Part shown: positions 1 through 64,000 of the stretch, one piece after another
Layout of the letters: every line of letters begins with the position of its first letter
Numbering within the stretch: the first letter of the stretch is position 1
Assembly (NCBI GenBank): GCA_017795025.1
Contig: CP051243.1
Location: 2,316,897 to 2,380,896, forward strand
From: Flavobacteriales bacterium
Lineage (GTDB): Bacteria; Bacteroidota; Bacteroidia; Flavobacteriales; Schleiferiaceae
DNA: 64,000 nucleotides
Reading direction: 5' to 3'
Notes under the pieces: generated by a model
Database searches by the model: none
The model's input: the letters and a program-made list of their open reading frames with translations, nothing else
Told to the model about the DNA's origin: nothing
Program-made: the position numbers and the translations under genes

Positions 1-543
1 GGCGCCTTTAACGGACCTACCGCTATCAGCACCAATAACAATGGGGTAGCGAATGCGAGTTTCACCTACAGTAATAATCCGGCAAGCATTTTCGACTATA
101 CCTTCGATGCTTCGGCTAGCACCGGATCGGTACAAAATTATGTTTGGGACTTTGGTGATGGCACCGTAGGTAATGGCGTAAATTCTAGTCATACCTATGC
201 TAGCCCTGGCGCCTATACCGTAGAACTTATTTTGGTGAGTGATTGTGGCAACGACACCTTGGTACAAACCATTGCCGATGTAAGCAGCCTAGAATATAGT
301 ACCGAAGATTGGAGCGTTTATCCCAATCCTGCCCAAAACCAACTTTGGATAAGGATACCCTCCGAGCAAGATGCGCAAATAAGCTTGCGAGATGCCAGTG
401 GTCGTTTAATCCAAACCTGGGAACAGCATTTTGAAGCAAACCAAGATGCGCCATTTAGCCTTGAAGGATTAGCAGAAGGAGTTTACTTCCTCGAAATTCG
501 TGCGGATGGGAACGAATACCGGGAACGAATTCTGATTAAATAA
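1..543 (+). CDS. C-terminal part of a T9SS-secreted protein (PKD domain + type A C-terminal sorting domain), 5'-truncated by the window edge
   Basis: Frame 1 is open from base 1 (GAFNGPTAIS...YVWDFGDG...HTYASPGAYTVEL = PKD motif) and continues into ORF 232..543 with VYPNP...DASGRLI...GVYFLEI (T9SS type A CTD). Confidence 0.85.
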   Translation, partial: GAFNGPTAISTNNNGVANASFTYSNNPASIFDYTFDASASTGSVQNYVWDFGDGTVGNGVNSSHTYASPGAYTVELILVSDCGNDTLVQTIADVSSLEYSTEDWSVYPNPAQNQLWIRIPSEQDAQISLRDASGRLIQTWEQHFEANQDAPFSLEGLAEGVYFLEIRADGNEYRERILIK

Positions 544-562
544 ATTACAATGAATGTTTTGG

Positions 563-598
563 AAAGAAGCCACCTTTATACGGGTGGCTTCTTTTTTG
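563..598 (+). terminator. Intrinsic terminator
   Basis: AAAGAAGCCACC / GGTGGCTTCTTT stem followed by a T-run, 20 bp after the stop codon. Confidence 0.85.
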
Positions 599-644
599 AG
601 CAACGCTTTAAATTCAAATTCGTCTCAACACCTAAACCCCTACC

Positions 645-1400
645 ATGAAAAAAATTAGTCTTCACCTCCTTGTACTCTTTCTCCTTGTTTACCAAAGCGC
701 CTCTGCCCAGGAGCAGGAAGCCTATATAGAGGTTACCGGAAAAGCCGTACAAGAGATTGTCCCCGATGAGCTTTATCTCTCGATTGAGATCATCGAAGTT
801 CAGGATGGTAAAAACGAAAAAACGATTGAAAGTCAGGAGGCCCAGTTAAAGGAGATATTGGCCGAGCTAAACATCCCCTTAAAAAAGCTTCGGGTAACCG
901 GCTCGAATAGTCACCTGCGCTCCAGCGGTTGGTTTCAATCGGATGAAACCCATATCTATAAAGAATATGAACTTCTCCTTTCCACCGCCGAAACCATGCA
1001 AGCGGTTATAGAAAAGCTTGCGGCCATTGAAATTCTTGAGGTTCGTCTTGTTCGTATCAGCCATTCTCAATTACCGGAGCTAAAAGAACAACTCCGGGTT
1101 GAAGCCATCAAGGATGCCAAAGCAAAGGCCGACTATCTCTTAAATGCCTTAGGAAGCAAAACTGGAGCCCCCTTAATAGTGAGAGAGCTAGGTGATGCCG
1201 GAATCATTACTGGCGGCATGGTTAGTCAATACGGCAATGCTAATATCCGCGGCAGCCGGGGCTCAAACACCAATTATTTCATTGATGGAATCATGTATGA
1301 CCCCCCAGTCATCCAAACCAATCGCTTTCAGGCATTAGAATTCAACAACCTAAAAATCGGTGCTTCCCTATTTGTGCGATTTGCCATTGTAGGGCCCTAA
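645..1400 (+). CDS. SIMPL (DUF541) domain protein with signal peptide
   Basis: Signal peptide, IEVTGKA..EIVPDE N-terminus, A..DAKAKA..L..ALG...G.PL.V.E, and C-terminal V.FAI; all typical of SIMPL proteins. Confidence 0.8.
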   Translation: MKKISLHLLVLFLLVYQSASAQEQEAYIEVTGKAVQEIVPDELYLSIEIIEVQDGKNEKTIESQEAQLKEILAELNIPLKKLRVTGSNSHLRSSGWFQSDETHIYKEYELLLSTAETMQAVIEKLAAIEILEVRLVRISHSQLPELKEQLRVEAIKDAKAKADYLLNALGSKTGAPLIVRELGDAGIITGGMVSQYGNANIRGSRGSNTNYFIDGIMYDPPVIQTNRFQALEFNNLKIGASLFVRFAIVGP

Positions 1401-2089
1401 GCCCTTGCCAAGCTTAGCACCGAAAACCGACTGCCCTTGGCCTCTTGCATCACCTGTAAGCAAGCCTCTAAGGTGGCGCCGGTAGTTATCACATCGTCGA
1501 CCAATAAAACGTGTTGGTCTTGGAGGGCCTCGGGTCGACTAAGTGCAAATACCGCTTTTACCTGCTCCCAGCGGTTAAAGCGTTGTTCCCGGGTTTGGGA
1601 GTTTTTATAAACCTTGCGCTCCAAGGCATCCAAAACCAAAGGTTTATTAAGCACCTCAGCAATTCCTCTAGCAATGGCTTCCGCCTGATTGTAACCCCTT
1701 TTACGACGTTTTCGCGGATGCAAGGGCACGGGGACAATCAGATCAGGAGCGCTTAAAATAGGCGCCTCCCGCCATTCTTGGGCCAAGGTTTTCCCTAGCT
1801 GCCGCGCAAGGTCGGGACGATTTCGATATTTAAAGGCATGCATCAAATCTTGCACTAAGCCCCCTTTTTGAAAATGCAACCAAGAGGCGGCATACTCTAA
1901 AGGAAAGCGCCCCACAAAGCTGCGGTACACGGGGTTTTCTCTAAACTTCTCGAAATCGGTACGCGGAAGTTCCGACCAACAGCTGAGGCATAAATCACGT
2001 TCGGGGGCATAGAGCCGCTGACCACAGTTAAAACAGAGAGGAGGGAAAATAAAGTCGAGTACATCACGACCTAAAACTTGCCATTTCAT
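1397..2089 (-). CDS. comF: ComF-family phosphoribosyltransferase-like protein
   Basis: N-terminal CxxC...CxxC zinc ribbon, VPVPLH...RGYNQA, and the PRT motif VLLVDDVITTGATL. Confidence 0.9.
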   Translation of the reverse strand: MKWQVLGRDVLDFIFPPLCFNCGQRLYAPERDLCLSCWSELPRTDFEKFRENPVYRSFVGRFPLEYAASWLHFQKGGLVQDLMHAFKYRNRPDLARQLGKTLAQEWREAPILSAPDLIVPVPLHPRKRRKRGYNQAEAIARGIAEVLNKPLVLDALERKVYKNSQTREQRFNRWEQVKAVFALSRPEALQDQHVLLVDDVITTGATLEACLQVMQEAKGSRFSVLSLARA

Positions 2090-2157
2090 AAGATTTATTT
2101 CCTCGCAAGTACGTCCATGTGCAGTTCTAAAGCCTGCGCTTAAAAGCTTATAAATGC

Positions 2158-5100
2158 TTACAAAAATGCTTTTACCTGCACGTTTCCGGTGTGAATGGCA
2201 AAGCGGTCGGTACTAAACCGCCCATTGTAATTAAGGCTAATCACAATGTTCTTTAAAAAGGTCTTTTGCAGGGTAAGGCTTAATCCAATATTATCGCCCG
2301 GACGAAAGGCCTGTAGCATCTCGAAGGCCGCCGGGCTGTTCACATCGCCCTCAAAATCATTTCGAATGTAGGCCGCCGTACTTTGCAGGGCTATGCGCTC
2401 GGCAATATTGTAATTGAGCTCCATTCCAAACTCACGTGCATTAAGGGTGTTCTCGGCAGCCCCGGTGCTCTCTGCCAATCGCCATTCGGCAATTCCGCTT
2501 AAGGTGAGCTGCTGTCCCTGCTGGTAGGTGAGTTTTAATTCCTGCCCAAAACTCTCCGAATCAAAATTGCGTCGCGTAAAATTCCCCGAGCGATTCACTT
2601 TATTTTCCAAGCTTGCTTTATAGCGTAAAATAAAGGCAGTGCTAAAACCATAGCGCAAACCTAAGCGGTGGGCATTTACCCTCCGTTCCTCTATACCAAA
2701 ACTCAAAAGATTTCGATTCCCACTAATATTATTACTGTAGTCGGCCCCAAAGCCCTGCTCGGTACGATTGTAAAACACACTTTGCCTAAAAGTTTGATTT
2801 TGGGCCACCAGTAAACTATCGGCCTCCAAACGCCCAAAAGGATTAAGCTCATTTACCCGCCCTTGCAGCAAATTGCGACGTTCGGATTGAAAGGAGCTGA
2901 TCATCGACAGTTTAGTGAGCCATTTTTTAAAGCTATTGGAGGTGCTATTCCATGAGCGTGGCGCTTGTAATTGGAAGGTTTGTCCAAACTTCAAAATGCT
3001 GGTGCGCAGAAACTCCAAGTTCGGACTAAACACCCGCACAAAGGTGGCTAGGTCGGGCGTAGGGGCGATTTCAAATTCGTCGAGTTCGCGAATGCCATTC
3101 CCATTATAGTCAACGTGCGTATGAGTTCCCGTTCCGGCCGGTACTTCCACAAAGGTAAAACTGCGTCGAGGCTCGGTTCCGGCGCCACTTTCGTAGAAGG
3201 TTTGACTGTATAAGCTGCGATCCCAAAAGTGCTGCTGATAATTGAAGCGACTGGTTAAACTGCGTTGCAGGGCCAATTCCTCAGGCTGTAAAATTTGGAG
3301 GTTTCGATAATAGACTGCAGCGCTAAAGCGGCCATTACCGGGCGTAATCCAGGTGCCCCGACCAAAATAGGTATAGGCCTGCGTAAAGGGTTGCAAGTCC
3401 TTTACCCGCACCGAATCGTCGAAACGCTGCAAGAAACCCAATTCCAAAAAGCTGCGATTCGTATCGCCAAAACCCTGAAAAACTTGGTACTCGAAAAAGG
3501 AATAGGAGTTAGCCGCCAAACTATCCGCGCTAAGCGATTTTAAGTTCCACTCCCCTACTGACCTAAGGCCCAACCAAGCTTGGGGTAGCCAATAGAATTT
3601 TTGCTGGAGGCTTTCGCGCCAAAACCGTTCCTGCAAGCCCATGCCTTCGGTTTGGGTTAAACTCAAGTTCAGGCTCCCTTGCCAGGTACTATCTTGCCAA
3701 TTAGCTTCTGCCGACTGTCGCCAGCCGCTGCGTAGGGAACTATTCATTAATTCCGTGCTGGTGGCCAAATGCAAAGAATCCCGATGATAGCCAAACACCA
3801 ACTTCCCATATTGGAGGGCTTCTTGATAATTGAGCGGTAAGTTCCAATCGCGGGCAAATTCCACCGCATAAATTCGCTCTACGGTTGTAAAGCCAGCATC
3901 ATTAAACTGGTACAAGGCATTAAAATCGCCTTTGCCCTTTTTAAACTGCGGTTGCCAGCGGTATTGCAACTTCCCGGCATAGCCATCGTCGTTAGCCTGG
4001 TCGCGATCCGAAAATAAGTTTAGGTGATTATTACTGGCCGAGAGCTCGGTACGTAAAAGATGCTGCTTTTGCGAACCCCAAGAACCCGCGGTTTGCCAGT
4101 TTAAAATTTGCAGTCGGTTGGGGGCCACCAAAGTTTTAACCGGAGCATAGGAACCCTGGGAAACTCCTCCTTGGGGGGCTAACCACTCGAACACCCGGCC
4201 GTTGGCATTACTTGATATTAAGCGGTAATCTCCCTTTCCAGCGCCCACAAAAGCAAAGCTCGCATTGTACAAATTGGCGGTGCTATCGGTGCTAAAAACC
4301 AAAACCGAATCATATCCCAAGCTATCCACCAAGCGGTACTGTATTAAGCCCGGATTGTAAGCGGAGGGGTTAATGGTAGAGGCAAAGGCATCCTCCAAAT
4401 TATCGCCGGCCGCGGCCAAGATGGATTTCTCGGCATCACTTAATTCGGTGGCCAGGGGCTGGTCCTTACTATCCTGCTCGGTATAGTATTGCACCCGGGT
4501 TTGCCAATTCTTCTTGCGGGCCGAAGCCTCCCCGTAAAAAACCGAACGCAGGTAGTTTTGCTCCGTATATTGAAACTCCACTACAATCCGCTTATCGCGC
4601 GTAATCGGTTGCAAAGCCGTGAAGGTAATTTCCCCCGCATTATAATCGATGATATAGTCGTATTCCTGCCCCCGTTTTTGCAAGATGCCATCAATGTACA
4701 CCCGCTCCGAACCCGAGACGATAATGATAAACTGCTCCCCGTTATTACCACGCAATTTATAGGGACCTTGATTGCCCTCGCTTCCTTGAAAACGATTTCG
4801 CGCAAAGCGACCGCGCGCTAAACCTCCTTCTAACTGCAGGCGGTAGGGCTTTGGACTTTCGGCGGTGGCTTCGGAGCTAAGCAGACCGCCACCCGAAATA
4901 CGCTTCTCGAAGTTTAGGAAGGTACTACGCTGGGGACGGATATTGTAATCGCCCGCGCGCAACATCCCAAAATCCGGATTTTCGAGCTCCAGGTAAACCC
5001 GATCAAAATCCCGCAATTGCTGGGTATAACCCTCTGCTTGCACCGGCACCGTGTTATCCGAAATACTGGCTCTAATACGGGTATTATCGCCCAGCTCGCC

Positions 5101-5607
5101 ACTAAGCTGTAGGTTTAAGGAAGAGTTTAAAACGGCATCCTGATTATTTCCTACCGCTATGCTGCGGCTAAGGGAGCCCTGGGAGTATAAGGCTTGAAAA
5201 GGATCAAAGCGAGAGGAAGATTCTAGGCTGTATAATTCTTGATTTTCCAAGACGGCATTGCGACGTTCTTCGGGTAGGATTAAAAGGGTATCGCGCAAAG
5301 CGAAATAGGCGGGAGGTACAAAGCGAATGCTTTGAAAACGTACAACAAGGCTGTCCTTTAAAGCAGGCTCAAAAAGAAGATAGGATGGATTTCCGCCCCG
5401 AAACTGGTAATTCGGGAAGAGCGTATCACCGCTAAGGCTAAAAAACTGGAGGCTCTCGCGCAGCACCGGCAAGCTACCCAAAGCAATGGAGTCGGTAGGA
5501 GGCACTAGCAATTCCTGCCCCTGAGCCCGCAGGAATGGGCCGGCACTTAGCAGCAACAGGAAAGCGAAAATCTGTACTCGGGCGCGGATAAAGCTGTTAT
5601 TTTGCAA
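2158..5607 (-). CDS. Large conserved Bacteroidota outer-membrane (beta-barrel-like) protein, function unknown
   Basis: 1149 aa with a signal peptide, alternating beta-strand pattern in the C-terminal half and terminal Phe-Leu; the GSLSRSIAVGNNQ...LQLSG...NQGPYKL segment resembles a family I recall from Flavobacteria. Confidence 0.6.
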   Translation of the reverse strand: MQNNSFIRARVQIFAFLLLLSAGPFLRAQGQELLVPPTDSIALGSLPVLRESLQFFSLSGDTLFPNYQFRGGNPSYLLFEPALKDSLVVRFQSIRFVPPAYFALRDTLLILPEERRNAVLENQELYSLESSSRFDPFQALYSQGSLSRSIAVGNNQDAVLNSSLNLQLSGELGDNTRIRASISDNTVPVQAEGYTQQLRDFDRVYLELENPDFGMLRAGDYNIRPQRSTFLNFEKRISGGGLLSSEATAESPKPYRLQLEGGLARGRFARNRFQGSEGNQGPYKLRGNNGEQFIIIVSGSERVYIDGILQKRGQEYDYIIDYNAGEITFTALQPITRDKRIVVEFQYTEQNYLRSVFYGEASARKKNWQTRVQYYTEQDSKDQPLATELSDAEKSILAAAGDNLEDAFASTINPSAYNPGLIQYRLVDSLGYDSVLVFSTDSTANLYNASFAFVGAGKGDYRLISSNANGRVFEWLAPQGGVSQGSYAPVKTLVAPNRLQILNWQTAGSWGSQKQHLLRTELSASNNHLNLFSDRDQANDDGYAGKLQYRWQPQFKKGKGDFNALYQFNDAGFTTVERIYAVEFARDWNLPLNYQEALQYGKLVFGYHRDSLHLATSTELMNSSLRSGWRQSAEANWQDSTWQGSLNLSLTQTEGMGLQERFWRESLQQKFYWLPQAWLGLRSVGEWNLKSLSADSLAANSYSFFEYQVFQGFGDTNRSFLELGFLQRFDDSVRVKDLQPFTQAYTYFGRGTWITPGNGRFSAAVYYRNLQILQPEELALQRSLTSRFNYQQHFWDRSLYSQTFYESGAGTEPRRSFTFVEVPAGTGTHTHVDYNGNGIRELDEFEIAPTPDLATFVRVFSPNLEFLRTSILKFGQTFQLQAPRSWNSTSNSFKKWLTKLSMISSFQSERRNLLQGRVNELNPFGRLEADSLLVAQNQTFRQSVFYNRTEQGFGADYSNNISGNRNLLSFGIEERRVNAHRLGLRYGFSTAFILRYKASLENKVNRSGNFTRRNFDSESFGQELKLTYQQGQQLTLSGIAEWRLAESTGAAENTLNAREFGMELNYNIAERIALQSTAAYIRNDFEGDVNSPAAFEMLQAFRPGDNIGLSLTLQKTFLKNIVISLNYNGRFSTDRFAIHTGNVQVKAFL

Positions 5608-5640
5608 GGACTAACGACAAAAATGCATAAATAAGGTTTC

Positions 5641-6405
5641 ATGAAGATTTATTCTTACAACCTCAATGGTATACGCTCCGCTTTGCGCAAAGGTTTAACT
5701 GATTGGTTAAAAGAGGCGAATCCCGATGTTTTACTGATTCAAGAAACCAAGGCCCAAGAGGAGCAAATTGAGGATTCGGAATTTGAAAACCTGGGTTACT
5801 ACTGCTATTGGCATAGTGCCGAAAAGAAAGGCTACAGTGGCGTAGGCATTCTTAGTAAGGTAAAGCCCGACCATGTAGAGATCGGCTGTGGCATCGACTA
5901 TATCGACCAGGAAGGTCGTATCCTAAGGGCCGATTTTGGGGACTTAAGCATTATGAGTGTTTATGTACCGAGCGGCAGTAGCGGCGATGTACGTCAGGAA
6001 ATTAAAATGCAGTTCCTGGCCGACTTCCAAAGCTATATAAAGGAATTGCTTAAAGAACGTCCCCATTTAATTATCGGTGGCGATTTTAATATCTGTCATA
6101 CCGAGATTGACATCCACAACCCCAAGAACAATAAAAACACCTCGGGATTTTTACCAGAAGAACGGGAATGGGTAAGCGGCTTTTTAGCCGATGGCTTTAT
6201 CGACAGCTTTAGAGCGGTGCATGGCCCCGAAACCGATCGCTACTCTTGGTGGAGCTTTAGAGCGAATGCCCGCAACAATAACAAAGGCTGGCGTATCGAT
6301 TACCAAATGGCCAGTGAAGGGCTAAAGGATCGCATTAAGGATGCTGAAATTTGGCCCGATGCCAAGCATAGCGACCATTGTCCGGTAAGTATTGAAATTA
6401 GCTAA
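5641..6405 (+). CDS. xth: Exodeoxyribonuclease III (AP endonuclease)
   Basis: NLNGIRS, IQETK, GYSGV, GGDFN, YSWWSFR, GWRIDY and SDHCP motifs. Confidence 0.95.
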   Translation: MKIYSYNLNGIRSALRKGLTDWLKEANPDVLLIQETKAQEEQIEDSEFENLGYYCYWHSAEKKGYSGVGILSKVKPDHVEIGCGIDYIDQEGRILRADFGDLSIMSVYVPSGSSGDVRQEIKMQFLADFQSYIKELLKERPHLIIGGDFNICHTEIDIHNPKNNKNTSGFLPEEREWVSGFLADGFIDSFRAVHGPETDRYSWWSFRANARNNNKGWRIDYQMASEGLKDRIKDAEIWPDAKHSDHCPVSIEIS

Positions 6406-7180
6406 GGGTAAAGGAATCACGGTCCTTTAGAAAGGCAAACTTCTCGCGTAGGCGTTTAAGCTGAGAGTAGTAAAGCTCCACCACCTCTACCGATTCCATA
6501 TGCGGCTCGGTTTCGGAGAGCTTGGTTCCCATGGGATCGTAAATAGCCGAATCGCCAGAATGATAAATGCCATTGCCATCCTCGCCCACGCGATTTAGGC
6601 CCGCCAGGTAACATTGGTTTTCAATGGCGCGCGCCTTAAGAAGGGCCATCCAAGCTTCGGAACGACGCTCGGGCCAATTGGCGACGAAAAACTGCAAATC
6701 AAAATCCTCGGTATTGCGACACCAAACCGGAAAGCGCAGGTCATAGCATATTTGAGGATTAATTCGCCAACCCTTGTATTCGAGGACCAGTCTTTCGCTG
6801 CCCCCGCTGTACACATTTTGCTCGCCGGCCAAGGTGAATAAATGCCGCTTATCGTATTGTTTAAAATCCCCGTTGGGGCACACAAAGTAAAGGCGGTTGT
6901 AATAGGATTCATTCTCCTTTACCATCACCGAGCCACTAAAAGCGCAATTGTATTGGGCGGCTTGTTCCTTTAACCACTTTAAGGTCTCCCCACCCGCGGC
7001 TTCGGCTAAATCCTTGGCATGCATGGTAAAGCCCGTGGTAAACATCTCGGGTAAGAGTATTAAATCGGCGGGCTCCGATTTGGCGATAAGCTTAGCCAGG
7101 TGACGACGATTGGCCCCAGGCTCCTCCCAAACTAAGGGCGTTTGAATCATACCTAAGCGAAATAATTCGACTGCTTCCAC
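6398..7180 (-). CDS. Carbon-nitrogen hydrolase (nitrilase family, YafV/omega-amidase-like)
   Basis: Catalytic triad motifs LPEMF, YDKRHLF and ICYDLRFP; ARAIENQ. Confidence 0.9.
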   Translation of the reverse strand: MEAVELFRLGMIQTPLVWEEPGANRRHLAKLIAKSEPADLILLPEMFTTGFTMHAKDLAEAAGGETLKWLKEQAAQYNCAFSGSVMVKENESYYNRLYFVCPNGDFKQYDKRHLFTLAGEQNVYSGGSERLVLEYKGWRINPQICYDLRFPVWCRNTEDFDLQFFVANWPERRSEAWMALLKARAIENQCYLAGLNRVGEDGNGIYHSGDSAIYDPMGTKLSETEPHMESVEVVELYYSQLKRLREKFAFLKDRDSFTLS

Positions 7181-7204
7181 GATTTAATTTTAGGGGGTGT
7201 TTCG

Positions 7205-7212
7205 CAAATCTA
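7205..7212 (-). promoter_or_regulatory. Bacteroidota -7 promoter element (TAGATTTG) for the amidase gene
   Basis: Exact TAnnTTTG match on the minus strand, 25 bp upstream of the ORF start at 7180. Confidence 0.55.
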
Positions 7213-7250
7213 CAGATTTCGAGCAACGGTCATCAGATTCGATGAAGGGA

Positions 7251-7281
7251 TTTGGAGCACCGAAAAAAATGCGTACTTTTG
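7251..7281 (+). promoter_or_regulatory. Bacteroidota housekeeping promoter (TTTG-N19-TACTTTTG)
   Basis: TTTG at 7251-7254 and TACTTTTG at 7274-7281 with a 19-bp spacer match the -33/-7 consensus. Confidence 0.75.
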
Positions 7282-7287
7282 AAGGGA

Positions 7288-7365
7288 AGAGCACACGAAG
7301 TTTTTTCATTTTTATGTTTTAGTTTTCGTTGAAAGCCGTTCGTTAACCGCGAACGGCTTTTTTTT
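7288..7365 (+). ncRNA. Candidate small RNA (~78 nt)
   Basis: Consensus promoter directly upstream and a strong terminator (AAAGCCGTTCG/CGAACGGCTTT + T-run, 7332-7365); the only ATG inside gives Met-Phe-stop. Confidence 0.55.
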
Positions 7366-7484
7366 GTAATTCACTATGAAATGTTAAAAAAAGTTGTAGA
7401 TTAGTCTCAACTTAACAGGGTTCTTCATTTTATAGGGAAATAGGGTTAGTAATCTACAGATTCCAAACACTGTTAAGGTATTTT

Positions 7485-7517
7485 AAAGCGGGAGTTGCAG
7501 AGTCTCCCGCTTTTTTT
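7485..7517 (+). terminator. Intrinsic terminator (second in this intergenic region; possibly bidirectional)
   Basis: AAAGCGGGAG / CTCCCGCTTT stem plus T-run. Confidence 0.8.
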
Positions 7518-7538
7518 GTGCCCTAATTTTGGCTCGAC

Positions 7539-9167
7539 TTAAAACTCGCGTCGGCGTACCTCCTCTAAATTTCCATGCATTTCACGAACTAAATCCTTTG
7601 CTTCGGGATGGTAGGTCCACACATTATCAAAAGCGGCAATCACCTCTTCATTCGCTTGATCACTAATTACTAAACTGTGGAACTGAGTGCCATTATTATG
7701 CTGCTGTTTTTCCATGCCCGACTGCAAATCTTCACTTAGGCGGTACATAATAAAGTCGCTAATTACCAATACATCCGCATCTTTATAATGATGCGTTTCC
7801 AATTGCTGTAAGGCCTCACTAAGGGCTAAAGAAATATCGGTTCCTCCGTGAAAGGAGCCTTGTAAAAAGCCCGCCACCTCATCAATGCTATCCACCAAAT
7901 TGAGCAAATCGATGGTGTGAATGCCACTGCTGAAATTAATGAGATAGGCGCGACGCTGATCGGCCGCAGCCATTTTTAAAATCCCAAAGCACAGCACCTT
8001 GGCAATGCGTTCGGGCTCCCCTTCCATACTCCCACTGGTATCCACACAAATAATAAAAGGACCCTTCTCCTTCTTCTTTACTCGCTGATAGGATTCGAAA
8101 TATATTTTGTCGCTTTTAACCAGTCTTTGGTCTTCAAAATGATTGACCTGTAACTGCTCATCTGCAAAGCGTTTTAAAAACTGCCATTCGGTATCACCGC
8201 CAAAAAGGGCTACTTCGGAAGGAAGTAAGTGGTTCAAATCCTTACCGGCCCGGGTACCTACAATTTCGGAACGTAGGTTCGGATCGCGCAGCCACTCTTT
8301 AAAAACCTTGGTCCGTTCATAGCTCACTTCCTCCGTTTCAATTTCGGCTTGTCGCAAGCGACCCAATAGATCGGCTAGCTTGCGCAGTTCGTCCTCCTTT
8401 TTTAAAAGCGCATCATATTGCTCCACCAGATCGAGAGTAGCATCTTTCCAAAGCGCCCGCGATAAATCCCAATACTTCGAAACATGATCGGTAAAGGGCT
8501 TAATTAAACTGCTCAATTTTTGGAACTCCTGCACCTTGGCGCGCAACTTCTCCTGATAGCTCTGCTTTTCTTGCTTCAATTTCGACATCTGGTAATCGAG
8601 AATCTTAGCCTGCAGGCGAGCGTCCCATTGCGCTAGTAAATCGCTGTAAATGCGCTCAGCCTGCGCAATATCATCTTCCGTAAGGGCCTCGTAGTCCTTG
8701 GTTCCGAGGTAGTGTTTAAACTTTTGAGCGTGAAAAGAAGCATCAATCTCCTCCTTGGGGTAAAAGGACTCCACCTTCCGAATCAGGAAGTTCCAGGATT
8801 TGCTGAACTGACGCATATGCCGCACCCCCCAGGACTCTAGTTCTTGCTGTTCCTCTTCAAAAGGGTGTTTTTGCGCCAGCTTTCCATAGGTTTTCCGAAA
8901 CCAATTAAGGGTATCGGCCAAAACTTGCGCGCCTAAAACTTCGTGTTTCCGAGCAACCCTTTGCAGGTCTTCATCGTCAAAAAGATCGTGCAGGGCCGAT
9001 TGAAAGTACCGAAAGTAATCGCTCTGCAAATCTTCATCGGGTTCTGCTCCGGTAAGTTTAGATCGTAAATAAGCCACGAAATAACGCCGCGTGGCCCGGT
9101 CCATTACCGGAGCGAATTCGATAAAGCGCTCATACTCTTGCTCGAGCTTCGATAGTTTATCCTTCAT
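7539..9167 (-). CDS. ViaA-like VWA-domain protein
   Basis: GPFIICVDTSGSM MIDAS motif, LLPSE..L, F.GGTD and VISDF; the layout matches ViaA/YieM. Confidence 0.75.
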   Translation of the reverse strand: MKDKLSKLEQEYERFIEFAPVMDRATRRYFVAYLRSKLTGAEPDEDLQSDYFRYFQSALHDLFDDEDLQRVARKHEVLGAQVLADTLNWFRKTYGKLAQKHPFEEEQQELESWGVRHMRQFSKSWNFLIRKVESFYPKEEIDASFHAQKFKHYLGTKDYEALTEDDIAQAERIYSDLLAQWDARLQAKILDYQMSKLKQEKQSYQEKLRAKVQEFQKLSSLIKPFTDHVSKYWDLSRALWKDATLDLVEQYDALLKKEDELRKLADLLGRLRQAEIETEEVSYERTKVFKEWLRDPNLRSEIVGTRAGKDLNHLLPSEVALFGGDTEWQFLKRFADEQLQVNHFEDQRLVKSDKIYFESYQRVKKKEKGPFIICVDTSGSMEGEPERIAKVLCFGILKMAAADQRRAYLINFSSGIHTIDLLNLVDSIDEVAGFLQGSFHGGTDISLALSEALQQLETHHYKDADVLVISDFIMYRLSEDLQSGMEKQQHNNGTQFHSLVISDQANEEVIAAFDNVWTYHPEAKDLVREMHGNLEEVRRREF

Positions 9168-9294
9168 ATTCTATCTAACCCTAAAAGCGCTAATAGGTTT
9201 TGCCTTTCGGCAGATGCTTTATGCAAGAAAAAATTGATTAAAAACCTGATAAATACCCTTGCTGCACTTCTCCTCAAAGTCTACTTTCGCGCCA

Positions 9295-9317
9295 TTATTT
9301 AAAATTAGTCTAAATAA
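9295..9317 (+). promoter_or_regulatory. Palindromic operator upstream of the TonB-dependent receptor (putative iron-responsive repressor site)
   Basis: TTATTTA-AAATTAGTC-TAAATAA has a perfect 7-bp inverted repeat and lies between a -7-like TACTTTCG (9282-9289) and the ATG. Confidence 0.5.
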
Positions 9318-9326
9318 ATAATCAAC

Positions 9327-11762
9327 ATGAAACGCCCTACCCTACTCGTTTTCATCTTTAGCGCTCTTTTGAGTAGCTCCCTTTTCGCCCAAAATCTGCA
9401 ACTTAAAGGGGACCTTAAAAGCAGCTTTGATCAATCGCCCCTCGAAGGCGCTGCTTTGTTCCTCGAGCCTGGTAATCATCAAACCATTAGTGATGCCCGC
9501 GGCCGCTTTAGTTTTGATGGACTCGAAGCCGGTACTTACACCCTTAGTATTCGCCACATTGGCTTTAAGGGCTATAGTGAAGAAGTAAGCGTAAAAGCAC
9601 CCCATACCGACATTTTCATTGTTATGGAACCCCAGTTTGAGCTGATGCAAGAAGCGCAGGTGAGTGGACGCAGCTTAACCGGTGGCGAAAGAGGGATTAA
9701 GGAGCTTAGTGGCTCGGCCCATTACATTGGTCTTAAAACCCTCGAAACCTTTGAGTATAATGATATTAACCGTGTACTGCGCCAAATTCCCGGGGTGTAC
9801 ATTCAGGAAGAAGAAGGCTTTGGTTTACGTCCCAATATTGGGATGCGTGGTACGGGAGTGGAGCGCAGCTCTAAAATTACCTTAATGGAAGATGGTATCC
9901 TGGCCGCGCCAGCGCCCTATAGTGCCCCATCGGCTTATTACTTCCCTACTACGGGACGAATGGAGGGAATTGAAGTACGTAAAGGAAGCGCCCAAATTGA
10001 ATACGGCCCCTACACTACCGGTGGTGCCTTAAACTTAATCTCTACTCAAATCCCTAAGGAGTTTCGGGCCAAGCTCGATCTCCTCGCGGGGAACTTTGGT
10101 CAGCGTCGCTTGCATGCCCATGCCGGACAGTCCTTCACCAATTTTGGTTTTATGATTGAAACCTATCAGGCGCAGGCCGATGGCTTTAAGGAACTCGACT
10201 TTGGTGGCCCTACCGGTTTTGATATTGCCGATTATCAAATGAAATTTCGTTTAAACACCGGTCCCGAAGCACGCATTTACCAAGCACTTGAATTAAAATT
10301 GGGACAAACCATTAACAATAGCGATGAAACCTACCTGGGATTAAGCCGCTCCGATTTTGAGGCCAATCCCTACCGTCGTTATGCCGCCTCTGGCCTCGAC
10401 CATATGGCCACCGAACAACGTCAGTATCAATTAAACTACCGCATTGAACCGATGTCGGGCCTAAATATTAGCGCCACCGCCTACCGCAATGAGTTTAATC
10501 GGAACTGGTATAAACTGGATAAAATCTTCGCCGAAGGCAGTACCGTGAGCATTGCCAATTTAACTGAGCAGCCCGGCGATTACCAATCGGCCTACCAAAC
10601 CCTAATTGGTCAGGGGGACGATACCTTATACCTGAAAAACAACAATAGGGCGTACTACTCCCAAGGTCTACAAACCAAGGCCTCCTATGCCTGGGGAAGC
10701 ACCTACTCCCAAAGTATTAATTTGGGTTTACGCTATCACGAAGATGGTATGGATCGCTTTCAGTGGAACAACCTATTTACCCTTAATGAAGGCGATTTTA
10801 CCCTTATTGAAGCGGGCACACCAGGAACCGAAAGTAACCGCTTGGAAGACGCTCAAGCTTGGGCCGCCTTTGGGGAATATCAATTGCATTGGAAAAACTG
10901 GACCTTTAATCCGGGCTTGCGTTACGAAAACATCACTATGCAACGTCGCGATTACGGAAAAGCGGATACCGAACGCTTAGGTACCGATCTTAGTCAGCGC
11001 GAAAACCAAGTGGCAGTATTTATCCCCGGCTTTGGATTGCGTTACGATCTTAACCGCGATCAGCAAATTTTTGCGGGGGTACACCGGGGCTTTTCGCCTC
11101 CCGGAAGTGTATCCGGTAGCAATCCGGAGTTGAGCATCAATTCCGAAATAGGTACCCGTTGGAACACAGGCTGGGCGCAAATTCAGGCCACCTTATTTTA
11201 CAACGACTATCAAAATCTGTTGGGTACTGATATGGCCGCTACGGGTGGCGTAGGAACCAGCCGCGTATTTAACGGAGGCGCCGCCACCGTGTACGGATTA
11301 GAAGCTGAAATTAGCAGTCAGTTTGGAGGCCAAGCCAGCAGCTGGACCTTCCCCATCAGCTTAAACTACACCTTTACCCAAGCTCAGTTCGACAATAGCT
11401 TTGAAAGCGATTTTGAAGCTTGGGGCGATGTAGTATCGGGCGATGAATTCCCTTATTTGGCCGAGCACCTGCTGAACTTGCAGTTTGCCGCCCAACGAAA
11501 ACGCTTACTCCTTACCGCCAATGGCAGCTTCCAAAGTGCGATGCGTACGGTTGCTGGCCAGGGTAGCATTGCCGCCGACTCTGAGATTCCCGCCCAGTTT
11601 ATGATCGACCTTTCGGCCACCTATCACTTTAACAATCACCTCAGCTTATTTGGCTCCGTGCGCAACTTAAGCGACGAGGTAAACTTAGTATCCATGAGAC
11701 CTGCAGGACTACGTCCGGCCATGCCTCGCTCCTTCCTCGTAGGCATCAAAGCACGCTGGTAA
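9327..11762 (+). CDS. TonB-dependent receptor, FecA-like, with N-terminal carboxypeptidase-regulatory-like domain
   Basis: Signal peptide; plug motifs PGVYIQEEEGFGLRPNIGMRG, EGIEVRKG and YGP.T.GGALN; C-terminal GSVRNL.D...RP...RSF.VGIKARW. Confidence 0.9.
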   Translation: MKRPTLLVFIFSALLSSSLFAQNLQLKGDLKSSFDQSPLEGAALFLEPGNHQTISDARGRFSFDGLEAGTYTLSIRHIGFKGYSEEVSVKAPHTDIFIVMEPQFELMQEAQVSGRSLTGGERGIKELSGSAHYIGLKTLETFEYNDINRVLRQIPGVYIQEEEGFGLRPNIGMRGTGVERSSKITLMEDGILAAPAPYSAPSAYYFPTTGRMEGIEVRKGSAQIEYGPYTTGGALNLISTQIPKEFRAKLDLLAGNFGQRRLHAHAGQSFTNFGFMIETYQAQADGFKELDFGGPTGFDIADYQMKFRLNTGPEARIYQALELKLGQTINNSDETYLGLSRSDFEANPYRRYAASGLDHMATEQRQYQLNYRIEPMSGLNISATAYRNEFNRNWYKLDKIFAEGSTVSIANLTEQPGDYQSAYQTLIGQGDDTLYLKNNNRAYYSQGLQTKASYAWGSTYSQSINLGLRYHEDGMDRFQWNNLFTLNEGDFTLIEAGTPGTESNRLEDAQAWAAFGEYQLHWKNWTFNPGLRYENITMQRRDYGKADTERLGTDLSQRENQVAVFIPGFGLRYDLNRDQQIFAGVHRGFSPPGSVSGSNPELSINSEIGTRWNTGWAQIQATLFYNDYQNLLGTDMAATGGVGTSRVFNGGAATVYGLEAEISSQFGGQASSWTFPISLNYTFTQAQFDNSFESDFEAWGDVVSGDEFPYLAEHLLNLQFAAQRKRLLLTANGSFQSAMRTVAGQGSIAADSEIPAQFMIDLSATYHFNNHLSLFGSVRNLSDEVNLVSMRPAGLRPAMPRSFLVGIKARW

Positions 11763-11787
11763 AATTTTTTAGATGTGTTTAGGATTG

Positions 11788-11822
11788 AAACCCGTCTTGC
11801 GCAAGTGAGGCGGGTTTTTTTG
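11788..11822 (+). terminator. Intrinsic terminator
   Basis: AAACCCGTCTT / GAGGCGGGTTT stem (with G-U pairs) plus T-run after the receptor stop. Confidence 0.8.
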
Positions 11823-11934
11823 CTATAATTATATCTCCATCCTCATCACCACTCTTCTCATTTTCAAATAAATAAAGTGACAGTATTACTTGGGGATTGC
11901 CAGAAAAACTTATTTTTATCCCAAATCCCCAATT

Positions 11935-13923
11935 GTGCGATCTATTACCCCCATTTTACGCATCATGATTTTAGCCGCCCTAGTCGTGGCTTGTTCCAAA
12001 AATCGTGATTCCGATCAAAACATTAAAGGCAGCAACCGCGTGCATCAAACCGATGTAAGCACGGTAAGTAATGCCATCACCAATATTAGTGAGCATCATA
12101 GCATGAGCTATAAAAGTATGGCCTCTGTTTTAAGCTATGAATATCAGGCCTTAGCCAGTCCGCCCGCTTTAGATTACAATCAAACCTCGGCCACCTGTAT
12201 TTTACGGGATGGTAATTTGGTGTATATCGGCTGGCACACGCACGATCCTGCCAATTACAATGGCTTTGCCAAGTATTCGGGCGCGGTAAGCTGCTATGAG
12301 GTTAGCGGCGGTACTTGGAGTTTAGTAGCGCAATTGGAATTTGATGAGATGGACATTCACGAAATGGCTTTTGGGGCAGCCGGTGAATTGTACATTGTGG
12401 GTCAGTCTAACCCCGATGCCAGTGGTTATACAACCGCTTGGGGTCACCGCGGGGCGATAATCGGCAAGGTGGAGCTGGATGGCAGTGGCTATCCTACCGC
12501 TACCAATTATATCGAGAAGCCATTAACCAGCTTTGGCGCTAACAGTGTGCTATATGTAGGACCTAATGAGATTTACACCGGAACGGGTAATCACAGCGGC
12601 CATTTCTACAAATTAGACAATGCCCTTACGGTGCTCGACTCATCCGCTTTAGGAAATGTGAAGTCGATTAATGGCAATGACCTTAGCGGTAAGGTGGGCA
12701 TCCTAAAAGGGAACCGCGGCAATCCTAACCGCATGGCGAAGTTTTACGAGTTTAACGTGGGCGGCAGCCTGCCTTTAGAAAGTGCTGGAACCGATATGCC
12801 AGGCATCACCACCTACATTCACGAACGGAATGAAGGCGCCTATTACAACAATTTATACCTCTCGAGCTCCAATCAAGGACTGGTAGAAGTGGACCCAAGT
12901 GGACCCTCGGTAACTACTGTATTTAGCGACGACCTTACCTTGGGCGTGGCTTGCGATACAGATAATGAGTTTATTTATGCAGCGGCCCAGCGCGAAGGTT
13001 TAAAAGTACTTTGGGGCAGTCGCACGGCTAATCAATATGATTTGATTGGCACCTTTGCTCCTACCGCCTATAATCCTGGGGGTTGGTATGTTTCGGATGT
13101 GATTTACGATCAAAATAATGTGTTTATCGTATCCGGTTATGGCAATGTGATTTTCACCGAACTGTATCCCGTTACGCATTACCTCACCTTAAACAACAGC
13201 AATTTCGTAAACCCCAATAGCGCTACTAATAATCCAGCTATTGCAGGCTTAAACCTCGGCTTAACCGGTGGTTATACCTACGATGTAGAACTGGTGTCGA
13301 GCACCGCTAGTTTTGGCGCCGGCTTTAGCGCTTGGGAAGGAGTTTACATTCAGACCAATGAAACTACCGCTGGTGGACAGATTACCGACAATTACTTCCG
13401 AACCCTTAATGGGGTAGGCGATAAAGTAACCATCGATTTAACTAACCAAGCGCTTGGTTTCCCATCCTATACCTATGGATTTATGGTTCCAGGCACTCCC
13501 GATATTGATGACTCGGGGAACAGCCTCCTTCAGGTAACTAATAATACCACCATGGCCACCTCCTTTTATGCGGTTGATATGGTTAACCATCGCATTACGG
13601 GCGACATCACGACCGCGGGCAAGACGGTAAGTTTAGATCCGGGGCGCTATGAAATTACCATCACTAATTCGAATTTCCGAGTTAACCCAAGTAATGCCAA
13701 CAACTGGCAAGGGGTAATGCTGTACACCTACGAAACCGGCGCAAGCGCTACAGACCCTACGCCAAACTACCAGATGACCTTAAACGGCCTATCGGAAGTA
13801 GTAACCATCGACCTCAGCAATAAAGTTGGGGCCACCGATTTAGTTGCCTTTTTAGTGGACGATGATCCTGCGGCTAATGAAAGCGGTTCGGTGACCATTG
13901 AAATTAGGCTTTTACACGATTAA
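11935..13923 (+). CDS. Large lipoprotein: beta-propeller-like N-terminal region and repeated C-terminal beta-sandwich units
   Basis: A GTG start at 11935 gives MRSITPILRIMILAALVVA-C (lipobox-like); LVIVD-like segments (IYAAAQREGLKVL); internal repeat TLNG(V/L)..VTIDL. The ORF track start at 11890 is probably too far upstream. Confidence 0.6.
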   Translation: MRSITPILRIMILAALVVACSKNRDSDQNIKGSNRVHQTDVSTVSNAITNISEHHSMSYKSMASVLSYEYQALASPPALDYNQTSATCILRDGNLVYIGWHTHDPANYNGFAKYSGAVSCYEVSGGTWSLVAQLEFDEMDIHEMAFGAAGELYIVGQSNPDASGYTTAWGHRGAIIGKVELDGSGYPTATNYIEKPLTSFGANSVLYVGPNEIYTGTGNHSGHFYKLDNALTVLDSSALGNVKSINGNDLSGKVGILKGNRGNPNRMAKFYEFNVGGSLPLESAGTDMPGITTYIHERNEGAYYNNLYLSSSNQGLVEVDPSGPSVTTVFSDDLTLGVACDTDNEFIYAAAQREGLKVLWGSRTANQYDLIGTFAPTAYNPGGWYVSDVIYDQNNVFIVSGYGNVIFTELYPVTHYLTLNNSNFVNPNSATNNPAIAGLNLGLTGGYTYDVELVSSTASFGAGFSAWEGVYIQTNETTAGGQITDNYFRTLNGVGDKVTIDLTNQALGFPSYTYGFMVPGTPDIDDSGNSLLQVTNNTTMATSFYAVDMVNHRITGDITTAGKTVSLDPGRYEITITNSNFRVNPSNANNWQGVMLYTYETGASATDPTPNYQMTLNGLSEVVTIDLSNKVGATDLVAFLVDDDPAANESGSVTIEIRLLHD

Positions 13924-13945
13924 GAAAGCTTAGAAAACAGTATTC

Positions 13946-13982
13946 AAGCCGTTTGATGAAAATCAGGCGGCTTTCTTTTTTT
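13946..13982 (+). terminator. Intrinsic terminator
   Basis: AAGCCGTTTGAT / ATCAGGCGGCTT stem plus T-rich tail; it overlaps the called start of the next ORF, which suggests a later true start. Confidence 0.75.
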
Positions 13983-14018
13983 GAACCTAGGGCAATCGCT
14001 TACCTTAGTGCAATGCAC

Positions 14019-15074
14019 ATGTCTCGCAAAAAGCCCAACTTTCCGGTCCACGATGAACTACGGACCTACCTTAAGAAATACCGCCGGGATGGTCAGTTGG
14101 CCGCCACCTATGAGGCCTTACAGCAGTTTAGCAATTCGGTGCCAATTCTCGACCAAAACGGAAAGGACACCCTTTGGCAGAGTGTGATTTACGATAATTT
14201 CCTGCAAGATGAAGTCCAAAAAGCCTTGGTGGAAATTTACGCGGCCTTAAAAACCGATGGCGATAAAAGCTTCATGGGTCAGCTGCGCACCGACCGTATC
14301 GATCACTGTTTATTTGGCAATTCCAATCCTTTTCGAATTCGGATTGTGAATACGGTAAATGATAATCACGATTACTACTACATTAAAAAAGCTGATGCTT
14401 CCCGAATTTACGGTTTGGAGCTCGAGCATTTACTGAGCCCCAATCGCATTGGTTATTTGGTAGATGGCGATACCTTGGTGGAAGAACATATTGCAGGCAT
14501 CCCCGGCGATGTTTTCTTAGGGCATTATATGGACCGCCCCAGTTTTGCCAAAACCCGAATGGCCAAGGAATTTGTGAAATTCAACGAACGCTGCTTTACG
14601 ATGTTATTAGGTGATATGCGCTCCTATAATTATGTAGTGGATGTTACGCCCGACTTCGACATGGAGCAATACCGGGTGCGCCCCATCGACTTCGATCAAC
14701 TCACTTATGAAGGTCGGAAAAACCACTACCTCCCTCAGTTTTACAAAGAAAACTTTGAGGTCATTCAGTTTTGCATGGACATCCTTTCGCCCGAAAATGT
14801 GGATCAATATCAAACCGAGGAGCGCACCTTAATCCGCAAGCGCTATGCCCTGGCTAAGGACCAAATTGAAGAGTTGCTAGATTCCATGTCGGCCGTACCC
14901 CTTTCCACCCCCGAAAAAATCGCTTCCCTTGCCAAGGACCTCAATACCTTTCACCGGAGCAAAGCTTTTACAAAGCGCAAAACCATGGGCGGCATCTTGC
15001 GCTTGCATCTCCAAAAAATGATGGAACGCACGGAAGGGAGGCGTTATTTGGGGAGGACGTCGTTTAAGGCCTAA
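14019..15074 (+). CDS. Conserved hypothetical protein with atypical protein/lipid kinase-like motifs
   Basis: YYIKK (ATP lysine), ELEHLL, EEHIAG hinge, LLGDMRSYN (DxxxxN) and IDFDQ (DFG-like). Start moved from 13953 to ATG 14019 because of the upstream terminator. Confidence 0.55.
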   Translation: MSRKKPNFPVHDELRTYLKKYRRDGQLAATYEALQQFSNSVPILDQNGKDTLWQSVIYDNFLQDEVQKALVEIYAALKTDGDKSFMGQLRTDRIDHCLFGNSNPFRIRIVNTVNDNHDYYYIKKADASRIYGLELEHLLSPNRIGYLVDGDTLVEEHIAGIPGDVFLGHYMDRPSFAKTRMAKEFVKFNERCFTMLLGDMRSYNYVVDVTPDFDMEQYRVRPIDFDQLTYEGRKNHYLPQFYKENFEVIQFCMDILSPENVDQYQTEERTLIRKRYALAKDQIEELLDSMSAVPLSTPEKIASLAKDLNTFHRSKAFTKRKTMGGILRLHLQKMMERTEGRRYLGRTSFKA

Positions 15075-15093
15075 GGCTGCGCCTTAGGCGGTA

Positions 15094-16424
15094 GTGAGAT
15101 TTGAGATTTGAGATCGGTCGCGGGGCTCCCTGTTAGACTTTATCATTCTTTAGTACTGCTACTTTACTTCCAAAGGATAACCTCTTGTTGCGGAGACCGT
15201 CCCCTTTGCGGGGCGAAGGGGTGGATTCCGACGTAGGTCAGAAAGCGGGGTAGGATAGCCTTTCAGAATCGAAAAATAACCTAGCTTTTCGAATTTGGCG
15301 ACCTGATTATAATCTCCCTAACTTCTCCTTCCTTTCATTTTTGCTTGATCAACCGAGAGCTTTGCTCGAGCTCACGGATTCCATTGAAAATTAAGGTGAC
15401 ATCCGTAACTACCCGCCGCCGCTAAAGCTATGGCGAATTAATCCCGCCGACGTTAAAGCTATGGCAAATACTACCCGCCGCCGCTAAAGCTATGGCGGGC
15501 GAAGAAATCAAGGCTTGGAAGCTCCGCCTCAAAAATGTTTGTAGTCTCCTGCTTCGGTGCACGAGTTAGATTGCTTTTTTGGTAAGCTAATATTGTTCTC
15601 TTTAACAGTTCTTTTCTTTCATTTTTTCTTGATAAACCGAGAGCTCTGCTCGAGCTCACGGATACCATTGAAAATTAAAGCGACATCCGTAAAAACGAAA
15701 CATCCGCCAGAGGCGGACAAGAATAATCAAGGGCCCTGAAAGGCAATTTCGCGAAGCAGCCTGCGGTATGCTCCGCAAACCGCCGACTCTTGGGCTGGGC
15801 CAGCACGATTAAACATTTTACTTGATTCGGACATCATCTCCTGTGGCTTTATCGAGTCCTCCATACTGCCCTGCGAGCGGGCTATTGTCCTCCAGAGGCG
15901 GACAAGCTCCTCAGGTCCCATTCTCCTCCGAACAAGAACGGCCTGCTTGATAGAGTTTTCCCCTACAGTAGTGCGAAAACAGCGTTTTAAGTTCCAAATT
16001 CACCTATGGAAGCATCCGGCCTTTCCCCGGTGATCGTAAGGACCTGAGCAGCTTGTCCGCCTCTGGAGGAAAATTGCGTCCGCCTCGGGCGGAAGAAGCA
16101 TGGAGCGATTAGGGCCGAACAGTTTTGCCGATTGAAGTGAGGCGAAAATCACCTAGGGAAAGGCCTAGCCTTTTCCGCCTGCCAGAGCTTTAGCGGCGGA
16201 CAGGTTGGATACTTTTTACAAACGTATCTGTTATTTATAAGGTGTTTGTGAGCTCGGCCAAGGCCTTCGGTTTGGCAATGAAAAAAGTATCGTAAAAACT
16301 CAGCTAGTCGCCTACTTCCATTTTTTCGTCTACCCTTCCTAGGCCGAATACCTCCTCACAGCGTTTTAAACTTAAATGAAAACCTTTGGAATTCTAGTTC
16401 ATCTATCGTGTAACGTCCAATTAC
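15094..16424 (+). repeat. Composite palindromic repeat, copy A
   Basis: Module order GTGAGATTTGAGATTTGAGATCGGTCGCGG - REP - TTTCATTTTT(T)CTTGAT - CCGAGAGCTCTGCTCGAGCTCACGG - (CGCTAAAGCTATGGCG)n ... AACCTTTGGAATTCTAG is colinear with 18.3-19.65 kb. Confidence 0.9.
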
Positions 16425-16474
16425 CAGTCAACCAGTCAACCAATCAACCAATCCACTAATTTCCCAGCCACCAA

Positions 16475-17197
16475 TCAACCATTCCCCCACTCTACATCCC
16501 GCTTTTTAAACCTCCGGGCCCAAATAATCATGCCGGGTACATATAAATTATAAGCCATGCCCGCCAGGATGGCTGCTAAGGCCAGGGAGTAGTTTTTAAG
16601 CACGGCGCTGGTGAGCACCGAAATTAGGGGAACCGAAAACATGATGGCTAAACGCCAAAGCTGCTGCCGCGTAAACCAAACTTCATAATCCGTGAACCCC
16701 AGTTTTTCGTGAATCCTATAGGCCCGCCAATGCAAGAGAAAAAGTAAAATGTAAAGACCCGTAACAATGAGGCCATAGTAAATCATTAAATCGGGGACCT
16801 GCTCGGCACTGAGGCCCAGCTGCACATGACTGCCAAAAAAGAAATTGGTTAAGAAAATAGTGAGGAAGCGCAGGGGGTACACGTAAAAGATGACCAGACC
16901 AATAAACAAGGTGTTGAGAATAATCAACCAAGTATCGCCAAAGCCATACAACCGCGAAAAATTAAAATGCTCCTTCCAGATTAAAACAATAAAGGAGATG
17001 CTTAAAAGAAAGGCTGGCAAGGTTTGGGTAAAGCGAAGCAGGGTTTCGAAGGAATCGGGATTCTCCAAGTTGAAAATGAGGAGGGTAATAGCGATTCCAA
17101 ACACTGCATCGGTCAAATTATCGATTCGGGAGGCTTCCAAACCTCGGTACTGCAATCGATCATCCAATTTAGAGGGGTTTACTTTTCCGCGTATCAT
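16475..17197 (-). CDS. TMEM175-family (DUF1211) potassium channel-like membrane protein
   Basis: SRIDNLTDAVFGIAITLL matches the RxxxFSDxVFAIAxTLL signature; about 6 hydrophobic segments. Confidence 0.8.
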   Translation of the reverse strand: MIRGKVNPSKLDDRLQYRGLEASRIDNLTDAVFGIAITLLIFNLENPDSFETLLRFTQTLPAFLLSISFIVLIWKEHFNFSRLYGFGDTWLIILNTLFIGLVIFYVYPLRFLTIFLTNFFFGSHVQLGLSAEQVPDLMIYYGLIVTGLYILLFLLHWRAYRIHEKLGFTDYEVWFTRQQLWRLAIMFSVPLISVLTSAVLKNYSLALAAILAGMAYNLYVPGMIIWARRFKKRDVEWGNG

Positions 17198-18210
17198 TTC
17201 ATCTTACTTAAAACTTGCACCCCTTCCCGCTGCTTTAAACTTAAGGTCCCTTGGTCCCGGTTTAGGATTAAATGGATATCGGCGGTGGGAAAATACAAGG
17301 TGCTGTCATTTTGGGGGTAAACTTCAAAACTTGGCTGACCAATCGCGGCGAAGCGCAGGGAATTTCCTTCCAAACGAAGGCGAAAATCTTGCAGGCCGCG
17401 TAAGGTGTAACGACCGGTATCGGCTGTCCATTGGGGGGCCTTAAAAGGAATAAGGTAACCTACATAATCGGCATAGGGGTCGCCCTCTGGTTCCAGGCGC
17501 TTGGAAATCTCAATCAAGTTACGCACGGTTTTCATGCGGGCCATGCGCAAGGTGGCGTACATATTATTGATGGCATAGGTGCGGTAAATCTCGACCGAAT
17601 TTCGATAGTAGGGGCTTTCGGCCATATATAGAACCGCCTCTTCAGGGAGTCGCCCTCTGGCAATTTGATAAAACCATTCCTTTTCCTCCGCCCAAGCTTC
17701 GAGACGATGGATCACGTAATCCTCCAAGCGCTCCTGCATGCTCTCAATCGCCGCATAATCTTCTCCATAAAGTTCCTCCAAATCACTGTACAGGGTATCA
17801 TAGCCCTGCGAAAAATAGTCTCCGTGCCGGTTCATATTCTGCAAGCCATTGCGCTGGACTTGCACTCGAGCATAGGTCATGATGAGCCCCGCATAATTAA
17901 AATCCCGACGGTAGTCCTCCGCCCGAACCGAATCCATCATGATGCGTCGGATAAGGGAGTCTTTTTGGTTAAGCAGATAGGCCACCCCTTTCATCTCCTG
18001 CAGGTTGGCCCGTAAATCGCGGCGCACCTCGGCAAGAATAGCCAGGGCCTTTTCGTCATTCTTAGCTTGCTCGTTCCGATTATTGATTTCGAGGGCAATG
18101 AGAATACCAGCCACCACTAAAACCATCTCTAAAACCACATACACCAAGTAGCCACCAAAGCCCTTAGTTTGAAAGAATTGAAAACGTCCCTTACGAAATA
18201 GTTTAGCCAT
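17194..18210 (-). CDS. DUF6090-family membrane-anchored protein
   Basis: N-terminal YLVYVVLEMVLVVAGILIALEINNRNE is the typical family signature; overlaps the next gene by 4 bp. Confidence 0.7.
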   Translation of the reverse strand: MAKLFRKGRFQFFQTKGFGGYLVYVVLEMVLVVAGILIALEINNRNEQAKNDEKALAILAEVRRDLRANLQEMKGVAYLLNQKDSLIRRIMMDSVRAEDYRRDFNYAGLIMTYARVQVQRNGLQNMNRHGDYFSQGYDTLYSDLEELYGEDYAAIESMQERLEDYVIHRLEAWAEEKEWFYQIARGRLPEEAVLYMAESPYYRNSVEIYRTYAINNMYATLRMARMKTVRNLIEISKRLEPEGDPYADYVGYLIPFKAPQWTADTGRYTLRGLQDFRLRLEGNSLRFAAIGQPSFEVYPQNDSTLYFPTADIHLILNRDQGTLSLKQREGVQVLSKMK

Positions 18211-18319
18211 GAGGGGAAGATAGTGAATTGGAGGATTGGGGGAGAGGGTATTGGTGGATTGGTGGATTGGGAAATTGTAGACTGGGAAATTGGTGGATTG
18301 GAAAAATGGTGTTTGGGTT

Positions 18320-19651
18320 TTCGCCTGCGGCGAACTTAGACCGGTCGCGAGCCTGCGGCAGAACCTAGACCAGTCGCGAGCCTGCGGCAGAAGTGAGATT
18401 TGAGATTTGAGATCGGTCGCGGTGCTCCCTGTGAGACTATATTATCCTTGGTACTATTACCTTTCTTTCAAGGGAAAAGCCAATGTTGCGAAGACCGTCG
18501 CCTTCAAGGGTTTATGGACTGTGAAACGGGGTAGTTGCCATGTTAAAAACAATCTGGTTTTTCGAATATGGTAACCTGATTATGAAATTGAAAATAGATC
18601 GGGCGTTCGTAACCGAGAGCTCTGCTCGAGCTCACGGATTCCAATGAAAATTAAAGCGACATCCGTAACAACGAAATTCGCCGGCGCTAAAGCTATGGCT
18701 AATACAATCCGCCTTCGCTAAAGCTATGGCGAATTAAACCTACCGCGGCTATGGCTATTGCAAATACTACCCGCCGCCGCTAAAGCTATGGCGGGCGAGG
18801 AAATCAAGGCTTGGAAGCTTCGCCTCTAAAATGCTTGTAGCCTCCTGCTTCGGTGCACGAGTTAGATTGCTTTTTTGGTAAGCTAATATTGTTCTCTTTA
18901 ACAGTTCTTTTCTTTCATTTTTTCTTGATAAACCGAGAGCTCTGCTCGAGCTCACGGATACCATTGAAAATTAAAGCGACATCCGTAAAAACGAAACATC
19001 CGTGCCCGCCATAACTGGCTGTGGCAGGCGGGAAAATCAAGGGCCCTGAAAGGCAATTTCACGAAGCAGCCTGCGGCATGCTCCGCAAACCGCCGACTCG
19101 TGGGCTGGGCCAACACGATGAAGCATTTTTCTGGATTGAAATATTTTCTCCAGTGGCCTTATTGAGTCCTGAATGCTGCCCTACGAGCGGACTATTGTCC
19201 TCCAAAGGCGGACAGGCTCCTCAGGCCCCATTCTCCTCCGAATAAGAATTGCATACAGGAAACGAATATCCCCCTTTTTGCAATCTTTAAAGATGGTCTT
19301 AGGTTCCAAAACTTACCTATGGAAGCATTCGGCCTTTCCCCAGTGATCGAGAGGACCTGAGCAGCTTGTCCGCCTCTGGAGGACAATTGCGTCCGCCTTG
19401 GGCGGAAGAAGCATGGAGCGATTAGGGCCGAATAGTTTTGCCGACTAAAAAGAGGCAAAAATCACCTAGGGAAAGGCCTAGCCTTTTTGGATACTTTTTT
19501 GGCAATGAAAAAAGTATCGTAAAAACTCAGCTAGTCGCCTACTTCCATTTTCTTGGCTACCCTTCCTAGGCCGGATACCACCTCACATGATATCAGATTC
19601 AAAAGAATGATTTTAGTAATACAGTACATTTCTCGTGTATCGTCCAATTAC
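18320..19651 (+). repeat. Composite palindromic repeat, copy B
   Basis: Same module order as copy A; 18764-18990 is nearly identical to 15468-15695; preceded by a tandem 29-bp unit AGACC(G/A)GTCGCGAGCCTGCGGCAGAA. Confidence 0.9.
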
Positions 19652-19703
19652 AAGTAAACCAATCTACCGATTCACCAATCCACCAAACATTTACTCCGGA
19701 TGA

Positions 19704-19888
19704 CCATCCCCTTCATGCGGCGAAGGGGTGGATTGCGACGCAAGTCGGAGGACGGTGTAGGGTTAACTTCCCAGTTTAGAAAAATTAAATGAGGATTGGG
19801 TTAAGATATCTTTCCCAGCCTTTAACGAACACTAGTGGGGACTACCCCGTTTCACAACCCACAAACCCTTGAAGGGGACGTCCCCCTA
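19704..19888 (-). repeat. Inverted REP doublet (REPIN-like), homologous to 43173-43387
   Basis: The reverse complement aligns by eye with 43173-43387, including the AT-rich spacer (GGCT(G/A)GGAAAGA(T/C)ATCTTAA(C/T)CCAATCCT...GGGAAGTTAA). Confidence 0.8.
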
Positions 19889-19938
19889 AGCTGATTTCGT
19901 AAGTCAAAAGGAAGTCTAAGAATCTATATCTTTGATTT

Positions 19939-20247
19939 ATGTTGGATTTATTTCAAGATAAGCGCGTCGAATTAGAGTCAATTTTTGCTGCCCATAAGGT
20001 AAAGCGCGCCGAAATCTTCGGCTCTGCAACAACTGATGCCTTTAGCGAGCGCAGCGACATCGACCTATTAATCACTTTTAAGGAGGATATCGCACTATTA
20101 GACTATGCTGATAATTACTTTCTTCTTAAGGAGAAACTTGAAAAACTATTAGATCGTAATATCGATCTCGTGTCTGCAAAGTCTCTAAGAAACCCTGTGC
20201 TTATTGAAAGCATTAATAAATCCAAAGTGAGCTTGTATGCAGCCTAG
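19939..20247 (+). CDS. Minimal nucleotidyltransferase (MNT/MntA-type antitoxin)
   Basis: IFGSA...SDIDLLI (GS-x-DxD) and IDLVS...LRNP; TATCTTTG -7 element at 19927-19934. Confidence 0.9.
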   Translation: MLDLFQDKRVELESIFAAHKVKRAEIFGSATTDAFSERSDIDLLITFKEDIALLDYADNYFLLKEKLEKLLDRNIDLVSAKSLRNPVLIESINKSKVSLYAA

Positions 20248-20314
20248 GATCAATAAATACACTCTAGATATTAAAGGGTATATTCCTTCTGTAGGTGAAT
20301 CTAGCGCTTCCTAA
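20237..20314 (+). pseudogene. Truncated remnant of the HEPN (DUF86/HepT) toxin gene
   Basis: The ATG overlaps the MNT 3' end as in mnt-hepT operons; MQPRINKYTLDI resembles DUF86 N-termini, then a stop comes after 25 codons. Confidence 0.45.
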
Positions 20315-20404
20315 ACCTATACTCTCATAGGAATTGGCGAAACCTTGGCCTTAATTACTTAATAAAGCCATAATTGCCGGGAAAAAACTAGAAGGGTTAT
20401 CCCG

Positions 20405-20730
20405 TAAATTCTTAAAGCCTCTTGCTTCGGCACACAAGATAAATATCTTTTTTTGTCAGTTGTTATCGTTCTTTTTAAGGGTTCTTTCCTTTCATTTTTT
20501 CTTGATAAAAAACGAAACAAAAAATCAAGGCTTGGAAGCTTCGCCTCTAAAATCTTCGTAGTCTCCTGCTTCGGTGGGCGAGCTCCTGATGTCGCTTCCC
20601 ATCTCAGCTAGTCGTCTACTTCCATTTTTTCGTCTACCCTTCCTAGGCCGTATCACCTCCTCACAGAATTTTGGACTTAAATTGAAACCTTTGGAATTCT
20701 AGTGCATCTATCGTGTATCGTACAATAACA
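20405..20730 (+). repeat. Short, uninterrupted form of the composite repeat, copy C
   Basis: CTTGATAAAAAACGAAACAAAAAATCAAGGCTTGGAAGCTTCGCCTC...CTCAGCTAGTCG...AAACCTTTGGAATTCTAGTGCATCTATCGTG shares both ends with copies A and B but lacks the inserts. Confidence 0.85.
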
Positions 20731-20816
20731 AATCAACCAATCTACCGATACACTAATACACCAATCTACTAATCCACCAGCACCATGCAGCAATCCAGAA
20801 TTCCCTAAATTACACC

Positions 20817-22907
20817 ATGCGAAAAATACTCTGTCTTTTCCTACTCTCCATTAGCCTTCAAGCGCAACCCATTAATGCGATAATTGGTGACACCGCTTGG
20901 TATGTTAGTAACGACGAATGGCCCTCAATGCAAGAACCGGAGCAGGAGCGTCTTCGTAATCACCTGAGCTACGTCTTGGAACGCCTAAGGAGAAAGAACC
21001 CTTCCCCATCCAAGGCCCGAAGTCAAAATCTGCAGCATCTAGCGCAGTACATCGCTCGGCAGGAGTTCCCGCAAACCTTCCAACACCCGGATGCCCGTCG
21101 GCCATGTTTTATTGATGACGAGGGTCGTTTATGCGCCGTGGGCTACCTCATTGCGCAGAGTGCCGGTTTGGCGGAAGCGGAGCGCATCAATCAAAAATTT
21201 CGGTTTCATTACTTGCTGGATATGCAAGACTCGGCCCTCCTGGCTTGGCAGCAAAGTAGTGGCCTAAGTCTTCGCGAACTAGCAATGATTCAGCCCGCCT
21301 ATGGCTGGGAACGCATGGACCTCTTTTACGTCTACCAAAACCCACGTACCCAGAAGTATGGTTTAAAGAAAACTAAGAATAATCGCGTGGCCGTGCGAGC
21401 CCGTTACGACCTTTTTCGCTACGACCCATCCCTACCCTTTATGTTTGCCCGTAAAGGGGATGTTTGGCACATCTTTGATCAGGAAGCGGATCGGATTAAC
21501 TCCAAAGACTACGACACGGTAAGCTTTGTGCGTCATGGTACAAGCTACCGCCTAATTGCTGCCGATGGAGAAAGTATTGAAGCCTATAATGCCGCCGGGG
21601 AGCTGCTTTGGGAAGTAGAAGGCAAGATTCAATTGCTCAGCGTTTTTCGTCAAGATCAAATTAAGGTCGGCACCGAAAAAGGACGTGGGGCTCTTAATTC
21701 CCGGGGCGACTTCGTTATTCCCGCCATTTACGACAGCTTGATCGGGGTAGCCAACCTCGATTACCGCTTGGCGGCCTGGCAAGTACTGGGTATGAGTAAA
21801 CAACATAATCGCAAGAAATGGGGGATTATCGACACCGCCGGCAAGATGATTATAAAGCCCGCTTATGATAAAATCGAATACCGGCGCGGGGTCTATATCG
21901 CTCAAGATGGGCGCCATCGGGAAATCATCGACCATCAGGGCAACAGCGTTGTGGGCTGGGGCTTACAGAGCTTGCAAGATGGTTTATGTCGTTATTGCTT
22001 GATCATCGAAACTGAAAAGGGATTTGGTCACTTTAACGGAGCAGCCAGAGCTTGGGATCATGAGGGACTCTATACCGAAATGCGGGTGGAAGATCGCGAG
22101 TACTACCGTATTCGTACGAACAAGGGCTATGGTTTTATGAATGTGATTGGTCAGACCATTATTGCGCCGGAATATGAAGCCGTCCGCATTCAAAAGCAAT
22201 TCATCTTCGTTAAAAAGCAAGGCAAATGGGGCTTAAGAGGCTACCGGGGCGATAGTTTAATTCCCCCCATTTACGATACCATCGGGGTTTTGGCGGAAGA
22301 TCAAAATACCAGTAAGCCTTCAACATTACTCTTTGCCCGGCAGGGGTCCAAGTTTAAAGTATTCGCGCCTAATGGCCTGGACATCAGTGCCCAGTACCAA
22401 TGGGAAGACTTTGAAAGAATCAGTCCCAATATCATTCAGCTTATTAAGGGCGACCGTAAGGTGCTGGCCCAGTATCATCAAGGGCAGCTGGTTTACCATC
22501 AGTTTATTGAAATCGATTACGCCCGACCCTTGGGTTCCTGGAAAATGGCCTACGGTATAAATGGTAAAGAAGGCATTTGGAATCTCGCCTACGGACAGGC
22601 ACTGCAAAAACATCATTTTAGAGCCGCTCAATTTGACACCATCGCCCCCGCCGAAAGTCAGTATCACGATAAGTATCTGGTGCAAAAAGACGGGAAATGG
22701 GGCATTTACAGTTACAAAGCTGACTCCCTGGAAATCCCTTGTGAGCATGAGGCCTATTTCCCTAAAGACCGGAATACCCACTCTGGTTGGATTTACTTCC
22801 GTAAGGATGGGATTTGGCAGGGCTATTTTTATACCGTACCCAAGCTCCAAGCTGTTATGCCCCGCACCCAGGCTAAGATGGATGAGTGGTGGGCGGAGGA
22901 GAAATGA
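20817..22907 (+). CDS. Secreted WG-repeat protein with an uncharacterised N-terminal domain
   Basis: Signal peptide; repeated KWG(I/L)ID...IIxPxYD units; N-terminal RPCFIDDEGRLCAVGYLI domain. Confidence 0.75.
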   Translation: MRKILCLFLLSISLQAQPINAIIGDTAWYVSNDEWPSMQEPEQERLRNHLSYVLERLRRKNPSPSKARSQNLQHLAQYIARQEFPQTFQHPDARRPCFIDDEGRLCAVGYLIAQSAGLAEAERINQKFRFHYLLDMQDSALLAWQQSSGLSLRELAMIQPAYGWERMDLFYVYQNPRTQKYGLKKTKNNRVAVRARYDLFRYDPSLPFMFARKGDVWHIFDQEADRINSKDYDTVSFVRHGTSYRLIAADGESIEAYNAAGELLWEVEGKIQLLSVFRQDQIKVGTEKGRGALNSRGDFVIPAIYDSLIGVANLDYRLAAWQVLGMSKQHNRKKWGIIDTAGKMIIKPAYDKIEYRRGVYIAQDGRHREIIDHQGNSVVGWGLQSLQDGLCRYCLIIETEKGFGHFNGAARAWDHEGLYTEMRVEDREYYRIRTNKGYGFMNVIGQTIIAPEYEAVRIQKQFIFVKKQGKWGLRGYRGDSLIPPIYDTIGVLAEDQNTSKPSTLLFARQGSKFKVFAPNGLDISAQYQWEDFERISPNIIQLIKGDRKVLAQYHQGQLVYHQFIEIDYARPLGSWKMAYGINGKEGIWNLAYGQALQKHHFRAAQFDTIAPAESQYHDKYLVQKDGKWGIYSYKADSLEIPCEHEAYFPKDRNTHSGWIYFRKDGIWQGYFYTVPKLQAVMPRTQAKMDEWWAEEK

Positions 22908-22909
22908 AG

Positions 22910-23455
22910 TGCCTGCGGCTTCGCCTTCGGCAGAAGTGAGATTTGAGATTTGAGATCGGTCGCGGGGCTCCCTGTGAGACTCTATTATCCTTGGTACTAT
23001 TATCCTTCTTTCAATGGATAATATCATGTTGCGGAGACAGTCCCCTTCGCGGGGCGAAGGGGTGGTTTGGCCTTCAAGGCCAAAGCGGGGTAGTTTTAAC
23101 ATGTTAAATTCGAAGAACAATGTTATCGTTCGAATTTGGTAACCTGATTTCTGACTCCTCAACAACTCTTTCCTTTCATTTTTTCTTGATAAAAAACGAA
23201 ACAAAAAATCAATTGAGCTGGAAGGCAATTACTCTAAGGCTCGATGCCTTAGAGTACCACAGAGTCTCAGGCCAGACCAGCCTGAGGAAATTCTTGATTT
23301 AAGTTGTTTTATCTCGACCTCTTAAGAGTTAGGTTCTTGATACTGCCTTTCGACCTGTTATTGCTGCCCAGCTCAAGGGTCCTCCGAACTTAGCATTCTG
23401 TATTCAGATGAAAACCTTTGGAAATCTAGTGCATCTATCGTGTATTGTTCAATTA
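22910..23455 (+). repeat. Composite palindromic repeat, copy D
   Basis: Starts GCCTGCGGC...AGAAGTGAGATTTGAGATTTGAGATCGGTCGC, contains a REP and CTTGATAAAAAACGAAACAAAAAATCAA, ends AAAACCTTTGGAAATCTAGTGCATCTATCGTG. Confidence 0.85.
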
Positions 23456-23475
23456 CTGGTTAACCATTCAACTAA

Positions 23476-23524
23476 TTCACCAATCCACCAATCCACCAAT
23501 TCACCAATCCACCAATTCACCAAT
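23476..23524 (+). repeat. Octamer tandem repeat (CACCAAT[C/T])n
   Basis: About six consecutive copies; degenerate versions at ~16425-16470, 18250-18305, 19660-19690, 20735-20780, 24165-24210 and 43040-43075. Confidence 0.85.
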
Positions 23525-23527
23525 GCC

Positions 23528-23551
23528 AAAAAAAAGAGGCCCTCAGGCCTC
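23528..23551 (-). terminator. Intrinsic terminator for the SRPBCC gene
   Basis: GAGGCC/GGCCTC stem with an 8-A run on the + strand (U-tract on -). Confidence 0.7.
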
Positions 23552-23574
23552 TCTCAATTAAATATGTACAGGAA

Positions 23575-24111
23575 CTACTTCTCCACGATGTCTTTCAACA
23601 TCCCCAAGCCCTCTTGGAAGGAAGGACCCATGGCCTCTTCGGCGGTCATGAAGAGGTTGATGAGGTTCATCGGGTAATCGAATTCGCTTTCCATACGCCA
23701 GGTCACCTTGGTGCCCGAACCGGATTCTTCCAATTTAATAATGGCCATTCCGGTTGATTCCTGCGGACGGCTAAAATCCAATCGGGTTTCTAGCAAGTAA
23801 GGTGCGCCTACTTTGGTAATGGTTTGACAACCGGCCCCTACTTCGGGGTGCTGACTGTCCCAACAATTTTTAGCGCCCACCGTTCCGGGAGCCCCTTCAA
23901 AGGTTTGCTCCAATTCAGGATCCTTCTTGGTCCAAGGACTCCAGGCGTCCATTTTCTTTAGAGTATTGGTTTCATTCCATACCTGCGTAACCGGCGCATT
24001 AATCACCAAGCTCTCTTCGTGCGAGAAATCTTTGTCTACAAACAAGGCAGTAACCAATGGAATACCAATCAGAATCACCAGAATGATAAGGATAATTTTT
24101 AGTGCTTTCAT
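23575..24111 (-). CDS. SRPBCC (polyketide cyclase/START-like) family protein
   Basis: N-terminal TM, INAP..QVW, W.PW...DP, G.VGA...W, GTKVTW. Confidence 0.85.
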   Translation of the reverse strand: MKALKIILIILVILIGIPLVTALFVDKDFSHEESLVINAPVTQVWNETNTLKKMDAWSPWTKKDPELEQTFEGAPGTVGAKNCWDSQHPEVGAGCQTITKVGAPYLLETRLDFSRPQESTGMAIIKLEESGSGTKVTWRMESEFDYPMNLINLFMTAEEAMGPSFQEGLGMLKDIVEK

Positions 24112-24283
24112 GTTTTAGAAATTAGTTGATGAGGAAAGCAATTTAGGGAATTTTTGGATTGGGGGATTGGTGGTTTGGGAAAATGGAAATTGGTGGAGTG
24201 GTGGAGTGGTGAGGTTACAGGAACCTAAGCAAGCAATAGTCAAGAAAAGAATATCCTTGTTATATTTGAGGAAAGCCCCCTGA

Positions 24284-25252
24284 ATGAATCTTTTTGAATA
24301 TCTGCAAGAGCGGATGTCCATGTCCCATATCTACCAACCGGTGATGATTCGCACTTTGCTGCGGAAAGGTGGTCGTGCCCATAAAGACGAAATCGCCCAA
24401 GAGATTCTTTCTTACGACCGCTCGCAAATCGAATATTACGCTATTCGGGTTAATAATATGGTCGGTAGGGTTTTGCGAAAAAATAAAGTGGTGCTAAAGG
24501 AAAAGGATGACTATCAACTCCTTGACTTTAATCGCTACTCGGCCGAAGAACTTACCGAGCTAGAACGCTTATGCACGGAGAAAATATCATCTTTCTTGGC
24601 AAAGCGAGATTCCATTTTTGAGCATCGCAATCACAGTCGTAAAGCCATTTCGGGTAGTATTCGTTATGACGTTTTAAAGCGCGCTAAAAACCGCTGTGAG
24701 CTCTGCGGGATTCCAGCCGAACAACGCGCCCTAGAAGTCGACCATATTGTTCCTAAAAGTTTAGGTGGTGAAGATGCGATACATAACTACCAGGCCCTTT
24801 GCTATAAGTGCAATGCCAATAAAGGGAACCGCGATCAAACCGATTTTAGAGCGATAGGCAAGCGCTATGAATTACGCCAAGAAAACTGCCTGTTCTGTAA
24901 GCAAGAAAGCTTTAGCCCCATCGCGGAAAACAATTTAGCCTTTGCCATTTACGATGCCTATCCCGTTAGTGAGGGGCACTGCCTCATTATTCCCAAAAGG
25001 CATTCCAAAGATTGGTTTGAATTAGACCAAGCTGAGCTGAATGCCCTAAACGACCTCAGCCAAAAAATGAGGACTAAACTTTTAGAAAAAGACCGGAGCA
25101 TTAGCGGTTTCAATATTGGCGCTAATGCCGGCGAAAGCGCTGGACAAACCATTTTTCATACGCATGTACACCTTATCCCCAGAAGAGATGGAGATGTGGA
25201 GAACCCGAGAGGTGGGGTGAGGCATAGTGTGATGGGGAGGGGATTTTATTAA
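24284..25252 (+). CDS. HNH endonuclease-HIT hydrolase fusion protein
   Basis: HNH: RCELCG...EVDHIVPKSLGG.D..HNYQALCYKCN; HIT: CLFC...GHCLIIPKRH...HTHVHLIPR; TATATTTG promoter element at 24261-24268. Confidence 0.9.
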   Translation: MNLFEYLQERMSMSHIYQPVMIRTLLRKGGRAHKDEIAQEILSYDRSQIEYYAIRVNNMVGRVLRKNKVVLKEKDDYQLLDFNRYSAEELTELERLCTEKISSFLAKRDSIFEHRNHSRKAISGSIRYDVLKRAKNRCELCGIPAEQRALEVDHIVPKSLGGEDAIHNYQALCYKCNANKGNRDQTDFRAIGKRYELRQENCLFCKQESFSPIAENNLAFAIYDAYPVSEGHCLIIPKRHSKDWFELDQAELNALNDLSQKMRTKLLEKDRSISGFNIGANAGESAGQTIFHTHVHLIPRRDGDVENPRGGVRHSVMGRGFY

Positions 25253-25305
25253 GTATTTGATTATATTTTTGAGTTGGCACCAATATAAAAGCAAGAACTG
25301 AATAG

Positions 25306-26154
25306 ATGAGCATATTCTTTGGATTTAGTGACGAATGCGGTACCTATAAAAAAGATAAGGGCAAAAAGCATTTAAAGGTACATCCTCATTATATCCGCAG
25401 TACCCTATTAATCAAAGCAGAAGAATGGAAACTTTTAAAAAAGGAGTTTAACTTACTAAAGGATAAGTTCGGATTACCAATTGAAAGAGAAATAAAGTGG
25501 GCTTATCTGTGGTCTTTAAGAAATTATCAAAAGAACGGACAAAAAATTCCTAAAAAGAAGGACTTCAAATTTTTAGAGAATTATGACTATCACGAACTAA
25601 TCGATTTTGTTGAGCAATGTTTAAGTCTTTTACATCAAATAGATTACACAAAAATTATTATCACCCACACGGACAATACAAGTTGCCCAAGAATAGACGA
25701 TAAGAATATTCTAAAAATGCATCTTCAAGAACATATGCAGAGAGTTGAGATGCAAATTCAAACTCGGACTAAGGAAAACTTAGCTGTTCTATTTTTTGAC
25801 CCTGTAAGCGAAAGTACTGACAAACACTTAAGAGATATATACTTCGAACTATTCAATTCTGGTGATTTCATAGACTCATATAAACACATCAAAGACAGTT
25901 TGAATATTGAACACTCTCATCAAAGTGTTGGAATTCAAATTGCAGATTATGTATCTGGAACTTTTTCAGCAATTTTAAAGGGACAAGGAAATTCGAACTA
26001 TGATCGGGGAAAGAGAATGTTCTATGATCATGTTCATCCATATTTAAGGAAATACAACGGAACTATTTGGGGTGTTGGAATAAGAGAAGTTCCATCTGAT
26101 ATGACTTACAGAAGAAAACTAGCAACAGAAATGAATAAGGAACTAAACAAATAA
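25306..26154 (+). CDS. DUF3800-family (RNase H-like fold) protein, carried as a putative gene cassette
   Basis: FSDECG N-terminal motif and GIQIADYVSG (QxAD) motif; visibly AT-rich. Confidence 0.75.
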   Translation: MSIFFGFSDECGTYKKDKGKKHLKVHPHYIRSTLLIKAEEWKLLKKEFNLLKDKFGLPIEREIKWAYLWSLRNYQKNGQKIPKKKDFKFLENYDYHELIDFVEQCLSLLHQIDYTKIIITHTDNTSCPRIDDKNILKMHLQEHMQRVEMQIQTRTKENLAVLFFDPVSESTDKHLRDIYFELFNSGDFIDSYKHIKDSLNIEHSHQSVGIQIADYVSGTFSAILKGQGNSNYDRGKRMFYDHVHPYLRKYNGTIWGVGIREVPSDMTYRRKLATEMNKELNK

Positions 26155-26159
26155 AATAC

Positions 26160-26294
26160 TGGTGCGAACATCGGTTATAGCAAATGCGGGCTTTGTGCTT
26201 AAAAATGAAGAAATTACAACTAAATAAAGTTACGGTAGGCAGACAAGAATGCGGTTTCAAAACCCCGCACTTGCCACAGCTAGGGCCGTTGTGG
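26160..26294 (+). mobile_element. attC-like cassette recombination site (~135 bp imperfect hairpin)
   Basis: TGGTGCGAAC 5 bp after the stop; inner arms GTTATAGCAAATGCGGG / CCCGCACTTGCCACAGC; ends CCGTTGTGG just before the next gene. Confidence 0.6.
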
Positions 26295-26314
26295 TTAAGA
26301 ATAAATAAAAAAAT

Positions 26315-27385
26315 ATGGCAGAAAATAATGACATTGAAATTGAAGAAGTAATTGAAGAAGGCGAAGTATATCAAACCTTTGACATAGCAACGTATCCATC
26401 TGACTTTACCTTAAAAGGTATAGTTGAAATGTGGAATAGTAATGATATTACAATTCCAGATTTTCAAAGGGAATTTGTTTGGTCAATAAAACAAGCATCT
26501 CTTCTGATAGAATCTTTTTTATTGGGTCTACCAGTCCCTCCGGTTTTCTTTTATATAGATGAGGAAAACTCAAATCTTGTTATTGACGGTCAACAAAGAA
26601 TTTTAAGTACTGTCTATTTCTTCAATGGATACTTTGGGGGAGAAAGTAAAAAAGGTAGAAAACAGGTATTTAGATTAACCGGACTAAATGAACAAAGTCC
26701 ATATTTTAAGAAAGCGTATGAAGATTTGAGTGACTCAGATAGACGAAAACTTGACACCTCAGTTCTGAGAGCAATAAACATTCGACAATTATCACCAACT
26801 GGTGAAAGCACTAGTATGTATCACATTTTTGAAAGATTGAATACAGGTGGTACACCGTTAAAGTCTCAGGAGATTAGAAACGTAGTATTTAGGGGTGAGT
26901 TTGTGAATGTCCTTCGAGAACTAAACAGAGATGAAAATTGGAGGACTGTTCTTGGTGCAAAAAATGTTAATAAACACCAGACAGATGTCGAACTTATTCT
27001 TAGACTTTTTGCTCTTCATACAAGACTTTCAGAATATGAAAAACCAATGAAAGAATTCTTAAATCTTTCAATGAAAAAAAATCAAACAGGTGACACCAAA
27101 GCTGTTAGAGATTTTTCAGAAAAGTTTCTTGCAGCCTGCAAGATAATTGTTTTACAAATAGGAGAAAAGCCATTTCATATACGAACCAGATTAAGTTCCT
27201 CAACCCTTGATGCGGTCCTTGTAAATCTAATGCAGAATTTAAACAAAATTCCAACTGATTTTGCAGAAAGGTACAATCAAATGATTAAGTCCAATGAGCT
27301 TGAGGAGCTTACAACCATCGGAACAACCGACCCAACAACAGTAAGGAACAGATTCAAATTTGTTAAACAAAACTTATTCGGATAG
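26315..27385 (+). CDS. DUF262 (ParB/Srx-like, GmrSD N-terminal) domain protein
   Basis: IPDFQREFVW, SFLLGLPVPP, VIDGQQR and IFERLNTGG motifs. Confidence 0.9.
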   Translation: MAENNDIEIEEVIEEGEVYQTFDIATYPSDFTLKGIVEMWNSNDITIPDFQREFVWSIKQASLLIESFLLGLPVPPVFFYIDEENSNLVIDGQQRILSTVYFFNGYFGGESKKGRKQVFRLTGLNEQSPYFKKAYEDLSDSDRRKLDTSVLRAINIRQLSPTGESTSMYHIFERLNTGGTPLKSQEIRNVVFRGEFVNVLRELNRDENWRTVLGAKNVNKHQTDVELILRLFALHTRLSEYEKPMKEFLNLSMKKNQTGDTKAVRDFSEKFLAACKIIVLQIGEKPFHIRTRLSSSTLDAVLVNLMQNLNKIPTDFAERYNQMIKSNELEELTTIGTTDPTTVRNRFKFVKQNLFG

Positions 27386-27892
27386 ATGGCTTATAGTACG
27401 CATTTTACTATAGCTGACGACATGATAACACATTTGAATTCAATAGTCGGTGGAACTACTGATCCATTCATGAGTTCTAGATATGTTGGCTTTGTCTCGG
27501 TCAGTGCTGTAACTGTATATGAGTTAGCTTTAAAAGAAATTTTTGTTGAGTTTGCAAAGAAAAAACATAACGTATTTGGCACTTATACAAAAAGCCATTT
27601 TGATAGGATTAACGGAAGAATAAAAACTAGCCAAATAAAAGAAGACTATGTAAAAAAATTCGGGAATAAATACTTAAGGCGCTACCAAAAAAAAATGCAA
27701 GAGGCAGAGCGTCATTTTCTCCGAACACACGGTAAAAGCGTACTCTCTGCATACAATAACCTTATTACGTGGCGCAATGACTTTGCTCATGAAGGACATA
27801 TCCCAAGCACAGTTACTTTTAATGAAGTTGTCACTTCATATACTTTAGGAAAAGAGGTTATTAGATGTGTCGCAGAAACAATGAAAAGATAG
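27386..27892 (+). CDS. HEPN-domain putative RNase (RiboL-PSP/MAE_28990-like)
   Basis: WRNDFAHEG = Rx4H HEPN catalytic motif; abuts the DUF262 stop codon (TAG-ATG). Confidence 0.8.
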   Translation: MAYSTHFTIADDMITHLNSIVGGTTDPFMSSRYVGFVSVSAVTVYELALKEIFVEFAKKKHNVFGTYTKSHFDRINGRIKTSQIKEDYVKKFGNKYLRRYQKKMQEAERHFLRTHGKSVLSAYNNLITWRNDFAHEGHIPSTVTFNEVVTSYTLGKEVIRCVAETMKR

Positions 27893-28114
27893 AACTACCA
27901 ACAAGAACATCTATACACGATAACTTTTGGGGAATTGACCATAGTTACACCGCCGTGTAGTATACTGAATAAGCTGATCAGACTATTAAAGCAAAAGGTA
28001 TTGAAAATACCCAAATACATCTTAGAAAAACAATGAGAGCTACATTGTTCTATATCTGACATATTAAAAAACGCAATACTTAACTGCTGAATAAATAACT
28101 AAATCAAAAAATTC

Positions 28115-30169
28115 ATGAATCCTAATAATAAAAATCAATTATTTAGATTATCGGCAGTTCTATACGCAGACAACAATTACCTTGTATCAAGCAGAACTAC
28201 TCTTAGAAAAATCATTGAAACTGCACTTTTCGCTATGGAGCGAGATTCCGTGAGCATTCATGATTTGATTGACTTTATATTTAATAATTATAACCTACAA
28301 ATTGCTGAAGTAGAACTTGAAGAAGTTATCCTATCAAAAAAACAGGATTCTTTTTTAGTCAAAACTACTGAAAACGGTTATGTCTTAAGTATTACAGAAA
28401 AACGAAAGATACAAATACAGTCCAAAATTGATGAAAATACCATTGAATATTACATAGACCTTTTCATTAGTGATAATAATATTCAGTTTTCTAGCACCGA
28501 GCTAAAGGAGCTAATATATCGTTTCCTTTATGACATATTATCAAGCAATATTGAGAGTTTTAAAAAGCTCATCGATAAAAATAGCTCCGTTGAAGCCCTG
28601 ATCAATGTAGATTCCCATAACTATTCACTAGAGGAAAGAGAAGCAATAAATAATTTTTTAAAATGGGATAATGAAGGTAAAAATAAATCAGTATTTGACA
28701 TTGCAAGCTTTGCAATCGAATACTGCCTTATTTCTAATCACTCCAAGCAAGGTCTTGAACTTAAAAATTTAAAAAACAAAGTTTTTTACCTTGACACTAA
28801 CGTAATTTTTAGAGCACTTGGTATTAATGGCGAAGAAAGGAAAAAACGTTCTCTAACCTTCCTGAAACGCTTTCAAGAAACCAACACAAAACTCGTTATT
28901 TCAAAGTATACAGACAAAGAATTCGTTGCTACAATTGATTACTACATTAATCGCCTTGGAAACAAACCGTTTAAAAATGATGTGAACCCAAGCCTTTTCA
29001 ATCACCCCTATTTTTCCAAATTAAAAGATATTTATAATTACTATTACCTATGGCGGATAGGTAAACAGAACCATTCGCTGGAGCTTTTCAAAGCCGAAGT
29101 TATAGCTAGATATAAATTGTTTACATCTAGTATGAGAATAGATGTCAATTACAAAGACAGTCTCAAAGAGGATGAAAACGAAATTTCAGAAACCATACTC
29201 GATTACACGTCTTCGATAAATACTCATAAGTCATCTGATTCGAGTTCAGCAAATTATAATGGATTTGAGTTTGACGCTAAGAATGTCTTGCTAATTGAGA
29301 AACTAAGAGACTCTAAAAACCACAGCATTTTTGATACTAAGTATTTTTTCCTTTCAACAGATCAATCTTTAAGGAGGTGGGATTTTCAAAGAGGAAATAA
29401 AACTCCTTTGGTAATTATGCCAAGCGAATGGATGAGTTTACTACTCAGGTACCAAACACGCACAACAGATGATTTTAAAAGCTTTGTTAGTTTTATAAAC
29501 TTACCAATTCCAGAGAAGCAAATAAGTAGTGAAAACATACACAATGTTTTAGCGGGTATTTCAGAGGTAACATCAAGTTATGAGCAACAATCGTATATCG
29601 TTGAGCAATTGGTCTCACAAGGATTTGATAAAATAATGCGCAGAACCAATGATTCTGATGAACTTTTCGACATAACTGTGGAGTCTTCCGAAAGTATATT
29701 GGAAAAGCGACTTAAAGATTTAGAAAAAAAGCAGGAAGATTTAGCTCAAAAAAGTAACCGAAGAATTCAAAAACTCGAAGAGCACAACGAAACTAAGGAA
29801 TCAATTATAGGTCAGAAAGAGAGCGAGATTGAAAGGCTCGAAAAGGAAAATTATGCTCTTCATGAAGAAAGGGAAATCAGGAAGTTCCAGAAGCCAGCAT
29901 TGAGATATTATATTCCATTGGCAATTATACTTTTAGTGGTAATGCTTTTATGCTTTACGTTTCAAACGGCCGATTGGAATTTCATTAAGCATCTAATTGA
30001 TTTCATCGATAAGGAGCCAAGTCAGACCAAACAATGGATTTATCGTATTGGAGTAAGCCTTTTTATTACTGTTATTATCTCTGGTCTCATAAAGTCTTCT
30101 TACGGCAGATTGGCGAAACATAAAGTTGAAGACTACAAAGACAAGATTAGAGCACGGTATGAAAAGTAG
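28115..30169 (+). CDS. PIN-like nuclease with C-terminal coiled coil and two TM helices
   Basis: FYLDTNVIF, a later E (KEFV), D (FDAK) and FLSTD acidic set; heptad-rich segment; hydrophobic helices YYIPLAIILLVVMLLCF and IGVSLFITVIISGLI. Confidence 0.65.
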   Translation: MNPNNKNQLFRLSAVLYADNNYLVSSRTTLRKIIETALFAMERDSVSIHDLIDFIFNNYNLQIAEVELEEVILSKKQDSFLVKTTENGYVLSITEKRKIQIQSKIDENTIEYYIDLFISDNNIQFSSTELKELIYRFLYDILSSNIESFKKLIDKNSSVEALINVDSHNYSLEEREAINNFLKWDNEGKNKSVFDIASFAIEYCLISNHSKQGLELKNLKNKVFYLDTNVIFRALGINGEERKKRSLTFLKRFQETNTKLVISKYTDKEFVATIDYYINRLGNKPFKNDVNPSLFNHPYFSKLKDIYNYYYLWRIGKQNHSLELFKAEVIARYKLFTSSMRIDVNYKDSLKEDENEISETILDYTSSINTHKSSDSSSANYNGFEFDAKNVLLIEKLRDSKNHSIFDTKYFFLSTDQSLRRWDFQRGNKTPLVIMPSEWMSLLLRYQTRTTDDFKSFVSFINLPIPEKQISSENIHNVLAGISEVTSSYEQQSYIVEQLVSQGFDKIMRRTNDSDELFDITVESSESILEKRLKDLEKKQEDLAQKSNRRIQKLEEHNETKESIIGQKESEIERLEKENYALHEEREIRKFQKPALRYYIPLAIILLVVMLLCFTFQTADWNFIKHLIDFIDKEPSQTKQWIYRIGVSLFITVIISGLIKSSYGRLAKHKVEDYKDKIRARYEK

Positions 30170-30472
30170 CCAAATCCTTTCCATCCATGCTCATTGGCAA
30201 GTCGCTCATAGCAGCCTTATAAGCTAAAACTCGTAAAATAGTATTGTTGCCCAACACAACAGAAAAGGAAAAAGCATGGTTTACAAGATTAAGGATAGGC
30301 AAAAGCGGATAATTCTATGTTAAAACGTGTAATCTTAGATTAAAGATTGCGAAAGAACCGAAGTCTTTTCTTCAGCACCAATCGATATGGTTTATATAGA
30401 TTTACTCGAAAGTTTGAAAGAAGCTCAACTCTAAGCATCAATAATGGGCTAAAGGAAGTATTTTTGATCTTA

Positions 30473-31684
30473 ATGATTGAGAAATACTCTAAACTTAAAT
30501 TTCAAGATAGAAAACTTGGATTCACTACGGAGGATGCAAGCTTCACCCATTACTTACATTCTTACGGTACTACGGAGGCAAAGTACTTTGAAAGGAAAGC
30601 AACTCCAATACTTGAGGCATTAACCTCTGAATATCGACAGGTTAAGCTTCCTATTGAATTCGACGTTCCTTTGCCTCCGCCTGAAGAACCGCAGTTCTCA
30701 TTTATTGACTTGTTTGCTGGAATTGGTGGTTTTAGAATAGCTTTCCAAGAGCTAAATGGTAAATGTGTCTTTTCATCAGAATGGGACAAGTTTTCTCAAA
30801 AAACCTATGAAGCAAACTTTGGTGAAGTGCCTTTTGGTGACATCACTAAAATCAATGAAAAGGAAATTCCAGAACATGATATTTTGGTTGCTGGGTTTCC
30901 ATGCCAGCCGTTTTCTATTGCAGGAGTATCAAAGAAAAATAGTTTGGGTCGAGCCCACGGTTTTAAGGACGAAACTCAAGGCACCCTATTTTTTGACATT
31001 AAGCGAATAATCAAAGAGAAACGTCCAAAGGCATTTCTTTTAGAGAATGTAAAAAACCTAGTATCCCATGATAAAGGGAATACTTTTAAGGTAATCCATA
31101 AAACTCTTAAAAAACTACGTTACAATATTCACTTTCAAGTTTTGGATGGAAAGTATTTTGTGCCTCAACATCGTGAAAGGATTGTAATCGTTGGGTTTGA
31201 TATGGAACGATATGGTACAAACGATCGATTTCAATTTCCTGAAATGCCGGATCAAACTTTGGCCATTGAAGAAATTTTAGAACCCAATCCCGATCCAAAG
31301 TATACTTTATCAGACAAACTCTGGAAATACCTTCAAGACTACTCAGCAAAACACAAAGCTAAAGGGAATGGCTTCGGTTTTGGGTTAGTTCAGCTTGATG
31401 GGATAGCAAGAACTTTAAGTGCTCGATATTATAAAGATGGATCAGAGGTCTTGATTCCGCAGGATGGACAGAATCCAAGAAGACTAACTCCTAGAGAGTG
31501 TGCTAGGCTTCAAGGGTTCCCTGACAAATTTGAAATTCCAGTTTCAGATACACAGGCATACAAGCAATTTGGGAATTCCGTAGTTAGCCCTCTAATGAAG
31601 TCGGTTGGATTTAATATTGTTAAAGAATTAGCCAAATTAGATGAGCATATTAGAGAAAGCCATACAATCAGCGCAACAATCTGA
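30473..31684 (+). CDS. dcm: C5-cytosine DNA methyltransferase, Dcm/M.EcoRII-like
   Basis: [41 protein letters not shown] and [11 protein letters not shown] 30473 preferred over the TTG start at 30347. Confidence 0.95.
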
Positions 31685-32810
31685 AATTTCCTTTAGTAAA
31701 TTTATAAAACCGAACGACACTGGTTCCACTGGTGGTCATCAAGCTGGTTTCCACATACCTAAGAATTCTTGGCCATTGTTTTTTGAATCACCTGGAAAAA
31801 AGGGAGAAAACAAGGACAGGTATGTTACGATTCGCTGGCATGATGATTTTGAAACCAACAGCAGGTTTATCTATTATGGTGTTGGTACTAGAAACGAATA
31901 CCGCCTAACAAGGTTTGGTAGAGGTTTTCCATTTTTAACAGATGATAATGTTGGTGATCTACTTGTCATAGTAAAAAAGTCCTCAGACTTTTTTGAAGGG
32001 TTTGTATTAAGTAGTGACGAGGATATTGAAGACTTTTTTACTTCCTTAAATATCTCATCAACAGAGACAAATGGAATTATACCAAAGCAAACCTCACTGT
32101 CGGCCGAAGCCATACTGCTAAAGTGCTTTATGGCTTATATACAGTCTCTTCGAATTGATTTCCCAACCACGATCGACCTTGCAAATAATGCAAGGGACTG
32201 TTATACCAAAGCCTATGGCATCACTCCAAACGTCGTCAAAAGAAACCCTGACCAAGAGCTTCTAAGTTGGATTGAAGCTGAATATGGGCTTTTTAAGACT
32301 ATTGAAAATGACCGTTATTCCGAGTTAATCCAATCCCCTTTCGAATCAGTTGAAGCACTAGTAAAAACTGCTAACACCATTCTGAATCGAAGAAAAAGTC
32401 GAGCCGGAAAATCCCTTGAACATCACTTAGAAGAAATATTCAAAATTTCACAATTGACTTTTCAAACTCAAATAACCACCGAGAATAACAAAAAACCAGA
32501 TTTCCTTTTTCCGAACATCGAAGCGTATAAGGACCCCAATTTTAATATTGACAAGTTGTTTGTACTGGCATCAAAAACTACCTGCAAGGATAGATGGAGG
32601 CAAATACTAAACGAAGCAGATCGCATCAGAACAAAGCATCTCTTCACCCTTCAGCAGGGAATTTCAAAGAATCAGCTAGATGAAATGAATAAATATGGGG
32701 TCCAACTTGTTGTGCCAAGGATGTATTTATCAAGTTTTCCTGCCGAGCATAGGGAAAACATAATGACTTTGAAACAATTCATAAGTCATGTGAACGCCGT
32801 TCAAGCCTAA
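31641..32810 (+). CDS. Type IIE restriction endonuclease, EcoRII-like
   Basis: N-terminal effector domain ([17 protein letters not shown]) and catalytic domain ([29 protein letters not shown]); overlaps the MTase by 44 bp. Confidence 0.9.
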
Positions 32811-32885
32811 ATATTAGTCGGGCAGCCTAGTTTTATAAATCCATTCCGTTTCCTACTAGCCTTCCTGCACTACTCTAGCACCCCC

Positions 32886-33887
32886 CTACAACTCAATCTT
32901 CCTCAACTGCCCATTACCATCAATAATATACACCTCCTTCTTCACGACTTCCTTCTCAACTTCTTTGGGGGGTTCGGGTTTTTCGGGACGAGGGTCTAGT
33001 TGCAAAACCAGTTCGTATTCCATTTGCACCACGGGCTCTAAAATGCTGGGATTCTCCACAAAATCATAGCCCTTGGCCATTTTAGGCATGTAAAACTCGC
33101 TGGTGGTTTTAGGCACTTCGCTGACGCCCGCTCCGGCTTTCACATTAAACTTATTGCTTACATAGGCGGTGTAGCTTTGGTATTGCTCAATGGGGTAATG
33201 GAGGGTAAAGCCTTCGGCCATGCGGCGGCGTTGGTTCTTGAAATCTTCGCCAAGCAAGCGTTGGTAGCGTCCTATTTTCGCTTGTAAGAGGGTTTCGGCC
33301 TTGGCCACCATTTGGCGTTTCAGGGCTTCCATGTCTTCAATAAAATAATCCACGCGCACCAGATCGTAGATTTCGTGCTGGGCGCAAAGACTCAAAATTT
33401 CGTTGAGCACCGCCGGATCCGAATAGCGAAAATGGAGGTTCTTCTTTAGTTCAAAACCCTTGGGGATCTCATTATAGGTGTTCTTGCTAAAAAGCTTTCG
33501 CGAAAGTTCCACTTCAAAGATGGGGATGAAGGAAATCATATCCACATACATTTCGGTTTTAATCCCCTGCGCAGCGAGCTTGGCCAAAATGCTATCGGTC
33601 TTGCCTTGTACTAAGGCACTGGTTTCCTCCTGATCTTTTCCTACTTGGGTTAAACTAAAGATGGCCAAGTAACTGCTGGGCTTGCAGTTCATCAATCCCC
33701 GCACCCGAAGGGTATTGGTGCCATGCGCTTCTAAACTGGCCAAATAAGAACTTTGAATGAGCCGCGATTGATTATGGATAAAGCTGTTTTGCACCGAGCG
33801 GTAGTCGTAATTACCCTTAGCCTGGCCAAAAGCCAAGCTGCTTGCCAATCCGAGAACCATTAAAAGAAGAGGTTTAAATACTTTCAT
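32886..33887 (-). CDS. SIMPL-domain secreted protein
   Basis: Signal peptide; YLAIFSLTQVG, GFELKKNLHFRY and IYDLVRVDY are typical of a flavobacterial SIMPL subfamily. Confidence 0.65.
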   Translation of the reverse strand: MKVFKPLLLMVLGLASSLAFGQAKGNYDYRSVQNSFIHNQSRLIQSSYLASLEAHGTNTLRVRGLMNCKPSSYLAIFSLTQVGKDQEETSALVQGKTDSILAKLAAQGIKTEMYVDMISFIPIFEVELSRKLFSKNTYNEIPKGFELKKNLHFRYSDPAVLNEILSLCAQHEIYDLVRVDYFIEDMEALKRQMVAKAETLLQAKIGRYQRLLGEDFKNQRRRMAEGFTLHYPIEQYQSYTAYVSNKFNVKAGAGVSEVPKTTSEFYMPKMAKGYDFVENPSILEPVVQMEYELVLQLDPRPEKPEPPKEVEKEVVKKEVYIIDGNGQLRKIEL

Positions 33888-33940
33888 CTGTTTTCCATTT
33901 AAATTAGAAGCTCAAAAGTGTAGCAAGGGGCCTGCCCTGC

Positions 33941-34004
33941 CTTGTAGATTCCTTGTCTTATACTTGTAAATTGTTTTACAAGACCTTTACAAGGACTATA
34001 GAAG
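33941..34004. promoter_or_regulatory. Symmetric, helically phased operator array between divergent genes
   Basis: CTTGT at 33941, 33952 and 33963; ACAAG/AGAAG at 33978, 33989 and 34000 (11-bp period); centre CTTGTAAA-N4-TTTACAAG. Confidence 0.7.
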
Positions 34005-34028
34005 GTCGTCTAAGTAATTTTGAAACGC

Positions 34029-34901
34029 ATGCCCCAAAATCCAGCCCATTGTCTGGAAGCCCTAAAAGTGGAACTGCAAAAGCAGATTGCCCGGCGCTTG
34101 GCTATCAACAAGGACTTTAGCGATTATAGCGGTCAGGATATTAGCCTTTTTCAGGAGGATTTGCTGGCCGAATGCCAAAGCAGCGTGAGTGAAAAGTGGT
34201 TTTACACCCACCTTAAAAACCAAAATCCCAAGCTGCCGCGCATCGATGTTTTGCATTTGCTTTCGCGCTACTGCAATTATGCTTCTTGGGAGGAATTTTG
34301 TCGGCAGCATGAAAAGGAGCCGCTAAAAGCCAGCCCCAAAAGGACAAAATTTTGGCTGTTACCGATTGTGTTCCTCCTCATGGCCGGACTGAGCTATTTC
34401 CTCTGGCCCCAAAGTCGGAAAGTGAACTTAAAATTTATAGATGCCTATACCCAAAATGAAATTCCTTTAAAGTCCTTGAGCATTCAAAAAATCAATCAGG
34501 AGAAGCGCGGTCTTAGTCTGCCCAGAGCGGAAGCGGAAGCTAATGACAGTTTAGAGATCAAAGGCGCTTATTATAAAACCCAAAAGGTGCAGGTGGCAGA
34601 GGTAGATACCCTACGTATCGCTCTCTACCCCGACGACTATGCCTTAATGCTCAATTACTTTAGTCGCAGTGATGTACAAGATTTGAAGAAACGACAAGAA
34701 CAATTGCTAGAAGCCATTCATCCCGAAGCGAAAATCTTCCAAAGTCACCCCGACTTTCAAGGCATTGAGCTACTTAACCGAGAGGAGTTTATCGAGCGAT
34801 TACTTTTACCGATAGACCCCTTACGAAATTTAGAGATTCAAGACATTGTATACCGCGAAGGCAGTATTTACCGCTTGCGCTTCGTACAAAAAAACGATTA
34901 A
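34029..34901 (+). CDS. Membrane-anchored protein with a cytoplasmic N-terminal helical (putative DNA-binding) domain
   Basis: N-terminal SVSEKWFYTHLK...IDVLHLLSRYCNYASWEEF, one TM (FWLLPIVFLLMAGLSYFLW), then an external domain; TAATTTTG -7 element at 34015-34022. Confidence 0.55.
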   Translation: MPQNPAHCLEALKVELQKQIARRLAINKDFSDYSGQDISLFQEDLLAECQSSVSEKWFYTHLKNQNPKLPRIDVLHLLSRYCNYASWEEFCRQHEKEPLKASPKRTKFWLLPIVFLLMAGLSYFLWPQSRKVNLKFIDAYTQNEIPLKSLSIQKINQEKRGLSLPRAEAEANDSLEIKGAYYKTQKVQVAEVDTLRIALYPDDYALMLNYFSRSDVQDLKKRQEQLLEAIHPEAKIFQSHPDFQGIELLNREEFIERLLLPIDPLRNLEIQDIVYREGSIYRLRFVQKND

Positions 34902-34902
34902 A

Positions 34903-35430
34903 ATGAAGAGCCTAAAATTAGGGATAAGCCTAGTGCTACTCACCTGCCTTAGCGCCTATGCGCAGTCCTCCTACGAAAGTTTAGAAAAACGCTTCGTAAG
35001 GCAGGACTTAAGCAAGGAGGATAGTTTAGCCTTTACCAAGCAAGGTATCCAAAAGGCCAAATCCCTTTTCTTGCGGGGCAATAAACTCTACTTGTCCAAC
35101 CAACATCGGCCAGCCAACCAAGCCTATATTCAAAGTACTTTGCCGAGCTTGTTTCAACCGGACCAGGCCGATTCCTTGCAGGTGGATTCCCTTTTCGAGC
35201 TCTTACCACAGTTTCAACTCGCCCCCGGCTCCAGCGATGTGGAGTTTAAGGTTGTAGAAAGCTCCGATTACCTCTGCCATCTGGTTTCCACCAATTTGAG
35301 CCCAAGCTTGGAGCTGGATGTGGTATTGGTTTTAATCGAAAAATCCTTTGGTGCGCAAAGCGAAAAGGTATGGCAGGTGTTCTTGGCCAATCCGCTTTGG
35401 GAGGAAAAATCGAAGAGGAAAAAAGGTTAA
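34903..35430 (+). CDS. Secreted hypothetical protein
   Basis: ATG 34903 gives the signal peptide MKSLKLGISLVLLTCLSAYA; starts 1 bp after the previous stop. Confidence 0.65.
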   Translation: MKSLKLGISLVLLTCLSAYAQSSYESLEKRFVRQDLSKEDSLAFTKQGIQKAKSLFLRGNKLYLSNQHRPANQAYIQSTLPSLFQPDQADSLQVDSLFELLPQFQLAPGSSDVEFKVVESSDYLCHLVSTNLSPSLELDVVLVLIEKSFGAQSEKVWQVFLANPLWEEKSKRKKG

Positions 35431-35699
35431 TGCTGTGGTCAATAGTAGGAGGTCTTCTTCAGATAAGAACCAAGCAGGCGCCCTAGTTCGGCTTCTTGCT
35501 CCAAAGAACGTCCCCCAAGAGAGCTGGCTTCGTGAGAAGCGCCTAGCCACGAGAAACCATCTGATTCCCTTACCTTTACTATTCGATTTCAGCTCCTATG
35601 GGCATATGCCTTAAGGCCAAATCATTTTAGAAACCATGAAGGTGAAGCCCTAAAAAGCCGTAACCCTCAATCCTGAACCATTAATTTGACTGCACCGAT

Positions 35700-36842
35700 A
35701 TGACCACTTTAAAAAGAGCTCTGCTCGCTTCCACCCTCTTACTAAGTCAAGCGTTTTTTGGGCAAGTTCACGACCATGCCCTTTTTGGTGAGCACAATCG
35801 AAGAGTATCCTTCAACCCTGCTGAAGTTTACCATATCCGCTTGGATAAAAATGGAGACTTTTACCCCAATAGCTACATTTTAGATTCCCAAATCGTCGCG
35901 AGCTCAGGAGCAAGTCTCCGATCTTGGGCAGAGATCCATAAAGACGAATTTGCCTCGATTTTAAAGACTTATAAGGTAAAGGAGTCGGGTTCCTTTCAAG
36001 AGAACTTTAATACGCTTCAGGATAGCATTATTGCCACCATCAGTAGGGAGATCAACAAAAACGCACAAGGTTTAAGTCAGACCTGGCTCATACACGGATA
36101 CCGCAAGCGGCTTTATCATTACGAAAGCAGGAACACCGATGCTACTTCCCTACATGATAATCAGGAGGTTGAAAAAGTGATCAAACAGTATTGTACTGTA
36201 AACCAAATTACCAAACCCTACTTCGTGCATGTATACTGGGATGGTCGATATCGATTCCTTAATATATATACCGCTTTAAGTTTGCCTGGACTATTCACAA
36301 AAGCAATCCCCAATGCTCAAAATTGCGGTTACAGCTTAAGAAAGATTTTCAATAGACTTGATAATTCAAATGTCAAAATAATCACCCATAGCACGGGGAC
36401 CTATGTAGGGGCAAATTTGTTGTTTGACCAAGATGGAAAAAGAGTGTATCAAGAACCTGCACCTCGCCAAAAAATAAGCTGGGCTTTAGTGGCTTCGGCT
36501 TCCCCAGGAAAAAAGCTATTTAAACGGTACAGCCAAAGAGGTGGCCGGCAATTAACACCTGAATCAATTGATAATTACACCATTATTAATGTATATAACA
36601 AGGGAGATAATGTACTTATAATCAATAGCATTTGGCCCTTCTCCCCCTCTAGTAGCTTGGGTTGTAACCGATGGCGGTCATCATTTAAATTGAATGAATT
36701 TTTCTCTGAAAATTACCCTTCGAGTAAATACCTAGACCAAGCGGTGTTTCATCAAGATGGGCAGGTGCCTCATTTTTTTAATAACTACGCCAATAGCCCC
36801 GGCTTTCAGGTTGTGCTAGATGTCCTTTTCAAGGACAGTTAA
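35700..36842 (+). CDS. Secreted alpha/beta-hydrolase-like protein
   Basis: Signal peptide, LIHGY oxyanion-hole-like motif, IITHSTG nucleophile elbow, NKGD and a late His (VPH). Confidence 0.55.
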   Translation: MTTLKRALLASTLLLSQAFFGQVHDHALFGEHNRRVSFNPAEVYHIRLDKNGDFYPNSYILDSQIVASSGASLRSWAEIHKDEFASILKTYKVKESGSFQENFNTLQDSIIATISREINKNAQGLSQTWLIHGYRKRLYHYESRNTDATSLHDNQEVEKVIKQYCTVNQITKPYFVHVYWDGRYRFLNIYTALSLPGLFTKAIPNAQNCGYSLRKIFNRLDNSNVKIITHSTGTYVGANLLFDQDGKRVYQEPAPRQKISWALVASASPGKKLFKRYSQRGGRQLTPESIDNYTIINVYNKGDNVLIINSIWPFSPSSSLGCNRWRSSFKLNEFFSENYPSSKYLDQAVFHQDGQVPHFFNNYANSPGFQVVLDVLFKDS

Positions 36843-36877
36843 AAGGGACTTTGCCTTCTTTTAATAGATGACTTCAA

Positions 36878-38149
36878 CTAAAAGCTCCAACCAAAACGAA
36901 GCTGTCCCCAAATCATATCCCTAAAGTCGCCTCGACTCTCATCAACGTAGACTAAATCGGCCGAACGAAAATAGCCCCCATATCCCAATTCAAAATAGTT
37001 GATGCGAAAAATAACGCCAAGAAAGGCCTCACAAGTAAATGGATTTAACATGACCTGATTTTGGTCCTTTGCAGCATCTTTCGATTGCCAATAATGCAAG
37101 GCCCCGGGTCGGTCCCAAAAGTGACTGGTAGAATTTCCGGTTATAAGGCCATTATCAAGCCAGGCATTAAAGTTTAGGTCATAATGTAGATAGAGTTCAA
37201 ATCTTTTGGGTATCCAGTTTACGCTTGGTAAATAGGGCGGACTAGCTTTTTCAGTCTTGGAAAGGGTATCCAATTTTTCATGATGCTCTTTTAGGATTCC
37301 CTCGATATCTTCCTGGAGCCCTAATTTACGCCGCCACCGCTCTATATACTCAATATCAGCAATTCCTTTGTTGATAGGCCCATTCACATCGTCTTGGAAA
37401 TACCATTTCCTATTAAACCACCCTAATCTACCTTCAACCCCTACCGCTCCTCTGGTGTAATATCCAAGGGAAGTTGTGAGTTTAAAGGTCAATTGAAAGT
37501 AATCCTTTGCAACTAAGTTTTTAAGCCAATCTGCCTGATATAGAAAACTAAGTCCAAAACCGTCGGCAATTTGATTATCCCATCCCATTGGCACTGGCCT
37601 TCTTCCTGGAGGGTAGCTGGGCGTGCCATTACTATCTCTTTGGGCCATCAGGTAATGGATGGAAGACTGAACCGCATTGCCAATCCCGAAGCCTAAAAGA
37701 CCGACTCCAAATCGGGTTCGAAGTGCTAGGGTAGAATCCTTTGCACTCCGATACGTCCGAGAAGATTGTAAAACCAAAGGCCCCGAATAAGGACGATCAT
37801 CAGCAACCACCTTCGCTAAACTCAATGAATCTGGAGTAAAAGCCGCATATCCAAAATGAAACCCGGAAACCTTTAGGCTTTTTTCCCCCATAAAAGAGGG
37901 CCAGATTAGCTGGTCCAAATGACCTAAAACAATTGGCAAAACAAATGTTTTACGTCCTGTTGCCGGACCATACCAATTTAAAGTAGCACCCATGGTATAG
38001 TTACGATCCGAGCTTCCCGGCCAAAAATAATCTTGATCGGTAACAAAGTTGAAGCCTGTAATCCTCCTTGGCCCTAGATTCCCTTTTTGCGAATAAAGGG
38101 GCGAAATAAATAGCAAACAAAACAGCAGAAGGCAGGCATTTTTAAACAT
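36878..38149 (-). CDS. Lipid A deacylase LpxR (DUF2219)-like outer-membrane protein
   Basis: DQDYF...DRNYTMG, FTPD, DRPYSG and GWDNQI motifs; terminal aromatic strand RFGWSF. Confidence 0.7.
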   Translation of the reverse strand: MFKNACLLLFCLLFISPLYSQKGNLGPRRITGFNFVTDQDYFWPGSSDRNYTMGATLNWYGPATGRKTFVLPIVLGHLDQLIWPSFMGEKSLKVSGFHFGYAAFTPDSLSLAKVVADDRPYSGPLVLQSSRTYRSAKDSTLALRTRFGVGLLGFGIGNAVQSSIHYLMAQRDSNGTPSYPPGRRPVPMGWDNQIADGFGLSFLYQADWLKNLVAKDYFQLTFKLTTSLGYYTRGAVGVEGRLGWFNRKWYFQDDVNGPINKGIADIEYIERWRRKLGLQEDIEGILKEHHEKLDTLSKTEKASPPYLPSVNWIPKRFELYLHYDLNFNAWLDNGLITGNSTSHFWDRPGALHYWQSKDAAKDQNQVMLNPFTCEAFLGVIFRINYFELGYGGYFRSADLVYVDESRGDFRDMIWGQLRFGWSF

Positions 38150-38281
38150 GTAAAGAAGCTTTATTATTCTGCAAGATAAACCTATTTATTACACCGATTT
38201 AAGGCCTCCATATCATTATTCCCGCCTTAACTCCAGAAAATAATCCGTTTCCCCTACCTTTATCCTCCGATTTTCCCTCTC

Positions 38282-41200
38282 ATGCGCAAGTACCTCATTT
38301 TCGCAGGTTTAATCCTGCTGGGTTTGGACATTGCTCCCAACCTTAGTCCGCGAGACCAGTATGCTCTGTTTCTTAAAAACCACCCTTTTAACAATCGTCC
38401 CCGCTTAAGTCCGGAGCAATGGAAGCAAGTCCCCAAAGAGGACCGTCCGGATCTAGCTTGGGAGCAAAACTTTTTAGCCACCATGGACCCGGCTTTGGGT
38501 CGACCGGTGCCCGAACGTTTGCAAGCGGTTTACCAAATAGTGGACCAACAGCAAAATATGCCCTTACCGGGAATTCCAGGTTCGGCCGGGCATCCTTGGG
38601 TAGAACGAGGTCCTGATAATGTGGGGGGGCGTACCCGCGCCTTGATGTGGGACCCCAATGCCAGCTCGGGAAATAAAGTTTGGGCCGGCGGGGTTACGGG
38701 CGGATTGTGGTACAATAACAATATTACTTCCGCTAACTCGGCATGGGTTTCGGTGAGTAATCAATGGGATAATATCGCCATTACGGCTATTGCCTACGAC
38801 CCTAATAATACCCAAACCTTTTATGTGGGAACTGGCGAAGGCTGGGGAACCGGCGCTTCTCGGGGTGCCGGGATTTGGAAGTCGACCGACGGTGGAGCCA
38901 CTTGGACCCAACTAGCCAATACCACCGGCTATCATTATGTGAACGACCTGGTGGTGCGCGACGAAAATGGCACAAGTGCAGTGTATGCCGCTTGCCGCGA
39001 GAATTTCTTTCGGGGTACTTGGCATGGCGTCAATGGTTTATTCCGCAGTGTAAATGGCGGTAGCTCCTGGACCCAAGTGATGCCTAATGCTCCTGGCTCT
39101 TCGCAGCCCTATGCGGTGGCCGACTTAGAAATCGCCGCCGATAATCGTATTTGGGTAGGTACCCAGCAAAATTCCCAGTTAGACGGCGGAGGTCGAGTAA
39201 TGTACTCCGATAATGGCACCACCTGGACCGTTTCCCGCACCATCGCTGGGGGCGAACGGGTAGAAGTTGCGGTAGCGCCCTCCAATTCCTTTGTGGTGTA
39301 TGCCCTTACGGAGAGCCAGGGCCAAGCCCACGAAATTGCCCGTTCCACCAATAAGGGCAGCTCTTGGTTGGTACGCAATGAACCTAATGATGCCGATTTA
39401 GGTATTCCCGCCACCGACTTTACCCGTGGTCAGGCCTGGTACGATCTTATCTTACAGGTAGACCCCAACAATCAAAACACCATTATCGCCGGGGGTATCG
39501 ACCTTTTCCGATCGACCGATGGAGCAGGCACCTGGTCGCAAATTTCCAAATGGAGTAATAATAACAATCTGGCCAACCTCAGCTGCAGCTATGTGCATGC
39601 CGACCAGCATCAAGTGCAGTTTAAACCCGGCTCTTCCTCCACCGTAATTTTCGGTACTGATGGTGGGGTATTCTACACCAGTTCGCTAGCTACGGCGGCT
39701 ACTTCCAATGTAATTAGCGCTCGTAACCAAGATTATAATGTTACCCAGTTTTACGCCGCGGCCCTGCACCCTACTGCGGGGAGCAATTACGCCCTTGCCG
39801 GAGCCCAGGATAATGGCACCCAGCAATTTACCGCAGCCGGTTTTGGTAGCACCAACCGCGTAACCGGGGGCGATGGCGCTTACTGCTTTATCGATCAAAC
39901 CAATCCCAATTACCAAATTACCAGCTACGTTTACAATTACTATTGGCGCAGCACCAATGGCGGTTCCTTCTTTAGCAATACCCCCATCCAAAGTGATTTT
40001 AATACTGGGCGATTTATTAATCCGGCCGATTACGACGATCAGCAAAATATTCTCTATTCGACGCGTAATGCCAGCACCGTTAACCGGATTAGCAATGTTA
40101 CCGGTAGCCCTAGTGTGGGCAGCATTAGCATTAGCGGCATGAACTCTTGGGCTTCCCACTTGCGAGTTTCCCCTTATACCACCAGCAGCACCACCTTATT
40201 TGTAGGTACGGAAGCAGGCGATTTATTTAAGGTGACCAATGCCAATGCCTCCCCCAGCAGCACTAATATTAGCGGCAGCAGTTTCCCCAATGCCCATCTA
40301 TCTTGTGTAGAACTGGGTGCCGATGAAGATGAAATTATCGTCACCTTTTCCAACTACGGTGTTACCTCGGTTTGGTTTACCGATGATGGGGGCAGCACCT
40401 GGCAAAACAAAGAGGGTAACTTACCGGATATGCCGGTTCGCTGGGTCTTGTTTAATCCCAACGACCGCAATCAAGTTATCTTGGCCACTGAAGTTGGGGT
40501 ATGGTCCACAAGCAATTTTAATAGCAGCAGCCCCAATTGGGTGCCCAGTAATAGCGGCCTATCCCGGGTGCGGGTAGATATGCTTCAAATTCGTGATAGC
40601 GATGATGAAGTGATTGCCGCAACGCACGGCAGAGGCTTATTTAGTTCCGATGCTTTTAATGCCCCTCCCTTGCCAATTGCCGATTTTTACCCCCTCCCTG
40701 AAGTGGCCTGTTTAAACCAAACCATCACCTTAAGCGATTCGAGCACGGGTGGCCCTACCACTTGGAACTGGAGCATCAGCCCCAATACTTTCAGCTTTGT
40801 AAATGGCACTTCGGCGAGCAGTCAGCATCCCGAAATTCAACTTAGTGCCGCCGGCTCTTACGATATTACCCTAGTGGTAAGCAATGCCAATGGCAGTGAC
40901 ACCCTTACTAAAATCGGGGCCCTAAGGGGCGGTGGTTTACCCCTGCCCTTTACGGAAGATTTTGAGGGCAGCACCAGTTTTACGGTCGACAATCCCGATA
41001 ATGGCATTACTTGGTCTTTATATAGCATTGGTGGTACCTCCCCGGGCAATACTGCCGCGGGCATCGACTTTTTTAATTACAATGCTACCGGCGAGCGGGA
41101 TGGACTCATTTCTCCTCTTTTAGACTTTAGTAATTACACTTCCGTAGATTTAGATTTCGACTACGCCTATGCGCGCTACAGCAGCAGCTATCGCGATAGT

Positions 41201-43033
41201 ATGGCCATTTTTGTGAGTACCGATTGCGGAGCCACCTACAGCCGCGTGGCCAGCTATACTTCGGATGCGGGTAGTAACTTCGCCACCGTTTCGGATCAAA
41301 CTTCCCAATTTAGCCCCAGCGTAAGTAGCGAATGGTGTGGAAATACCCTTATCCCCAACTGTCCCAGTATCGACCTCAGCGCCTATGCCGGTCAGGCGGA
41401 GGTAATCATTAAATGGGAGGCCATTAATGGCTATGGCAATAATCTGTATATCGATAATATTAACATCAGTGGGGTGCAAAATACCACCACTCCTATTGCC
41501 GATTTCAGTGTTGACTCGGCCAGTATTTGCGTAGGGGGTACGGTTAACCTCAGCGATCAAACGGCTAATACGCCCACAGCCTGGAGCTGGAGCATCAGTC
41601 CCAACACTTATAGCTTTGTAGGCGGTACTTCGGCCAGCAGTCAGAACCCCCAGATACAGTTTAATGCCGCGGGTAACTACCAAGTAAGTTTAACCGCCAC
41701 CAACGGTTTTGGAAATGATACTAAAACCGTCGCCAATTTCATTAGTGTGAATGCCTTGGCCAGTCCATCGGTAAGCATAAGTGGTAATGCAAACTCCTGG
41801 TGTAGTGGTCAAACCGCCAGCTTCAGCGCTTCGCCCAGCAATGGCGGATCGAGCCCCAGCTACCAATGGAAGGTAAATGGTGTAAATGCAGGAAGCAATA
41901 GCGCCAACTTTAGCAGCAGCACTTTGAACAATGGAGATGTGGTGACTGTGGAAATGACCGGCAATGCCTATTGCAGCTCTAGCGGCAGCGTAAGCAGTAA
42001 TAGCATTACTGTTCTGATAACGCCCCTAGTGGTACCCACGGTAAACATTAGCAGTAGTAGCACCAGCCTTTGTGCTGGCAGCAATGTGAGCTTTAGCGCC
42101 ACGGTTAGCAATGCCGGTAACAACCCGGTGTACCAGTGGAAAGTGAACGGAACGAATGTGGGCAGCAACAGCAGCAATTTCAGCAGCACGGGATTGGCGA
42201 ATAATGATCAGGTAAGCTTAGAAGTTACCGGCTCCGGTGCTTGCGCGAGTCCTGTGGCCGGAGTCTCCAATACCCTAAGCATGAACGTGCGTCCTTTGCC
42301 CGTCATTACGGTCCCCTCACCTCCTTTCGCTCCCCTTTGTCCGGGCGATAGTTTAGTCCTCACCGCTACCGTAAATAATCACGGTATTCCCGGAATTTTA
42401 ACCAATTGGAGCGGACCTGGGGTGCAGAACAATGTGTTTTATGCCGACTTGGCCGGACCGGGTAACCACACCCTAAGCGTGGGCTATCTCTACGCCAGCA
42501 GTCCGGATTGCCCGGTAAATGAAAGTCTGCAAATAAGCGTACAAAATTTCCCCAGCCCTAGCATTAGTCGCAATGGCTTAACGCTTACCTGTAATCCGGG
42601 GGGCTATAATTACTTATGGTTATTAAATGGTAGTCCCGCCCCGGGAACTAATAATCAGCAGAGCTATAGCTTAACCGTTAATGGCAGCTATACCGTGGAG
42701 ATGTCGGGCGCCAACTGTGTTTTAGAATCCGATCCTGAGGATGTGATTGATATGAGCCAGGAAGATCTAAGGGCGACCTACGTTTGGCAGGTTTACCCCA
42801 ACCCTAGTCGGGAGCAGGTTTACTTCAGTTTACGAAATCCTGGTGCTTCGAGCATCGAAATCCGTTTGCTCGACAGTCGTGGTGCCCTGATGCGCAGCGA
42901 AACCCGGCAGGTTAATGGCTCCGAGATAAAAGAAAGCCTGCCCCTGCAAGGCTTAGCCGAAGGCGTTTATCAGCTGCAAGTTATTGTGGGTGAGCTGCGC
43001 TTCCAGGAGGCGATTCGGAAGATTGGGAGTTAG
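38282..43033 (+). CDS. T9SS-secreted multidomain protein: Asp-box (BNR/VPS10-like) propeller, PKD and Ig-like domains, type A CTD
   Basis: WVERGPDNVGGRTRAL; six or more SxDxGxTW Asp-boxes; two PKD-like repeats (WSISP..); YQWKVNG Ig repeats; VYPNP...GVYQL CTD. Confidence 0.9.
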   Translation: MRKYLIFAGLILLGLDIAPNLSPRDQYALFLKNHPFNNRPRLSPEQWKQVPKEDRPDLAWEQNFLATMDPALGRPVPERLQAVYQIVDQQQNMPLPGIPGSAGHPWVERGPDNVGGRTRALMWDPNASSGNKVWAGGVTGGLWYNNNITSANSAWVSVSNQWDNIAITAIAYDPNNTQTFYVGTGEGWGTGASRGAGIWKSTDGGATWTQLANTTGYHYVNDLVVRDENGTSAVYAACRENFFRGTWHGVNGLFRSVNGGSSWTQVMPNAPGSSQPYAVADLEIAADNRIWVGTQQNSQLDGGGRVMYSDNGTTWTVSRTIAGGERVEVAVAPSNSFVVYALTESQGQAHEIARSTNKGSSWLVRNEPNDADLGIPATDFTRGQAWYDLILQVDPNNQNTIIAGGIDLFRSTDGAGTWSQISKWSNNNNLANLSCSYVHADQHQVQFKPGSSSTVIFGTDGGVFYTSSLATAATSNVISARNQDYNVTQFYAAALHPTAGSNYALAGAQDNGTQQFTAAGFGSTNRVTGGDGAYCFIDQTNPNYQITSYVYNYYWRSTNGGSFFSNTPIQSDFNTGRFINPADYDDQQNILYSTRNASTVNRISNVTGSPSVGSISISGMNSWASHLRVSPYTTSSTTLFVGTEAGDLFKVTNANASPSSTNISGSSFPNAHLSCVELGADEDEIIVTFSNYGVTSVWFTDDGGSTWQNKEGNLPDMPVRWVLFNPNDRNQVILATEVGVWSTSNFNSSSPNWVPSNSGLSRVRVDMLQIRDSDDEVIAATHGRGLFSSDAFNAPPLPIADFYPLPEVACLNQTITLSDSSTGGPTTWNWSISPNTFSFVNGTSASSQHPEIQLSAAGSYDITLVVSNANGSDTLTKIGALRGGGLPLPFTEDFEGSTSFTVDNPDNGITWSLYSIGGTSPGNTAAGIDFFNYNATGERDGLISPLLDFSNYTSVDLDFDYAYARYSSSYRDSMAIFVSTDCGATYSRVASYTSDAGSNFATVSDQTSQFSPSVSSEWCGNTLIPNCPSIDLSAYAGQAEVIIKWEAINGYGNNLYIDNINISGVQNTTTPIADFSVDSASICVGGTVNLSDQTANTPTAWSWSISPNTYSFVGGTSASSQNPQIQFNAAGNYQVSLTATNGFGNDTKTVANFISVNALASPSVSISGNANSWCSGQTASFSASPSNGGSSPSYQWKVNGVNAGSNSANFSSSTLNNGDVVTVEMTGNAYCSSSGSVSSNSITVLITPLVVPTVNISSSSTSLCAGSNVSFSATVSNAGNNPVYQWKVNGTNVGSNSSNFSSTGLANNDQVSLEVTGSGACASPVAGVSNTLSMNVRPLPVITVPSPPFAPLCPGDSLVLTATVNNHGIPGILTNWSGPGVQNNVFYADLAGPGNHTLSVGYLYASSPDCPVNESLQISVQNFPSPSISRNGLTLTCNPGGYNYLWLLNGSPAPGTNNQQSYSLTVNGSYTVEMSGANCVLESDPEDVIDMSQEDLRATYVWQVYPNPSREQVYFSLRNPGASSIEIRLLDSRGALMRSETRQVNGSEIKESLPLQGLAEGVYQLQVIVGELRFQEAIRKIGS

Positions 43034-43172
43034 GGGTTTGGTGTTTGGTGATAGGTGGATTGTTGGATTGGGTTTTGTGGGATTGCTTCAATGTGATGTT
43101 TGCTTCAACGCAGGGAACGCAGAGAATATAGAGTTTCGCAGAGGCTGTTCCTTTTGAGCACAATATCAGCTA

Positions 43173-43387
43173 TAGGAGACCTCCCCTTCAAGGGTTGAAG
43201 GGGTGGCGCAGCCGGGGTAGTTGCTTCTCTAGTTCCTTAAGGCTAGGAAAGACATCTTAATCCAATCCTTATTTATTTTCTCGAAACAGGGAAGTTAAGC
43301 CTACCCCGTATTACAACCCGTAATGCAATGAAGGGACTGGCTTCCGACATCCATCGCAATTCACCCCTTCGCCCCGCGAAGGAAAGG
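43173..43387 (+). repeat. Inverted REP doublet (REPIN-like)
   Basis: CCCCTTCAAGGG...CGGGGTAG and CTACCCCG...CACCCCTTCGCCCCGCGAAGG flank a spacer shared with 19704-19888. Confidence 0.8.
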
Positions 43388-43467
43388 TGTAAGTCCCTCT
43401 AAAAATCCAAGAAAATAAAAGTGTGTAACTTTAGACTGTTGACCATATCCAATATAGCTTAGATCCG

Positions 43468-44016
43468 ATGAGAGGAATAATTAGTGCTTCCAATTATTTT
43501 TATCTCTTAATTACTATGACATCAAATTTGTTACTAATTGGTAATATTAAGGGACAAGATTTATTCAAGTGTGAAGTAGAGGAAATTCAGAAATTTGATT
43601 TCAGCATTAAGTCTTCTAATTGTAATTTTTACTACAATCACCTGACTAATTCTTACGATTCTCTATCTCTCGATTTTGGAAGAACCTTATCAGATTTTTA
43701 TATTGAGCTTTATACTTATGAAAGCTTAGGTTTTTGTGAGTATATGGTTTATCTTATTGATTCGGTAATTGATTCAACGGGCTATATTTTGGTGCATTAT
43801 GCTAGATTGAATTTAGAGGGAAATATAGAAGGACCAATACAGGGTTATGATGCGTTTGGTGACATCATGTACAACGGATATTTTGAGGGTGATCAGAACC
43901 GAGGAACGGTAGTTTATTATTGGACGATTAATCCTGGTGAAGGCAAAATATATAGGCCTATACAAATAGTTACATACGAGAATTATTTAGAAGTAAATGT
44001 GAAGTCATTTTTTTAA
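43468..44016 (+). CDS. AT-rich hypothetical protein, possibly with MORN-variant repeats
   Basis: 182-aa ORF; IEGPIQGYDAFGDIMYNGYFEG resembles a MORN-variant unit; followed by a terminator. Confidence 0.5.
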   Translation: MRGIISASNYFYLLITMTSNLLLIGNIKGQDLFKCEVEEIQKFDFSIKSSNCNFYYNHLTNSYDSLSLDFGRTLSDFYIELYTYESLGFCEYMVYLIDSVIDSTGYILVHYARLNLEGNIEGPIQGYDAFGDIMYNGYFEGDQNRGTVVYYWTINPGEGKIYRPIQIVTYENYLEVNVKSFF

Positions 44017-44084
44017 AAGGAATTTTAAGAACATAATTTCAGTATAGTGAATACATAAATCACATGTTCTAAATCTGTTTAATT

Positions 44085-44107
44085 GTCGCCAATATTGGCG
44101 ACTTTTT
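44085..44107 (+). terminator. Intrinsic terminator (perfect 18-bp palindrome + T-run)
   Basis: GTCGCCAATATTGGCGAC followed by TTTTT. Confidence 0.65.
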
Positions 44108-44204
44108 AACACAAACCAACCTTAGTAAAATGATGCATTTTTTGATAAATTGCCAATCATTAATCGGGTTGTTTCGGAAAATCTATTGTGTAAATATGTT
44201 CAAA

Positions 44205-44700
44205 AGTCTGGCCAGAGACTCTGTTGTACTCTAAGGTGCCAAGCCTTAGAGTAATTGCCTTTTACCTCAATTGATTATTCTCGCCCGCCAAAGCTCTAGC
44301 GGCGGCATTAATTCGCCATAGCTTTAGCGAAGGCGAATTTCGTTGTTACCAACGCCCTATCTATTTTCAATTGAGTTCGTGAGCTCGAGCAAAGCTCTCG
44401 GTTGATCAAAGAAAAATGAAAGACAATAAATGTTGAGGAGCCTTTAATCAGGTTACCATATTCGAAAAACCAGGTTGTATTTCATATTTGAAAAGTTAAC
44501 CCTACCCCACTTTCCGACCTACATCGGAAACCACCCCTTCGCCCGCGAAGGGGACGATCTCCGCAACAGAAGTTTTTCTATTGGAAGAGAATAGGTACTA
44601 CTAGAGAGCATATAGTCTAACAGGGAGCTTACGACCGCTCTCAAATCTCAGATCTCACTTCTGCCGCAGGCTCGCGACTGGTCTGGGGCGAGCCTACAGC
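44205..44700 (-). repeat. Composite palindromic repeat, copy E (inverted)
   Basis: The reverse complement reads AGACCAGTCGCGAGCCTGCGGCAGAAGTGAGATCTGAGATTTGAG...REP...CCGAGAGCTTTGCTCGAGCTCACG...CGCTAAAGCTATGGCG...GGCAATTACTCTAAGGCT, matching copies A, B and D. Confidence 0.9.
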
Positions 44701-44705
44701 TCGCC

Positions 44706-45797
44706 CTAAAAAAACAAATTAGGCAAATCATGCCCCATATCGAAGCCCTTTACCGCGCAGGATTTTTTATAGGTCCGACATAAATTACGGCCACTAAAGC
44801 GCCAGGTGATGCCAATCTCCGCCGAGCCATAGGTCTTTTCTTCACCGAGGGTAGAAACGGTCCACTCGTAAGATACCCCCACACTTAAATCGCCCCAGCG
44901 GAGCATAAAATGCGGAATAACCGCATCCACACTGCGATCGAGGAAAAGGAAGTTTTGCCGCCGCACGCTCAAACCAAAGCTCATGTATTCGTTTAAGTCC
45001 TTAAAAACCGATAAGGTGTGATGCTGCAAGCCCTGCTGATAATCGGCCAGGAGACCAAAGGTCCAATAGCGTAAATCGCGGGTGCGGCCCCTTTTCGAAT
45101 TGCCGAGGTAATAAAAGGTGTAAAAGGAAAAACGGGGCTCTAATTTTAAATCGCTTTCCAAAAAACTTTGTACCGGTCGGTTTAAGTGAAAGGCTGAAAT
45201 ACCCGCCGAAAAGAACTTGGGCCGCCGACCATCACCAAACTCATAGGTTCCGCGTATACCCGCCCCTACATCTAAATACAAATTAGAGCTGCTTTGCTGC
45301 TGCAAAATAGTACTGGCGTTTTGTACGCCTTTAAAGTAAGGGGAATACTGATCGCTAAAGGTGAGTCGACTCCAATCCAAGTATTTTTGACCCATACCAA
45401 ACTGCACCCCACCGGCAATTAAGCCTTTATTTACCCGATGCTTGGTATGCACCTTAAAGGGAAAATTAGCCGATAGCTGCCCCGAAACATTAAAGGTTTG
45501 CAAGTAACCCGCGCCCTCCACATTGTGATAAGCGATGAGGCCCATCCCCAAACGGGTTTCCTCCTCGCAAGAGATATTAGCCGATAAGGTGTGGGAAATT
45601 AAAGGGTCCGATAAACCCATGTACTGGGCCCGAGAATTTAAATGCGCAGTAAGGTCGTTGGTATAACCCGCGAAGGCCGGGTTTAAATAATTGAGATTTA
45701 GGTAGTATTGCGCAAACACCGGATCCTGCGCCATCCCCCGAAAGGGGAGCGCCAAAAACAAAGCAGCGAGCAGGTATTTAGCGAATGAGTGTAACAC
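44706..45797 (-). CDS. PorP/SprF-family T9SS outer-membrane protein
   Basis: AQDPVFAQYY.N..YLNPAFAG, R.QY, and YE..S.LG...YGS.EIG motifs. Confidence 0.9.
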   Translation of the reverse strand: MLHSFAKYLLAALFLALPFRGMAQDPVFAQYYLNLNYLNPAFAGYTNDLTAHLNSRAQYMGLSDPLISHTLSANISCEEETRLGMGLIAYHNVEGAGYLQTFNVSGQLSANFPFKVHTKHRVNKGLIAGGVQFGMGQKYLDWSRLTFSDQYSPYFKGVQNASTILQQQSSSNLYLDVGAGIRGTYEFGDGRRPKFFSAGISAFHLNRPVQSFLESDLKLEPRFSFYTFYYLGNSKRGRTRDLRYWTFGLLADYQQGLQHHTLSVFKDLNEYMSFGLSVRRQNFLFLDRSVDAVIPHFMLRWGDLSVGVSYEWTVSTLGEEKTYGSAEIGITWRFSGRNLCRTYKKSCAVKGFDMGHDLPNLFF

Positions 45798-48700
45798 TTC
45801 CTATATTTTTTCGGGTTCTACCATTTTCTTGTCCCAGCCAAATACTACCATCGTTAAACACCGCATCAATCCGCCAGGTATAGGCGCCCATGGGCAAAAT
45901 GCTTCCATTCCCTTGATGCGTACCATCCCAGGCTTCCACGGGTTTCCCCTCCTCGTCAAGGGCGGTAGTTTCGAACACAATATTGCCCCAGCGATCGTAA
46001 ATCCGCAGGCGATATTCCAATAGCGAATGTCCTTTGGGCAAAAACACATTCGACTCGGTTCCACTAATCACATCAGGGGCTAAAGCACTGGGGACATTAA
46101 GCTGTAAGGACTCTAAAAGCAGCTCCTGGCAAATAGTATCCCCGCAGCCAAAGCCGTTTATGAGGTATAAGCAAACTTCAACATTGCGTGGCCCGAGGGT
46201 GAGATCGTAAGGGAAGCGGTGACGTGGATTGAGCGCTCCCGAGCCAGTACCATCGCCAAAGTCCCAAAGGACGACCGTACTGCTATCTATATTGCCCGAT
46301 AAGCTGGTAAACTGTACTTCACGGGCGGTGAGTTTCTCCATCTCAAACCCAGCACTAGGAGTCGGATACACGCGAATAGGATCGCCTAAAATGGTATCCG
46401 AACAACCGCCATCCGTTTGCACAATTAGGCTAGGGGTGTAAAAGCCTTCTTCGAGGTAAATATGCTGGGGATTGGGGTCATTAGACTGCTTACCATCGCC
46501 AAAGTCCCAAGTCCAGGAATTGATAGCGCCCCCGCTAAAGTTGTAATTACTGGTATCCACAAACTGAACCGCTAAGGGCTCGCATCCCAATTCGGTGGTG
46601 GCGCTAAAGCCGGCCTCCGGGGCAGGACGTATAGAAACCATTTGAATGATCGTATCACTACATCCAAAGGCATTGCTTACGATTAAGGCTACCTCATAAA
46701 TTCCGTACTGATTAAACTGAAACTGGGGATTGGCCACAGTGGCAGTATGGACCCCGGGATTATTGGCGAAATCAAAATCCCAATAAAAGCCTTGCGCCCC
46801 GCTGCTAGTGCTGGTAAACTGTAAAACTTGAGGAACCGAACAGGAATCACCACTTAAACGCTGGTAGCGATAATTGGCCACCGGTTGGGGATAAACGTTC
46901 ACATTAAGCTGAGCAGAATCGACACAGCCATTAGAGCTGGTTTTGCTGAGCGTGACCGTGTATAAACCCGGGCTGGCATAGCTGTGCTGCGGATTTAAGC
47001 TGGTGGAGGTATTTCCATCACCAAAGTCCCAAAGCGTGCCTACAATACTTCCGTTTATAAGGGTAGTGGAATCGCTAAACTGTAGGGGCTGCTGATTAAA
47101 ACAGGCGTTCTGATAACCAAAGTTTACCTCGGGTTTGTCGAAAATGGTGATGCTCTGACTAAATGTATCCGGACAAGCATTGGAAGACTGGATAATCAAA
47201 ACTACCTCCATCACCCCGGCGGTATCGTAAATATGCACGGGGCTGGTTAAGGTGCTGCTATCGCCATCGCCAAAATACCAGCGGTAAGAGCTAATGAATC
47301 CCCCATTGGGCGTGCTTAAGTCGTTAAAGAAAACCGAATCGCCCTCGCACACAAAGTTGTTGGAACTAAAATTGGCTAAGGGAGATGGGTTTACGGTTAT
47401 TACCTGAAAGGCGGTATCGTAACTACAACCGTCATCCACAAACTGCGCTACGATATAGGTACCAGCAGTTTGGTAAGTAGTGCTAATGGTAGTCCCCGAG
47501 TTTACCGGCTGGTTGCAGCTTCCGCTGATGGGGTCCCAATCTAAACACCAAGAAACGGAAGTTCCCCCAAAGGAAAAATCGGTGAAGCTTACTTGTAAAG
47601 GGGCACAGCCCGATACCACACTAGCCTGCATAAAGGCCTGCACTGCCGAGGGCCGCACCGTAATGCTTAAGGATACCGTACTGTCGCCACAATCGTTCAC
47701 CGCCCGTAAACTGGGATAATAGGTCGTGTCTACAGCGCTGGGGTTTTGGTATAAATGAGTGGGCTGACCAAAAACGCGCACGCTATCCCCACTGGGGTTC
47801 ACAATCCAGCTAGGATTAAGGGTGTCTACTTGTCCATCGCCATAATCGAGGACCAAATAATTTGGGGCTCCGGTAGTTAATCCGTCGATCTGAAAGTTTA
47901 CCGGGAAAGGAGCACAGCCCACATTCGCACTGGGCAAAAAGGCAGCCACCGGATGCGGAGCTAAAGTGATGCTTCTAACTAGGGTATCGGCGCCACAGCA
48001 ATTACTACTAATAAGCTCAAAGTAATAGGTGGTGTCTTCTCTAAAACCCGATTGCAGTAAGAAACTCTGATTAAGCTGGGCATTGGTATCGGTGTGCATC
48101 ACCTGCCGATTGCCTTGTGCATCGCGGGTAAAAATGGTCCACTGTCGCGCGTCGATGCGCCCAGTACTGCTATTACTTAGGTTTACGGAATAGGGTCCAC
48201 AAGCCTGCACCGTATCGAAGCTGAAATCACTTTGGGGCAGCTCAATCACCTTAAAAGTACGGTAAGCGGTGTCTCTACAACCAAAGGCCGTTTCTACAAT
48301 AAGGCGCACTTCTTTAAATCCGGTGCTGGTATAAGTATGATTTGGATTCTGAACGGTATAATCATCGATACCATCTTCATCAACATCCCAATACCAATTG
48401 GTAATGGGCGCTCCTGCGCTCGCTACGGTGGAGGAATCGGAAAGGCTAATGCTTTGATCGCGACACCAACGTAAAGGCTCGCAATTACCCAATTTACCGA
48501 AGGCCGCAAGGGGAAAGGGATACACCTCTACGGTATCGCTAAAGCTAGCCGAACAGCCTCGATCGTCGGTTACGGTTAAAGTTACCTGGTGAGGCCCCAC
48601 TCCCGCATAAAGGTGACTGGGATTGGGGAGGGTATCGTTATTGCCATCACCAAAATCCCATTGCCAATGAATAATGCTACCCAAGCTTTGCGATAAATCG

Positions 48701-51700
48701 GTAAAAGAAATGGTATCGCCCTCACAAGCCACGGAAGCACTAAAGTTAGCGATGGAAGAGCCGTATACGGTTACCGTGCGATGGCTCGTATCCGCACAGC
48801 CATTGCTGGAAGAAACCACCAAACTGATTTGGAAAGTGGTATCGTTTAAAGAGCCATTGTGCTGCAAATTAAGACTGGGGTTAAGCTGCGTGCTAAAAGG
48901 ACTGCCATCTAAAAACCATTGCCTAGTTTGGGCGGCCTGCGAGGAATCGCTAAGCTGAATATTTAAAGGACTACAACCTGCCGTATCCGACAAACCAAAG
49001 GCCGAAACGGGATTGGCCAAACTGTAATACCACTGCTCTAAGGTATCGGGTGCACAGCCAAAGGGTCGACTCACAATAAGGCGCAGTAAAATAGAATCCT
49101 CGGGCGCCGTAATCGTGTAAGCAAAAGCTTTGGGGCCATTAAAAGAAGTTCCGGGAATGGGATTCCCTTGAGGGTCAAAAGCCTGCCAGTCATAATTACT
49201 TTGGGGTGCCCACTCTATCGCACGCACAATGGAGGAGTCAATCACAAAGGGCGCGCAATCGCTAAAGCCCGTGGTAATTAAGGAGGCATTGGGAGCCGCC
49301 CTTACGATAATACTATCGCGAAGGGTATCGCTACAAGCAAAGCTATTTTGGGCAATCAGCTGTACATAATAGGAACTATCGGTGTTGCCCGAATTAGAGT
49401 AAAGCAGTGGCCCGGGATTCGCCAAGCCACTACTTTGTCCATTTCCCAAATCCCAAGTAAAGCTCATACTCCCCTGACCCAATCCACTTTGTCCGCTGCT
49501 ACTCAAATTGCTAATCTGCAGGTTAATAGGTCCACAGCTGTCGCGATTCGACAAGCTAAAAGCGGCACTAGGCTTAGGGTACACAGTATACGGTAAGGAG
49601 AAGGTATCGCCGCAACCGCCCGCGTCGGTCACACTTAAGAAGATGCGATACACCACCGAATCATTGGTGCTTATCGGCAAATCAAACTGCGGACTGGCAG
49701 TATTAAGCATAGTGCCCGCTACCGCTGGATTGCTCGTCCAAGTATAATTAAGACCAATCCCGCTAGACAAATTTTGGGGCAGTAAGGACACCGGTCCACA
49801 GCCATTGGCGGCCAAACTAAAAGAAGCGCTGGGGCGTGGCACCACCGTAATATTTTGCTGAAGAGTATCGCTACAGCCATCCACCGAACGCACAAACAGT
49901 TGCACACTATAGGTTTGTGCTCCTCCCCCTTGCTGGTCGGGAATTATCAATTCGCTCGTGGGCAGATGGGTATTGCTCACACTTAGGCCGGCACTAGTGG
50001 TCCAAACCAAGGTATCCAGCTGAGTCCCCTTAAATAAACTAGTACTGCTTAATAGTAGCGTATCCCCTGCGCAAACGGTATCGGCTAGGCTAAAGGCCGC
50101 CTGCGGTTTGGGGTAAATAATTAAGCTGCGGCTGATGGTATCGCGGCAATTAAGTCCCGCCTGTCCTACCACCAATTTTACGGTATAGATCGCATCCTGA
50201 CTAGGCGAAGAATTAGCAGGGCTAAAGCTTATCGATAGTCCGCTGCCAATTAAAGAGTCGTTTAAAAACCATTGATGATTTAAAATGGGGGCCGCCGTAG
50301 AAGTAGCGGTAATGGTACTCCCCACGCAAGTGGCCGTATCACTTAAATTAAAATTACCGCTAGGGGAAGCAATGACCGTAAGATCGAGACTATCTAAATA
50401 CAAACAGGAGTTTCCATCTTGGTAGCTGTAATACACCCGATGCACACCCAATCCGGCCTGCGCGGCATTAAACTGCCCTTGCACATTTACATGAGCCCCA
50501 GACCAAGCACCACCCGTTGGACTGGCGGCATAGTTTAAATCAACCAAGGCCGGACCATCACAAACTAAGGTATCGGGACCCGCATTCACGTTTTGGTAAG
50601 GGTGCTGACTAAGATTAATAGTATCATAATGCAAGCAGCCTAAGGAGTCGGAAACCTCGAGGATATAAGTTCCGGGAATACCTAGGGAGTCGACCCATGG
50701 GTTTAGCACGGTAGTATCCGAAAGATGGGCCACCTGGGCGCCTAGCCAACGAAAGTTGAGGCTTCCCGATCCGCCGCCAATGCTCACATTTAGCTGGGTA
50801 CTATCATTATAACAAACCGGTGGATGCGCTTGCACTTGCGTGCTGATATTCGAGACCCGCAGCCAAAAACTTCCTGAGTCTACACAGCCTGCTGCATCGC
50901 TTAGATATACCAAGATCTTTTGATCGCTGCTCAAGTTGTTCAATTGAATGCTTCCGCCTGGGTTTAGGCTCCCACCCTGTGTTTGCCAGGCAAAACTGTA
51001 GGGTAAACTACCTTGCTGCGCCCCTAGGTTTAAACTAAAACTGGAACCCGAACAGAGGAGAGTATCATTGGGAATATTCAATAAGGGAATGCTATTGATA
51101 TTTACCTGCAGGGTATCGCTTTGCTGGAAGCAGCCATTATCCGCTTCTAAAATCAATTGATAGTTGCCAAAGCTCTGAAAGTCGATAATGGGCGTGCGGG
51201 AGTTGGCATTGGTCCCAGCGGTAAATGTCCAACCGCTACTGGGGCTAATTTGCCAAGTGTATGTATTACTTCCTAAGCTATCCTCAGTAATTATCGGACG
51301 ACTGGGATCATTTAGGTTAAGACTGGCTAAACCACAAATCGTCGTATCGGCCGGCAGCTGCACCAAGGGGGAACCTACCACCCTAAGAGTTACCGTATCC
51401 CTACTAGCTCCACAAGCATTACTGGCTTCAAAAATTAATTGGTAATTCCCACTGCGATGAAAGCTGAGCCCTAAGGCGGTGTCATTTAAGCCTCCCGACA
51501 TAATTGTCCAACCCGTGTTTGGAACCACTTGCCAGGAAACCGAAGTATTTAAGCAAGTAGTTACTAGCGGCGCTAAGTAGTTCATGTTAAGATTCTGACC
51601 GGTGCAAATAAGCGTGTCGGACAGCGCATAACTACCACTGGAAGCTTCGTCGATGCAAATGGTTTTGGTGATGCTATCAATGGCACAAAGCGAAGAACCC

Positions 51701-52962
51701 GAAATCACCATTTTAACGGTATAGGTTCCGGCCTGGGTAAAGCGGATACCCACCGTATCGCTACCAATAACCCAGGTGTTGGGATTATTCAAATTACTGC
51801 GAAAACCTATTTGACCGCGATCCACGATATAGGTGGAAGGGCTAATCTCCCACACCGTATTGGTGGTCGAATCGCAAAGGTAATCCCCATTGCCCCCCGC
51901 TCTATTGAGGGCCGAAGGGCTAAAGCTTAAATTGGAACCGGGGTCAGAGATATTAATCAGACTTACGGTACTACCGCGACAACTATCTAGGGGCATCGAA
52001 AAATCGGCCGTGGGGGGCGAGGAAATGGTAATGGGATCAAAAACCGGAGCGGAGGAACCACAAGGGTTTTCGGCCGAGAACCGCACAAAAAAGGAATTGT
52101 TGTAAGTAGGCGAATGGGCCGCACAGGAAGCCAGGGAATAGGTATGACTAATGGTAGGGGGCGGCGGATGACTAAACACCTGCGTCGTGCTATCATCACT
52201 AAAGTAAACCCGGTAAAGGGTACCTGCCGGGTTTTGACTAAAATTACTGAGGTTATAGGTCATGGTGGCCGTTCCTGTAATCGGATCGATACATAAACCA
52301 TTACTGTTGCCTACGCTACTTATTTGGGCCGCCGGACCGCGACCAAAAAACACTTTTAAGGTATCGCTATCTCCAGGGCAGGGACCATTAAATAGGTTTA
52401 AAATCACGGTATAAATCCCCGGTTGGGTATAAAGGTGATTGGTGGTATCCCAGGTACTGCCCGTTTCTAAAGCACTACCATCGCCAAAATCGATGGAATA
52501 AGAACGGTAGCCACTGGAGAGGTTTTGAAAGTAAAAGCGAAAGCTATTATCATTGGTACATACCGTGTAAATGTCTTCCCCATTAAATTGCAAAAGCGAA
52601 CCACTACTAGCAAACTGCGCTTGCGGAAGGGAGTCACCCACGCGTACCGAAAAGGAATCCTGATCTAAAAGGGCGCCGCCACCCCAAACCTTAACATAGC
52701 TTTGAAAATCGCCGGCTGTTAGGTAAACCGGACTAAAGGGACCGAGACCTATAAACTTCGGGTTTTGAGCGCCGGCCAAATCCCAAACCACACTATCTAC
52801 TGCCGGACCGGTAAAGCTGGCTTGTAAACTGAGACTGCTACTTTGAGGCAGACAGATATCTATATTCCCATTCTGAATAGCGGGACTGCTGCTCAAGCTC
52901 AGTTGCCCCTGACCAAAGAGGGGCAATAGCAAAAAGATAAATATGCGAAGCTTGAGGCGCAT
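45778..52962 (-). CDS. Giant PKD-repeat adhesin-like protein with T9SS type B (gliding-motility-associated) C-terminal domain
   Basis: 2394 aa; many WDFGDG/PxHxY/GxYxVxL PKD units; CTD LNVPSALAPD...N.F.P...YRLRIYDRWGN.VF...WDG...G.Y...G.VTLIR. Confidence 0.9.
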   Translation of the reverse strand: MRLKLRIFIFLLLPLFGQGQLSLSSSPAIQNGNIDICLPQSSSLSLQASFTGPAVDSVVWDLAGAQNPKFIGLGPFSPVYLTAGDFQSYVKVWGGGALLDQDSFSVRVGDSLPQAQFASSGSLLQFNGEDIYTVCTNDNSFRFYFQNLSSGYRSYSIDFGDGSALETGSTWDTTNHLYTQPGIYTVILNLFNGPCPGDSDTLKVFFGRGPAAQISSVGNSNGLCIDPITGTATMTYNLSNFSQNPAGTLYRVYFSDDSTTQVFSHPPPPTISHTYSLASCAAHSPTYNNSFFVRFSAENPCGSSAPVFDPITISSPPTADFSMPLDSCRGSTVSLINISDPGSNLSFSPSALNRAGGNGDYLCDSTTNTVWEISPSTYIVDRGQIGFRSNLNNPNTWVIGSDTVGIRFTQAGTYTVKMVISGSSLCAIDSITKTICIDEASSGSYALSDTLICTGQNLNMNYLAPLVTTCLNTSVSWQVVPNTGWTIMSGGLNDTALGLSFHRSGNYQLIFEASNACGASRDTVTLRVVGSPLVQLPADTTICGLASLNLNDPSRPIITEDSLGSNTYTWQISPSSGWTFTAGTNANSRTPIIDFQSFGNYQLILEADNGCFQQSDTLQVNINSIPLLNIPNDTLLCSGSSFSLNLGAQQGSLPYSFAWQTQGGSLNPGGSIQLNNLSSDQKILVYLSDAAGCVDSGSFWLRVSNISTQVQAHPPVCYNDSTQLNVSIGGGSGSLNFRWLGAQVAHLSDTTVLNPWVDSLGIPGTYILEVSDSLGCLHYDTINLSQHPYQNVNAGPDTLVCDGPALVDLNYAASPTGGAWSGAHVNVQGQFNAAQAGLGVHRVYYSYQDGNSCLYLDSLDLTVIASPSGNFNLSDTATCVGSTITATSTAAPILNHQWFLNDSLIGSGLSISFSPANSSPSQDAIYTVKLVVGQAGLNCRDTISRSLIIYPKPQAAFSLADTVCAGDTLLLSSTSLFKGTQLDTLVWTTSAGLSVSNTHLPTSELIIPDQQGGGAQTYSVQLFVRSVDGCSDTLQQNITVVPRPSASFSLAANGCGPVSLLPQNLSSGIGLNYTWTSNPAVAGTMLNTASPQFDLPISTNDSVVYRIFLSVTDAGGCGDTFSLPYTVYPKPSAAFSLSNRDSCGPINLQISNLSSSGQSGLGQGSMSFTWDLGNGQSSGLANPGPLLYSNSGNTDSSYYVQLIAQNSFACSDTLRDSIIVRAAPNASLITTGFSDCAPFVIDSSIVRAIEWAPQSNYDWQAFDPQGNPIPGTSFNGPKAFAYTITAPEDSILLRLIVSRPFGCAPDTLEQWYYSLANPVSAFGLSDTAGCSPLNIQLSDSSQAAQTRQWFLDGSPFSTQLNPSLNLQHNGSLNDTTFQISLVVSSSNGCADTSHRTVTVYGSSIANFSASVACEGDTISFTDLSQSLGSIIHWQWDFGDGNNDTLPNPSHLYAGVGPHQVTLTVTDDRGCSASFSDTVEVYPFPLAAFGKLGNCEPLRWCRDQSISLSDSSTVASAGAPITNWYWDVDEDGIDDYTVQNPNHTYTSTGFKEVRLIVETAFGCRDTAYRTFKVIELPQSDFSFDTVQACGPYSVNLSNSSTGRIDARQWTIFTRDAQGNRQVMHTDTNAQLNQSFLLQSGFREDTTYYFELISSNCCGADTLVRSITLAPHPVAAFLPSANVGCAPFPVNFQIDGLTTGAPNYLVLDYGDGQVDTLNPSWIVNPSGDSVRVFGQPTHLYQNPSAVDTTYYPSLRAVNDCGDSTVSLSITVRPSAVQAFMQASVVSGCAPLQVSFTDFSFGGTSVSWCLDWDPISGSCNQPVNSGTTISTTYQTAGTYIVAQFVDDGCSYDTAFQVITVNPSPLANFSSNNFVCEGDSVFFNDLSTPNGGFISSYRWYFGDGDSSTLTSPVHIYDTAGVMEVVLIIQSSNACPDTFSQSITIFDKPEVNFGYQNACFNQQPLQFSDSTTLINGSIVGTLWDFGDGNTSTSLNPQHSYASPGLYTVTLSKTSSNGCVDSAQLNVNVYPQPVANYRYQRLSGDSCSVPQVLQFTSTSSGAQGFYWDFDFANNPGVHTATVANPQFQFNQYGIYEVALIVSNAFGCSDTIIQMVSIRPAPEAGFSATTELGCEPLAVQFVDTSNYNFSGGAINSWTWDFGDGKQSNDPNPQHIYLEEGFYTPSLIVQTDGGCSDTILGDPIRVYPTPSAGFEMEKLTAREVQFTSLSGNIDSSTVVLWDFGDGTGSGALNPRHRFPYDLTLGPRNVEVCLYLINGFGCGDTICQELLLESLQLNVPSALAPDVISGTESNVFLPKGHSLLEYRLRIYDRWGNIVFETTALDEEGKPVEAWDGTHQGNGSILPMGAYTWRIDAVFNDGSIWLGQENGRTRKNIGSVTLIR

Positions 52963-53284
52963 CTCGCTTGTTTGGGGGTTGATTATAAGTCATTTATAGA
53001 GCTTTGAAAAGTAAAAAACGCGAATTGCTTTAAGGTAAAGGGAAGCTTAAAAATACGACCACTAAATGTTGCCTTATAAGAAATTAAACATCAGCTAATT
53101 AACTAATAGTCAATTTAAAAAATGATACTTGTAGAAAAAGTGATAGTGTTTTTACTACAAGCTAAAGCCCCTTATTGGCATTGGAAATAATGAAAAAGAA
53201 GAAAAAGTGATAGTGACGACATCCGTTAATTGTCGAAGAAGAAAGTAAACTTTATTCTAAAGTTAAAAAGCGACTATTTTTCGC

Positions 53285-53812
53285 TTACTTCTGGACTTGA
53301 ATCCAGTCGATTAAAAGGTCGAATTCTTCTGCTTTGTAATTCGCGATTAAGAAGGCTATTTCTTCAATTTTGCTGCCCTTAAAATTGGACAAGTCCAGCT
53401 TTTGCCCTCTAAAGGAGGGGTAAAAATCGGCGAGGGGCAGCTCAATTTCCTGCCATTCGCCACTGGTTTCAAAATACTGGATATAAGAGTAGCGCTTGCT
53501 GGCTTCATCCTTAATTCGCAATTGATAGCGTTTGCCATCCCCTTTTAGGCGCAGGCGAATACTGGCATACCCTTCCACTGAAGTATTGCTAGCAGAATGG
53601 CGAACCGAGGAAAAGCCCCCGTTGTTCTCCAAAGAAACGTAGCCATGGAAATGCCCATGCCCTTCCGCATTAATCTCGAAATTTCCGGAGGAACGTCCGC
53701 CCATCACCACATCATCCACTATGCGCCAATCGGTAGCCGGCGATTCCGCCTTAAAGTCATAAAGGGTAGCAGGGCTCATAAACATGTTTAAAAAGGTAAT
53801 AATGAGGAACAT
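53285..53812 (-). CDS. CIA30 (NDUFAF1-like) family protein
   Basis: WRIVDDVVMGGRSSG, VSLENNGGFSSVR and LKGDGKRY. Start moved to ATG 53812 to leave room for the divergent promoter. Confidence 0.85.
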   Translation of the reverse strand: MFLIITFLNMFMSPATLYDFKAESPATDWRIVDDVVMGGRSSGNFEINAEGHGHFHGYVSLENNGGFSSVRHSASNTSVEGYASIRLRLKGDGKRYQLRIKDEASKRYSYIQYFETSGEWQEIELPLADFYPSFRGQKLDLSNFKGSKIEEIAFLIANYKAEEFDLLIDWIQVQK

Positions 53813-53912
53813 CGGGAATTTTAGAAACCTAACTAGCTTCCCTAAAAATTGTTCAGTTTTTCTTGCACTCTCAGGCTCTAGCCTTTTACTTAGCGTAAAA
53901 AGCACACTTTAG

Positions 53913-56588
53913 ATGTATACCACCGAAGCCTACTTAAACCCCGCCCAAATCGTTCAAGACCAAGAGTGGTTAAAGAGCGAATTGCTCTCCATCCTTAAGG
54001 AAAGTGATGCTAAAAGTCTCCTCAACGAAGAAAGTGAGGACTGGTCCCTGCAGCGCATCAAGTTTTACCTTACCCTCTTTCAGCTCTTTAACTTGGTAGA
54101 GGAAAACGCTCATCAGCTGAACCGCCAAGCCTTAAGGGAAAACAATAAAGGCAGCGAAATTTCGGGAACTTGGGCTAAGGTTTTTAAGCAACTCAAAAAT
54201 GCGGGGATTCCCCCCAGCGAGCTGGCGGCAAAAATTGGGGAATTGCGCTTGGCTCCGGTTTTTACCGCCCATCCCACCGAATCAAAACGCTTTACCATTC
54301 AAGAGCACCTCCGTAAAATATTTGTGCAGGTGCAGGAATTAAGTCGCATCCCCCACGCCCAAAGAAGCAGTCACCCTAGCTACCCGCAGTTTAAAGGCAA
54401 CCTCGAAATTCTGTGGCGCACGGGTAACATCTACCTGCAAAAGCCGACCCTGCAAGCGGAAGTAAAGGAAAAGCTGTACTACTTTAAAAAAGCTTTACCC
54501 CAAGGAATTTTAGATGTGGATCAAAAGCTCGAAAAAGAATATGCGGCACTGGGTTTAGCGCCTTCCGACTATGCCTACCCGCATTGGGAGTTTGGAAATT
54601 GGGTGGGCGGCGATCGCGATGGACATCCCCTGGTAACCGATGAAGTGACCCGCGATACCTTTGCTGTGTTTCGTCGAAAGGGCCTCGATTTAATTGATGA
54701 TAGTTTGGCCAAATTGGGGCAAAAACTCAGTCTTAGCGCTGCGATGCATCCTATTCCCGATTGGATGCAAAAGCATTTAAACGAGCTTAAAGACCAGCAA
54801 GGTCCAGGGATAGCAGAAACCCTCGAACGCAATCAGCATGAACCTTGGCGGCAATGGGTTTCCCTCTTACGTAATGCGCTGCCCCAGGAGCCTTCCGAAA
54901 GCCATCACTTTAAAGACCATAAAGAACTCTTGGCCGAGCTAGAGCTGATGCAGCAAAGTTTAGGGGCGGTAGATTGCGAAAATATCGCGAAGGTTTTCCT
55001 GCGCCCGACCCTGCGAACAGTTGAAACATTTGGCTTCCACTTGGCACGAATTGATATTCGACAAAATAGCCACACCCATGATTTGGCCCTCAGTGAAATT
55101 TTGGCCAAAGCTGGATTTGAGCGCAGCGACTTTGTGAATTGGTCGGAAGAAGAACGCTTGCGCTTTTTAAGTGAGGAGTTACAAAGAGCCCGACCCTTTT
55201 TGGTTAAAGCTGAGGAAGCTGGTCCCCATGCTCAAAAGGTTATCGCTGCCTTGCGGGTGATGGCCGAAATTTACCAGCAACACGGCAGGGCCCCGATTGG
55301 CTCTTTAATCATTAGCATGACCCGCTCTCTTTCAGACTTACTATGCCTCTTAAGTCTGCTGCGGGAAGTAGGTCTTTGTGGTTACGACCAAGGCACCTGC
55401 TACAGCTTTCTGCCGGTGGTTCCCCTATTTGAAACCATCGACGACCTGGCGCGCAGTCGCCATATTTTAGAAGCTTGGTTTCAACATCCAACAGGAAAGG
55501 CCAGCCTTTTTAAAAATCTGCAAAACAATGGCCGCCCCTTGCAAGAGGTAATGGTAGGCTATAGCGACAGCAATAAAGATGGGGGCAAAACGGCCAGTAT
55601 TTGGGCCCTGTATCAAGGTCAGGAACAAATGGCCAATTTGGCCGAAGAATGCGGCATCGACATCCGCTTTTTCCACGGACGAGGAGGAAGCATTAGCAGA
55701 GGGGGAGGTCCCACGCATCGGTTTATGGAAGCCCTCCCTCCGGGAACCCTAAGTGGGGGCATCCGTTGGACCGACCAAGGCGAAACCATTGCCTTAAAAT
55801 ATGCGCAACGACCCACTCGAAGCTATCAATTAGAACTTTGGGCCGCCGGCAGCTTACGCAGCACCCTGCTTCCTAGCGCCCAAGAACGACTTGCGGCTAA
55901 GTGGCGAAGTTTGATGCAGTTTACCGCCGATCGCAGTTTTAAGCATTACCGACAATTACTAGAAAAGGAAGGCTTTGTGCAGTTTTTCCGTCAGGCCACC
56001 CCCATTGATATTATCGAGCAAAGTAGGATTGGTTCCCGTCCCGCCAAACGCAGCGGTAAAAATAGTCTTGCCGATTTACGCGCTATCCCCTGGGTATTTA
56101 GTTGGTCGCAATCACGCTTTATGCTTTCGGCCTGGTATGGATTTGGGTCGGCGATGGCCGATTTGGAACGGGAGCGTCCCGAGGATTTTGCCCTCCTAAA
56201 AGCAGAAGGCAGTAAACACCCTTTAAGCCGCTATTTGCTCACCAATATAAGCATGGGCATTATGCGGGCCGAACCCGACTTGATGGAAGCTTATGCGGAG
56301 CTTGCTGAGCCCTCGATCCGAAAAACTTTCCTGCCCCTGATTTTGGAAGAGTACCGCCAAGCCTTGCATTATATCGAAGTGGTTTACGGGGAAACCTTAA
56401 AACAGCGACGCAGTCGAACCACCACGATTTTAAACTTCCGCAACCAAATTTTAAAACCGCTGCACAAGGAGCAAATTCGCCTTTTAAGCCTGTATCGTGC
56501 GGCAGACGAAAATGGAAAAGCCGACTTAATTGACTCCCAACTTCACCTCTTAAGTGCGATTGCAGGTGGCTTGCAGGTTACGGGCTAG
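53913..56588 (+). CDS. ppc: Phosphoenolpyruvate carboxylase
   Basis: FTAHPTE, WVGGDRDG, VVPLFETI, VMVGYSDSNKDGG, FFHGRGGSISRGGG and LRAIPWVFSW. Confidence 0.95.
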   Translation: MYTTEAYLNPAQIVQDQEWLKSELLSILKESDAKSLLNEESEDWSLQRIKFYLTLFQLFNLVEENAHQLNRQALRENNKGSEISGTWAKVFKQLKNAGIPPSELAAKIGELRLAPVFTAHPTESKRFTIQEHLRKIFVQVQELSRIPHAQRSSHPSYPQFKGNLEILWRTGNIYLQKPTLQAEVKEKLYYFKKALPQGILDVDQKLEKEYAALGLAPSDYAYPHWEFGNWVGGDRDGHPLVTDEVTRDTFAVFRRKGLDLIDDSLAKLGQKLSLSAAMHPIPDWMQKHLNELKDQQGPGIAETLERNQHEPWRQWVSLLRNALPQEPSESHHFKDHKELLAELELMQQSLGAVDCENIAKVFLRPTLRTVETFGFHLARIDIRQNSHTHDLALSEILAKAGFERSDFVNWSEEERLRFLSEELQRARPFLVKAEEAGPHAQKVIAALRVMAEIYQQHGRAPIGSLIISMTRSLSDLLCLLSLLREVGLCGYDQGTCYSFLPVVPLFETIDDLARSRHILEAWFQHPTGKASLFKNLQNNGRPLQEVMVGYSDSNKDGGKTASIWALYQGQEQMANLAEECGIDIRFFHGRGGSISRGGGPTHRFMEALPPGTLSGGIRWTDQGETIALKYAQRPTRSYQLELWAAGSLRSTLLPSAQERLAAKWRSLMQFTADRSFKHYRQLLEKEGFVQFFRQATPIDIIEQSRIGSRPAKRSGKNSLADLRAIPWVFSWSQSRFMLSAWYGFGSAMADLERERPEDFALLKAEGSKHPLSRYLLTNISMGIMRAEPDLMEAYAELAEPSIRKTFLPLILEEYRQALHYIEVVYGETLKQRRSRTTTILNFRNQILKPLHKEQIRLLSLYRAADENGKADLIDSQLHLLSAIAGGLQVTG

Positions 56589-56657
56589 CCTGTGAAAAGT
56601 CATACTTTTTCCTTTATGGTTACCTTAGTTTAGAACCCTTTAACCGAAGCACAAGCG

Positions 56658-58571
56658 ATGCGATTGCAAGCCAAAATTCCAGAAGGACCACTAGAACAAA
56701 AATGGACGCGTTACAAGGCGGCAGCCAAGCTGATTAACCCGGCAAATCGCGCCAAATACAAAATTATTGTTGTGGGCACTGGCTTGGCGGGTAGCTCCTG
56801 CGCAGCGAGCATGGCCGAACTAGGCTTTCAGGTGGAGGTATTTAGTTTTCACGACTCACCACGCCGGGCCCATTCGGTAGCGGCCCAAGGAGGCGTAAAT
56901 GCAGCCAAGGATTACAAGAACGATGGCGACAGCGTTTGGAGGATGTTTCACGATACCTTAAAGGGTGGTGACTTTAGAGCCCGGGAGGCGAATGTTTATC
57001 GCTTGGCAGAGTGCTCCGCCTCCTTGATTGACCAAGCTGTAGCCCAGGGTGTGCCCTTTGCTCGAGAATATGGCGGCTACCTTAGCAATCGGTCTTTTGG
57101 TGGGGTCCAAGTAAGCCGAACCTTTTACGCCCGTGGTCAAACTGGCCAACAACTCTTACAAGGCGCTTATCAAAGCTTAATGCGACAATCAGGTTTAGGA
57201 AAATTAAAACTTCATACCCGCCATGAAATGTTGGACCTGTTGCTACACAAAGGACGTGCTAGCGGCATCGTTTGTCGCAATTTGGACAATGGCAGCATCG
57301 AAAGCTTTGAGGCCGATGCGGTAGTATTGGCGACTGGTGGATACGGTAAGATATACTACCTCAGTACCCTAGCCATGAACTGCAACGCCACGGCAATATG
57401 GAGAGCCCATAAAAAAGGAGCTGGTTTTGCAGCGCCTAGCTGGACACAGTTTCACCCTACCTCGCTTCCGCAGATGGGTAGCCACCAAAGCAAACTTACT
57501 TTAATGAGTGAGTCGCTTCGAAACGACGGTCGAATTTGGGTCCCAAAAGCAAAGAATGACCAACGGTTGCCCGGAACCATTCCCGAGGAAGAAAGGGATT
57601 ACTATTTAGAACGGAGATATCCCTCTTACGGGAACTTAGCCCCTCGTGACATTGCCTCCCGAGCAGCGCTAGATCGTATTGAAAAAGGCTATGGAGTAGG
57701 GCCCATGCAAAATGCCGTGTACCTCGATTTTAAGGACGCTTTAGAAAAGCATGGTCGGGAGACTATTCGTCAACGCTATGGCAATTTATTCGGGATGTAT
57801 CAAAAAATTACGGGCATTAACGCTTATGAACAACCGATGCTTATTGCCCCAGCGGCCCACTTTTCCATGGGTGGACTTTGGGTAGACTACGGCTTGATGA
57901 GCAATTTGGAGGGCCTCTTCGTATTGGGAGAAGCCAATTTTTCGGACCATGGCGCCAATCGATTAGGGGCTAATTCCTTGCTGCAAGCCTGCGTTGATGG
58001 CTATTTTATCGCCCCCCATTCCCTAATGGATTTTTTAGCTCGCTCCGGGGCTATCGAAATTACCGCCGAACGCCAATCTAATGCCCAAGCCTCGAAAGCT
58101 CAAATCGAAGATCAGCTCCAAAGCCTGCTTTCCATAAAGGGTAAAACCAGTGCCGAGGAATTCCACCAAGCCTTAGGTAAAATCCTTTATGAAAAATGTG
58201 GCTTGCGGCGCGAACGTGAAAATTTAGAACATGCCCTTAAGGAAATTGAAGCCTTACGAGAGCGCTTTTACCAAGATTTAATGATACCGGGAACCGCCAA
58301 GGAAATCAACTTTGAATTAGAGAAAGCCGGCCGGCTTGCCGATTACATCGATTTAGGCGCTCTTATTGTGCAGGATGCCCTACAAAGAGAAGAATCCTGC
58401 GGGGCCCACTTTCGGGAAGAACATCAAACCGAGGAGGGAGAAGCACGTCGAAACGATGCGGATTTCCAATATGTTTCCGTTTGGGAATACCTAAAGCCTT
58501 TAACCTACCAATTGCACGCTGAGCCGCTAACTTTTGATGCCGTGCAACCCAGTCAAAGAAGCTATAAATAG
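56658..58571 (+). CDS. sdhA: Succinate dehydrogenase/fumarate reductase flavoprotein subunit
   Basis: [19 protein letters not shown] (FAD-binding His), [29 protein letters not shown] and EESCGAHFR. Confidence 0.95.
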
Positions 58572-58572
58572 T

Positions 58573-59316
58573 ATGGAACTGAAATTAAAAATCTGGCGTC
58601 AAAACAGCCCAGAAGAAAAGGGTTCTTTTAAAGAATATCAACGTTCGGACTTCGACCCCGCCATGTCGATTCCCGAAATGCTGGACCATCTAAATTTACA
58701 TTTGATGCGAGCAGGGGAGCGACCCATAAGCTTTGAAAGCGACTGCCGGGAGGGTATATGCGGACAATGTGGCTTTATGATTAATGGGCAAGCCCATGGA
58801 CCCGAAAAAGGAAGTACCGCTTGCCAAACCCATCTGCGGAGTTTTAAGGATGGGGATACCCTTTGGTTGGAACCCTTTCGCGCCCGTGCCTTTCCCTTAA
58901 AACGCGATTTAATGGTAGACCGCAGTGCTTTCGACGATATTATTGCTGTCGGTGGTTTTATTAGTGTCGACACCGGACCGGCTCCAGAAGCAAATAGCAT
59001 TTTAATTGCTCATCAAACCGCCGAAGATGCTTTCGATGCGGCGGCCTGTATAGGCTGTGGTGCCTGCGTTGCAGCTTGCCCGAATGCTAGTGCCTCTCTC
59101 TTTACCGCTGCCAAATTGAATCACTTGGCCCTCTTGCCTCAGGGCAAAATCGAAGCCCAAGAACGTGTGCTACAAATGGTTGAAGCCATGGACCTAAAGG
59201 GATTTGGCGCTTGTAGTTTAATTGGCGCCTGTGAGCTGGTTTGTCCGCAAGGGATTTCACTCGATAATATTGCCAAAATGAATGGAGCTTACCGTAAAGC
59301 GAATTGGGGCTTTTAG
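58573..59316 (+). CDS. sdhB: Succinate dehydrogenase/fumarate reductase iron-sulfur subunit
   Basis: CREGICGQC...C, CIGCGACVAAC and CSLIGACELVCP clusters; ATG 58573 preferred. Confidence 0.93.
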   Translation: MELKLKIWRQNSPEEKGSFKEYQRSDFDPAMSIPEMLDHLNLHLMRAGERPISFESDCREGICGQCGFMINGQAHGPEKGSTACQTHLRSFKDGDTLWLEPFRARAFPLKRDLMVDRSAFDDIIAVGGFISVDTGPAPEANSILIAHQTAEDAFDAAACIGCGACVAACPNASASLFTAAKLNHLALLPQGKIEAQERVLQMVEAMDLKGFGACSLIGACELVCPQGISLDNIAKMNGAYRKANWGF

Positions 59317-59400
59317 GCACACGGTCAAGTCAAGACTGCTCTTTTCTTGACTTTTGAAATCAGGCTACACCATAAGAATAGACAGTGCAAATTGAGCTAA

Positions 59401-60456
59401 CTAGAGCTTTATAAGCTTACCGCTGCTTAAACCGCCGTATACCGAAATGCGGTAAATATAAGTGCCGCTGGCTAGGGAGCTCAGGTCGAACTGCTCTCCC
59501 GAGCTTAATCTTTGCCGATGCATCAAGCGACCGCGTAAGTCGTAAATCTCTAAACTTATGGGCGCGGGAATTTGCGAAAACACCTTATACACCCCAGTAC
59601 TAGGATTGGGGTATACAAAAACCCCAAAGGGATTATCCTCGGGGTTTGCGGCCTTACCGGGAACACCAGGCTCACCGCTTCCTAAATCGTAATAATTGCT
59701 TAGTTCCTCTTTTTGAAGAATGCGCTCCATTAAAATGGCCCTCCCGTTTTCAACTTTAAAGACCAAAAGGGAGCTGGGATAGGTTTCCCCATCGGGACCA
59801 ATGCCGAGGTAAATGTACTCCCCCTCGATGGCAATGCCGTAAATATTTCGCGGATCAAAACGGCAGTCCATGCGGTATTTATGTAGAATTTCACCATCGC
59901 GGTCGACCACCGTAAACTGGTCTACATTATCGCCATCACTTGAAGAAGCAAACCAGGCTCTTCTTGCCGCATCCACTGCAATATCGGCGGTTCGAACTTC
60001 AAAATTGAAGCCGATAAAATGGGAGGAAAAACCATCGTAATAATAGATGCGGGCTAAACCCTGCTGACTGGTGAGAAAGTAAAAATCGAAGTTGGCCGCT
60101 CCAATGCCAATAATATTCCCTTCAAAGTCGCCCAGGAAGCGGGAACGCCAGTTTTGACCATCCCAAAACTCGAAGGTATTGGCGTAAAAATTATGGATGA
60201 AATAGGTCTTAAGGATTGTGTCGCCTGCCAAACGAACCTTGCCGGTAGTAAGGCTGTGATAGTCGAAGGAAAATTGCGTTTCCGGCGCAAAGGACGACCG
60301 CCAATCTATTTTCCAGGCCGCCAATTTCCCATTTTGCATGCTAAGCAAGCATTGGGAGCAATCGAGCAGGTTTACTTCCACTTGAGCACGCATCAAGCCA
60401 AGGGAGCTAAGCCAAGTAAACAGCGAAAGCAGGAAGCACTTTTGTAGCGTGCGCAT
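59401..60456 (-). CDS. Small T9SS type A substrate with a propeller-like body
   Basis: Signal peptide; C-terminal VYPNPSTG...IYDLRGR...GTYIYRI. Confidence 0.8.
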   Translation of the reverse strand: MRTLQKCFLLSLFTWLSSLGLMRAQVEVNLLDCSQCLLSMQNGKLAAWKIDWRSSFAPETQFSFDYHSLTTGKVRLAGDTILKTYFIHNFYANTFEFWDGQNWRSRFLGDFEGNIIGIGAANFDFYFLTSQQGLARIYYYDGFSSHFIGFNFEVRTADIAVDAARRAWFASSSDGDNVDQFTVVDRDGEILHKYRMDCRFDPRNIYGIAIEGEYIYLGIGPDGETYPSSLLVFKVENGRAILMERILQKEELSNYYDLGSGEPGVPGKAANPEDNPFGVFVYPNPSTGVYKVFSQIPAPISLEIYDLRGRLMHRQRLSSGEQFDLSSLASGTYIYRISVYGGLSSGKLIKL

Positions 60457-60711
60457 CAGGTAGAGATTCGAATTGGAGTAAGCTTAGGCCAAAATATTCA
60501 ATTTAATGCGATTCTGGACTGGAAGATTAAAACCTATGTGACAATCACTTTCCCTATAGAACCAGGTGGGATTCAATGAAAAGTGAAGGACGGATATCCA
60601 AAAACGGCCTTAGCTGCGTATCTCTCGGAACTAGTAGATAGCCTCGATAGGCAGTCTATGGTTATTAACGGCAGTTGACCCTTTCTTTAATTGCCAGAGC
60701 AGGACAATAAT

Positions 60712-60745
60712 TGTACATTTACAACTAAGTCGGTGTAAAATTACA
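60712..60745. promoter_or_regulatory. Tandem palindromic operators TGTA-N4-TACA upstream of the Xre/RES TA operon
   Basis: TGTACATTTACA (60712-60723) and TGTAAAATTACA (60734-60745), 22 bp apart, ending 3 bp before the ATG. Confidence 0.6.
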
Positions 60746-60748
60746 ATC

Positions 60749-61240
60749 ATGACAGAAAGATTACTAGGAGGCAAAAGACGGGGGGCTAAAAGTGGTGATG
60801 CTCCTAAAGCAGGGAACATAAAGCGTCCTGAAAAGTTTTCTCCGGCTTGGGTGGTGGTCCATTCCAAGGATGCACCAGGATATAAGTTAGAGTTAATTAA
60901 GCGCATTCGTAGAGGTGTTAAAAAATCAGACTGGAAAGACTTAATCCTTAAAATTGGTCATTCCGAAAAAGACTTAGAATCTCTGCTCCCTTCCTCCATT
61001 AGCAGTATGCAGAAGAAATCGGTTTACGGAAAGGAAACGTCTGAGCGAATTTACGAGTTAGCCCAGCTCTATAGTTTGGGATACGCGGTTTTTGATTCTG
61101 AACAAAGCTTCAAACAATGGCTTCAGTCGCCCTCTAAAACTTTGGGGGGTAAAAAGCCCTTTGACTTACTGGACAGCAGCTTTGGCTTTCAAGTGGTTGA
61201 AAACGAGATTGTGCGCATTCAGTATAATGTTTACAGTTAA
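60749..61240 (+). CDS. Xre/MbcA/ParS-type antitoxin
   Basis: SERIYELAQLY..G..VF......QWLQSP...LGG..P..LL...FG...V.....RI (DUF2384 C-terminus). Confidence 0.9.
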   Translation: MTERLLGGKRRGAKSGDAPKAGNIKRPEKFSPAWVVVHSKDAPGYKLELIKRIRRGVKKSDWKDLILKIGHSEKDLESLLPSSISSMQKKSVYGKETSERIYELAQLYSLGYAVFDSEQSFKQWLQSPSKTLGGKKPFDLLDSSFGFQVVENEIVRIQYNVYS

Positions 61241-61707
61241 TGTTTTTATATCGCCTTGCCCACGCAAAGTATAAAGACGCCACCCTATCGGGCCTAGGTG
61301 CCGAAAAGGTGGGAGGCCGATGGAACGAAGTAGGCACTAGGGCCGTTTACTGTTCCGAGAATATCGCTTTAGCGCTATTGGAATATTATGTGCATTCGGA
61401 AAACATCGCCAGCCTACCTAAGAATATTCTGCTAGCCAAGATTGAAGTACCAGAGCCAATTAAAATTGAAACTTTAGAGGTTTTACCGGAAAAATGGGCG
61501 CAGTACCCCTACTCCCCGCAAACCACCTCCGTTTTTACACAATTAGCAAAAAGTCGCGATTTTTTCGCCCTTAAGGTGCCATCAACCATCGTAGGATTGG
61601 AATATAATTACATTTTAAATCCTCTATATAAAGACTTTGGGAAGGTGCGGGTGAGCGGGTTTTTTGAATTACCGATAGATCCGAGGTTAAGGGAAAGTGA
61701 AAGGTGA
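61240..61707 (+). CDS. RES-domain toxin (NAD+-consuming)
   Basis: LYRL, GGRWN..G..AVY.SE..ALA.LE, VPS..V..E.NYILNP; the start overlaps the antitoxin stop. Confidence 0.92.
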   Translation: MFLYRLAHAKYKDATLSGLGAEKVGGRWNEVGTRAVYCSENIALALLEYYVHSENIASLPKNILLAKIEVPEPIKIETLEVLPEKWAQYPYSPQTTSVFTQLAKSRDFFALKVPSTIVGLEYNYILNPLYKDFGKVRVSGFFELPIDPRLRESER

Positions 61708-61842
61708 TTCTTTGTTTATAAGACAAACCCCTTCCTATTGTACCTCGTTGAGTTCCTTTTAGAAGTTCCCGAAGCGCCGCGAATAAGCTTCCATTCCTTT
61801 TCTCAGAATTAAGCATCTTTGCCGCTGGCAAGCCCCTGATTT

Positions 61843-63282
61843 ATGAAATTCCAAGCGGGAATACTGGGACTGATTGGTCTAATGATCTTCAGTCTTTTTT
61901 TCTTCAATTTTAGTCTTTGGCATTTTCCGGAACTCAATTCGGACCATGCCCTGCACATTCTGATGGCCGAAGACTTCCACTTTGGGAAAGATTGGTATTA
62001 CTGGGGACAGAATCGCTTGGGCAGCTTTTTACCTTTTATCGCTCATCTCCTTACCTATTTGGGTTTATCGGCCTTTAATGCGGTGGGCATTGCTCAATTG
62101 CTCTTACTTGCCGGTAGCCTCACCGCCTTGCGCGTGCTGATAAAAAATCCTTGGTGGTTTTTAGCGGGCGCTGCGGTGCTAGCCTTACCCATCTACCCTT
62201 TCTGGATGCAGCTTAGTCCGGGGCATCCCTATTTAACGCAAAGCTTCTTTTTACTCCTTTTCCTAGCCCTGCTTTACGCAGATGGAATCTCCGCTCAGCG
62301 CAAGGCTTGGTTTTTACCCTTTATCTTCTTTTTGGCCCTTTGGTCATCCGAAACCTCAGTGGCTTTTTTAGGCGCCTTGCTCTTGGTTTATTTAAAAGAT
62401 ATTCTGCCAGCGGTAAAAAAACATTGGCTGGGACTGAGCCTCTCCAGCTTAGTAGGGGTGCTTTTTATCTTGGTGATTAAAAACCAAGCCACCAAAGTGG
62501 CCGGATATCATCAGCTTTTTGCCGCCCCCGATCAGGTTTGGTTGTCTTTGCAAAAGCACCTTAAGGAGTTCGACAGCCTTCTCCGCTTTAGCGCCAATAA
62601 ACCCTTTAATGCCCGTTTGTTTTACTTTTTCACTTTGCTATTACTGCTCAACCTGGGCTTGGGGATGACTCGCAAAACCAGACCGAGTAAAATCAGCTTG
62701 GTATTTCTCCTAACCGGGGTGTTCAGCTATTTCCTAATTCACCTTTCGGGCTGGAATGCCCAAATGGGTATGCCCTTTCGCTATTATACCTTTTCGTGGA
62801 TATTCTTCGCTTTGGGACTTCTACTTTGGTCGGAAGCCCAAATCCCTAAGTTTTTTCGCATTCCCCTAAGTATCGGCCTAATCGCCAGTATTGGCTATGC
62901 CGCCTGGTATTTCAATAGTGCTTTCGAAACTGGCAGCGAAGGGCGAATCCGTCGTCAGGAAGCCGAAATGCTCATCAGTGAAATTGAAAAGGAAGTAGGA
63001 GACCTTAATCTGGTATCGGTAATTGGTACTTATTGGAACAGTCACCTCATCGATGCTCTTTCGCCCGAAATTACGGCCATTCCGCACCAAGGGGAACAAT
63101 TACGTCAGGGCCGCCTTATTGCCAAAAACCAGGCGCGTAGTCGCTTTCTCCTCATTCGCAATGGTTGGCTCGATAGCTTCCCCGATCAAATAGAGCAATG
63201 GGGCATGCTGCTGCAGATGGACAGTCAGCCGGTGAAGTATGGTGAATTGGAGTATTGTTGGTATCGACGTATCGAGGACTAG
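61843..63282 (+). CDS. Polytopic membrane protein, possible GT-C glycosyltransferase
   Basis: About 10-11 TM segments; first loop NSDHA..ILMA and YYWGQNRLG, then a soluble C-terminal domain. Confidence 0.55.
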   Translation: MKFQAGILGLIGLMIFSLFFFNFSLWHFPELNSDHALHILMAEDFHFGKDWYYWGQNRLGSFLPFIAHLLTYLGLSAFNAVGIAQLLLLAGSLTALRVLIKNPWWFLAGAAVLALPIYPFWMQLSPGHPYLTQSFFLLLFLALLYADGISAQRKAWFLPFIFFLALWSSETSVAFLGALLLVYLKDILPAVKKHWLGLSLSSLVGVLFILVIKNQATKVAGYHQLFAAPDQVWLSLQKHLKEFDSLLRFSANKPFNARLFYFFTLLLLLNLGLGMTRKTRPSKISLVFLLTGVFSYFLIHLSGWNAQMGMPFRYYTFSWIFFALGLLLWSEAQIPKFFRIPLSIGLIASIGYAAWYFNSAFETGSEGRIRRQEAEMLISEIEKEVGDLNLVSVIGTYWNSHLIDALSPEITAIPHQGEQLRQGRLIAKNQARSRFLLIRNGWLDSFPDQIEQWGMLLQMDSQPVKYGELEYCWYRRIED

Positions 63283-63285
63283 GGC

Positions 63286-63609
63286 CTAAGAGCTACGCCA
63301 TTTTTCCATTTCCCGTTTGTTGGGAAGCCATAACCACAAGGCGATAATCCCTAAGCCGAAGAAACCCAAAATAATCAGCATCCAGGTTTTATCGCGCTTG
63401 GCATTATTGGCTATTGGTAGTCTTTGCCAAGTATACCAAATACATACTGCTGTTAGGATGTTACCGTATAAATAAAGGAGCATACTTAAGATCTGCCCAT
63501 ATTCACTGTAAGCTATTTCCTTCTCAAAAAATAGGGCTCCCAACCACCATAGTTGAAATACGGTAAGTAGGATTAAAAGGACTTTTAGTATGAATAGACT
63601 GTGCTTCAT
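63286..63609 (-). CDS. Small membrane protein (three hydrophobic helices)
   Basis: 107-aa ORF with three TM-like stretches; K.TWMLIIL...IIALWLWLP ending. Confidence 0.6.
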   Translation of the reverse strand: MKHSLFILKVLLILLTVFQLWWLGALFFEKEIAYSEYGQILSMLLYLYGNILTAVCIWYTWQRLPIANNAKRDKTWMLIILGFFGLGIIALWLWLPNKREMEKWRSS

Positions 63610-63802
63610 AGTTTAATGGTAGGGCGGTTTCCAAAGACAAGATCCATAAATCGAAACTCTTTTTCGATAAACGGTCGTTTATCTTCGATTAATGGTTTTT
63701 CCATAAAATTCCGATGCTCCAGGGGGGATATAAGTGGCGGAAGAGAGCACCTAGACACCTAATGAAGGGTGTGCCGAATTTTGGGTATCTGCAAAAGCCT
63801 GA

Positions 63803-64000
63803 CTAAAAAATGGTATCTGACATAATCCACCCCAAATAACCTATTGCACCCTCAAAGTCTGAACTAGTTGTTTCATCTGGATCAAAAAACGCACCTTGCG
63901 CCTCGTTCAATGGATACTGCGTCTTTATTAATAAATCAAAAAGCTGTTCGGAGTAGGTATCTACAATTACGTAATAGGGTTTTCGCATATAAACATGGCA
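63803..64000 (-). CDS. 3' end of a gene cut by the window edge, possibly DUF4249-family
   Basis: The frame is open to base 64000; the C-terminal FFDP...SSDFEGAIGYLG resembles DUF4249 endings. Confidence 0.4.
   Translation of the reverse strand, partial: CHVYMRKPYYVIVDTYSEQLFDLLIKTQYPLNEAQGAFFDPDETTSSDFEGAIGYLGWIMSDTIF

What the first reader, a model, noticed from the sequence alone, without database searches (positions are those of the whole stretch)
15094..23455. Family of nested, modular non-coding elements (Russian-doll REP/MITE mosaics)
Five related elements (A 15094-16424, B 18320-19651, C 20405-20730, D 22910-23455, E 44205-44700 inverted) share module order and even AT-rich spacers, so they spread as units rather than as scattered REPs. 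Copies C and D show the empty site CTTGATAAAAAACGAAACAAAAAATCAA. In A, B and E the same site is opened by inserts: a ~55-bp CCGAGAGCT(C/T)TGCTCGAGCTCACG unit (5 copies; 4 with an ACGGAT/ATCCGT hairpin), CGCTAAAGCTATGGCG arrays, and TCCGCCAGAGGCGGA-type hairpins. No transposase is encoded in the window, so mobilisation would be in trans, for example by an HUH/RAYT-type enzyme (inference). The elements occupy several kb of this region.
Basis: partly seen in the sequence, partly recalled or inferred. Interest (0 to 1): 0.7.

Follow-up and report, generated by a model that had tools for sequence, protein, structure and literature searches.

The report
Nested hairpin repeat mosaics between genes
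Several gaps between genes in this uncultured marine Bacteroidota genome are filled by a genome-wide family of non-coding, hairpin-forming repeat modules that sit inside each other's loops and differ between near-identical strains; it is a new, unusually well-resolved example of REP/BIME/MITE-type repeat DNA, not a new kind of system.

Summary
About 5 kb (8%) of the window is this material, all of it intergenic.

It is not a local duplication. In metagenomes holding a close strain, module depth is 10-60 times single-copy depth, and it differs by module. Modules also occur in a relative whose orthologous protein is only 55% identical.

Contigs of a close strain (genes 97.5-99% identical) show an empty host hairpin where the window carries about 370 nt. 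They also show 3 versus 1 tandem copies of a 56-nt unit, 31-nt units at different sites, and interior modules swapped between loci A and B.

The 56-nt unit has two hairpins kept by compensatory changes. All one-sided changes are G·U on one strand. It has no terminal inverted repeats and always joins its flank at TT|AC, and its flanks rebuild the empty sites exactly.

Best reading: several families of non-autonomous hairpin units insert next to the loops of AT-rich hairpins, and recombination between copies shuffles the composites. An HUH/RAYT-type mobiliser fits the anatomy but is unproven; no transposase was found.

The parts
15068..15089 (+). GC hairpin GGCCTAAGGC-TGC-GCCTTAGGC overlapping the stop codon of gene 13953-15074; first piece of element A (R-type hairpin)
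   Evidence: read from sequence; R-type units form a 29-nt tandem array at 18323-18392
15094..15352 (+). Head module of A: TGAGATT x2.9, conserved spacer, P palindrome (15195-15254, CCCCTTYGCGGGGCGAAGGGG...GGGGTAG), left arm of host hairpin 1
   Evidence: depth about 10-14x (head start) and about 36x (P) of single copy in run X1
15351..15408 (-). 56-nt two-hairpin unit U, copy A1, inside the loop of host hairpin 1
   Evidence: 82.2 bits
15410..15497 (+). Array of 31-nt G units (stem CCCGCC/GGCGGG, loop GCCGCTAAAGCTATG), 2.8 copies
15502..15636 (+). M3-M2 module: right arm of host hairpin 1 (ATCAAGG), spacer, left arm of host hairpin 2 (TTTCATTTTTTCTTGAT)
   Evidence: 14-27x depth
15635..15692 (-). 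Unit U, copy A2, in host hairpin 2; followed by short hairpin TCCGCC-AGA-GGCGGA (15703-15717)
15722..16174 (+). Interior module I: long imperfect foldback; core inverted repeat 15881-15918 / 16040-16077 (38 nt, 92% complementary)
   Evidence: z-scores -5.6 and -6.6; variants swapped between loci A and B in the close strain
16174..16204 (-). Single 31-nt G unit; absent at the same place in L002 and in element B (precise 31-nt indel)
   Evidence: alignment A2
16216..16272 (+). Unit U in opposite orientation, inserted at the T-run/loop junction of the tail hairpin GATACTTTTT|..|TTGGCAATGAAAAAAGTATC; element B has the empty hairpin
   Evidence: 64.7 bits
16271..16515 (+). Tail module of A (16271-16427) and G-less ACCAATCA/ACCAATCC tract (16428-16515)
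18208..18323 (-). G-less CCAATCCACC tract ending at the ATG of gene 17194-18210
18323..19697 (+). Element B: R array (18323-18392), head (18393-18612), truncated U then U B1 (18611-18668, -), G array (18679-18792), M3-M2 (18800-18932), U B2 (18931-18988, -), interior (19035-19487), tail (19498-19654), tract (19655-19697)
19697..19913 (+). Element F: two P-type palindromic units in inverted orientation around a 75-nt spacer (REPIN-like layout)
   Evidence: D13; 19752-19913 matches 43309-43148; 18496-18535 matches 19880-19841
20406..20786 (+). Element C: M2, EMPTY host hairpin (20483-20530), M3, tail (20603-20729), tract (20721-20786) ending 30 nt before the ATG of gene 20817
22908..23535 (+). 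Element D: R hairpin after the stop codon, head (22936-23193), EMPTY host hairpin (23167-23212), D-type interior (23204-23400), tail 3' part (23408-23456), tract (23459-23535)
24110..24223 (-). G-less CCACC/CCAAT tract ending at the ATG of gene 23575-24111
43012..43388 (-). G-less tract (43012-43088) and a second inverted pair of P-type units (43148-43388)
44206..44700 (-). Element E (inverted): D-type interior piece (44206-44279), G units (44283-44335), unit U (44346-44403, folding strand is +), head (44402-44658), R hairpins next to the stop codon of gene 44706-45797
   Evidence: 74.5 bits

Best explanation
These are lineage-specific interspersed mosaic repeats. Several families of small, non-coding, hairpin-forming units accumulate in intergenic regions as nested, modular composites: R about 29 nt, P about 60 nt, U 56 nt, G 31 nt, AT-rich 'host' hairpins, a roughly 450-nt foldback, and a tail with a G-less tract.

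Shown: the units are multi-copy and dispersed, and they are conserved across species. They differ between near-identical strains by whole-unit steps. U keeps two hairpins through compensatory changes on one strand.

Inferred mechanism, part 1: the small units U and G are non-autonomous elements. They insert as single-stranded DNA at the A/T run next to the loop of an AT-rich hairpin, without terminal inverted repeats or a target duplication. An enzyme encoded elsewhere in the genome moves them, most plausibly a Y1/HUH transposase of the IS200/IS605-RAYT type. U always joins its left flank at TT|AC and itself ends in GGTT. Each inserted copy therefore recreates the target, which would explain head-to-tail arrays.

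Inferred mechanism, part 2: homologous recombination or gene conversion between the dispersed copies then shuffles modules and produces the 'Russian-doll' mosaics.

A host-level role (3'-end hairpins after stop codons, portable upstream tracts) is possible but untested.
For: Dispersal.
- In run X1 the single-copy genes have depth about 420-470, while modules reach 3,700-28,000. That is about 9-10x for the tail 3' part, about 25x for the host hairpin, 19-27x for U, about 36x for P and 40-65x for the tail 5' part.
- Contigs break at element edges and continue into many different flanks.

Other species.
- Host hairpin, U and part of the interior occur in JGI contigs of a relative whose DUF6090 protein is 55% identical. 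Modules there are 77-100% identical, while the adjacent orthologous genes are 66-73% identical at DNA level.
- A Cryomorphaceae MAG carries the U right half, 24 of 24 nt.
- A 51%-identical relative has a 6-bp intergenic gap at the A site and no modules in the 21 kb sampled.

Strain polymorphism in whole-unit steps, with flanking genes 97.5-99.0% identical.
- The host hairpin is empty in L002 where the window has about 370 nt.
- A 56-nt array of 2.7 copies is in L002, against one plus a truncated copy in window B.
- A 31-nt G unit at 16174-16204 is absent in L002, and a 66-nt double G insertion is present only in L002.

Anatomy of U.
- On 18 distinct copies, 97.8% of cells are paired and 5 of 10 pairs show compensatory change. 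Slid controls give 22-51%.
- All five one-sided changes are G·U on one strand.
- GTGAGCTC and TCGGTT, which lie outside the two stems, are invariant.
- There are no terminal inverted repeats.
- If U is defined as AC...TCGGTT, the flanks rebuild the empty sites exactly. GTTTCGTTTTT|U|TATCAAG equals the C/D empty site. GGATACTTTTT|U|TGGCAATG equals the B tail. This holds in two different host hairpins and in both orientations.

Recombination.
- Interior centres are swapped between loci. Window A matches L002 locus B at 92.4% and window B matches L002 locus A at 95.2%, but the orthologous pairs match at only 75-80%.
- The L002 A head is 89% identical to the window D head and 81% to the window A head.
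Against: - No transposase, RAYT or integrase gene was seen. The search covered the 38 Pfam-scanned window ORFs and ten ORFs next to modules in three loci of the relative. The mobilising enzyme is therefore pure inference.
- A 2-nt (TT/AA) target duplication cannot be excluded. Array copy-number changes could come from slippage or unequal crossing-over alone.
- U occurs in both orientations within 1 kb, so no strand bias is visible.
- The P palindrome has its GTAG 20-30 nt from the stem and facing inward in inverted pairs, unlike canonical RAYT substrates.
- The strain comparisons rest on metagenome contigs (L002, L003) that could be mis-joined across repeats.
- Depth-based copy numbers may include related species in the same samples.
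- No RNA data exist, so an RNA-level function is not excluded.
Confidence: 0.55

Rival explanations
1. The modules are functional cis-acting or RNA elements: 3'-UTR hairpins that terminate or stabilise upstream mRNAs, portable promoter/5'-leader cassettes (tail plus G-less tract), or small structured RNAs. Selection keeps them, and recombination rather than transposition spreads them.
For: - Heads begin with a GC hairpin at or within about 30 nt of the stop codon of a co-oriented gene in A, D and E.
- Three of the seven G-less tracts end at, or 30 nt before, a start codon on the same strand.
- U hairpins covary, with G·U only on one strand.
- Modules are more conserved between species than neighbouring genes.
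- The interior folds far better than shuffles.
- A G-type hairpin followed by a T run looks like a terminator on the minus strand at 15719-15701.
- Precedents: Neisseria REP2, which carries a promoter (PMC3184786), and BrickBuilt, which has promoter activity (PMC4596501).
Against: - No Rfam family matches, even at E up to 1.
- Promoter-like and terminator-like sites are not enriched over shuffles.
- A and D lie between convergent genes, so their tails face gene 3' ends.
- U occurs in both orientations inside one element.
- Unit number and presence differ between strains whose genes are 97.5-99% identical. That is unexpected for a tuned regulator.
- A candidate 6-codon mini-ORF next to the host hairpin is not conserved in the relative.
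- No RNA run holds the region.
Confidence: 0.2
2. No transposition takes place. The pattern is satellite-like DNA that expands and contracts by replication slippage and unequal crossing-over, and moves between loci only by gene conversion among homologous host modules.
For: - Head-to-tail arrays have variable copy number: U 56 nt, G 31 nt, R 29 nt, tract 8 nt.
- Module variants are swapped or exchanged between loci.
- A coordinated 19-20-nt difference on both arms of the interior inverted repeat in L003 fits template switching within a palindrome.
Against: - Single U and G units sit in otherwise empty sites of at least two different host sequences: the host hairpin loop and the tail hairpin for U, and two different A/T runs for G. 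The junction geometry is the same in each case, so at least some de novo insertion is needed.
- The same unit occurs at unrelated loci in another species.
- Stem covariation with invariant sequence between the stems suggests recognition by a protein.
Confidence: 0.15
3. They are classical MITEs: deletion derivatives of a DDE-transposase insertion sequence with terminal inverted repeats and target-site duplications, nested by repeated insertion.
For: - They are short, non-coding, multi-copy and intergenic, with insertion polymorphism.
- The interior module is a long foldback like many MITEs.
- A 2-nt TT/AA duplication at U insertions cannot be excluded.
Against: - The ends of U (ACGGAT... / ...TCGGTT), of G and of the whole composites (TGAGATT repeats against the ACCAATCC tract) are not inverted repeats.
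- No insertion sequence with matching ends was found in the window, related loci, plasmids, phages or viral contigs.
- No empty site is available to define the ends or a duplication for the interior foldback.
Confidence: 0.08
4. It is a purely local segmental duplication confined to this region.
For: Four of the five elements lie within 9 kb and in the same orientation.
Against: - Module depth is 10-60x single copy.
- At least four long contigs (3-35 kb) end in the tail module of C, and there are many different loose ends.
- Copies exist in other contigs and other species.
Confidence: 0.02

Closest known systems
REP sequences, BIMEs and REPINs with RAYT transposases (E. coli, Pseudomonas, Stenotrophomonas; PMC3733652, PMC3116915)
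   Same: Both are short GC-rich imperfect palindromes in high copy, extragenic and often just after stop codons or between convergent genes. Both cluster into mosaics with fixed intervening motifs and occur as inverted pairs (F and 43148-43388 here). Both differ between strains, and no transposase lies inside the repeat.
   Different: There is no sequence relation. The GTAG here lies 20-30 nt from the palindrome and faces inward in pairs, whereas it abuts the stem foot and faces outward in REPINs. The composites are much larger (0.4-1.4 kb) and include AT-rich hairpins, a 450-nt foldback and G-less tracts. No RAYT gene has been found. PMC3733652 reports GTAG repeats in phyla such as Proteobacteria and Cyanobacteria, and lists Bacteroidetes only among the phyla with CGTC repeats.
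IS200/IS605-family elements and their transposase-less derivatives (PATEs); 'peel-and-paste' single-strand transposition (my own knowledge of the family)
   Same: Unit U has hairpins at both ends rather than inverted repeats. It has no demonstrable target duplication and a constant short sequence 5' of the left end (TT|AC). Folding constraints are strand-specific (G·U on one strand only), and conserved bases lie between the stems.
   Different: U is only 56 nt. Its own 3' end mimics the target, and it forms head-to-tail arrays. Insertion is tied to the T-run/loop junction of a host hairpin. No TnpA or TnpB has been seen, and cleavage sites are inferred only.
Neisserial intergenic mosaic elements (NIMEs: RS units flanked by dRS3) and Correia elements (PMC3184786, PMC3733652)
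   Same: Both are large intergenic arrays built from several interleaved repeat families. They are thought to drive recombination, and they border variable genes.
   Different: The organisms and sequences are different. NIMEs are defined by 20-bp dRS3 repeats, which are absent here. The nesting inside hairpin loops is not a described NIME feature.
BrickBuilt of Porphyromonas gingivalis (PMC4596501)
   Same: Both come from the same phylum. Both are intergenic composites of a 'leader', an internal tandem repeat and a 'tail', up to about 1 kb long, in tens of copies with leader or tail variably present, and they differ between strains.
   Different: BrickBuilt has small inverted-repeat ends and a 23-nt minisatellite. 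Here there are several unit families (56, 31 and 29 nt) placed in hairpin loops, and no inverted ends. Sequence similarity was not tested because the paper text held here gives no sequence.
BOX elements of Streptococcus pneumoniae (boxA-boxB(n)-boxC) (PMC3184786)
   Same: Both have a modular order with a variable number of middle units, high copy number and an intergenic location.
   Different: BOX elements are unrelated in sequence and much smaller, and they are not nested.
Insertion sequences that target REP hairpins (IS1397/ISKpn1 into REP loops, from my own knowledge; the IS110-family member ISPpu9 into REPs, PMC12288879)
   Same: Both show that the loop or centre of a repeated palindrome can be a specific integration target.
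   Different: Those are full insertion sequences that carry their own transposase. Here the inserts are 31-56-nt non-coding units.

Membership tests
MITE (TIR-type, DDE-mobilised) | Terminal inverted repeats | tested here: not met
   The ends of U, of G and of the whole composites are not inverted repeats. Only the interior module is a foldback.
MITE (TIR-type, DDE-mobilised) | Target-site duplication flanking each copy | tested here: inconclusive
   Filled versus empty sites differ by 56 nt (U) or 31 nt (G) within A/T runs. A 2-nt TT/AA duplication and no duplication fit equally well.
MITE (TIR-type, DDE-mobilised) | Small, non-coding, multi-copy | tested here: met
   No conserved ORFs; module depth 10-60x single copy.
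MITE (TIR-type, DDE-mobilised) | A parent insertion sequence with the same ends | not testable with these tools
   None in the window, related loci, plasmids, phages or viral contigs. The whole genome was not available, and the source species was not found in the genome collection.
REP / REPIN (RAYT-associated) | 20-40-nt GC-rich imperfect palindrome, extragenic, high copy | tested here: met
   The P (CCCCTTC/GAAGGGG), G (CCCGCC/GGCGGG) and R hairpins; P is about 36x single copy.
REP / REPIN (RAYT-associated) | GTAG (or CGTC) tetranucleotide directly at one end of the palindrome | tested here: not met
   GGGGTAG lies 20-30 nt 3' of the P stem and faces the spacer in the inverted pairs. G and R units carry no such tag.
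REP / REPIN (RAYT-associated) | Inverted doublets forming a larger hairpin | tested here: met
   F (19697-19913) and 43148-43388 each hold two P units in inverted orientation.
REP / REPIN (RAYT-associated) | A RAYT gene flanked by the same REPs in the genome | not testable with these tools
   No Y1_Tnp-type domain among the ORFs scanned; the rest of the genome is unavailable.
IS200/IS605-derived non-autonomous element (PATE) | Hairpins at both ends, with no terminal inverted repeats | tested here: met
   Two hairpins supported by covariation: 97.8% of cells paired and 5 of 10 pairs compensatory.
IS200/IS605-derived non-autonomous element (PATE) | Insertion 3' of a fixed short target, with no duplication | tested here: inconclusive
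   The left junction is TT|AC in all 18 distinct copies aligned, and the flanks rebuild the empty sites. A TT duplication is not excluded.
IS200/IS605-derived non-autonomous element (PATE) | Strand-specific single-strand substrate | tested here: inconclusive
   All 5 one-sided stem changes are G·U/G·T on one strand. That is too few events, and an RNA would give the same signal.
IS200/IS605-derived non-autonomous element (PATE) | A cognate TnpA (Y1 HUH) with matching ends | not testable with these tools
   None was seen in about 250 kb of related sequence, of which ORFs were Pfam-scanned only in the window and in three loci of the relative; no genome-wide search was possible.
Integron attC sites | R''/R' boxes (RYYYAAC ... 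GTTRRRY) flanking an imperfect palindrome next to cassettes | tested here: not met
   Read by eye, the junctions GTTGATC, GTTTATC, GTTACGG and GTTGCGG do not fit GTTRRRY, and no RYYYAAC partner is present. No integrase was found.
Known structured RNA family (Rfam 15) | Score at or above a family's gathering threshold | tested here: not met
   No match in the whole window. At E up to 1, only two chance-level hits inside genes.

The most novel reading that the evidence does not exclude
The 56-nt and 31-nt units are substrates of an undescribed mobilisation system in Bacteroidota that targets hairpin loops. In this reading an enzyme recognises the T-run/loop junction of AT-rich hairpins on one DNA strand and cuts at TT|AC. 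It pastes minimal two-hairpin units whose own 3' end regenerates the target, so arrays build themselves. Alternatively, the units are protein-binding RNA modules that are added to and removed from larger transcripts.
Probability: 0.2. Interest if true: 0.7.

Novelty: new variant of a known kind. Interest (0 to 1): 0.48.

Why it matters
These repeats make up about 8% of this window. They break short-read assemblies at every copy, and they sit at the borders of strain-variable genes (MNT, a WG-repeat protein, a defence island). They are therefore likely hot spots of rearrangement in an abundant but uncultured marine Bacteroidota lineage.

The empty and filled sites are clean, the differences come in whole units, and the hairpins covary. 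This gives an unusually well-defined substrate for asking how minimal hairpin repeats spread. That question is still open for most REP-like families, and especially so outside Proteobacteria.

If a cognate enzyme is found, the TT|AC junction and the self-regenerating target make directly testable predictions.

Tried and rejected
- Rfam: a gathering-threshold scan of the whole window and a permissive scan of 15000-24300 found nothing relevant.
- BLAST of element A against plasmids and phages found no match. Viral-contig scans with the U pattern and the host-hairpin pattern found no match.
- The genome-collection scan with the U 24-mer gave only one hit, in a Cryomorphaceae MAG.
- The metagenome scan gave 15 loci, of which 6 are chance hits in GC-rich coding DNA of unrelated organisms.
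- Exact-protein look-ups of window proteins were not on record.
- No RNA-seq runs hold the region.
- A conserved 6-codon mini-ORF (MK-G/E/D-K/R/N-...) next to the host hairpin was rejected because it is not conserved in the relative.
- Integron attC sites were rejected because the R boxes do not fit and there is no integrase.
- Canonical GTAG REPs were rejected because the position and polarity of GTAG are wrong.
- The sigma-70 promoter and intrinsic-terminator scan showed no enrichment over shuffles. Bacteroidota promoters are not covered by that tool.
- A truncated HepT toxin gene after the MNT gene got no tblastn support.
- The apical stem of U hairpin 1 is present in the relative's copies (TCCATT/AATGGA, TCCTTT/AAAGGA) but decayed in the window's copies. 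It was left out of the covariation test because the alignment register differs.

Full report
**Setting.** The window comes from a Bacteroidota genome. It encodes type IX secretion components and cargo (PorP/SprF, Por_Secre_tail, CHU_C) and a TonB-dependent receptor. Public runs that hold near-identical sequence are aquaculture, lagoon and seawater metagenomes. The source genome was not found in the collections: exact protein look-ups failed, and a genome-collection scan with the 24-mer hit only one contig, from a Cryomorphaceae MAG.

- Self-BLAST, direct-repeat families and a MAFFT alignment show the following. A (15081-16460), B (18380-19687), C (20406-20765), D (22911-23522) and inverted E (44206-44687) share modules in the same order at 75-90% identity.
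- The 46-nt 'empty site' is identical in C and D.
- The 24-mer of the ~55-nt unit occurs 5 times against 0 expected. CGCTAAAGCTATGGCG-like words occur 10 times against 0.6 expected.
- Tandem Repeats Finder resolves the arrays: 31-nt units at 15410-15497 and 18679-18792, a 29-nt unit at 18323-18392, TGAGATT x2.9 at the start of the A, B and D heads, and 8-nt ACCAATCC tracts after every tail.
- All elements are intergenic.
- Further pieces belong to the system: F (19697-19913) and 43148-43388, each an inverted pair of a ~60-nt palindromic unit that also sits in the heads; seven G-less tracts; and a sixth copy of the unit inside A's tail.
- Together they cover about 5.1 kb, or 8% of the window.

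**Not a local duplication.**
- Logan contigs of runs X1, X2 and X5 were laid on the region. Genes have a flat depth (about 420-470 in X1), contigs stop at every element edge, and depth over the elements is several-fold higher.
- At fine scale in X1, the tail 3' part is about 9-10x single copy, the host hairpin about 25x and the tail 5' part (20604-20651) 40-65x. The head start is 10-14x, the P palindrome about 36x and unit U 19-27x.
- Four contigs of 3-35 kb end in C's tail, and many different loose ends follow the modules.
- Modules therefore occur at tens of loci, and with different copy numbers.
- Caveat: depths are sums over contigs and may include related species in the same samples.

**Related genomes.**
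- The DUF6090 protein (17194-18210) has a 99% identical homologue on JGI contigs L002 and L003. It also has 55% and 51% identical homologues on L004/L005 and on L007, which lies on a 3.4-Mb contig.
- L007 keeps the local gene order for TMEM175 through the 373-aa, 677-aa and VWA genes. It has 6 bp between TMEM175 and the next gene, where the window has the 1.4-kb element A, and it shows no modules in 21 kb.
- The 55% relative does carry host hairpins, U units and part of the interior, at several unrelated loci. Identity there is 77-100%, while the adjacent orthologous genes are 66-73% identical at DNA level.
- A covariance model of U also finds a copy in the Cryomorphaceae MAG.

**Differences between near-identical strains.** Genes flanking A are 97.5-99.0% identical between the window and L002. 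The element itself differs by whole units (alignment A2).
1. L002 has the empty loop CTTGATCAAAAAGAAACAAAAAATCAAGG. The window has U, three G units, the M3-M2 module, a second U and a short hairpin there, about 370 nt in all.
2. A 31-nt G unit at 16174-16204 is absent in L002 and in B.
3. L002 has a 66-nt double G insertion at GAGGCAA|AAATCACC that the window lacks.
4. L003 carries an extra tail copy.
5. L003 lacks 19-20 nt on both arms of the 38-nt inverted repeat of the interior.

In element B, L002 and L003 have a 56-nt array of 2.7 copies, where the window has one copy preceded by a truncated one. A lagoon contig shows an empty loop in the M2-interior context (joint 15636 to 15725).

Module variants are also exchanged between loci.
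- The centre of the interior at window A matches L002's B locus at 92.4%, and window B matches L002's A locus at 95.2%. The orthologous pairs match at only 75-80%.
- L002's A head is closer to the window's D head (89%) than to the window's A head (81%).
- One route to such a swap is excision of the tail-genes-head segment by recombination between the two direct interior copies, followed by reintegration in another register. Gene conversion is another route. Both are inference.
- L002 and L003 are metagenome contigs and could be mis-joined across repeats. They agree with each other, and X1/X2 contigs reproduce L002's tail/TMEM175 junction. I could not lay reads on L002.

**Anatomy of the 56-nt unit U.** Read on its folding strand, U runs as follows: TT | ACGGAT - about 21 nt - ATCCGT | GAGCTC | GAGC-AGA-GCTC | TCGG TT. 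The folding strand is the window's minus strand for A1, A2, B1 and B2, and the plus strand for E and for the tail copy.
- Eighteen distinct copies from two species align with invariant GTGAGCTC and TCGGTT.
- Both stems covary. Stem 1 reads ACGGAT/ATCCGT, ACGAAC/GTTCGT or ACAAAC/GTTTGT. Stem 2 reads GAGC/GCTC, AGGC/GCCT or GGGT/GCCC.
- Of all cells, 97.8% are paired and 5 of 10 pairs show changes on both sides. Partners slid by 1-3 columns give 22-51%.
- All five one-sided changes are G·U on this strand, so they would be A·C mismatches on the other strand.
- There are no terminal inverted repeats.
- With U taken as AC...TCGGTT, the flanks GTTTCGTTTTT + TATCAAG reproduce the empty site of C and D. 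The flanks GGATACTTTTT + TGGCAATG reproduce B's empty tail hairpin.
- In both hosts U sits at the 3' end of a T run, immediately before the loop of a T-run/loop/A-run hairpin.
- Because U ends in GGTT and the left junction is always TT|AC, a copy offers the same junction to the next copy. That would produce head-to-tail arrays (inference).

**Other units.**
- G units keep a 14-15-nt loop (GCCGCTAAAGCTATG) while the stem varies: CCCGCC/GGCGGG, TCCGCC/GGCGGA or TTCGCC/GGCGAA.
- The host hairpin also covaries between species: CTTGAT/ATCAAG against CTTGACC/GGTCAAG.
- The interior is a long foldback, with z-scores of -5.6 and -6.6 on the two strands.

**Mechanism.**
- Shown: the units are multi-copy, dispersed and conserved. 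They vary between strains in whole-unit steps, their hairpins are maintained by compensatory change, and modules are exchanged between loci.
- Inferred: the small units are non-autonomous elements handled as single-stranded hairpin DNA by a trans-acting enzyme. The hairpin ends without inverted repeats, the fixed 5' flank and the lack of a required duplication resemble IS200/IS605-RAYT substrates (my own knowledge of that family; PMC3733652 for REP/RAYT). The strand-specific wobble points the same way.
- No such gene was found in the 38 Pfam-scanned window ORFs, nor in ten ORFs next to modules in three loci of the relative.
- The one GTAG-bearing palindrome (P) is not built like a canonical GTAG REP.
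- I put about 0.35 on an HUH-type enzyme specifically. I put 0.55 on the overall picture of mobile hairpin units plus recombination.

**Rivals.**
- Functional RNA or cis-regulatory modules (0.2). In favour: hairpins at stop codons, G-less tracts ending at start codons, and covariation. Against: no Rfam match, no enrichment of promoter-like or terminator-like sites, mixed orientations, and copy-number variation between strains.
- Slippage and conversion without transposition (0.15). This explains the arrays and the swaps. It does not explain single units in different host sequences that share the same junction geometry.
- Classical TIR-type MITEs (0.08). The inverted-repeat criterion fails.
- Local duplication (0.02). 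Refuted.

**Comparison with known systems.**
- It works like E. coli BIMEs, Neisseria NIMEs, pneumococcal BOX elements and, within the same phylum, P. gingivalis BrickBuilt, which has a leader, a tandem repeat and a tail (PMC3184786, PMC3733652, PMC4596501). Insertion into the loop of a repeated palindrome has precedents among full insertion sequences (PMC12288879).
- It is not a member of any of these. It has no shared sequence, no dRS3 and no inverted ends, and its GTAG is non-canonical.
- I class it as a new variant of a known kind. The distinctive points are the loop-in-loop nesting with clean empty sites, several unit families of fixed size, and a unit whose 3' end mimics its target.

Noticed in passing
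window 24284-32810: A low-GC (30-37%) defence island: an HNH+HIT fusion, DUF3800, GmrSD_N, HEPN RiboL-PSP, a 684-aa protein with no Pfam match, a C-5 cytosine methylase and EcoRII. It starts right after a G-less tract. It is absent from the strain in runs X1/X2 (depth 0 from 24252) and present in X5.
   Followed up: partly
window 16428-16515, 19655-19697, 20721-20786, 23459-23535 (+); 18208-18323, 24110-24223, 43012-43088 (-): Seven G-less tracts of 8-nt ACCAATCC-type repeats, always next to the repeat elements. Three of them end at, or 30 nt before, a start codon on the same strand, so they may serve as unstructured leaders; the other four face gene 3' ends.
   Followed up: partly
window 19939-20330: An orphan MNT-type nucleotidyltransferase (antitoxin-like) lies between B/F and C, with no HepT partner. 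An overlapping 25-codon ORF could be a toxin remnant, but tblastn with a relative's HepT found nothing. In the 55% relative an MNT-HepT pair is also flanked by the repeat modules (L004 15690-16311).
   Followed up: partly
L003 about 3640-3850, compared with window 15881-15918 / 16040-16077: L003 lacks 19-20 nt on both arms of the interior's 38-nt inverted repeat. The two differences are coordinated and keep the long helix intact.
   Followed up: no
L001 6035-6113 and 1001-1051 (Cryomorphaceae MAG CAVUKD010000002.1): The right half of unit U is identical over 24 nt, and a host-hairpin-like motif is 88% identical. Orthologous proteins of closer relatives are only about 55% identical. L001 also has its own 120-nt direct repeat at 5580-5700 / 5820-5940, with a CGGATG...CATCCG hairpin and CTTGATTTTCTATCAAG.
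   Followed up: partly
L007 9560-9900: The 51% relative lacks these modules in the 21 kb sampled. It has a different 2-3-copy repeat family upstream of its DUF6090 gene, with CCGCCCGCC...GGCGG hairpins and GGGTAGTTGATTACCC.
   Followed up: no
window 60749-61707: A toxin-antitoxin pair: an Xre/MbcA/ParS-type antitoxin followed by a RES-domain toxin.
   Followed up: no
window 43468-44016: A 182-aa ORF with no Pfam match, in an AT-rich stretch (38% GC), bracketed by the P inverted pair and element E. It looks like an acquired cassette.
   Followed up: no
window 40754-40854 / 41573-41673: A 101-nt direct repeat (77% identity) inside the 1583-aa PKD/sortilin-type secreted protein gene. It reflects coding-domain repeats and is unrelated to the intergenic elements.
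   Followed up: no
window 15701-15719 (-): The short hairpin TCCGCC-AGA-GGCGGA followed by TTTCGTTTTT reads as an intrinsic-terminator-like site on the minus strand. It is created by a GC hairpin sitting next to the host hairpin's T run.
   Followed up: no

What the first reader, a model, noticed from the sequence alone, without database searches (positions are those of the whole stretch)
25273..26294. Integron-type gene cassette signature in a Bacteroidota, with no integrase in the window
The DUF3800 gene starts 33 bp after GTTGGCACCA (25273-25282) and is followed 5 bp past its stop by TGGTGCGAAC (26160-26169), whose reverse complement GTTCGCACCA matches at 9/10. This end complementarity is what an excised circular cassette would need to rebuild its attC outer stem. 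The rest of the site has inner arms GTTATAGCAAATGCGGG / CCCGCACTTGCCACAGC that differ only by transitions (tolerated in a single-strand fold), a variable AT-rich loop, and a terminal CC-GTT-GTGG directly before the promoterless-looking DUF262 gene. The cores deviate from canonical RYYYAAC/GTTRRRY. Integrons are considered rare in this phylum, so this may be a divergent cassette system that delivers defence genes to secondary chromosomal sites.
Basis: partly seen in the sequence, partly recalled or inferred. Interest (0 to 1): 0.8.

Follow-up and report, generated by a model that had tools for sequence, protein, structure and literature searches.

The report
Lone integron gene cassette in Bacteroidota
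The DUF3800 gene and the 130-base hairpin site after it form one genuine integron-type mobile gene cassette sitting alone in a Bacteroidota chromosome, and its relatives lead to cassette arrays in Flavobacterium headed by an unusual integrase-like enzyme.

Summary
Window 25274-26288 (1,015 bp) is one integron-type gene cassette. It holds a promoterless DUF3800 (RNase H-like) ORF and an attC site (26160-26297).

The 9/10 end match and the fold energies are not significant alone. Comparative data are decisive:
- A covariance model built from 23 attC sites of other cassette arrays, without the window, hits only this site in 64 kb (50.6 bits, E 8.6e-9).
- A 91%-identical copy elsewhere loses similarity exactly at the upstream G|TT.
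- In 36 related cassettes the first 7 variable bases complement the cassette's own R'' at 6.4/7, against 2.8/7 for random pairs. The window scores 6/7.
- Mismatches in the arms are mainly bottom-strand G·T (52 versus 11), as in known attC sites.

The window holds no second attC and no integrase, so this is an orphan cassette. It lies in a low-GC defence island of a Bacteroidota genome with type IX secretion domains.

Its left junction resembles (20/26) a conserved attI-like site. In four Flavobacterium-type contexts that site follows a ~580-aa IntI-like recombinase lacking the IntI-specific domain and heads same-class attC arrays. This is a possible second integron platform lineage, not proven.

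The parts
25250..25275 (+). Left junction, an attI-like sequence (TAAGTATTTGATTATATTTTTGA|GTT) ending at the crossover G|TT, directly after the HNH-HIT stop codon.
   Evidence: It matches the conserved site found about 45 nt after the stop of the ~580-aa recombinase in L173 at 20/26. This is the best of 1,838 GTT-ending sites in the window. About 1e-4 of sites in shuffles of the island reach that score.
25274..26288 (+). The gene cassette itself (1,015 bp), from the TT of the upstream G|TT to the G of the downstream G|TT.
   Evidence: Nucleotide identity to the independent copy L081 is 91% (834/914) from GTT onward, but 7/26 in the left flank. Public runs X1 and X2 carry only 25319-26292 of window:23500-28500.
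25273..25282 (+). Cassette 5' core G|TTGGCACCA. This would be the R' half of the circular cassette's attC.
   Evidence: It is complementary to its own R'' at 6 of 7 variable positions. The family mean is 6.39/7 for 36 cassettes, against 2.85/7 for all-versus-all pairs.
25306..26154 (+). DUF3800 ORF (282 aa). It has no room for a promoter of its own, with only 23 nt between the core and the ATG.
   Evidence: Pfam PF12686, E 5.3e-11. There were 190 homologues, the closest mostly labelled Bacteroidota. Invariant D9-E10 and Q211..D214 motifs are present. The RNase H-like fold is taken from the literature (PMC7736814, PMC13594972).
26160..26297 (+). The whole attC recombination site: R'' - L'' - variable loop - L' - R'.
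   Evidence: Full-length match to model R1 at 50.6 bits, E 8.6e-9, and the only significant hit in the window.
26160..26169 (+). R'' (TGGTGCGAAC) with the conserved AAC.
26174..26190 (+). L'' arm (GTTATAGCAAATGCGGG).
   Evidence: It pairs with L'. In the family alignment 14 of 15 predicted pairs show compensatory changes. It contains the A of the A·C position that is conserved in 23 of 23 sites.
26191..26263 (+). Variable terminal loop of the attC.
   Evidence: It aligns to the unpaired central part of model R1. In run X1 this part varies among copies.
26264..26280 (+). L' arm (CCCGCACTTGCCACAGC).
   Evidence: On the bottom strand, 3 of the 4 mismatches with L'' become G·T wobbles.
26288..26297 (+). 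R' core G|TTGTGGTTA. The G belongs to the cassette and the TT onward to the DNA downstream.
   Evidence: It complements the same site's R'' at only 1/7, as expected when the two halves come from different partners.
24284..25252 (+). Context: the upstream HNH-HIT gene (GC 0.45, like the genome). It is the probable source of read-through transcription.
   Evidence: Pfam HNH plus HIT.
26315..32810 (+). Context: the rest of the low-GC defence island. It holds DUF262/NsnA-like plus HEPN, a 684-aa unknown, and Dcm plus EcoRII. These genes are not shown to be cassettes.
   Evidence: Pfam and PADLOC results. GC is 0.31-0.39 against 0.45-0.50 in the flanks. No attC was found there.

Best explanation
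Window 25274-26288 is a single integron-type gene cassette. It consists of a promoterless DUF3800 (RNase H-like, defence-associated) gene followed by its attC recombination site.

How such a unit works, from established integron biology:
- The bottom strand of attC folds into a hairpin. R'' pairs with R' to form the R box, and L'' pairs with L' to form the L box.
- A tyrosine recombinase binds the folded strand and cuts between A and C of the bottom-strand AAC. On the top strand this is G|TT.
- Excision gives a circle in which the cassette's first bases (TTGGCACCA) come to lie next to its last G. They then pair with R'' (TGGTGCGAA), rebuilding the site.
- Insertion occurs at the G|TT of an attI or attC site.

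In the window the cassette sits alone. On its left is an attI-like sequence just after the HNH-HIT gene. On its right is the DUF262/HEPN defence operon. It is probably expressed by read-through from upstream.

Shown here:
- the boundaries of the cassette;
- membership of the site in a large, covarying attC class;
- the bottom-strand bias of its mismatches;
- carriage of the same cassette in other contexts and arrays.

Inferred:
- that a recombinase encoded elsewhere in the genome, or in a former host, put it there;
- that it can still move.
For: - Model R1 was built without the window from 23 attC sites. It gives one full-length hit at 26160-26297(+), 50.6 bits, E 8.6e-9.
- The stem of that class is supported by covariation. 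Fourteen of 15 pairs have compensatory changes. 82% of cells are paired against 57% in shuffles, with 0 of 500 shuffles as high. Slid controls give 33-39%.
- R1 hits in DUF3800-bearing loci number 54 of 54 on the gene's strand, in 0.60 Mb. Unrelated control loci give 4 hits in 1.10 Mb.
- Chain rule: a cassette's start complements its own R'' at 6.39/7 (n=36). The R''/R' of one site complement at 3.31/7 and random pairs at 2.85/7. The window scores 6/7 and 1/7.
- A 95%-identical protein copy (L081) shares 91% DNA identity from the GTT onward and 27% before it.
- Non-Watson-Crick cells in the stem are top-strand A·C (bottom G·T) 52 times, against 11 of the reverse type. One A·C position is present in 23 of 23 sites and in the window. 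Known attC sites show the same direction of bias (PMC5027507).
- Only the bottom strand's minimum-energy DNA fold forms the long stem.
- In run X1 the stretch 26167-26288 has depth 88 against about 4 for the gene, on at least 5 contigs with different flanks. The flanking HNH-HIT and DUF262 genes are absent from that run.
- DUF3800 cassettes occur in arrays of 5-9 attC sites (L097, L106, L116) and beside a true IntI. That IntI scores 394.7 bits on TIGR02249, cut-off 265, in L126.
Against: - There is no second attC and no tyrosine recombinase in the 64-kb window.
- Thermodynamic z-scores are unremarkable.
- The stem has no internal extrahelical bases of the classical kind. Instead the R-L spacers are unequal, 4 versus 7 nt here and 1-3 versus 5-6 nt in the class.
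- The outer part of the stem and R'' carry several substitutions, so the site may be decaying.
- The standard detectors (IntegronFinder's attC model, HattCI) could not be run.
- No host reads were available to look for circles or empty sites.
Confidence: 0.88

Rival explanations
1. The spacer after DUF3800 is a structured non-coding RNA that works with the DUF3800 protein. Eleven 'DUF3800-I to XI' RNA motifs have been described near such genes. On this view it is not a DNA recombination site.
For: Weinberg et al. 2017 (PMC5737381) found many unrelated structured motifs next to DUF3800 genes. They noted that their method cannot tell RNA structures from single-stranded DNA structures. The element lies directly downstream of the ORF and would be co-transcribed.
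Against: - No Rfam family matches the region, even at E up to 10.
- The same structure class follows unrelated genes (Dcm, TIR-SIR2, kinase, rhodanese, TonB receptor) in arrays.
- Its ends obey the G|TT chain rule.
- Mismatches favour pairing on the bottom strand, which is antisense to the mRNA.
Confidence: 0.03
2. The end complementarity and the hairpin are chance features, or an ordinary terminator or spacer between two genes of a defence island.
For: - The 10-mer match is within chance expectation for the window.
- Fold z-scores are not significant.
- The scanner score is reached in about 1 of 10 shuffled windows.
Against: - The independent covariance model gives E 8.6e-9.
- The ends are conserved and covary in homologues.
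- Similarity to L081 breaks off exactly at G|TT.
- No terminator-like site was called in 26155-26314, and no T-run follows the stem.
Confidence: 0.02
3. The unit is a true cassette by origin but is now a fixed relic. It was captured once, its site is decaying, no cognate recombinase remains in the genome, and it no longer moves.
For: - It is a single site with no partner attC on its left, so classical attC x attC excision is impossible.
- There is one mismatch between R'' and the cassette start.
- There are 4 transitions in the 17-bp arms and more in the outer stem.
- Its R1 score of 50.6 bits is low. Typical array members score 83-116 bits.
- DUF3800 copies with clearly eroded ends exist in Pedobacter endophyticus (L095) and in L096.
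Against: - The left junction keeps an attI-like sequence that could serve as an excision partner.
- The conserved A·C position and both AAC/GTT triplets are intact.
- The rest of the genome could not be inspected for a recombinase.
Confidence: 0.45

Closest known systems
Integron gene cassettes with attC sites (for example attCaadA7 of class 1 integrons; the ~125-133-nt VCR sites of Vibrio chromosomal integrons)
   Same: - A promoterless ORF followed by a site with R''-L''-loop-L'-R' order.
- Conserved AAC and GTT triplets, with the crossover at G|TT.
- The cassette start complements its own R''.
- Imperfect arms, with bottom-strand G·T enrichment.
- A length of about 130 nt.
- Arrays of co-oriented cassettes in relatives (features as described in PMC5027507).
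   Different: - There are no bulged extrahelical bases inside the L stem. The asymmetry lies instead in unequal R-L spacers.
- The cores are GTTGGCA and GCGAAC rather than GTTRRRY and RYYYAAC.
- The host is a Bacteroidota, where few integron elements are on record (PMC9024848).
- The window holds no integrase and no array.
CALIN / SALIN elements (clusters of attC sites, or single attC sites, lacking an integron integrase; IntegronFinder terminology)
   Same: An attC-bearing cassette with no integrase within reach. Small arrays without an integrase are also seen in Halpernia sp. GG3 (L093, 3 sites between secA and a ROK gene) and in L116.
   Different: Single sites are normally discarded by IntegronFinder as unreliable. 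Here the single site is validated by comparative evidence. Its left junction looks like an attI rather than random DNA.
Integrons with the integrase gene co-oriented with the cassettes (recalled from memory for Treponema denticola and relatives; not checked here), and archaeal integrons with attI just downstream of intI (10.1101/2022.02.06.479319)
   Same: In L089, L173, L174 and L175 the recombinase gene, an attI-like site about 45 nt after its stop codon, and the cassettes all point the same way.
   Different: The ~580-aa recombinase lacks the IntI-specific additional domain that defines IntI. It also carries a ~290-aa N-terminal extension.
DUF3800-associated RNA motifs (Weinberg et al. 2017, PMC5737381)
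   Same: A conserved structured element lies immediately beside a DUF3800 gene.
   Different: There is no Rfam match. The structure is shared with unrelated cassettes and is favoured on the antisense (bottom) DNA strand.

Membership tests
Integron attC site / gene cassette | Inverted outer cores R'' and R' carrying the conserved triplets 5'-AAC ... GTT-3' (top strand) | tested here: met
   AAC lies at 26167-26169 and GTT at 26288-26290. The triplets are invariant or nearly so in 23 related sites.
Integron attC site / gene cassette | Extended core consensus RYYYAAC / GTTRRRY | tested here: inconclusive
   The window has TGCGAAC and GTTGTGG, and GTTGGCA at the cassette start. These are only partial matches. 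Related array sites range from canonical GTTAGGC to GTTATGC, GTTGTGC and GTTACCA.
Integron attC site / gene cassette | Imperfect inner inverted repeats L''/L' forming a hairpin, with structure conserved rather than sequence | tested here: met
   The arms are 17-21 nt. Fourteen of 15 predicted pairs in the class show compensatory changes, and 82% of cells are paired against 57% in shuffles. The window fits the model at 50.6 bits.
Integron attC site / gene cassette | Crossover at G|TT, so that the cassette's first bases complement its own R'' | tested here: met
   The window scores 6/7 and related cassettes 6.39/7 (n=36), against 2.85/7 at random. Similarity to L081 starts exactly at GTT.
Integron attC site / gene cassette | The bottom strand is the folded, recombined strand (G·T mispairs and stability favour it) | tested here: met
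   Bottom-strand G·T cells number 52 against 11 for the top strand. The window has 3 against 1. Only the bottom-strand minimum-energy fold forms the stem, at -15.3 versus -13.4 kcal/mol. The direction agrees with PMC5027507.
Integron attC site / gene cassette | Extrahelical bases on the L'' side of the folded bottom strand | tested here: not met
   The stem aligns without bulges. Asymmetry is present instead as unequal spacers (4 versus 7 nt) and one conserved mispair. Whether this substitutes for extrahelical bases is unknown.
Integron attC site / gene cassette | Detection by the curated attC models (IntegronFinder attc_4 model, HattCI) | not testable with these tools
A custom model (R1) was used instead.
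Integron attC site / gene cassette | Recombination by an integron integrase (excision as a circle, insertion at attI) | not testable with these tools
   This needs an experiment. No reads of the host organism were found to search for circle or empty-site joints.
Complete integron | An intI gene (tyrosine recombinase with the IntI-specific additional domain) adjacent to the cassettes | tested here: not met
   tblastn with a true IntI, with its specific segment alone, and with the 582-aa recombinase finds nothing in the window. The rest of the genome is unseen.
Complete integron | An array of two or more attC sites | tested here: not met
   There is one site in 64 kb. Arrays exist in relatives.
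Flavobacterium-type platform seen here (~580-aa IntI-like recombinase + attI-like site + R1-class attC arrays) | An attC of the R1 class | tested here: met
   The window site scores 50.6 bits. The arrays in L173-L175 score 49-108 bits with the same model.
Flavobacterium-type platform seen here (~580-aa IntI-like recombinase + attI-like site + R1-class attC arrays) | The conserved attI-like sequence ending in ...TATAT(T/A)TAC(T/A)A|GTT at the first cassette | tested here: met
   The window junction 25250-25275 matches L173 at 20/26, with a rate of about 1e-4 per site. The consensus rests on only 4 contexts.
Flavobacterium-type platform seen here (~580-aa IntI-like recombinase + attI-like site + R1-class attC arrays) | The ~580-aa recombinase gene immediately upstream | tested here: not met
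   The upstream gene is HNH-HIT, and there is no recombinase remnant.
DUF3800-associated RNA motifs (Rfam) | A match to one of the curated covariance models | tested here: not met
   There is no hit at the gathering threshold in the window, and none at E up to 10 in 25100-26500 that overlaps the spacer.
Intrinsic terminator | A short GC-rich stem followed by a T-run | tested here: not met
   No terminator-like site was called in 26155-26314.

The most novel reading that the evidence does not exclude
The attC class to which this cassette belongs may not be serviced by classical IntI. It may be serviced by a conserved ~580-aa Flavobacterium/Bacteroidota tyrosine recombinase.

Properties of that recombinase:
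- It is IntI-like. Its best family match is TIGR02249, and it shares the C-terminal KSPLD motif.
- It lacks the IntI-specific additional domain.
- It has a ~290-aa N-terminal extension.
- It is encoded in the same orientation as the cassettes.
- A conserved attI-like site lies about 45 nt after its stop codon.

If so, this is a second lineage of integron platform, one that current integron finders would not report as complete integrons. It would explain why Bacteroidota appear nearly integron-free. The window's cassette would be an orphan derived from such a platform, and its left junction would be a remnant attI.
Probability: 0.4. Interest if true: 0.8.

Novelty: new member of a known kind. 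Interest (0 to 1): 0.6.

Why it matters
- **Reach of integron exchange.** Surveys of complete genomes report almost no integron elements in Bacteroidota. A validated cassette here, together with small integrase-less arrays in Halpernia and attC sites in Aquirufa, Sediminibacterium and Flavobacteriales assemblies, shows that cassette exchange reaches this phylum.
- **Cargo.** The cassettes carry defence-type genes: DUF3800, Dcm with a MutH-like nuclease, TIR-SIR2 and a kinase. This fits the recent view of cassette arrays as stores of anti-phage genes.
- **Validating single sites.** Orphan attC sites are usually discarded as noise. This case shows they can be validated by comparative evidence.
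- **A candidate new integron type.** The follow-up lead makes a testable claim about what an integron integrase needs. The lead is arrays of up to 15 sites headed by an IntI-like recombinase without the domain held to be essential for integron recombination.

Tried and rejected
- **tRNA-end idea.** GTTCGCACCA looked like a tRNA 3' end and so a possible island att site. ARAGORN finds no tRNA in the window.
- **Rfam.** Nothing at the gathering threshold for the window, and nothing relevant at E up to 10 for 25100-26500.
- **Thermodynamics.** Fold z-scores are not significant on any strand or chemistry. This is not usable as evidence either way, apart from which strand forms the stem.
- **Second copy in the window.** blastn-short finds none, and neither the scanner nor the model finds another attC. 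The spacers after HEPN (27893-28114), after the 684-aa gene and after EcoRII were read by eye. The first has a short hairpin (CTATACACG...CGTGTAGTATA) but no GTT core, so it was not called.
- **Empty-site and synteny test through the HNH-HIT gene.** The closest homologues in species-representative genomes are 60% identical or less and are not syntenic. No close relative of the host was found.
- **Exact-protein look-ups.** DUF3800 and SdhA of the window are not on record.
- **Sequencing runs.** Only two runs share words with 24300-27300, and they hold the cassette alone, not the host. No joints for circles or deletions could therefore be sought.
- **L121 integrase fragment.** It belongs to an IS91-type element and is not an integron integrase.
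- **Literature.** Searches for Flavobacterium or Bacteroidota cassette arrays, or for such a recombinase, found no description in the held library. This does not prove that none exists.
Full report
**1. What is in the sequence**

- GTTGGCACCA lies at 25273-25282.
- The DUF3800 ORF runs from 25306 to 26154.
- TGGTGCGAAC lies at 26160-26169.
- The arms are at 26174-26190 and 26264-26280.
- GTTGTGG lies at 26288-26294.
- The DUF262 ATG is at 26315.

The surrounding genes:
- HNH-HIT, 24284-25252.
- DUF3800.
- A DUF262 protein, which matches PADLOC NsnA at 1.4e-61.
- A RiboL-PSP HEPN protein.
- A 684-aa protein with no family.
- A Dcm methylase and EcoRII.

All are on the + strand. From about 25250 to 32850 GC falls to 0.31-0.39, against 0.45-0.50 on both sides. 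The host is a Bacteroidota. Three proteins in the window carry type IX secretion C-terminal sorting domains, and the best homologues of the island genes are labelled Bacteroidota.

**2. Is it more than chance?**

Within the window alone, hardly.
- The 10-mer with one mismatch occurs twice, against 3.24 expected.
- Fold z-scores of the spacer lie between -0.6 and -1.15.
- A purpose-written scan looked for AAC...GTT pairs bracketing a stem. It ranks this site first (12.5), but shuffled windows reach 12 or more about one time in ten.
- There is no tRNA, no Rfam family and no second copy of the spacer in the window.

**3. Comparative evidence**

Homologues of the DUF3800 protein were located on their contigs. 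They lie in unrelated neighbourhoods, yet many keep a 'GTTxxxxxxx' 20-45 nt before the ATG and its reverse complement 'xxxxxxxAAC' just after the stop. The changes are compensatory:
- GTTGGCACCA / TGGTGCCAAC (L081)
- GTTAGCACCAATAT / ATATTGGTGCTAAC (L089)
- GTTAGCCGC / GCGGCTAAC (L106)
- GTTATGGCAC / GTGCCATAAC (L117, L121)
- GTTACCAGT / ACTGGTAAC (L113)
- GTTAGGCGAA / TTCGCCTAAC (L131, canonical cores)

The closest copy is L081, with 95% protein identity. It is 91% identical in DNA from the GTT onward (834/914) and 7/26 identical before it. That places the left boundary exactly at G|TT.

Several loci hold arrays of such sites: L116 with 9, L106 with 7, L097 with 5 and L117 with 4 or more. In these arrays every cassette's first bases complement its own R''. 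Quantified over 36 cassettes:
- Complementarity to the cassette's own R'' is 6.39 of 7 variable positions, with 22 perfect.
- The R''/R' of one site complement at 3.31/7.
- All-against-all pairs complement at 2.85/7.
- The window gives 6/7 and 1/7.

This is the signature expected if units are cut and joined at G|TT.

**4. A model of the site**

Twenty-three sites from these arrays, none from the window, were aligned (A2).
- RNAalifold predicts a 15-pair stem, 14 pairs of which have compensatory changes.
- With the stem extended and the AAC/GTT pairs added, 82.4% of cells pair. Shuffles give 57.4% (0 of 500 as high) and slid partners give 33-39%.
- Covariance model R1, run with filters off, finds one site in the window: 26160-26297 on the + strand, full length, 50.6 bits, E 8.6e-9. 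The next best hit scores 9.5 bits at E 4.5.
- In 0.60 Mb of DUF3800-bearing loci it finds 54 sites, all on the strand of the DUF3800 gene.
- In 1.10 Mb of unrelated control loci it finds 4 sites. These are in Flavobacteriales, Aquirufa and Sediminibacterium assemblies.

**5. Which strand folds**

The non-Watson-Crick cells of the stem were sorted by type.
- 52 are A·C on the top strand, which is G·T on the bottom strand.
- 11 are G·T on the top strand.
- One A·C position is present in all 23 sites and in the window.

In the window three of the four arm mismatches become G·T on the bottom strand. Only the bottom strand's minimum-energy DNA fold forms the long stem. Known attC sites show the same bias, with 1.24 against 0.39 G:T per site (PMC5027507). 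This argues for a single-stranded DNA site on the bottom strand and against an mRNA structure.

**6. Independent sign of mobility and copy number**

Two public runs share words with 24300-27300. Laid on 23500-28500, they cover only 25319-26292, at about 90-97% likeness. Nothing of HNH-HIT or DUF262 is covered. In run X1 the stretch 26167-26288 has depth 88 against about 4 for the gene, on at least five contigs with different flanks. The attC is therefore a multi-copy repeat family elsewhere, with its limits at the AAC and at the G of G|TT.

**7. Integrases**

The window has no tyrosine recombinase.

Among related loci, L126 carries a bona fide integron integrase. It scores 394.7 bits on TIGR02249, above the cut-off of 265, and is colinear with the model. 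It lies divergent from a DUF3800 cassette. Its family is the common environmental IntI.

Separately, L089 has a 582-aa recombinase co-oriented with the cassettes. Fifty nucleotides after its stop comes ...TTACGGGTATATACTA|GTTGATAACC. This is the start of a cassette whose R'' is GGTTATCAAC. Features of this protein:
- It is closest to TIGR02249 but scores below the cut-off (201.7 bits), in two stretches.
- It aligns with VchIntIA on both sides of the IntI-specific region with 26 residues where IntIA has 68. It is colinear with XerA.
- An alignment with true IntIs shows it lacks about 40 residues. The missing stretch includes the ...RKYPNA..W.WFW.FPS... segment. It shares the C-terminal KSPLD motif.
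- It belongs to a large, conserved ~580-aa family, which includes Flavobacterium silvisoli, Flavobacterium sp. LMO8 and Flavobacteria bacterium BAL38.

In all three further contexts fetched (L173, L174, L175), the same arrangement recurs:
- AAAAAAGTT..ATA....TATAT(T/A)TAC(T/A)A|GTT lies about 45 nt after the stop codon.
- It is followed on the same strand by cassettes and R1-class attC sites: 15 in L175, 2 in L174, and 1 at the contig end in L173.
- The first cassette obeys the chain rule.

The window's left junction (25250-25275) matches this attI-like site at 20/26. That is the best of 1,838 GTT-ending sites in the window, with a rate of about 1e-4 per site in shuffles of the island.

Cury et al. 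2016 concluded that recombinases lacking the IntI-specific domain near attC sites are not integron integrases. They based this on cases with fewer than three sites (PMC4889954). The arrangement seen here is stronger than those cases but remains correlative.

**8. Interpretation**

The DUF3800 unit is a genuine integron-type cassette, present as an orphan. It has a single attC and no integrase in reach.

Its cores are within the natural spread of the class, so the 'divergent cores' are not special. Departures from textbook attC sites are:
- the absence of bulged extrahelical bases;
- the unequal R-L spacers.

The neighbouring island genes are not demonstrably cassettes. Whether the site is still active cannot be decided. 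Its model score is low for the class (50.6 bits against 83-116), and eroded copies exist elsewhere (L095, L096).

DUF3800 is described in the literature as RNase H-like and linked to retrons, CRISPR loci and mobile elements (PMC7736814, PMC13594972). It has no PADLOC match. Other cassettes in the related arrays encode Dcm with a MutH-like nuclease, TIR-SIR2 and a kinase. This is in line with cassette arrays acting as stores of defence genes (10.1101/2024.07.02.601686).

**9. Novelty**

Integron cassettes and integrase-less attC clusters are known. Integrons are recorded in Bacteroidota at very low prevalence (PMC9024848, PMC8618304, 10.1101/2022.02.06.479319). The window feature is therefore a new member of a known kind.

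The lead worth following is the ~580-aa IntI-like recombinase at the head of same-class arrays. I found no description of it in the held literature.

Noticed in passing
window 15081-16460, 18380-19687, 20406-20765, 22923-23492; inverted copy 43160-44704: Large repeated intergenic blocks, 0.4-1.4 kb and 75-98% alike, flank several genes. They contain 31-nt tandem units (15410-15497, 18679-18792). Runs of an 8-nt unit ACCAATCC lie just upstream of genes, including 24122-24219 before HNH-HIT. They have no Rfam match and no attC-model hit.
   Followed up: partly
L089 4691-6439; L173, L174 10001-11743; L175 10001-11749: A conserved ~580-aa IntI-like tyrosine recombinase of Flavobacterium lacks the IntI-specific domain and has a ~290-aa N-terminal extension. 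In all four contexts it is followed, about 45 nt after its stop, by a conserved attI-like site and by co-oriented attC cassette arrays of up to 15 sites.
   Followed up: partly
L175 12494-13444, 16100-16735, 21123-21749: The array holds several nearly identical ORF-less cassettes of about 320 bp, each bounded by attC sites of one subtype (R'' TGCAGTTAAC, R' GTTAACTGCA).
   Followed up: no
L093 9838-12986 (Halpernia sp. GG3, GCA_052976925.1): A three-site attC cluster without an integrase lies between secA and a ROK-family gene in an isolate genome. The two outer attC sites are about 95% identical. The inner cassettes are DUF3800 and a Dcm methylase with a 250-aa partner.
   Followed up: partly
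L005 2590-2726 (Flavobacteriales assembly); also L003, L028, L065: In L005 an attC of the same class lies on the opposite strand and ends 30 nt after the stop of an HNH-HIT homologue. In several other genomes HNH-HIT homologues sit next to Dcm methylases. HNH-HIT may therefore be the nuclease of a restriction-modification-like pair and may itself be cassette-borne.
   Followed up: no
L088 7451-8000 and 10066-10715 (GCA_022708105.1): Two copies of a ~300-bp repeat end in GAGTTACGGTTATAAAC(G/A)A just before a cassette start. The end resembles the L089 attI-like site. Each copy precedes a different cassette group, with no recombinase within 8 kb.
   Followed up: no
window 27893-27970: After the HEPN gene there is a short hairpin (CTATACACG ... 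CGTGTAGTATA) preceded by ...CAAGAAC, but without a GTT core. It could be a decayed attC or an ordinary terminator-like hairpin.
   Followed up: partly
window 31641-31684: The Dcm methylase and EcoRII endonuclease ORFs overlap by 44 nt, as expected for a compact EcoRII-type restriction-modification pair at the right end of the low-GC island.
   Followed up: no
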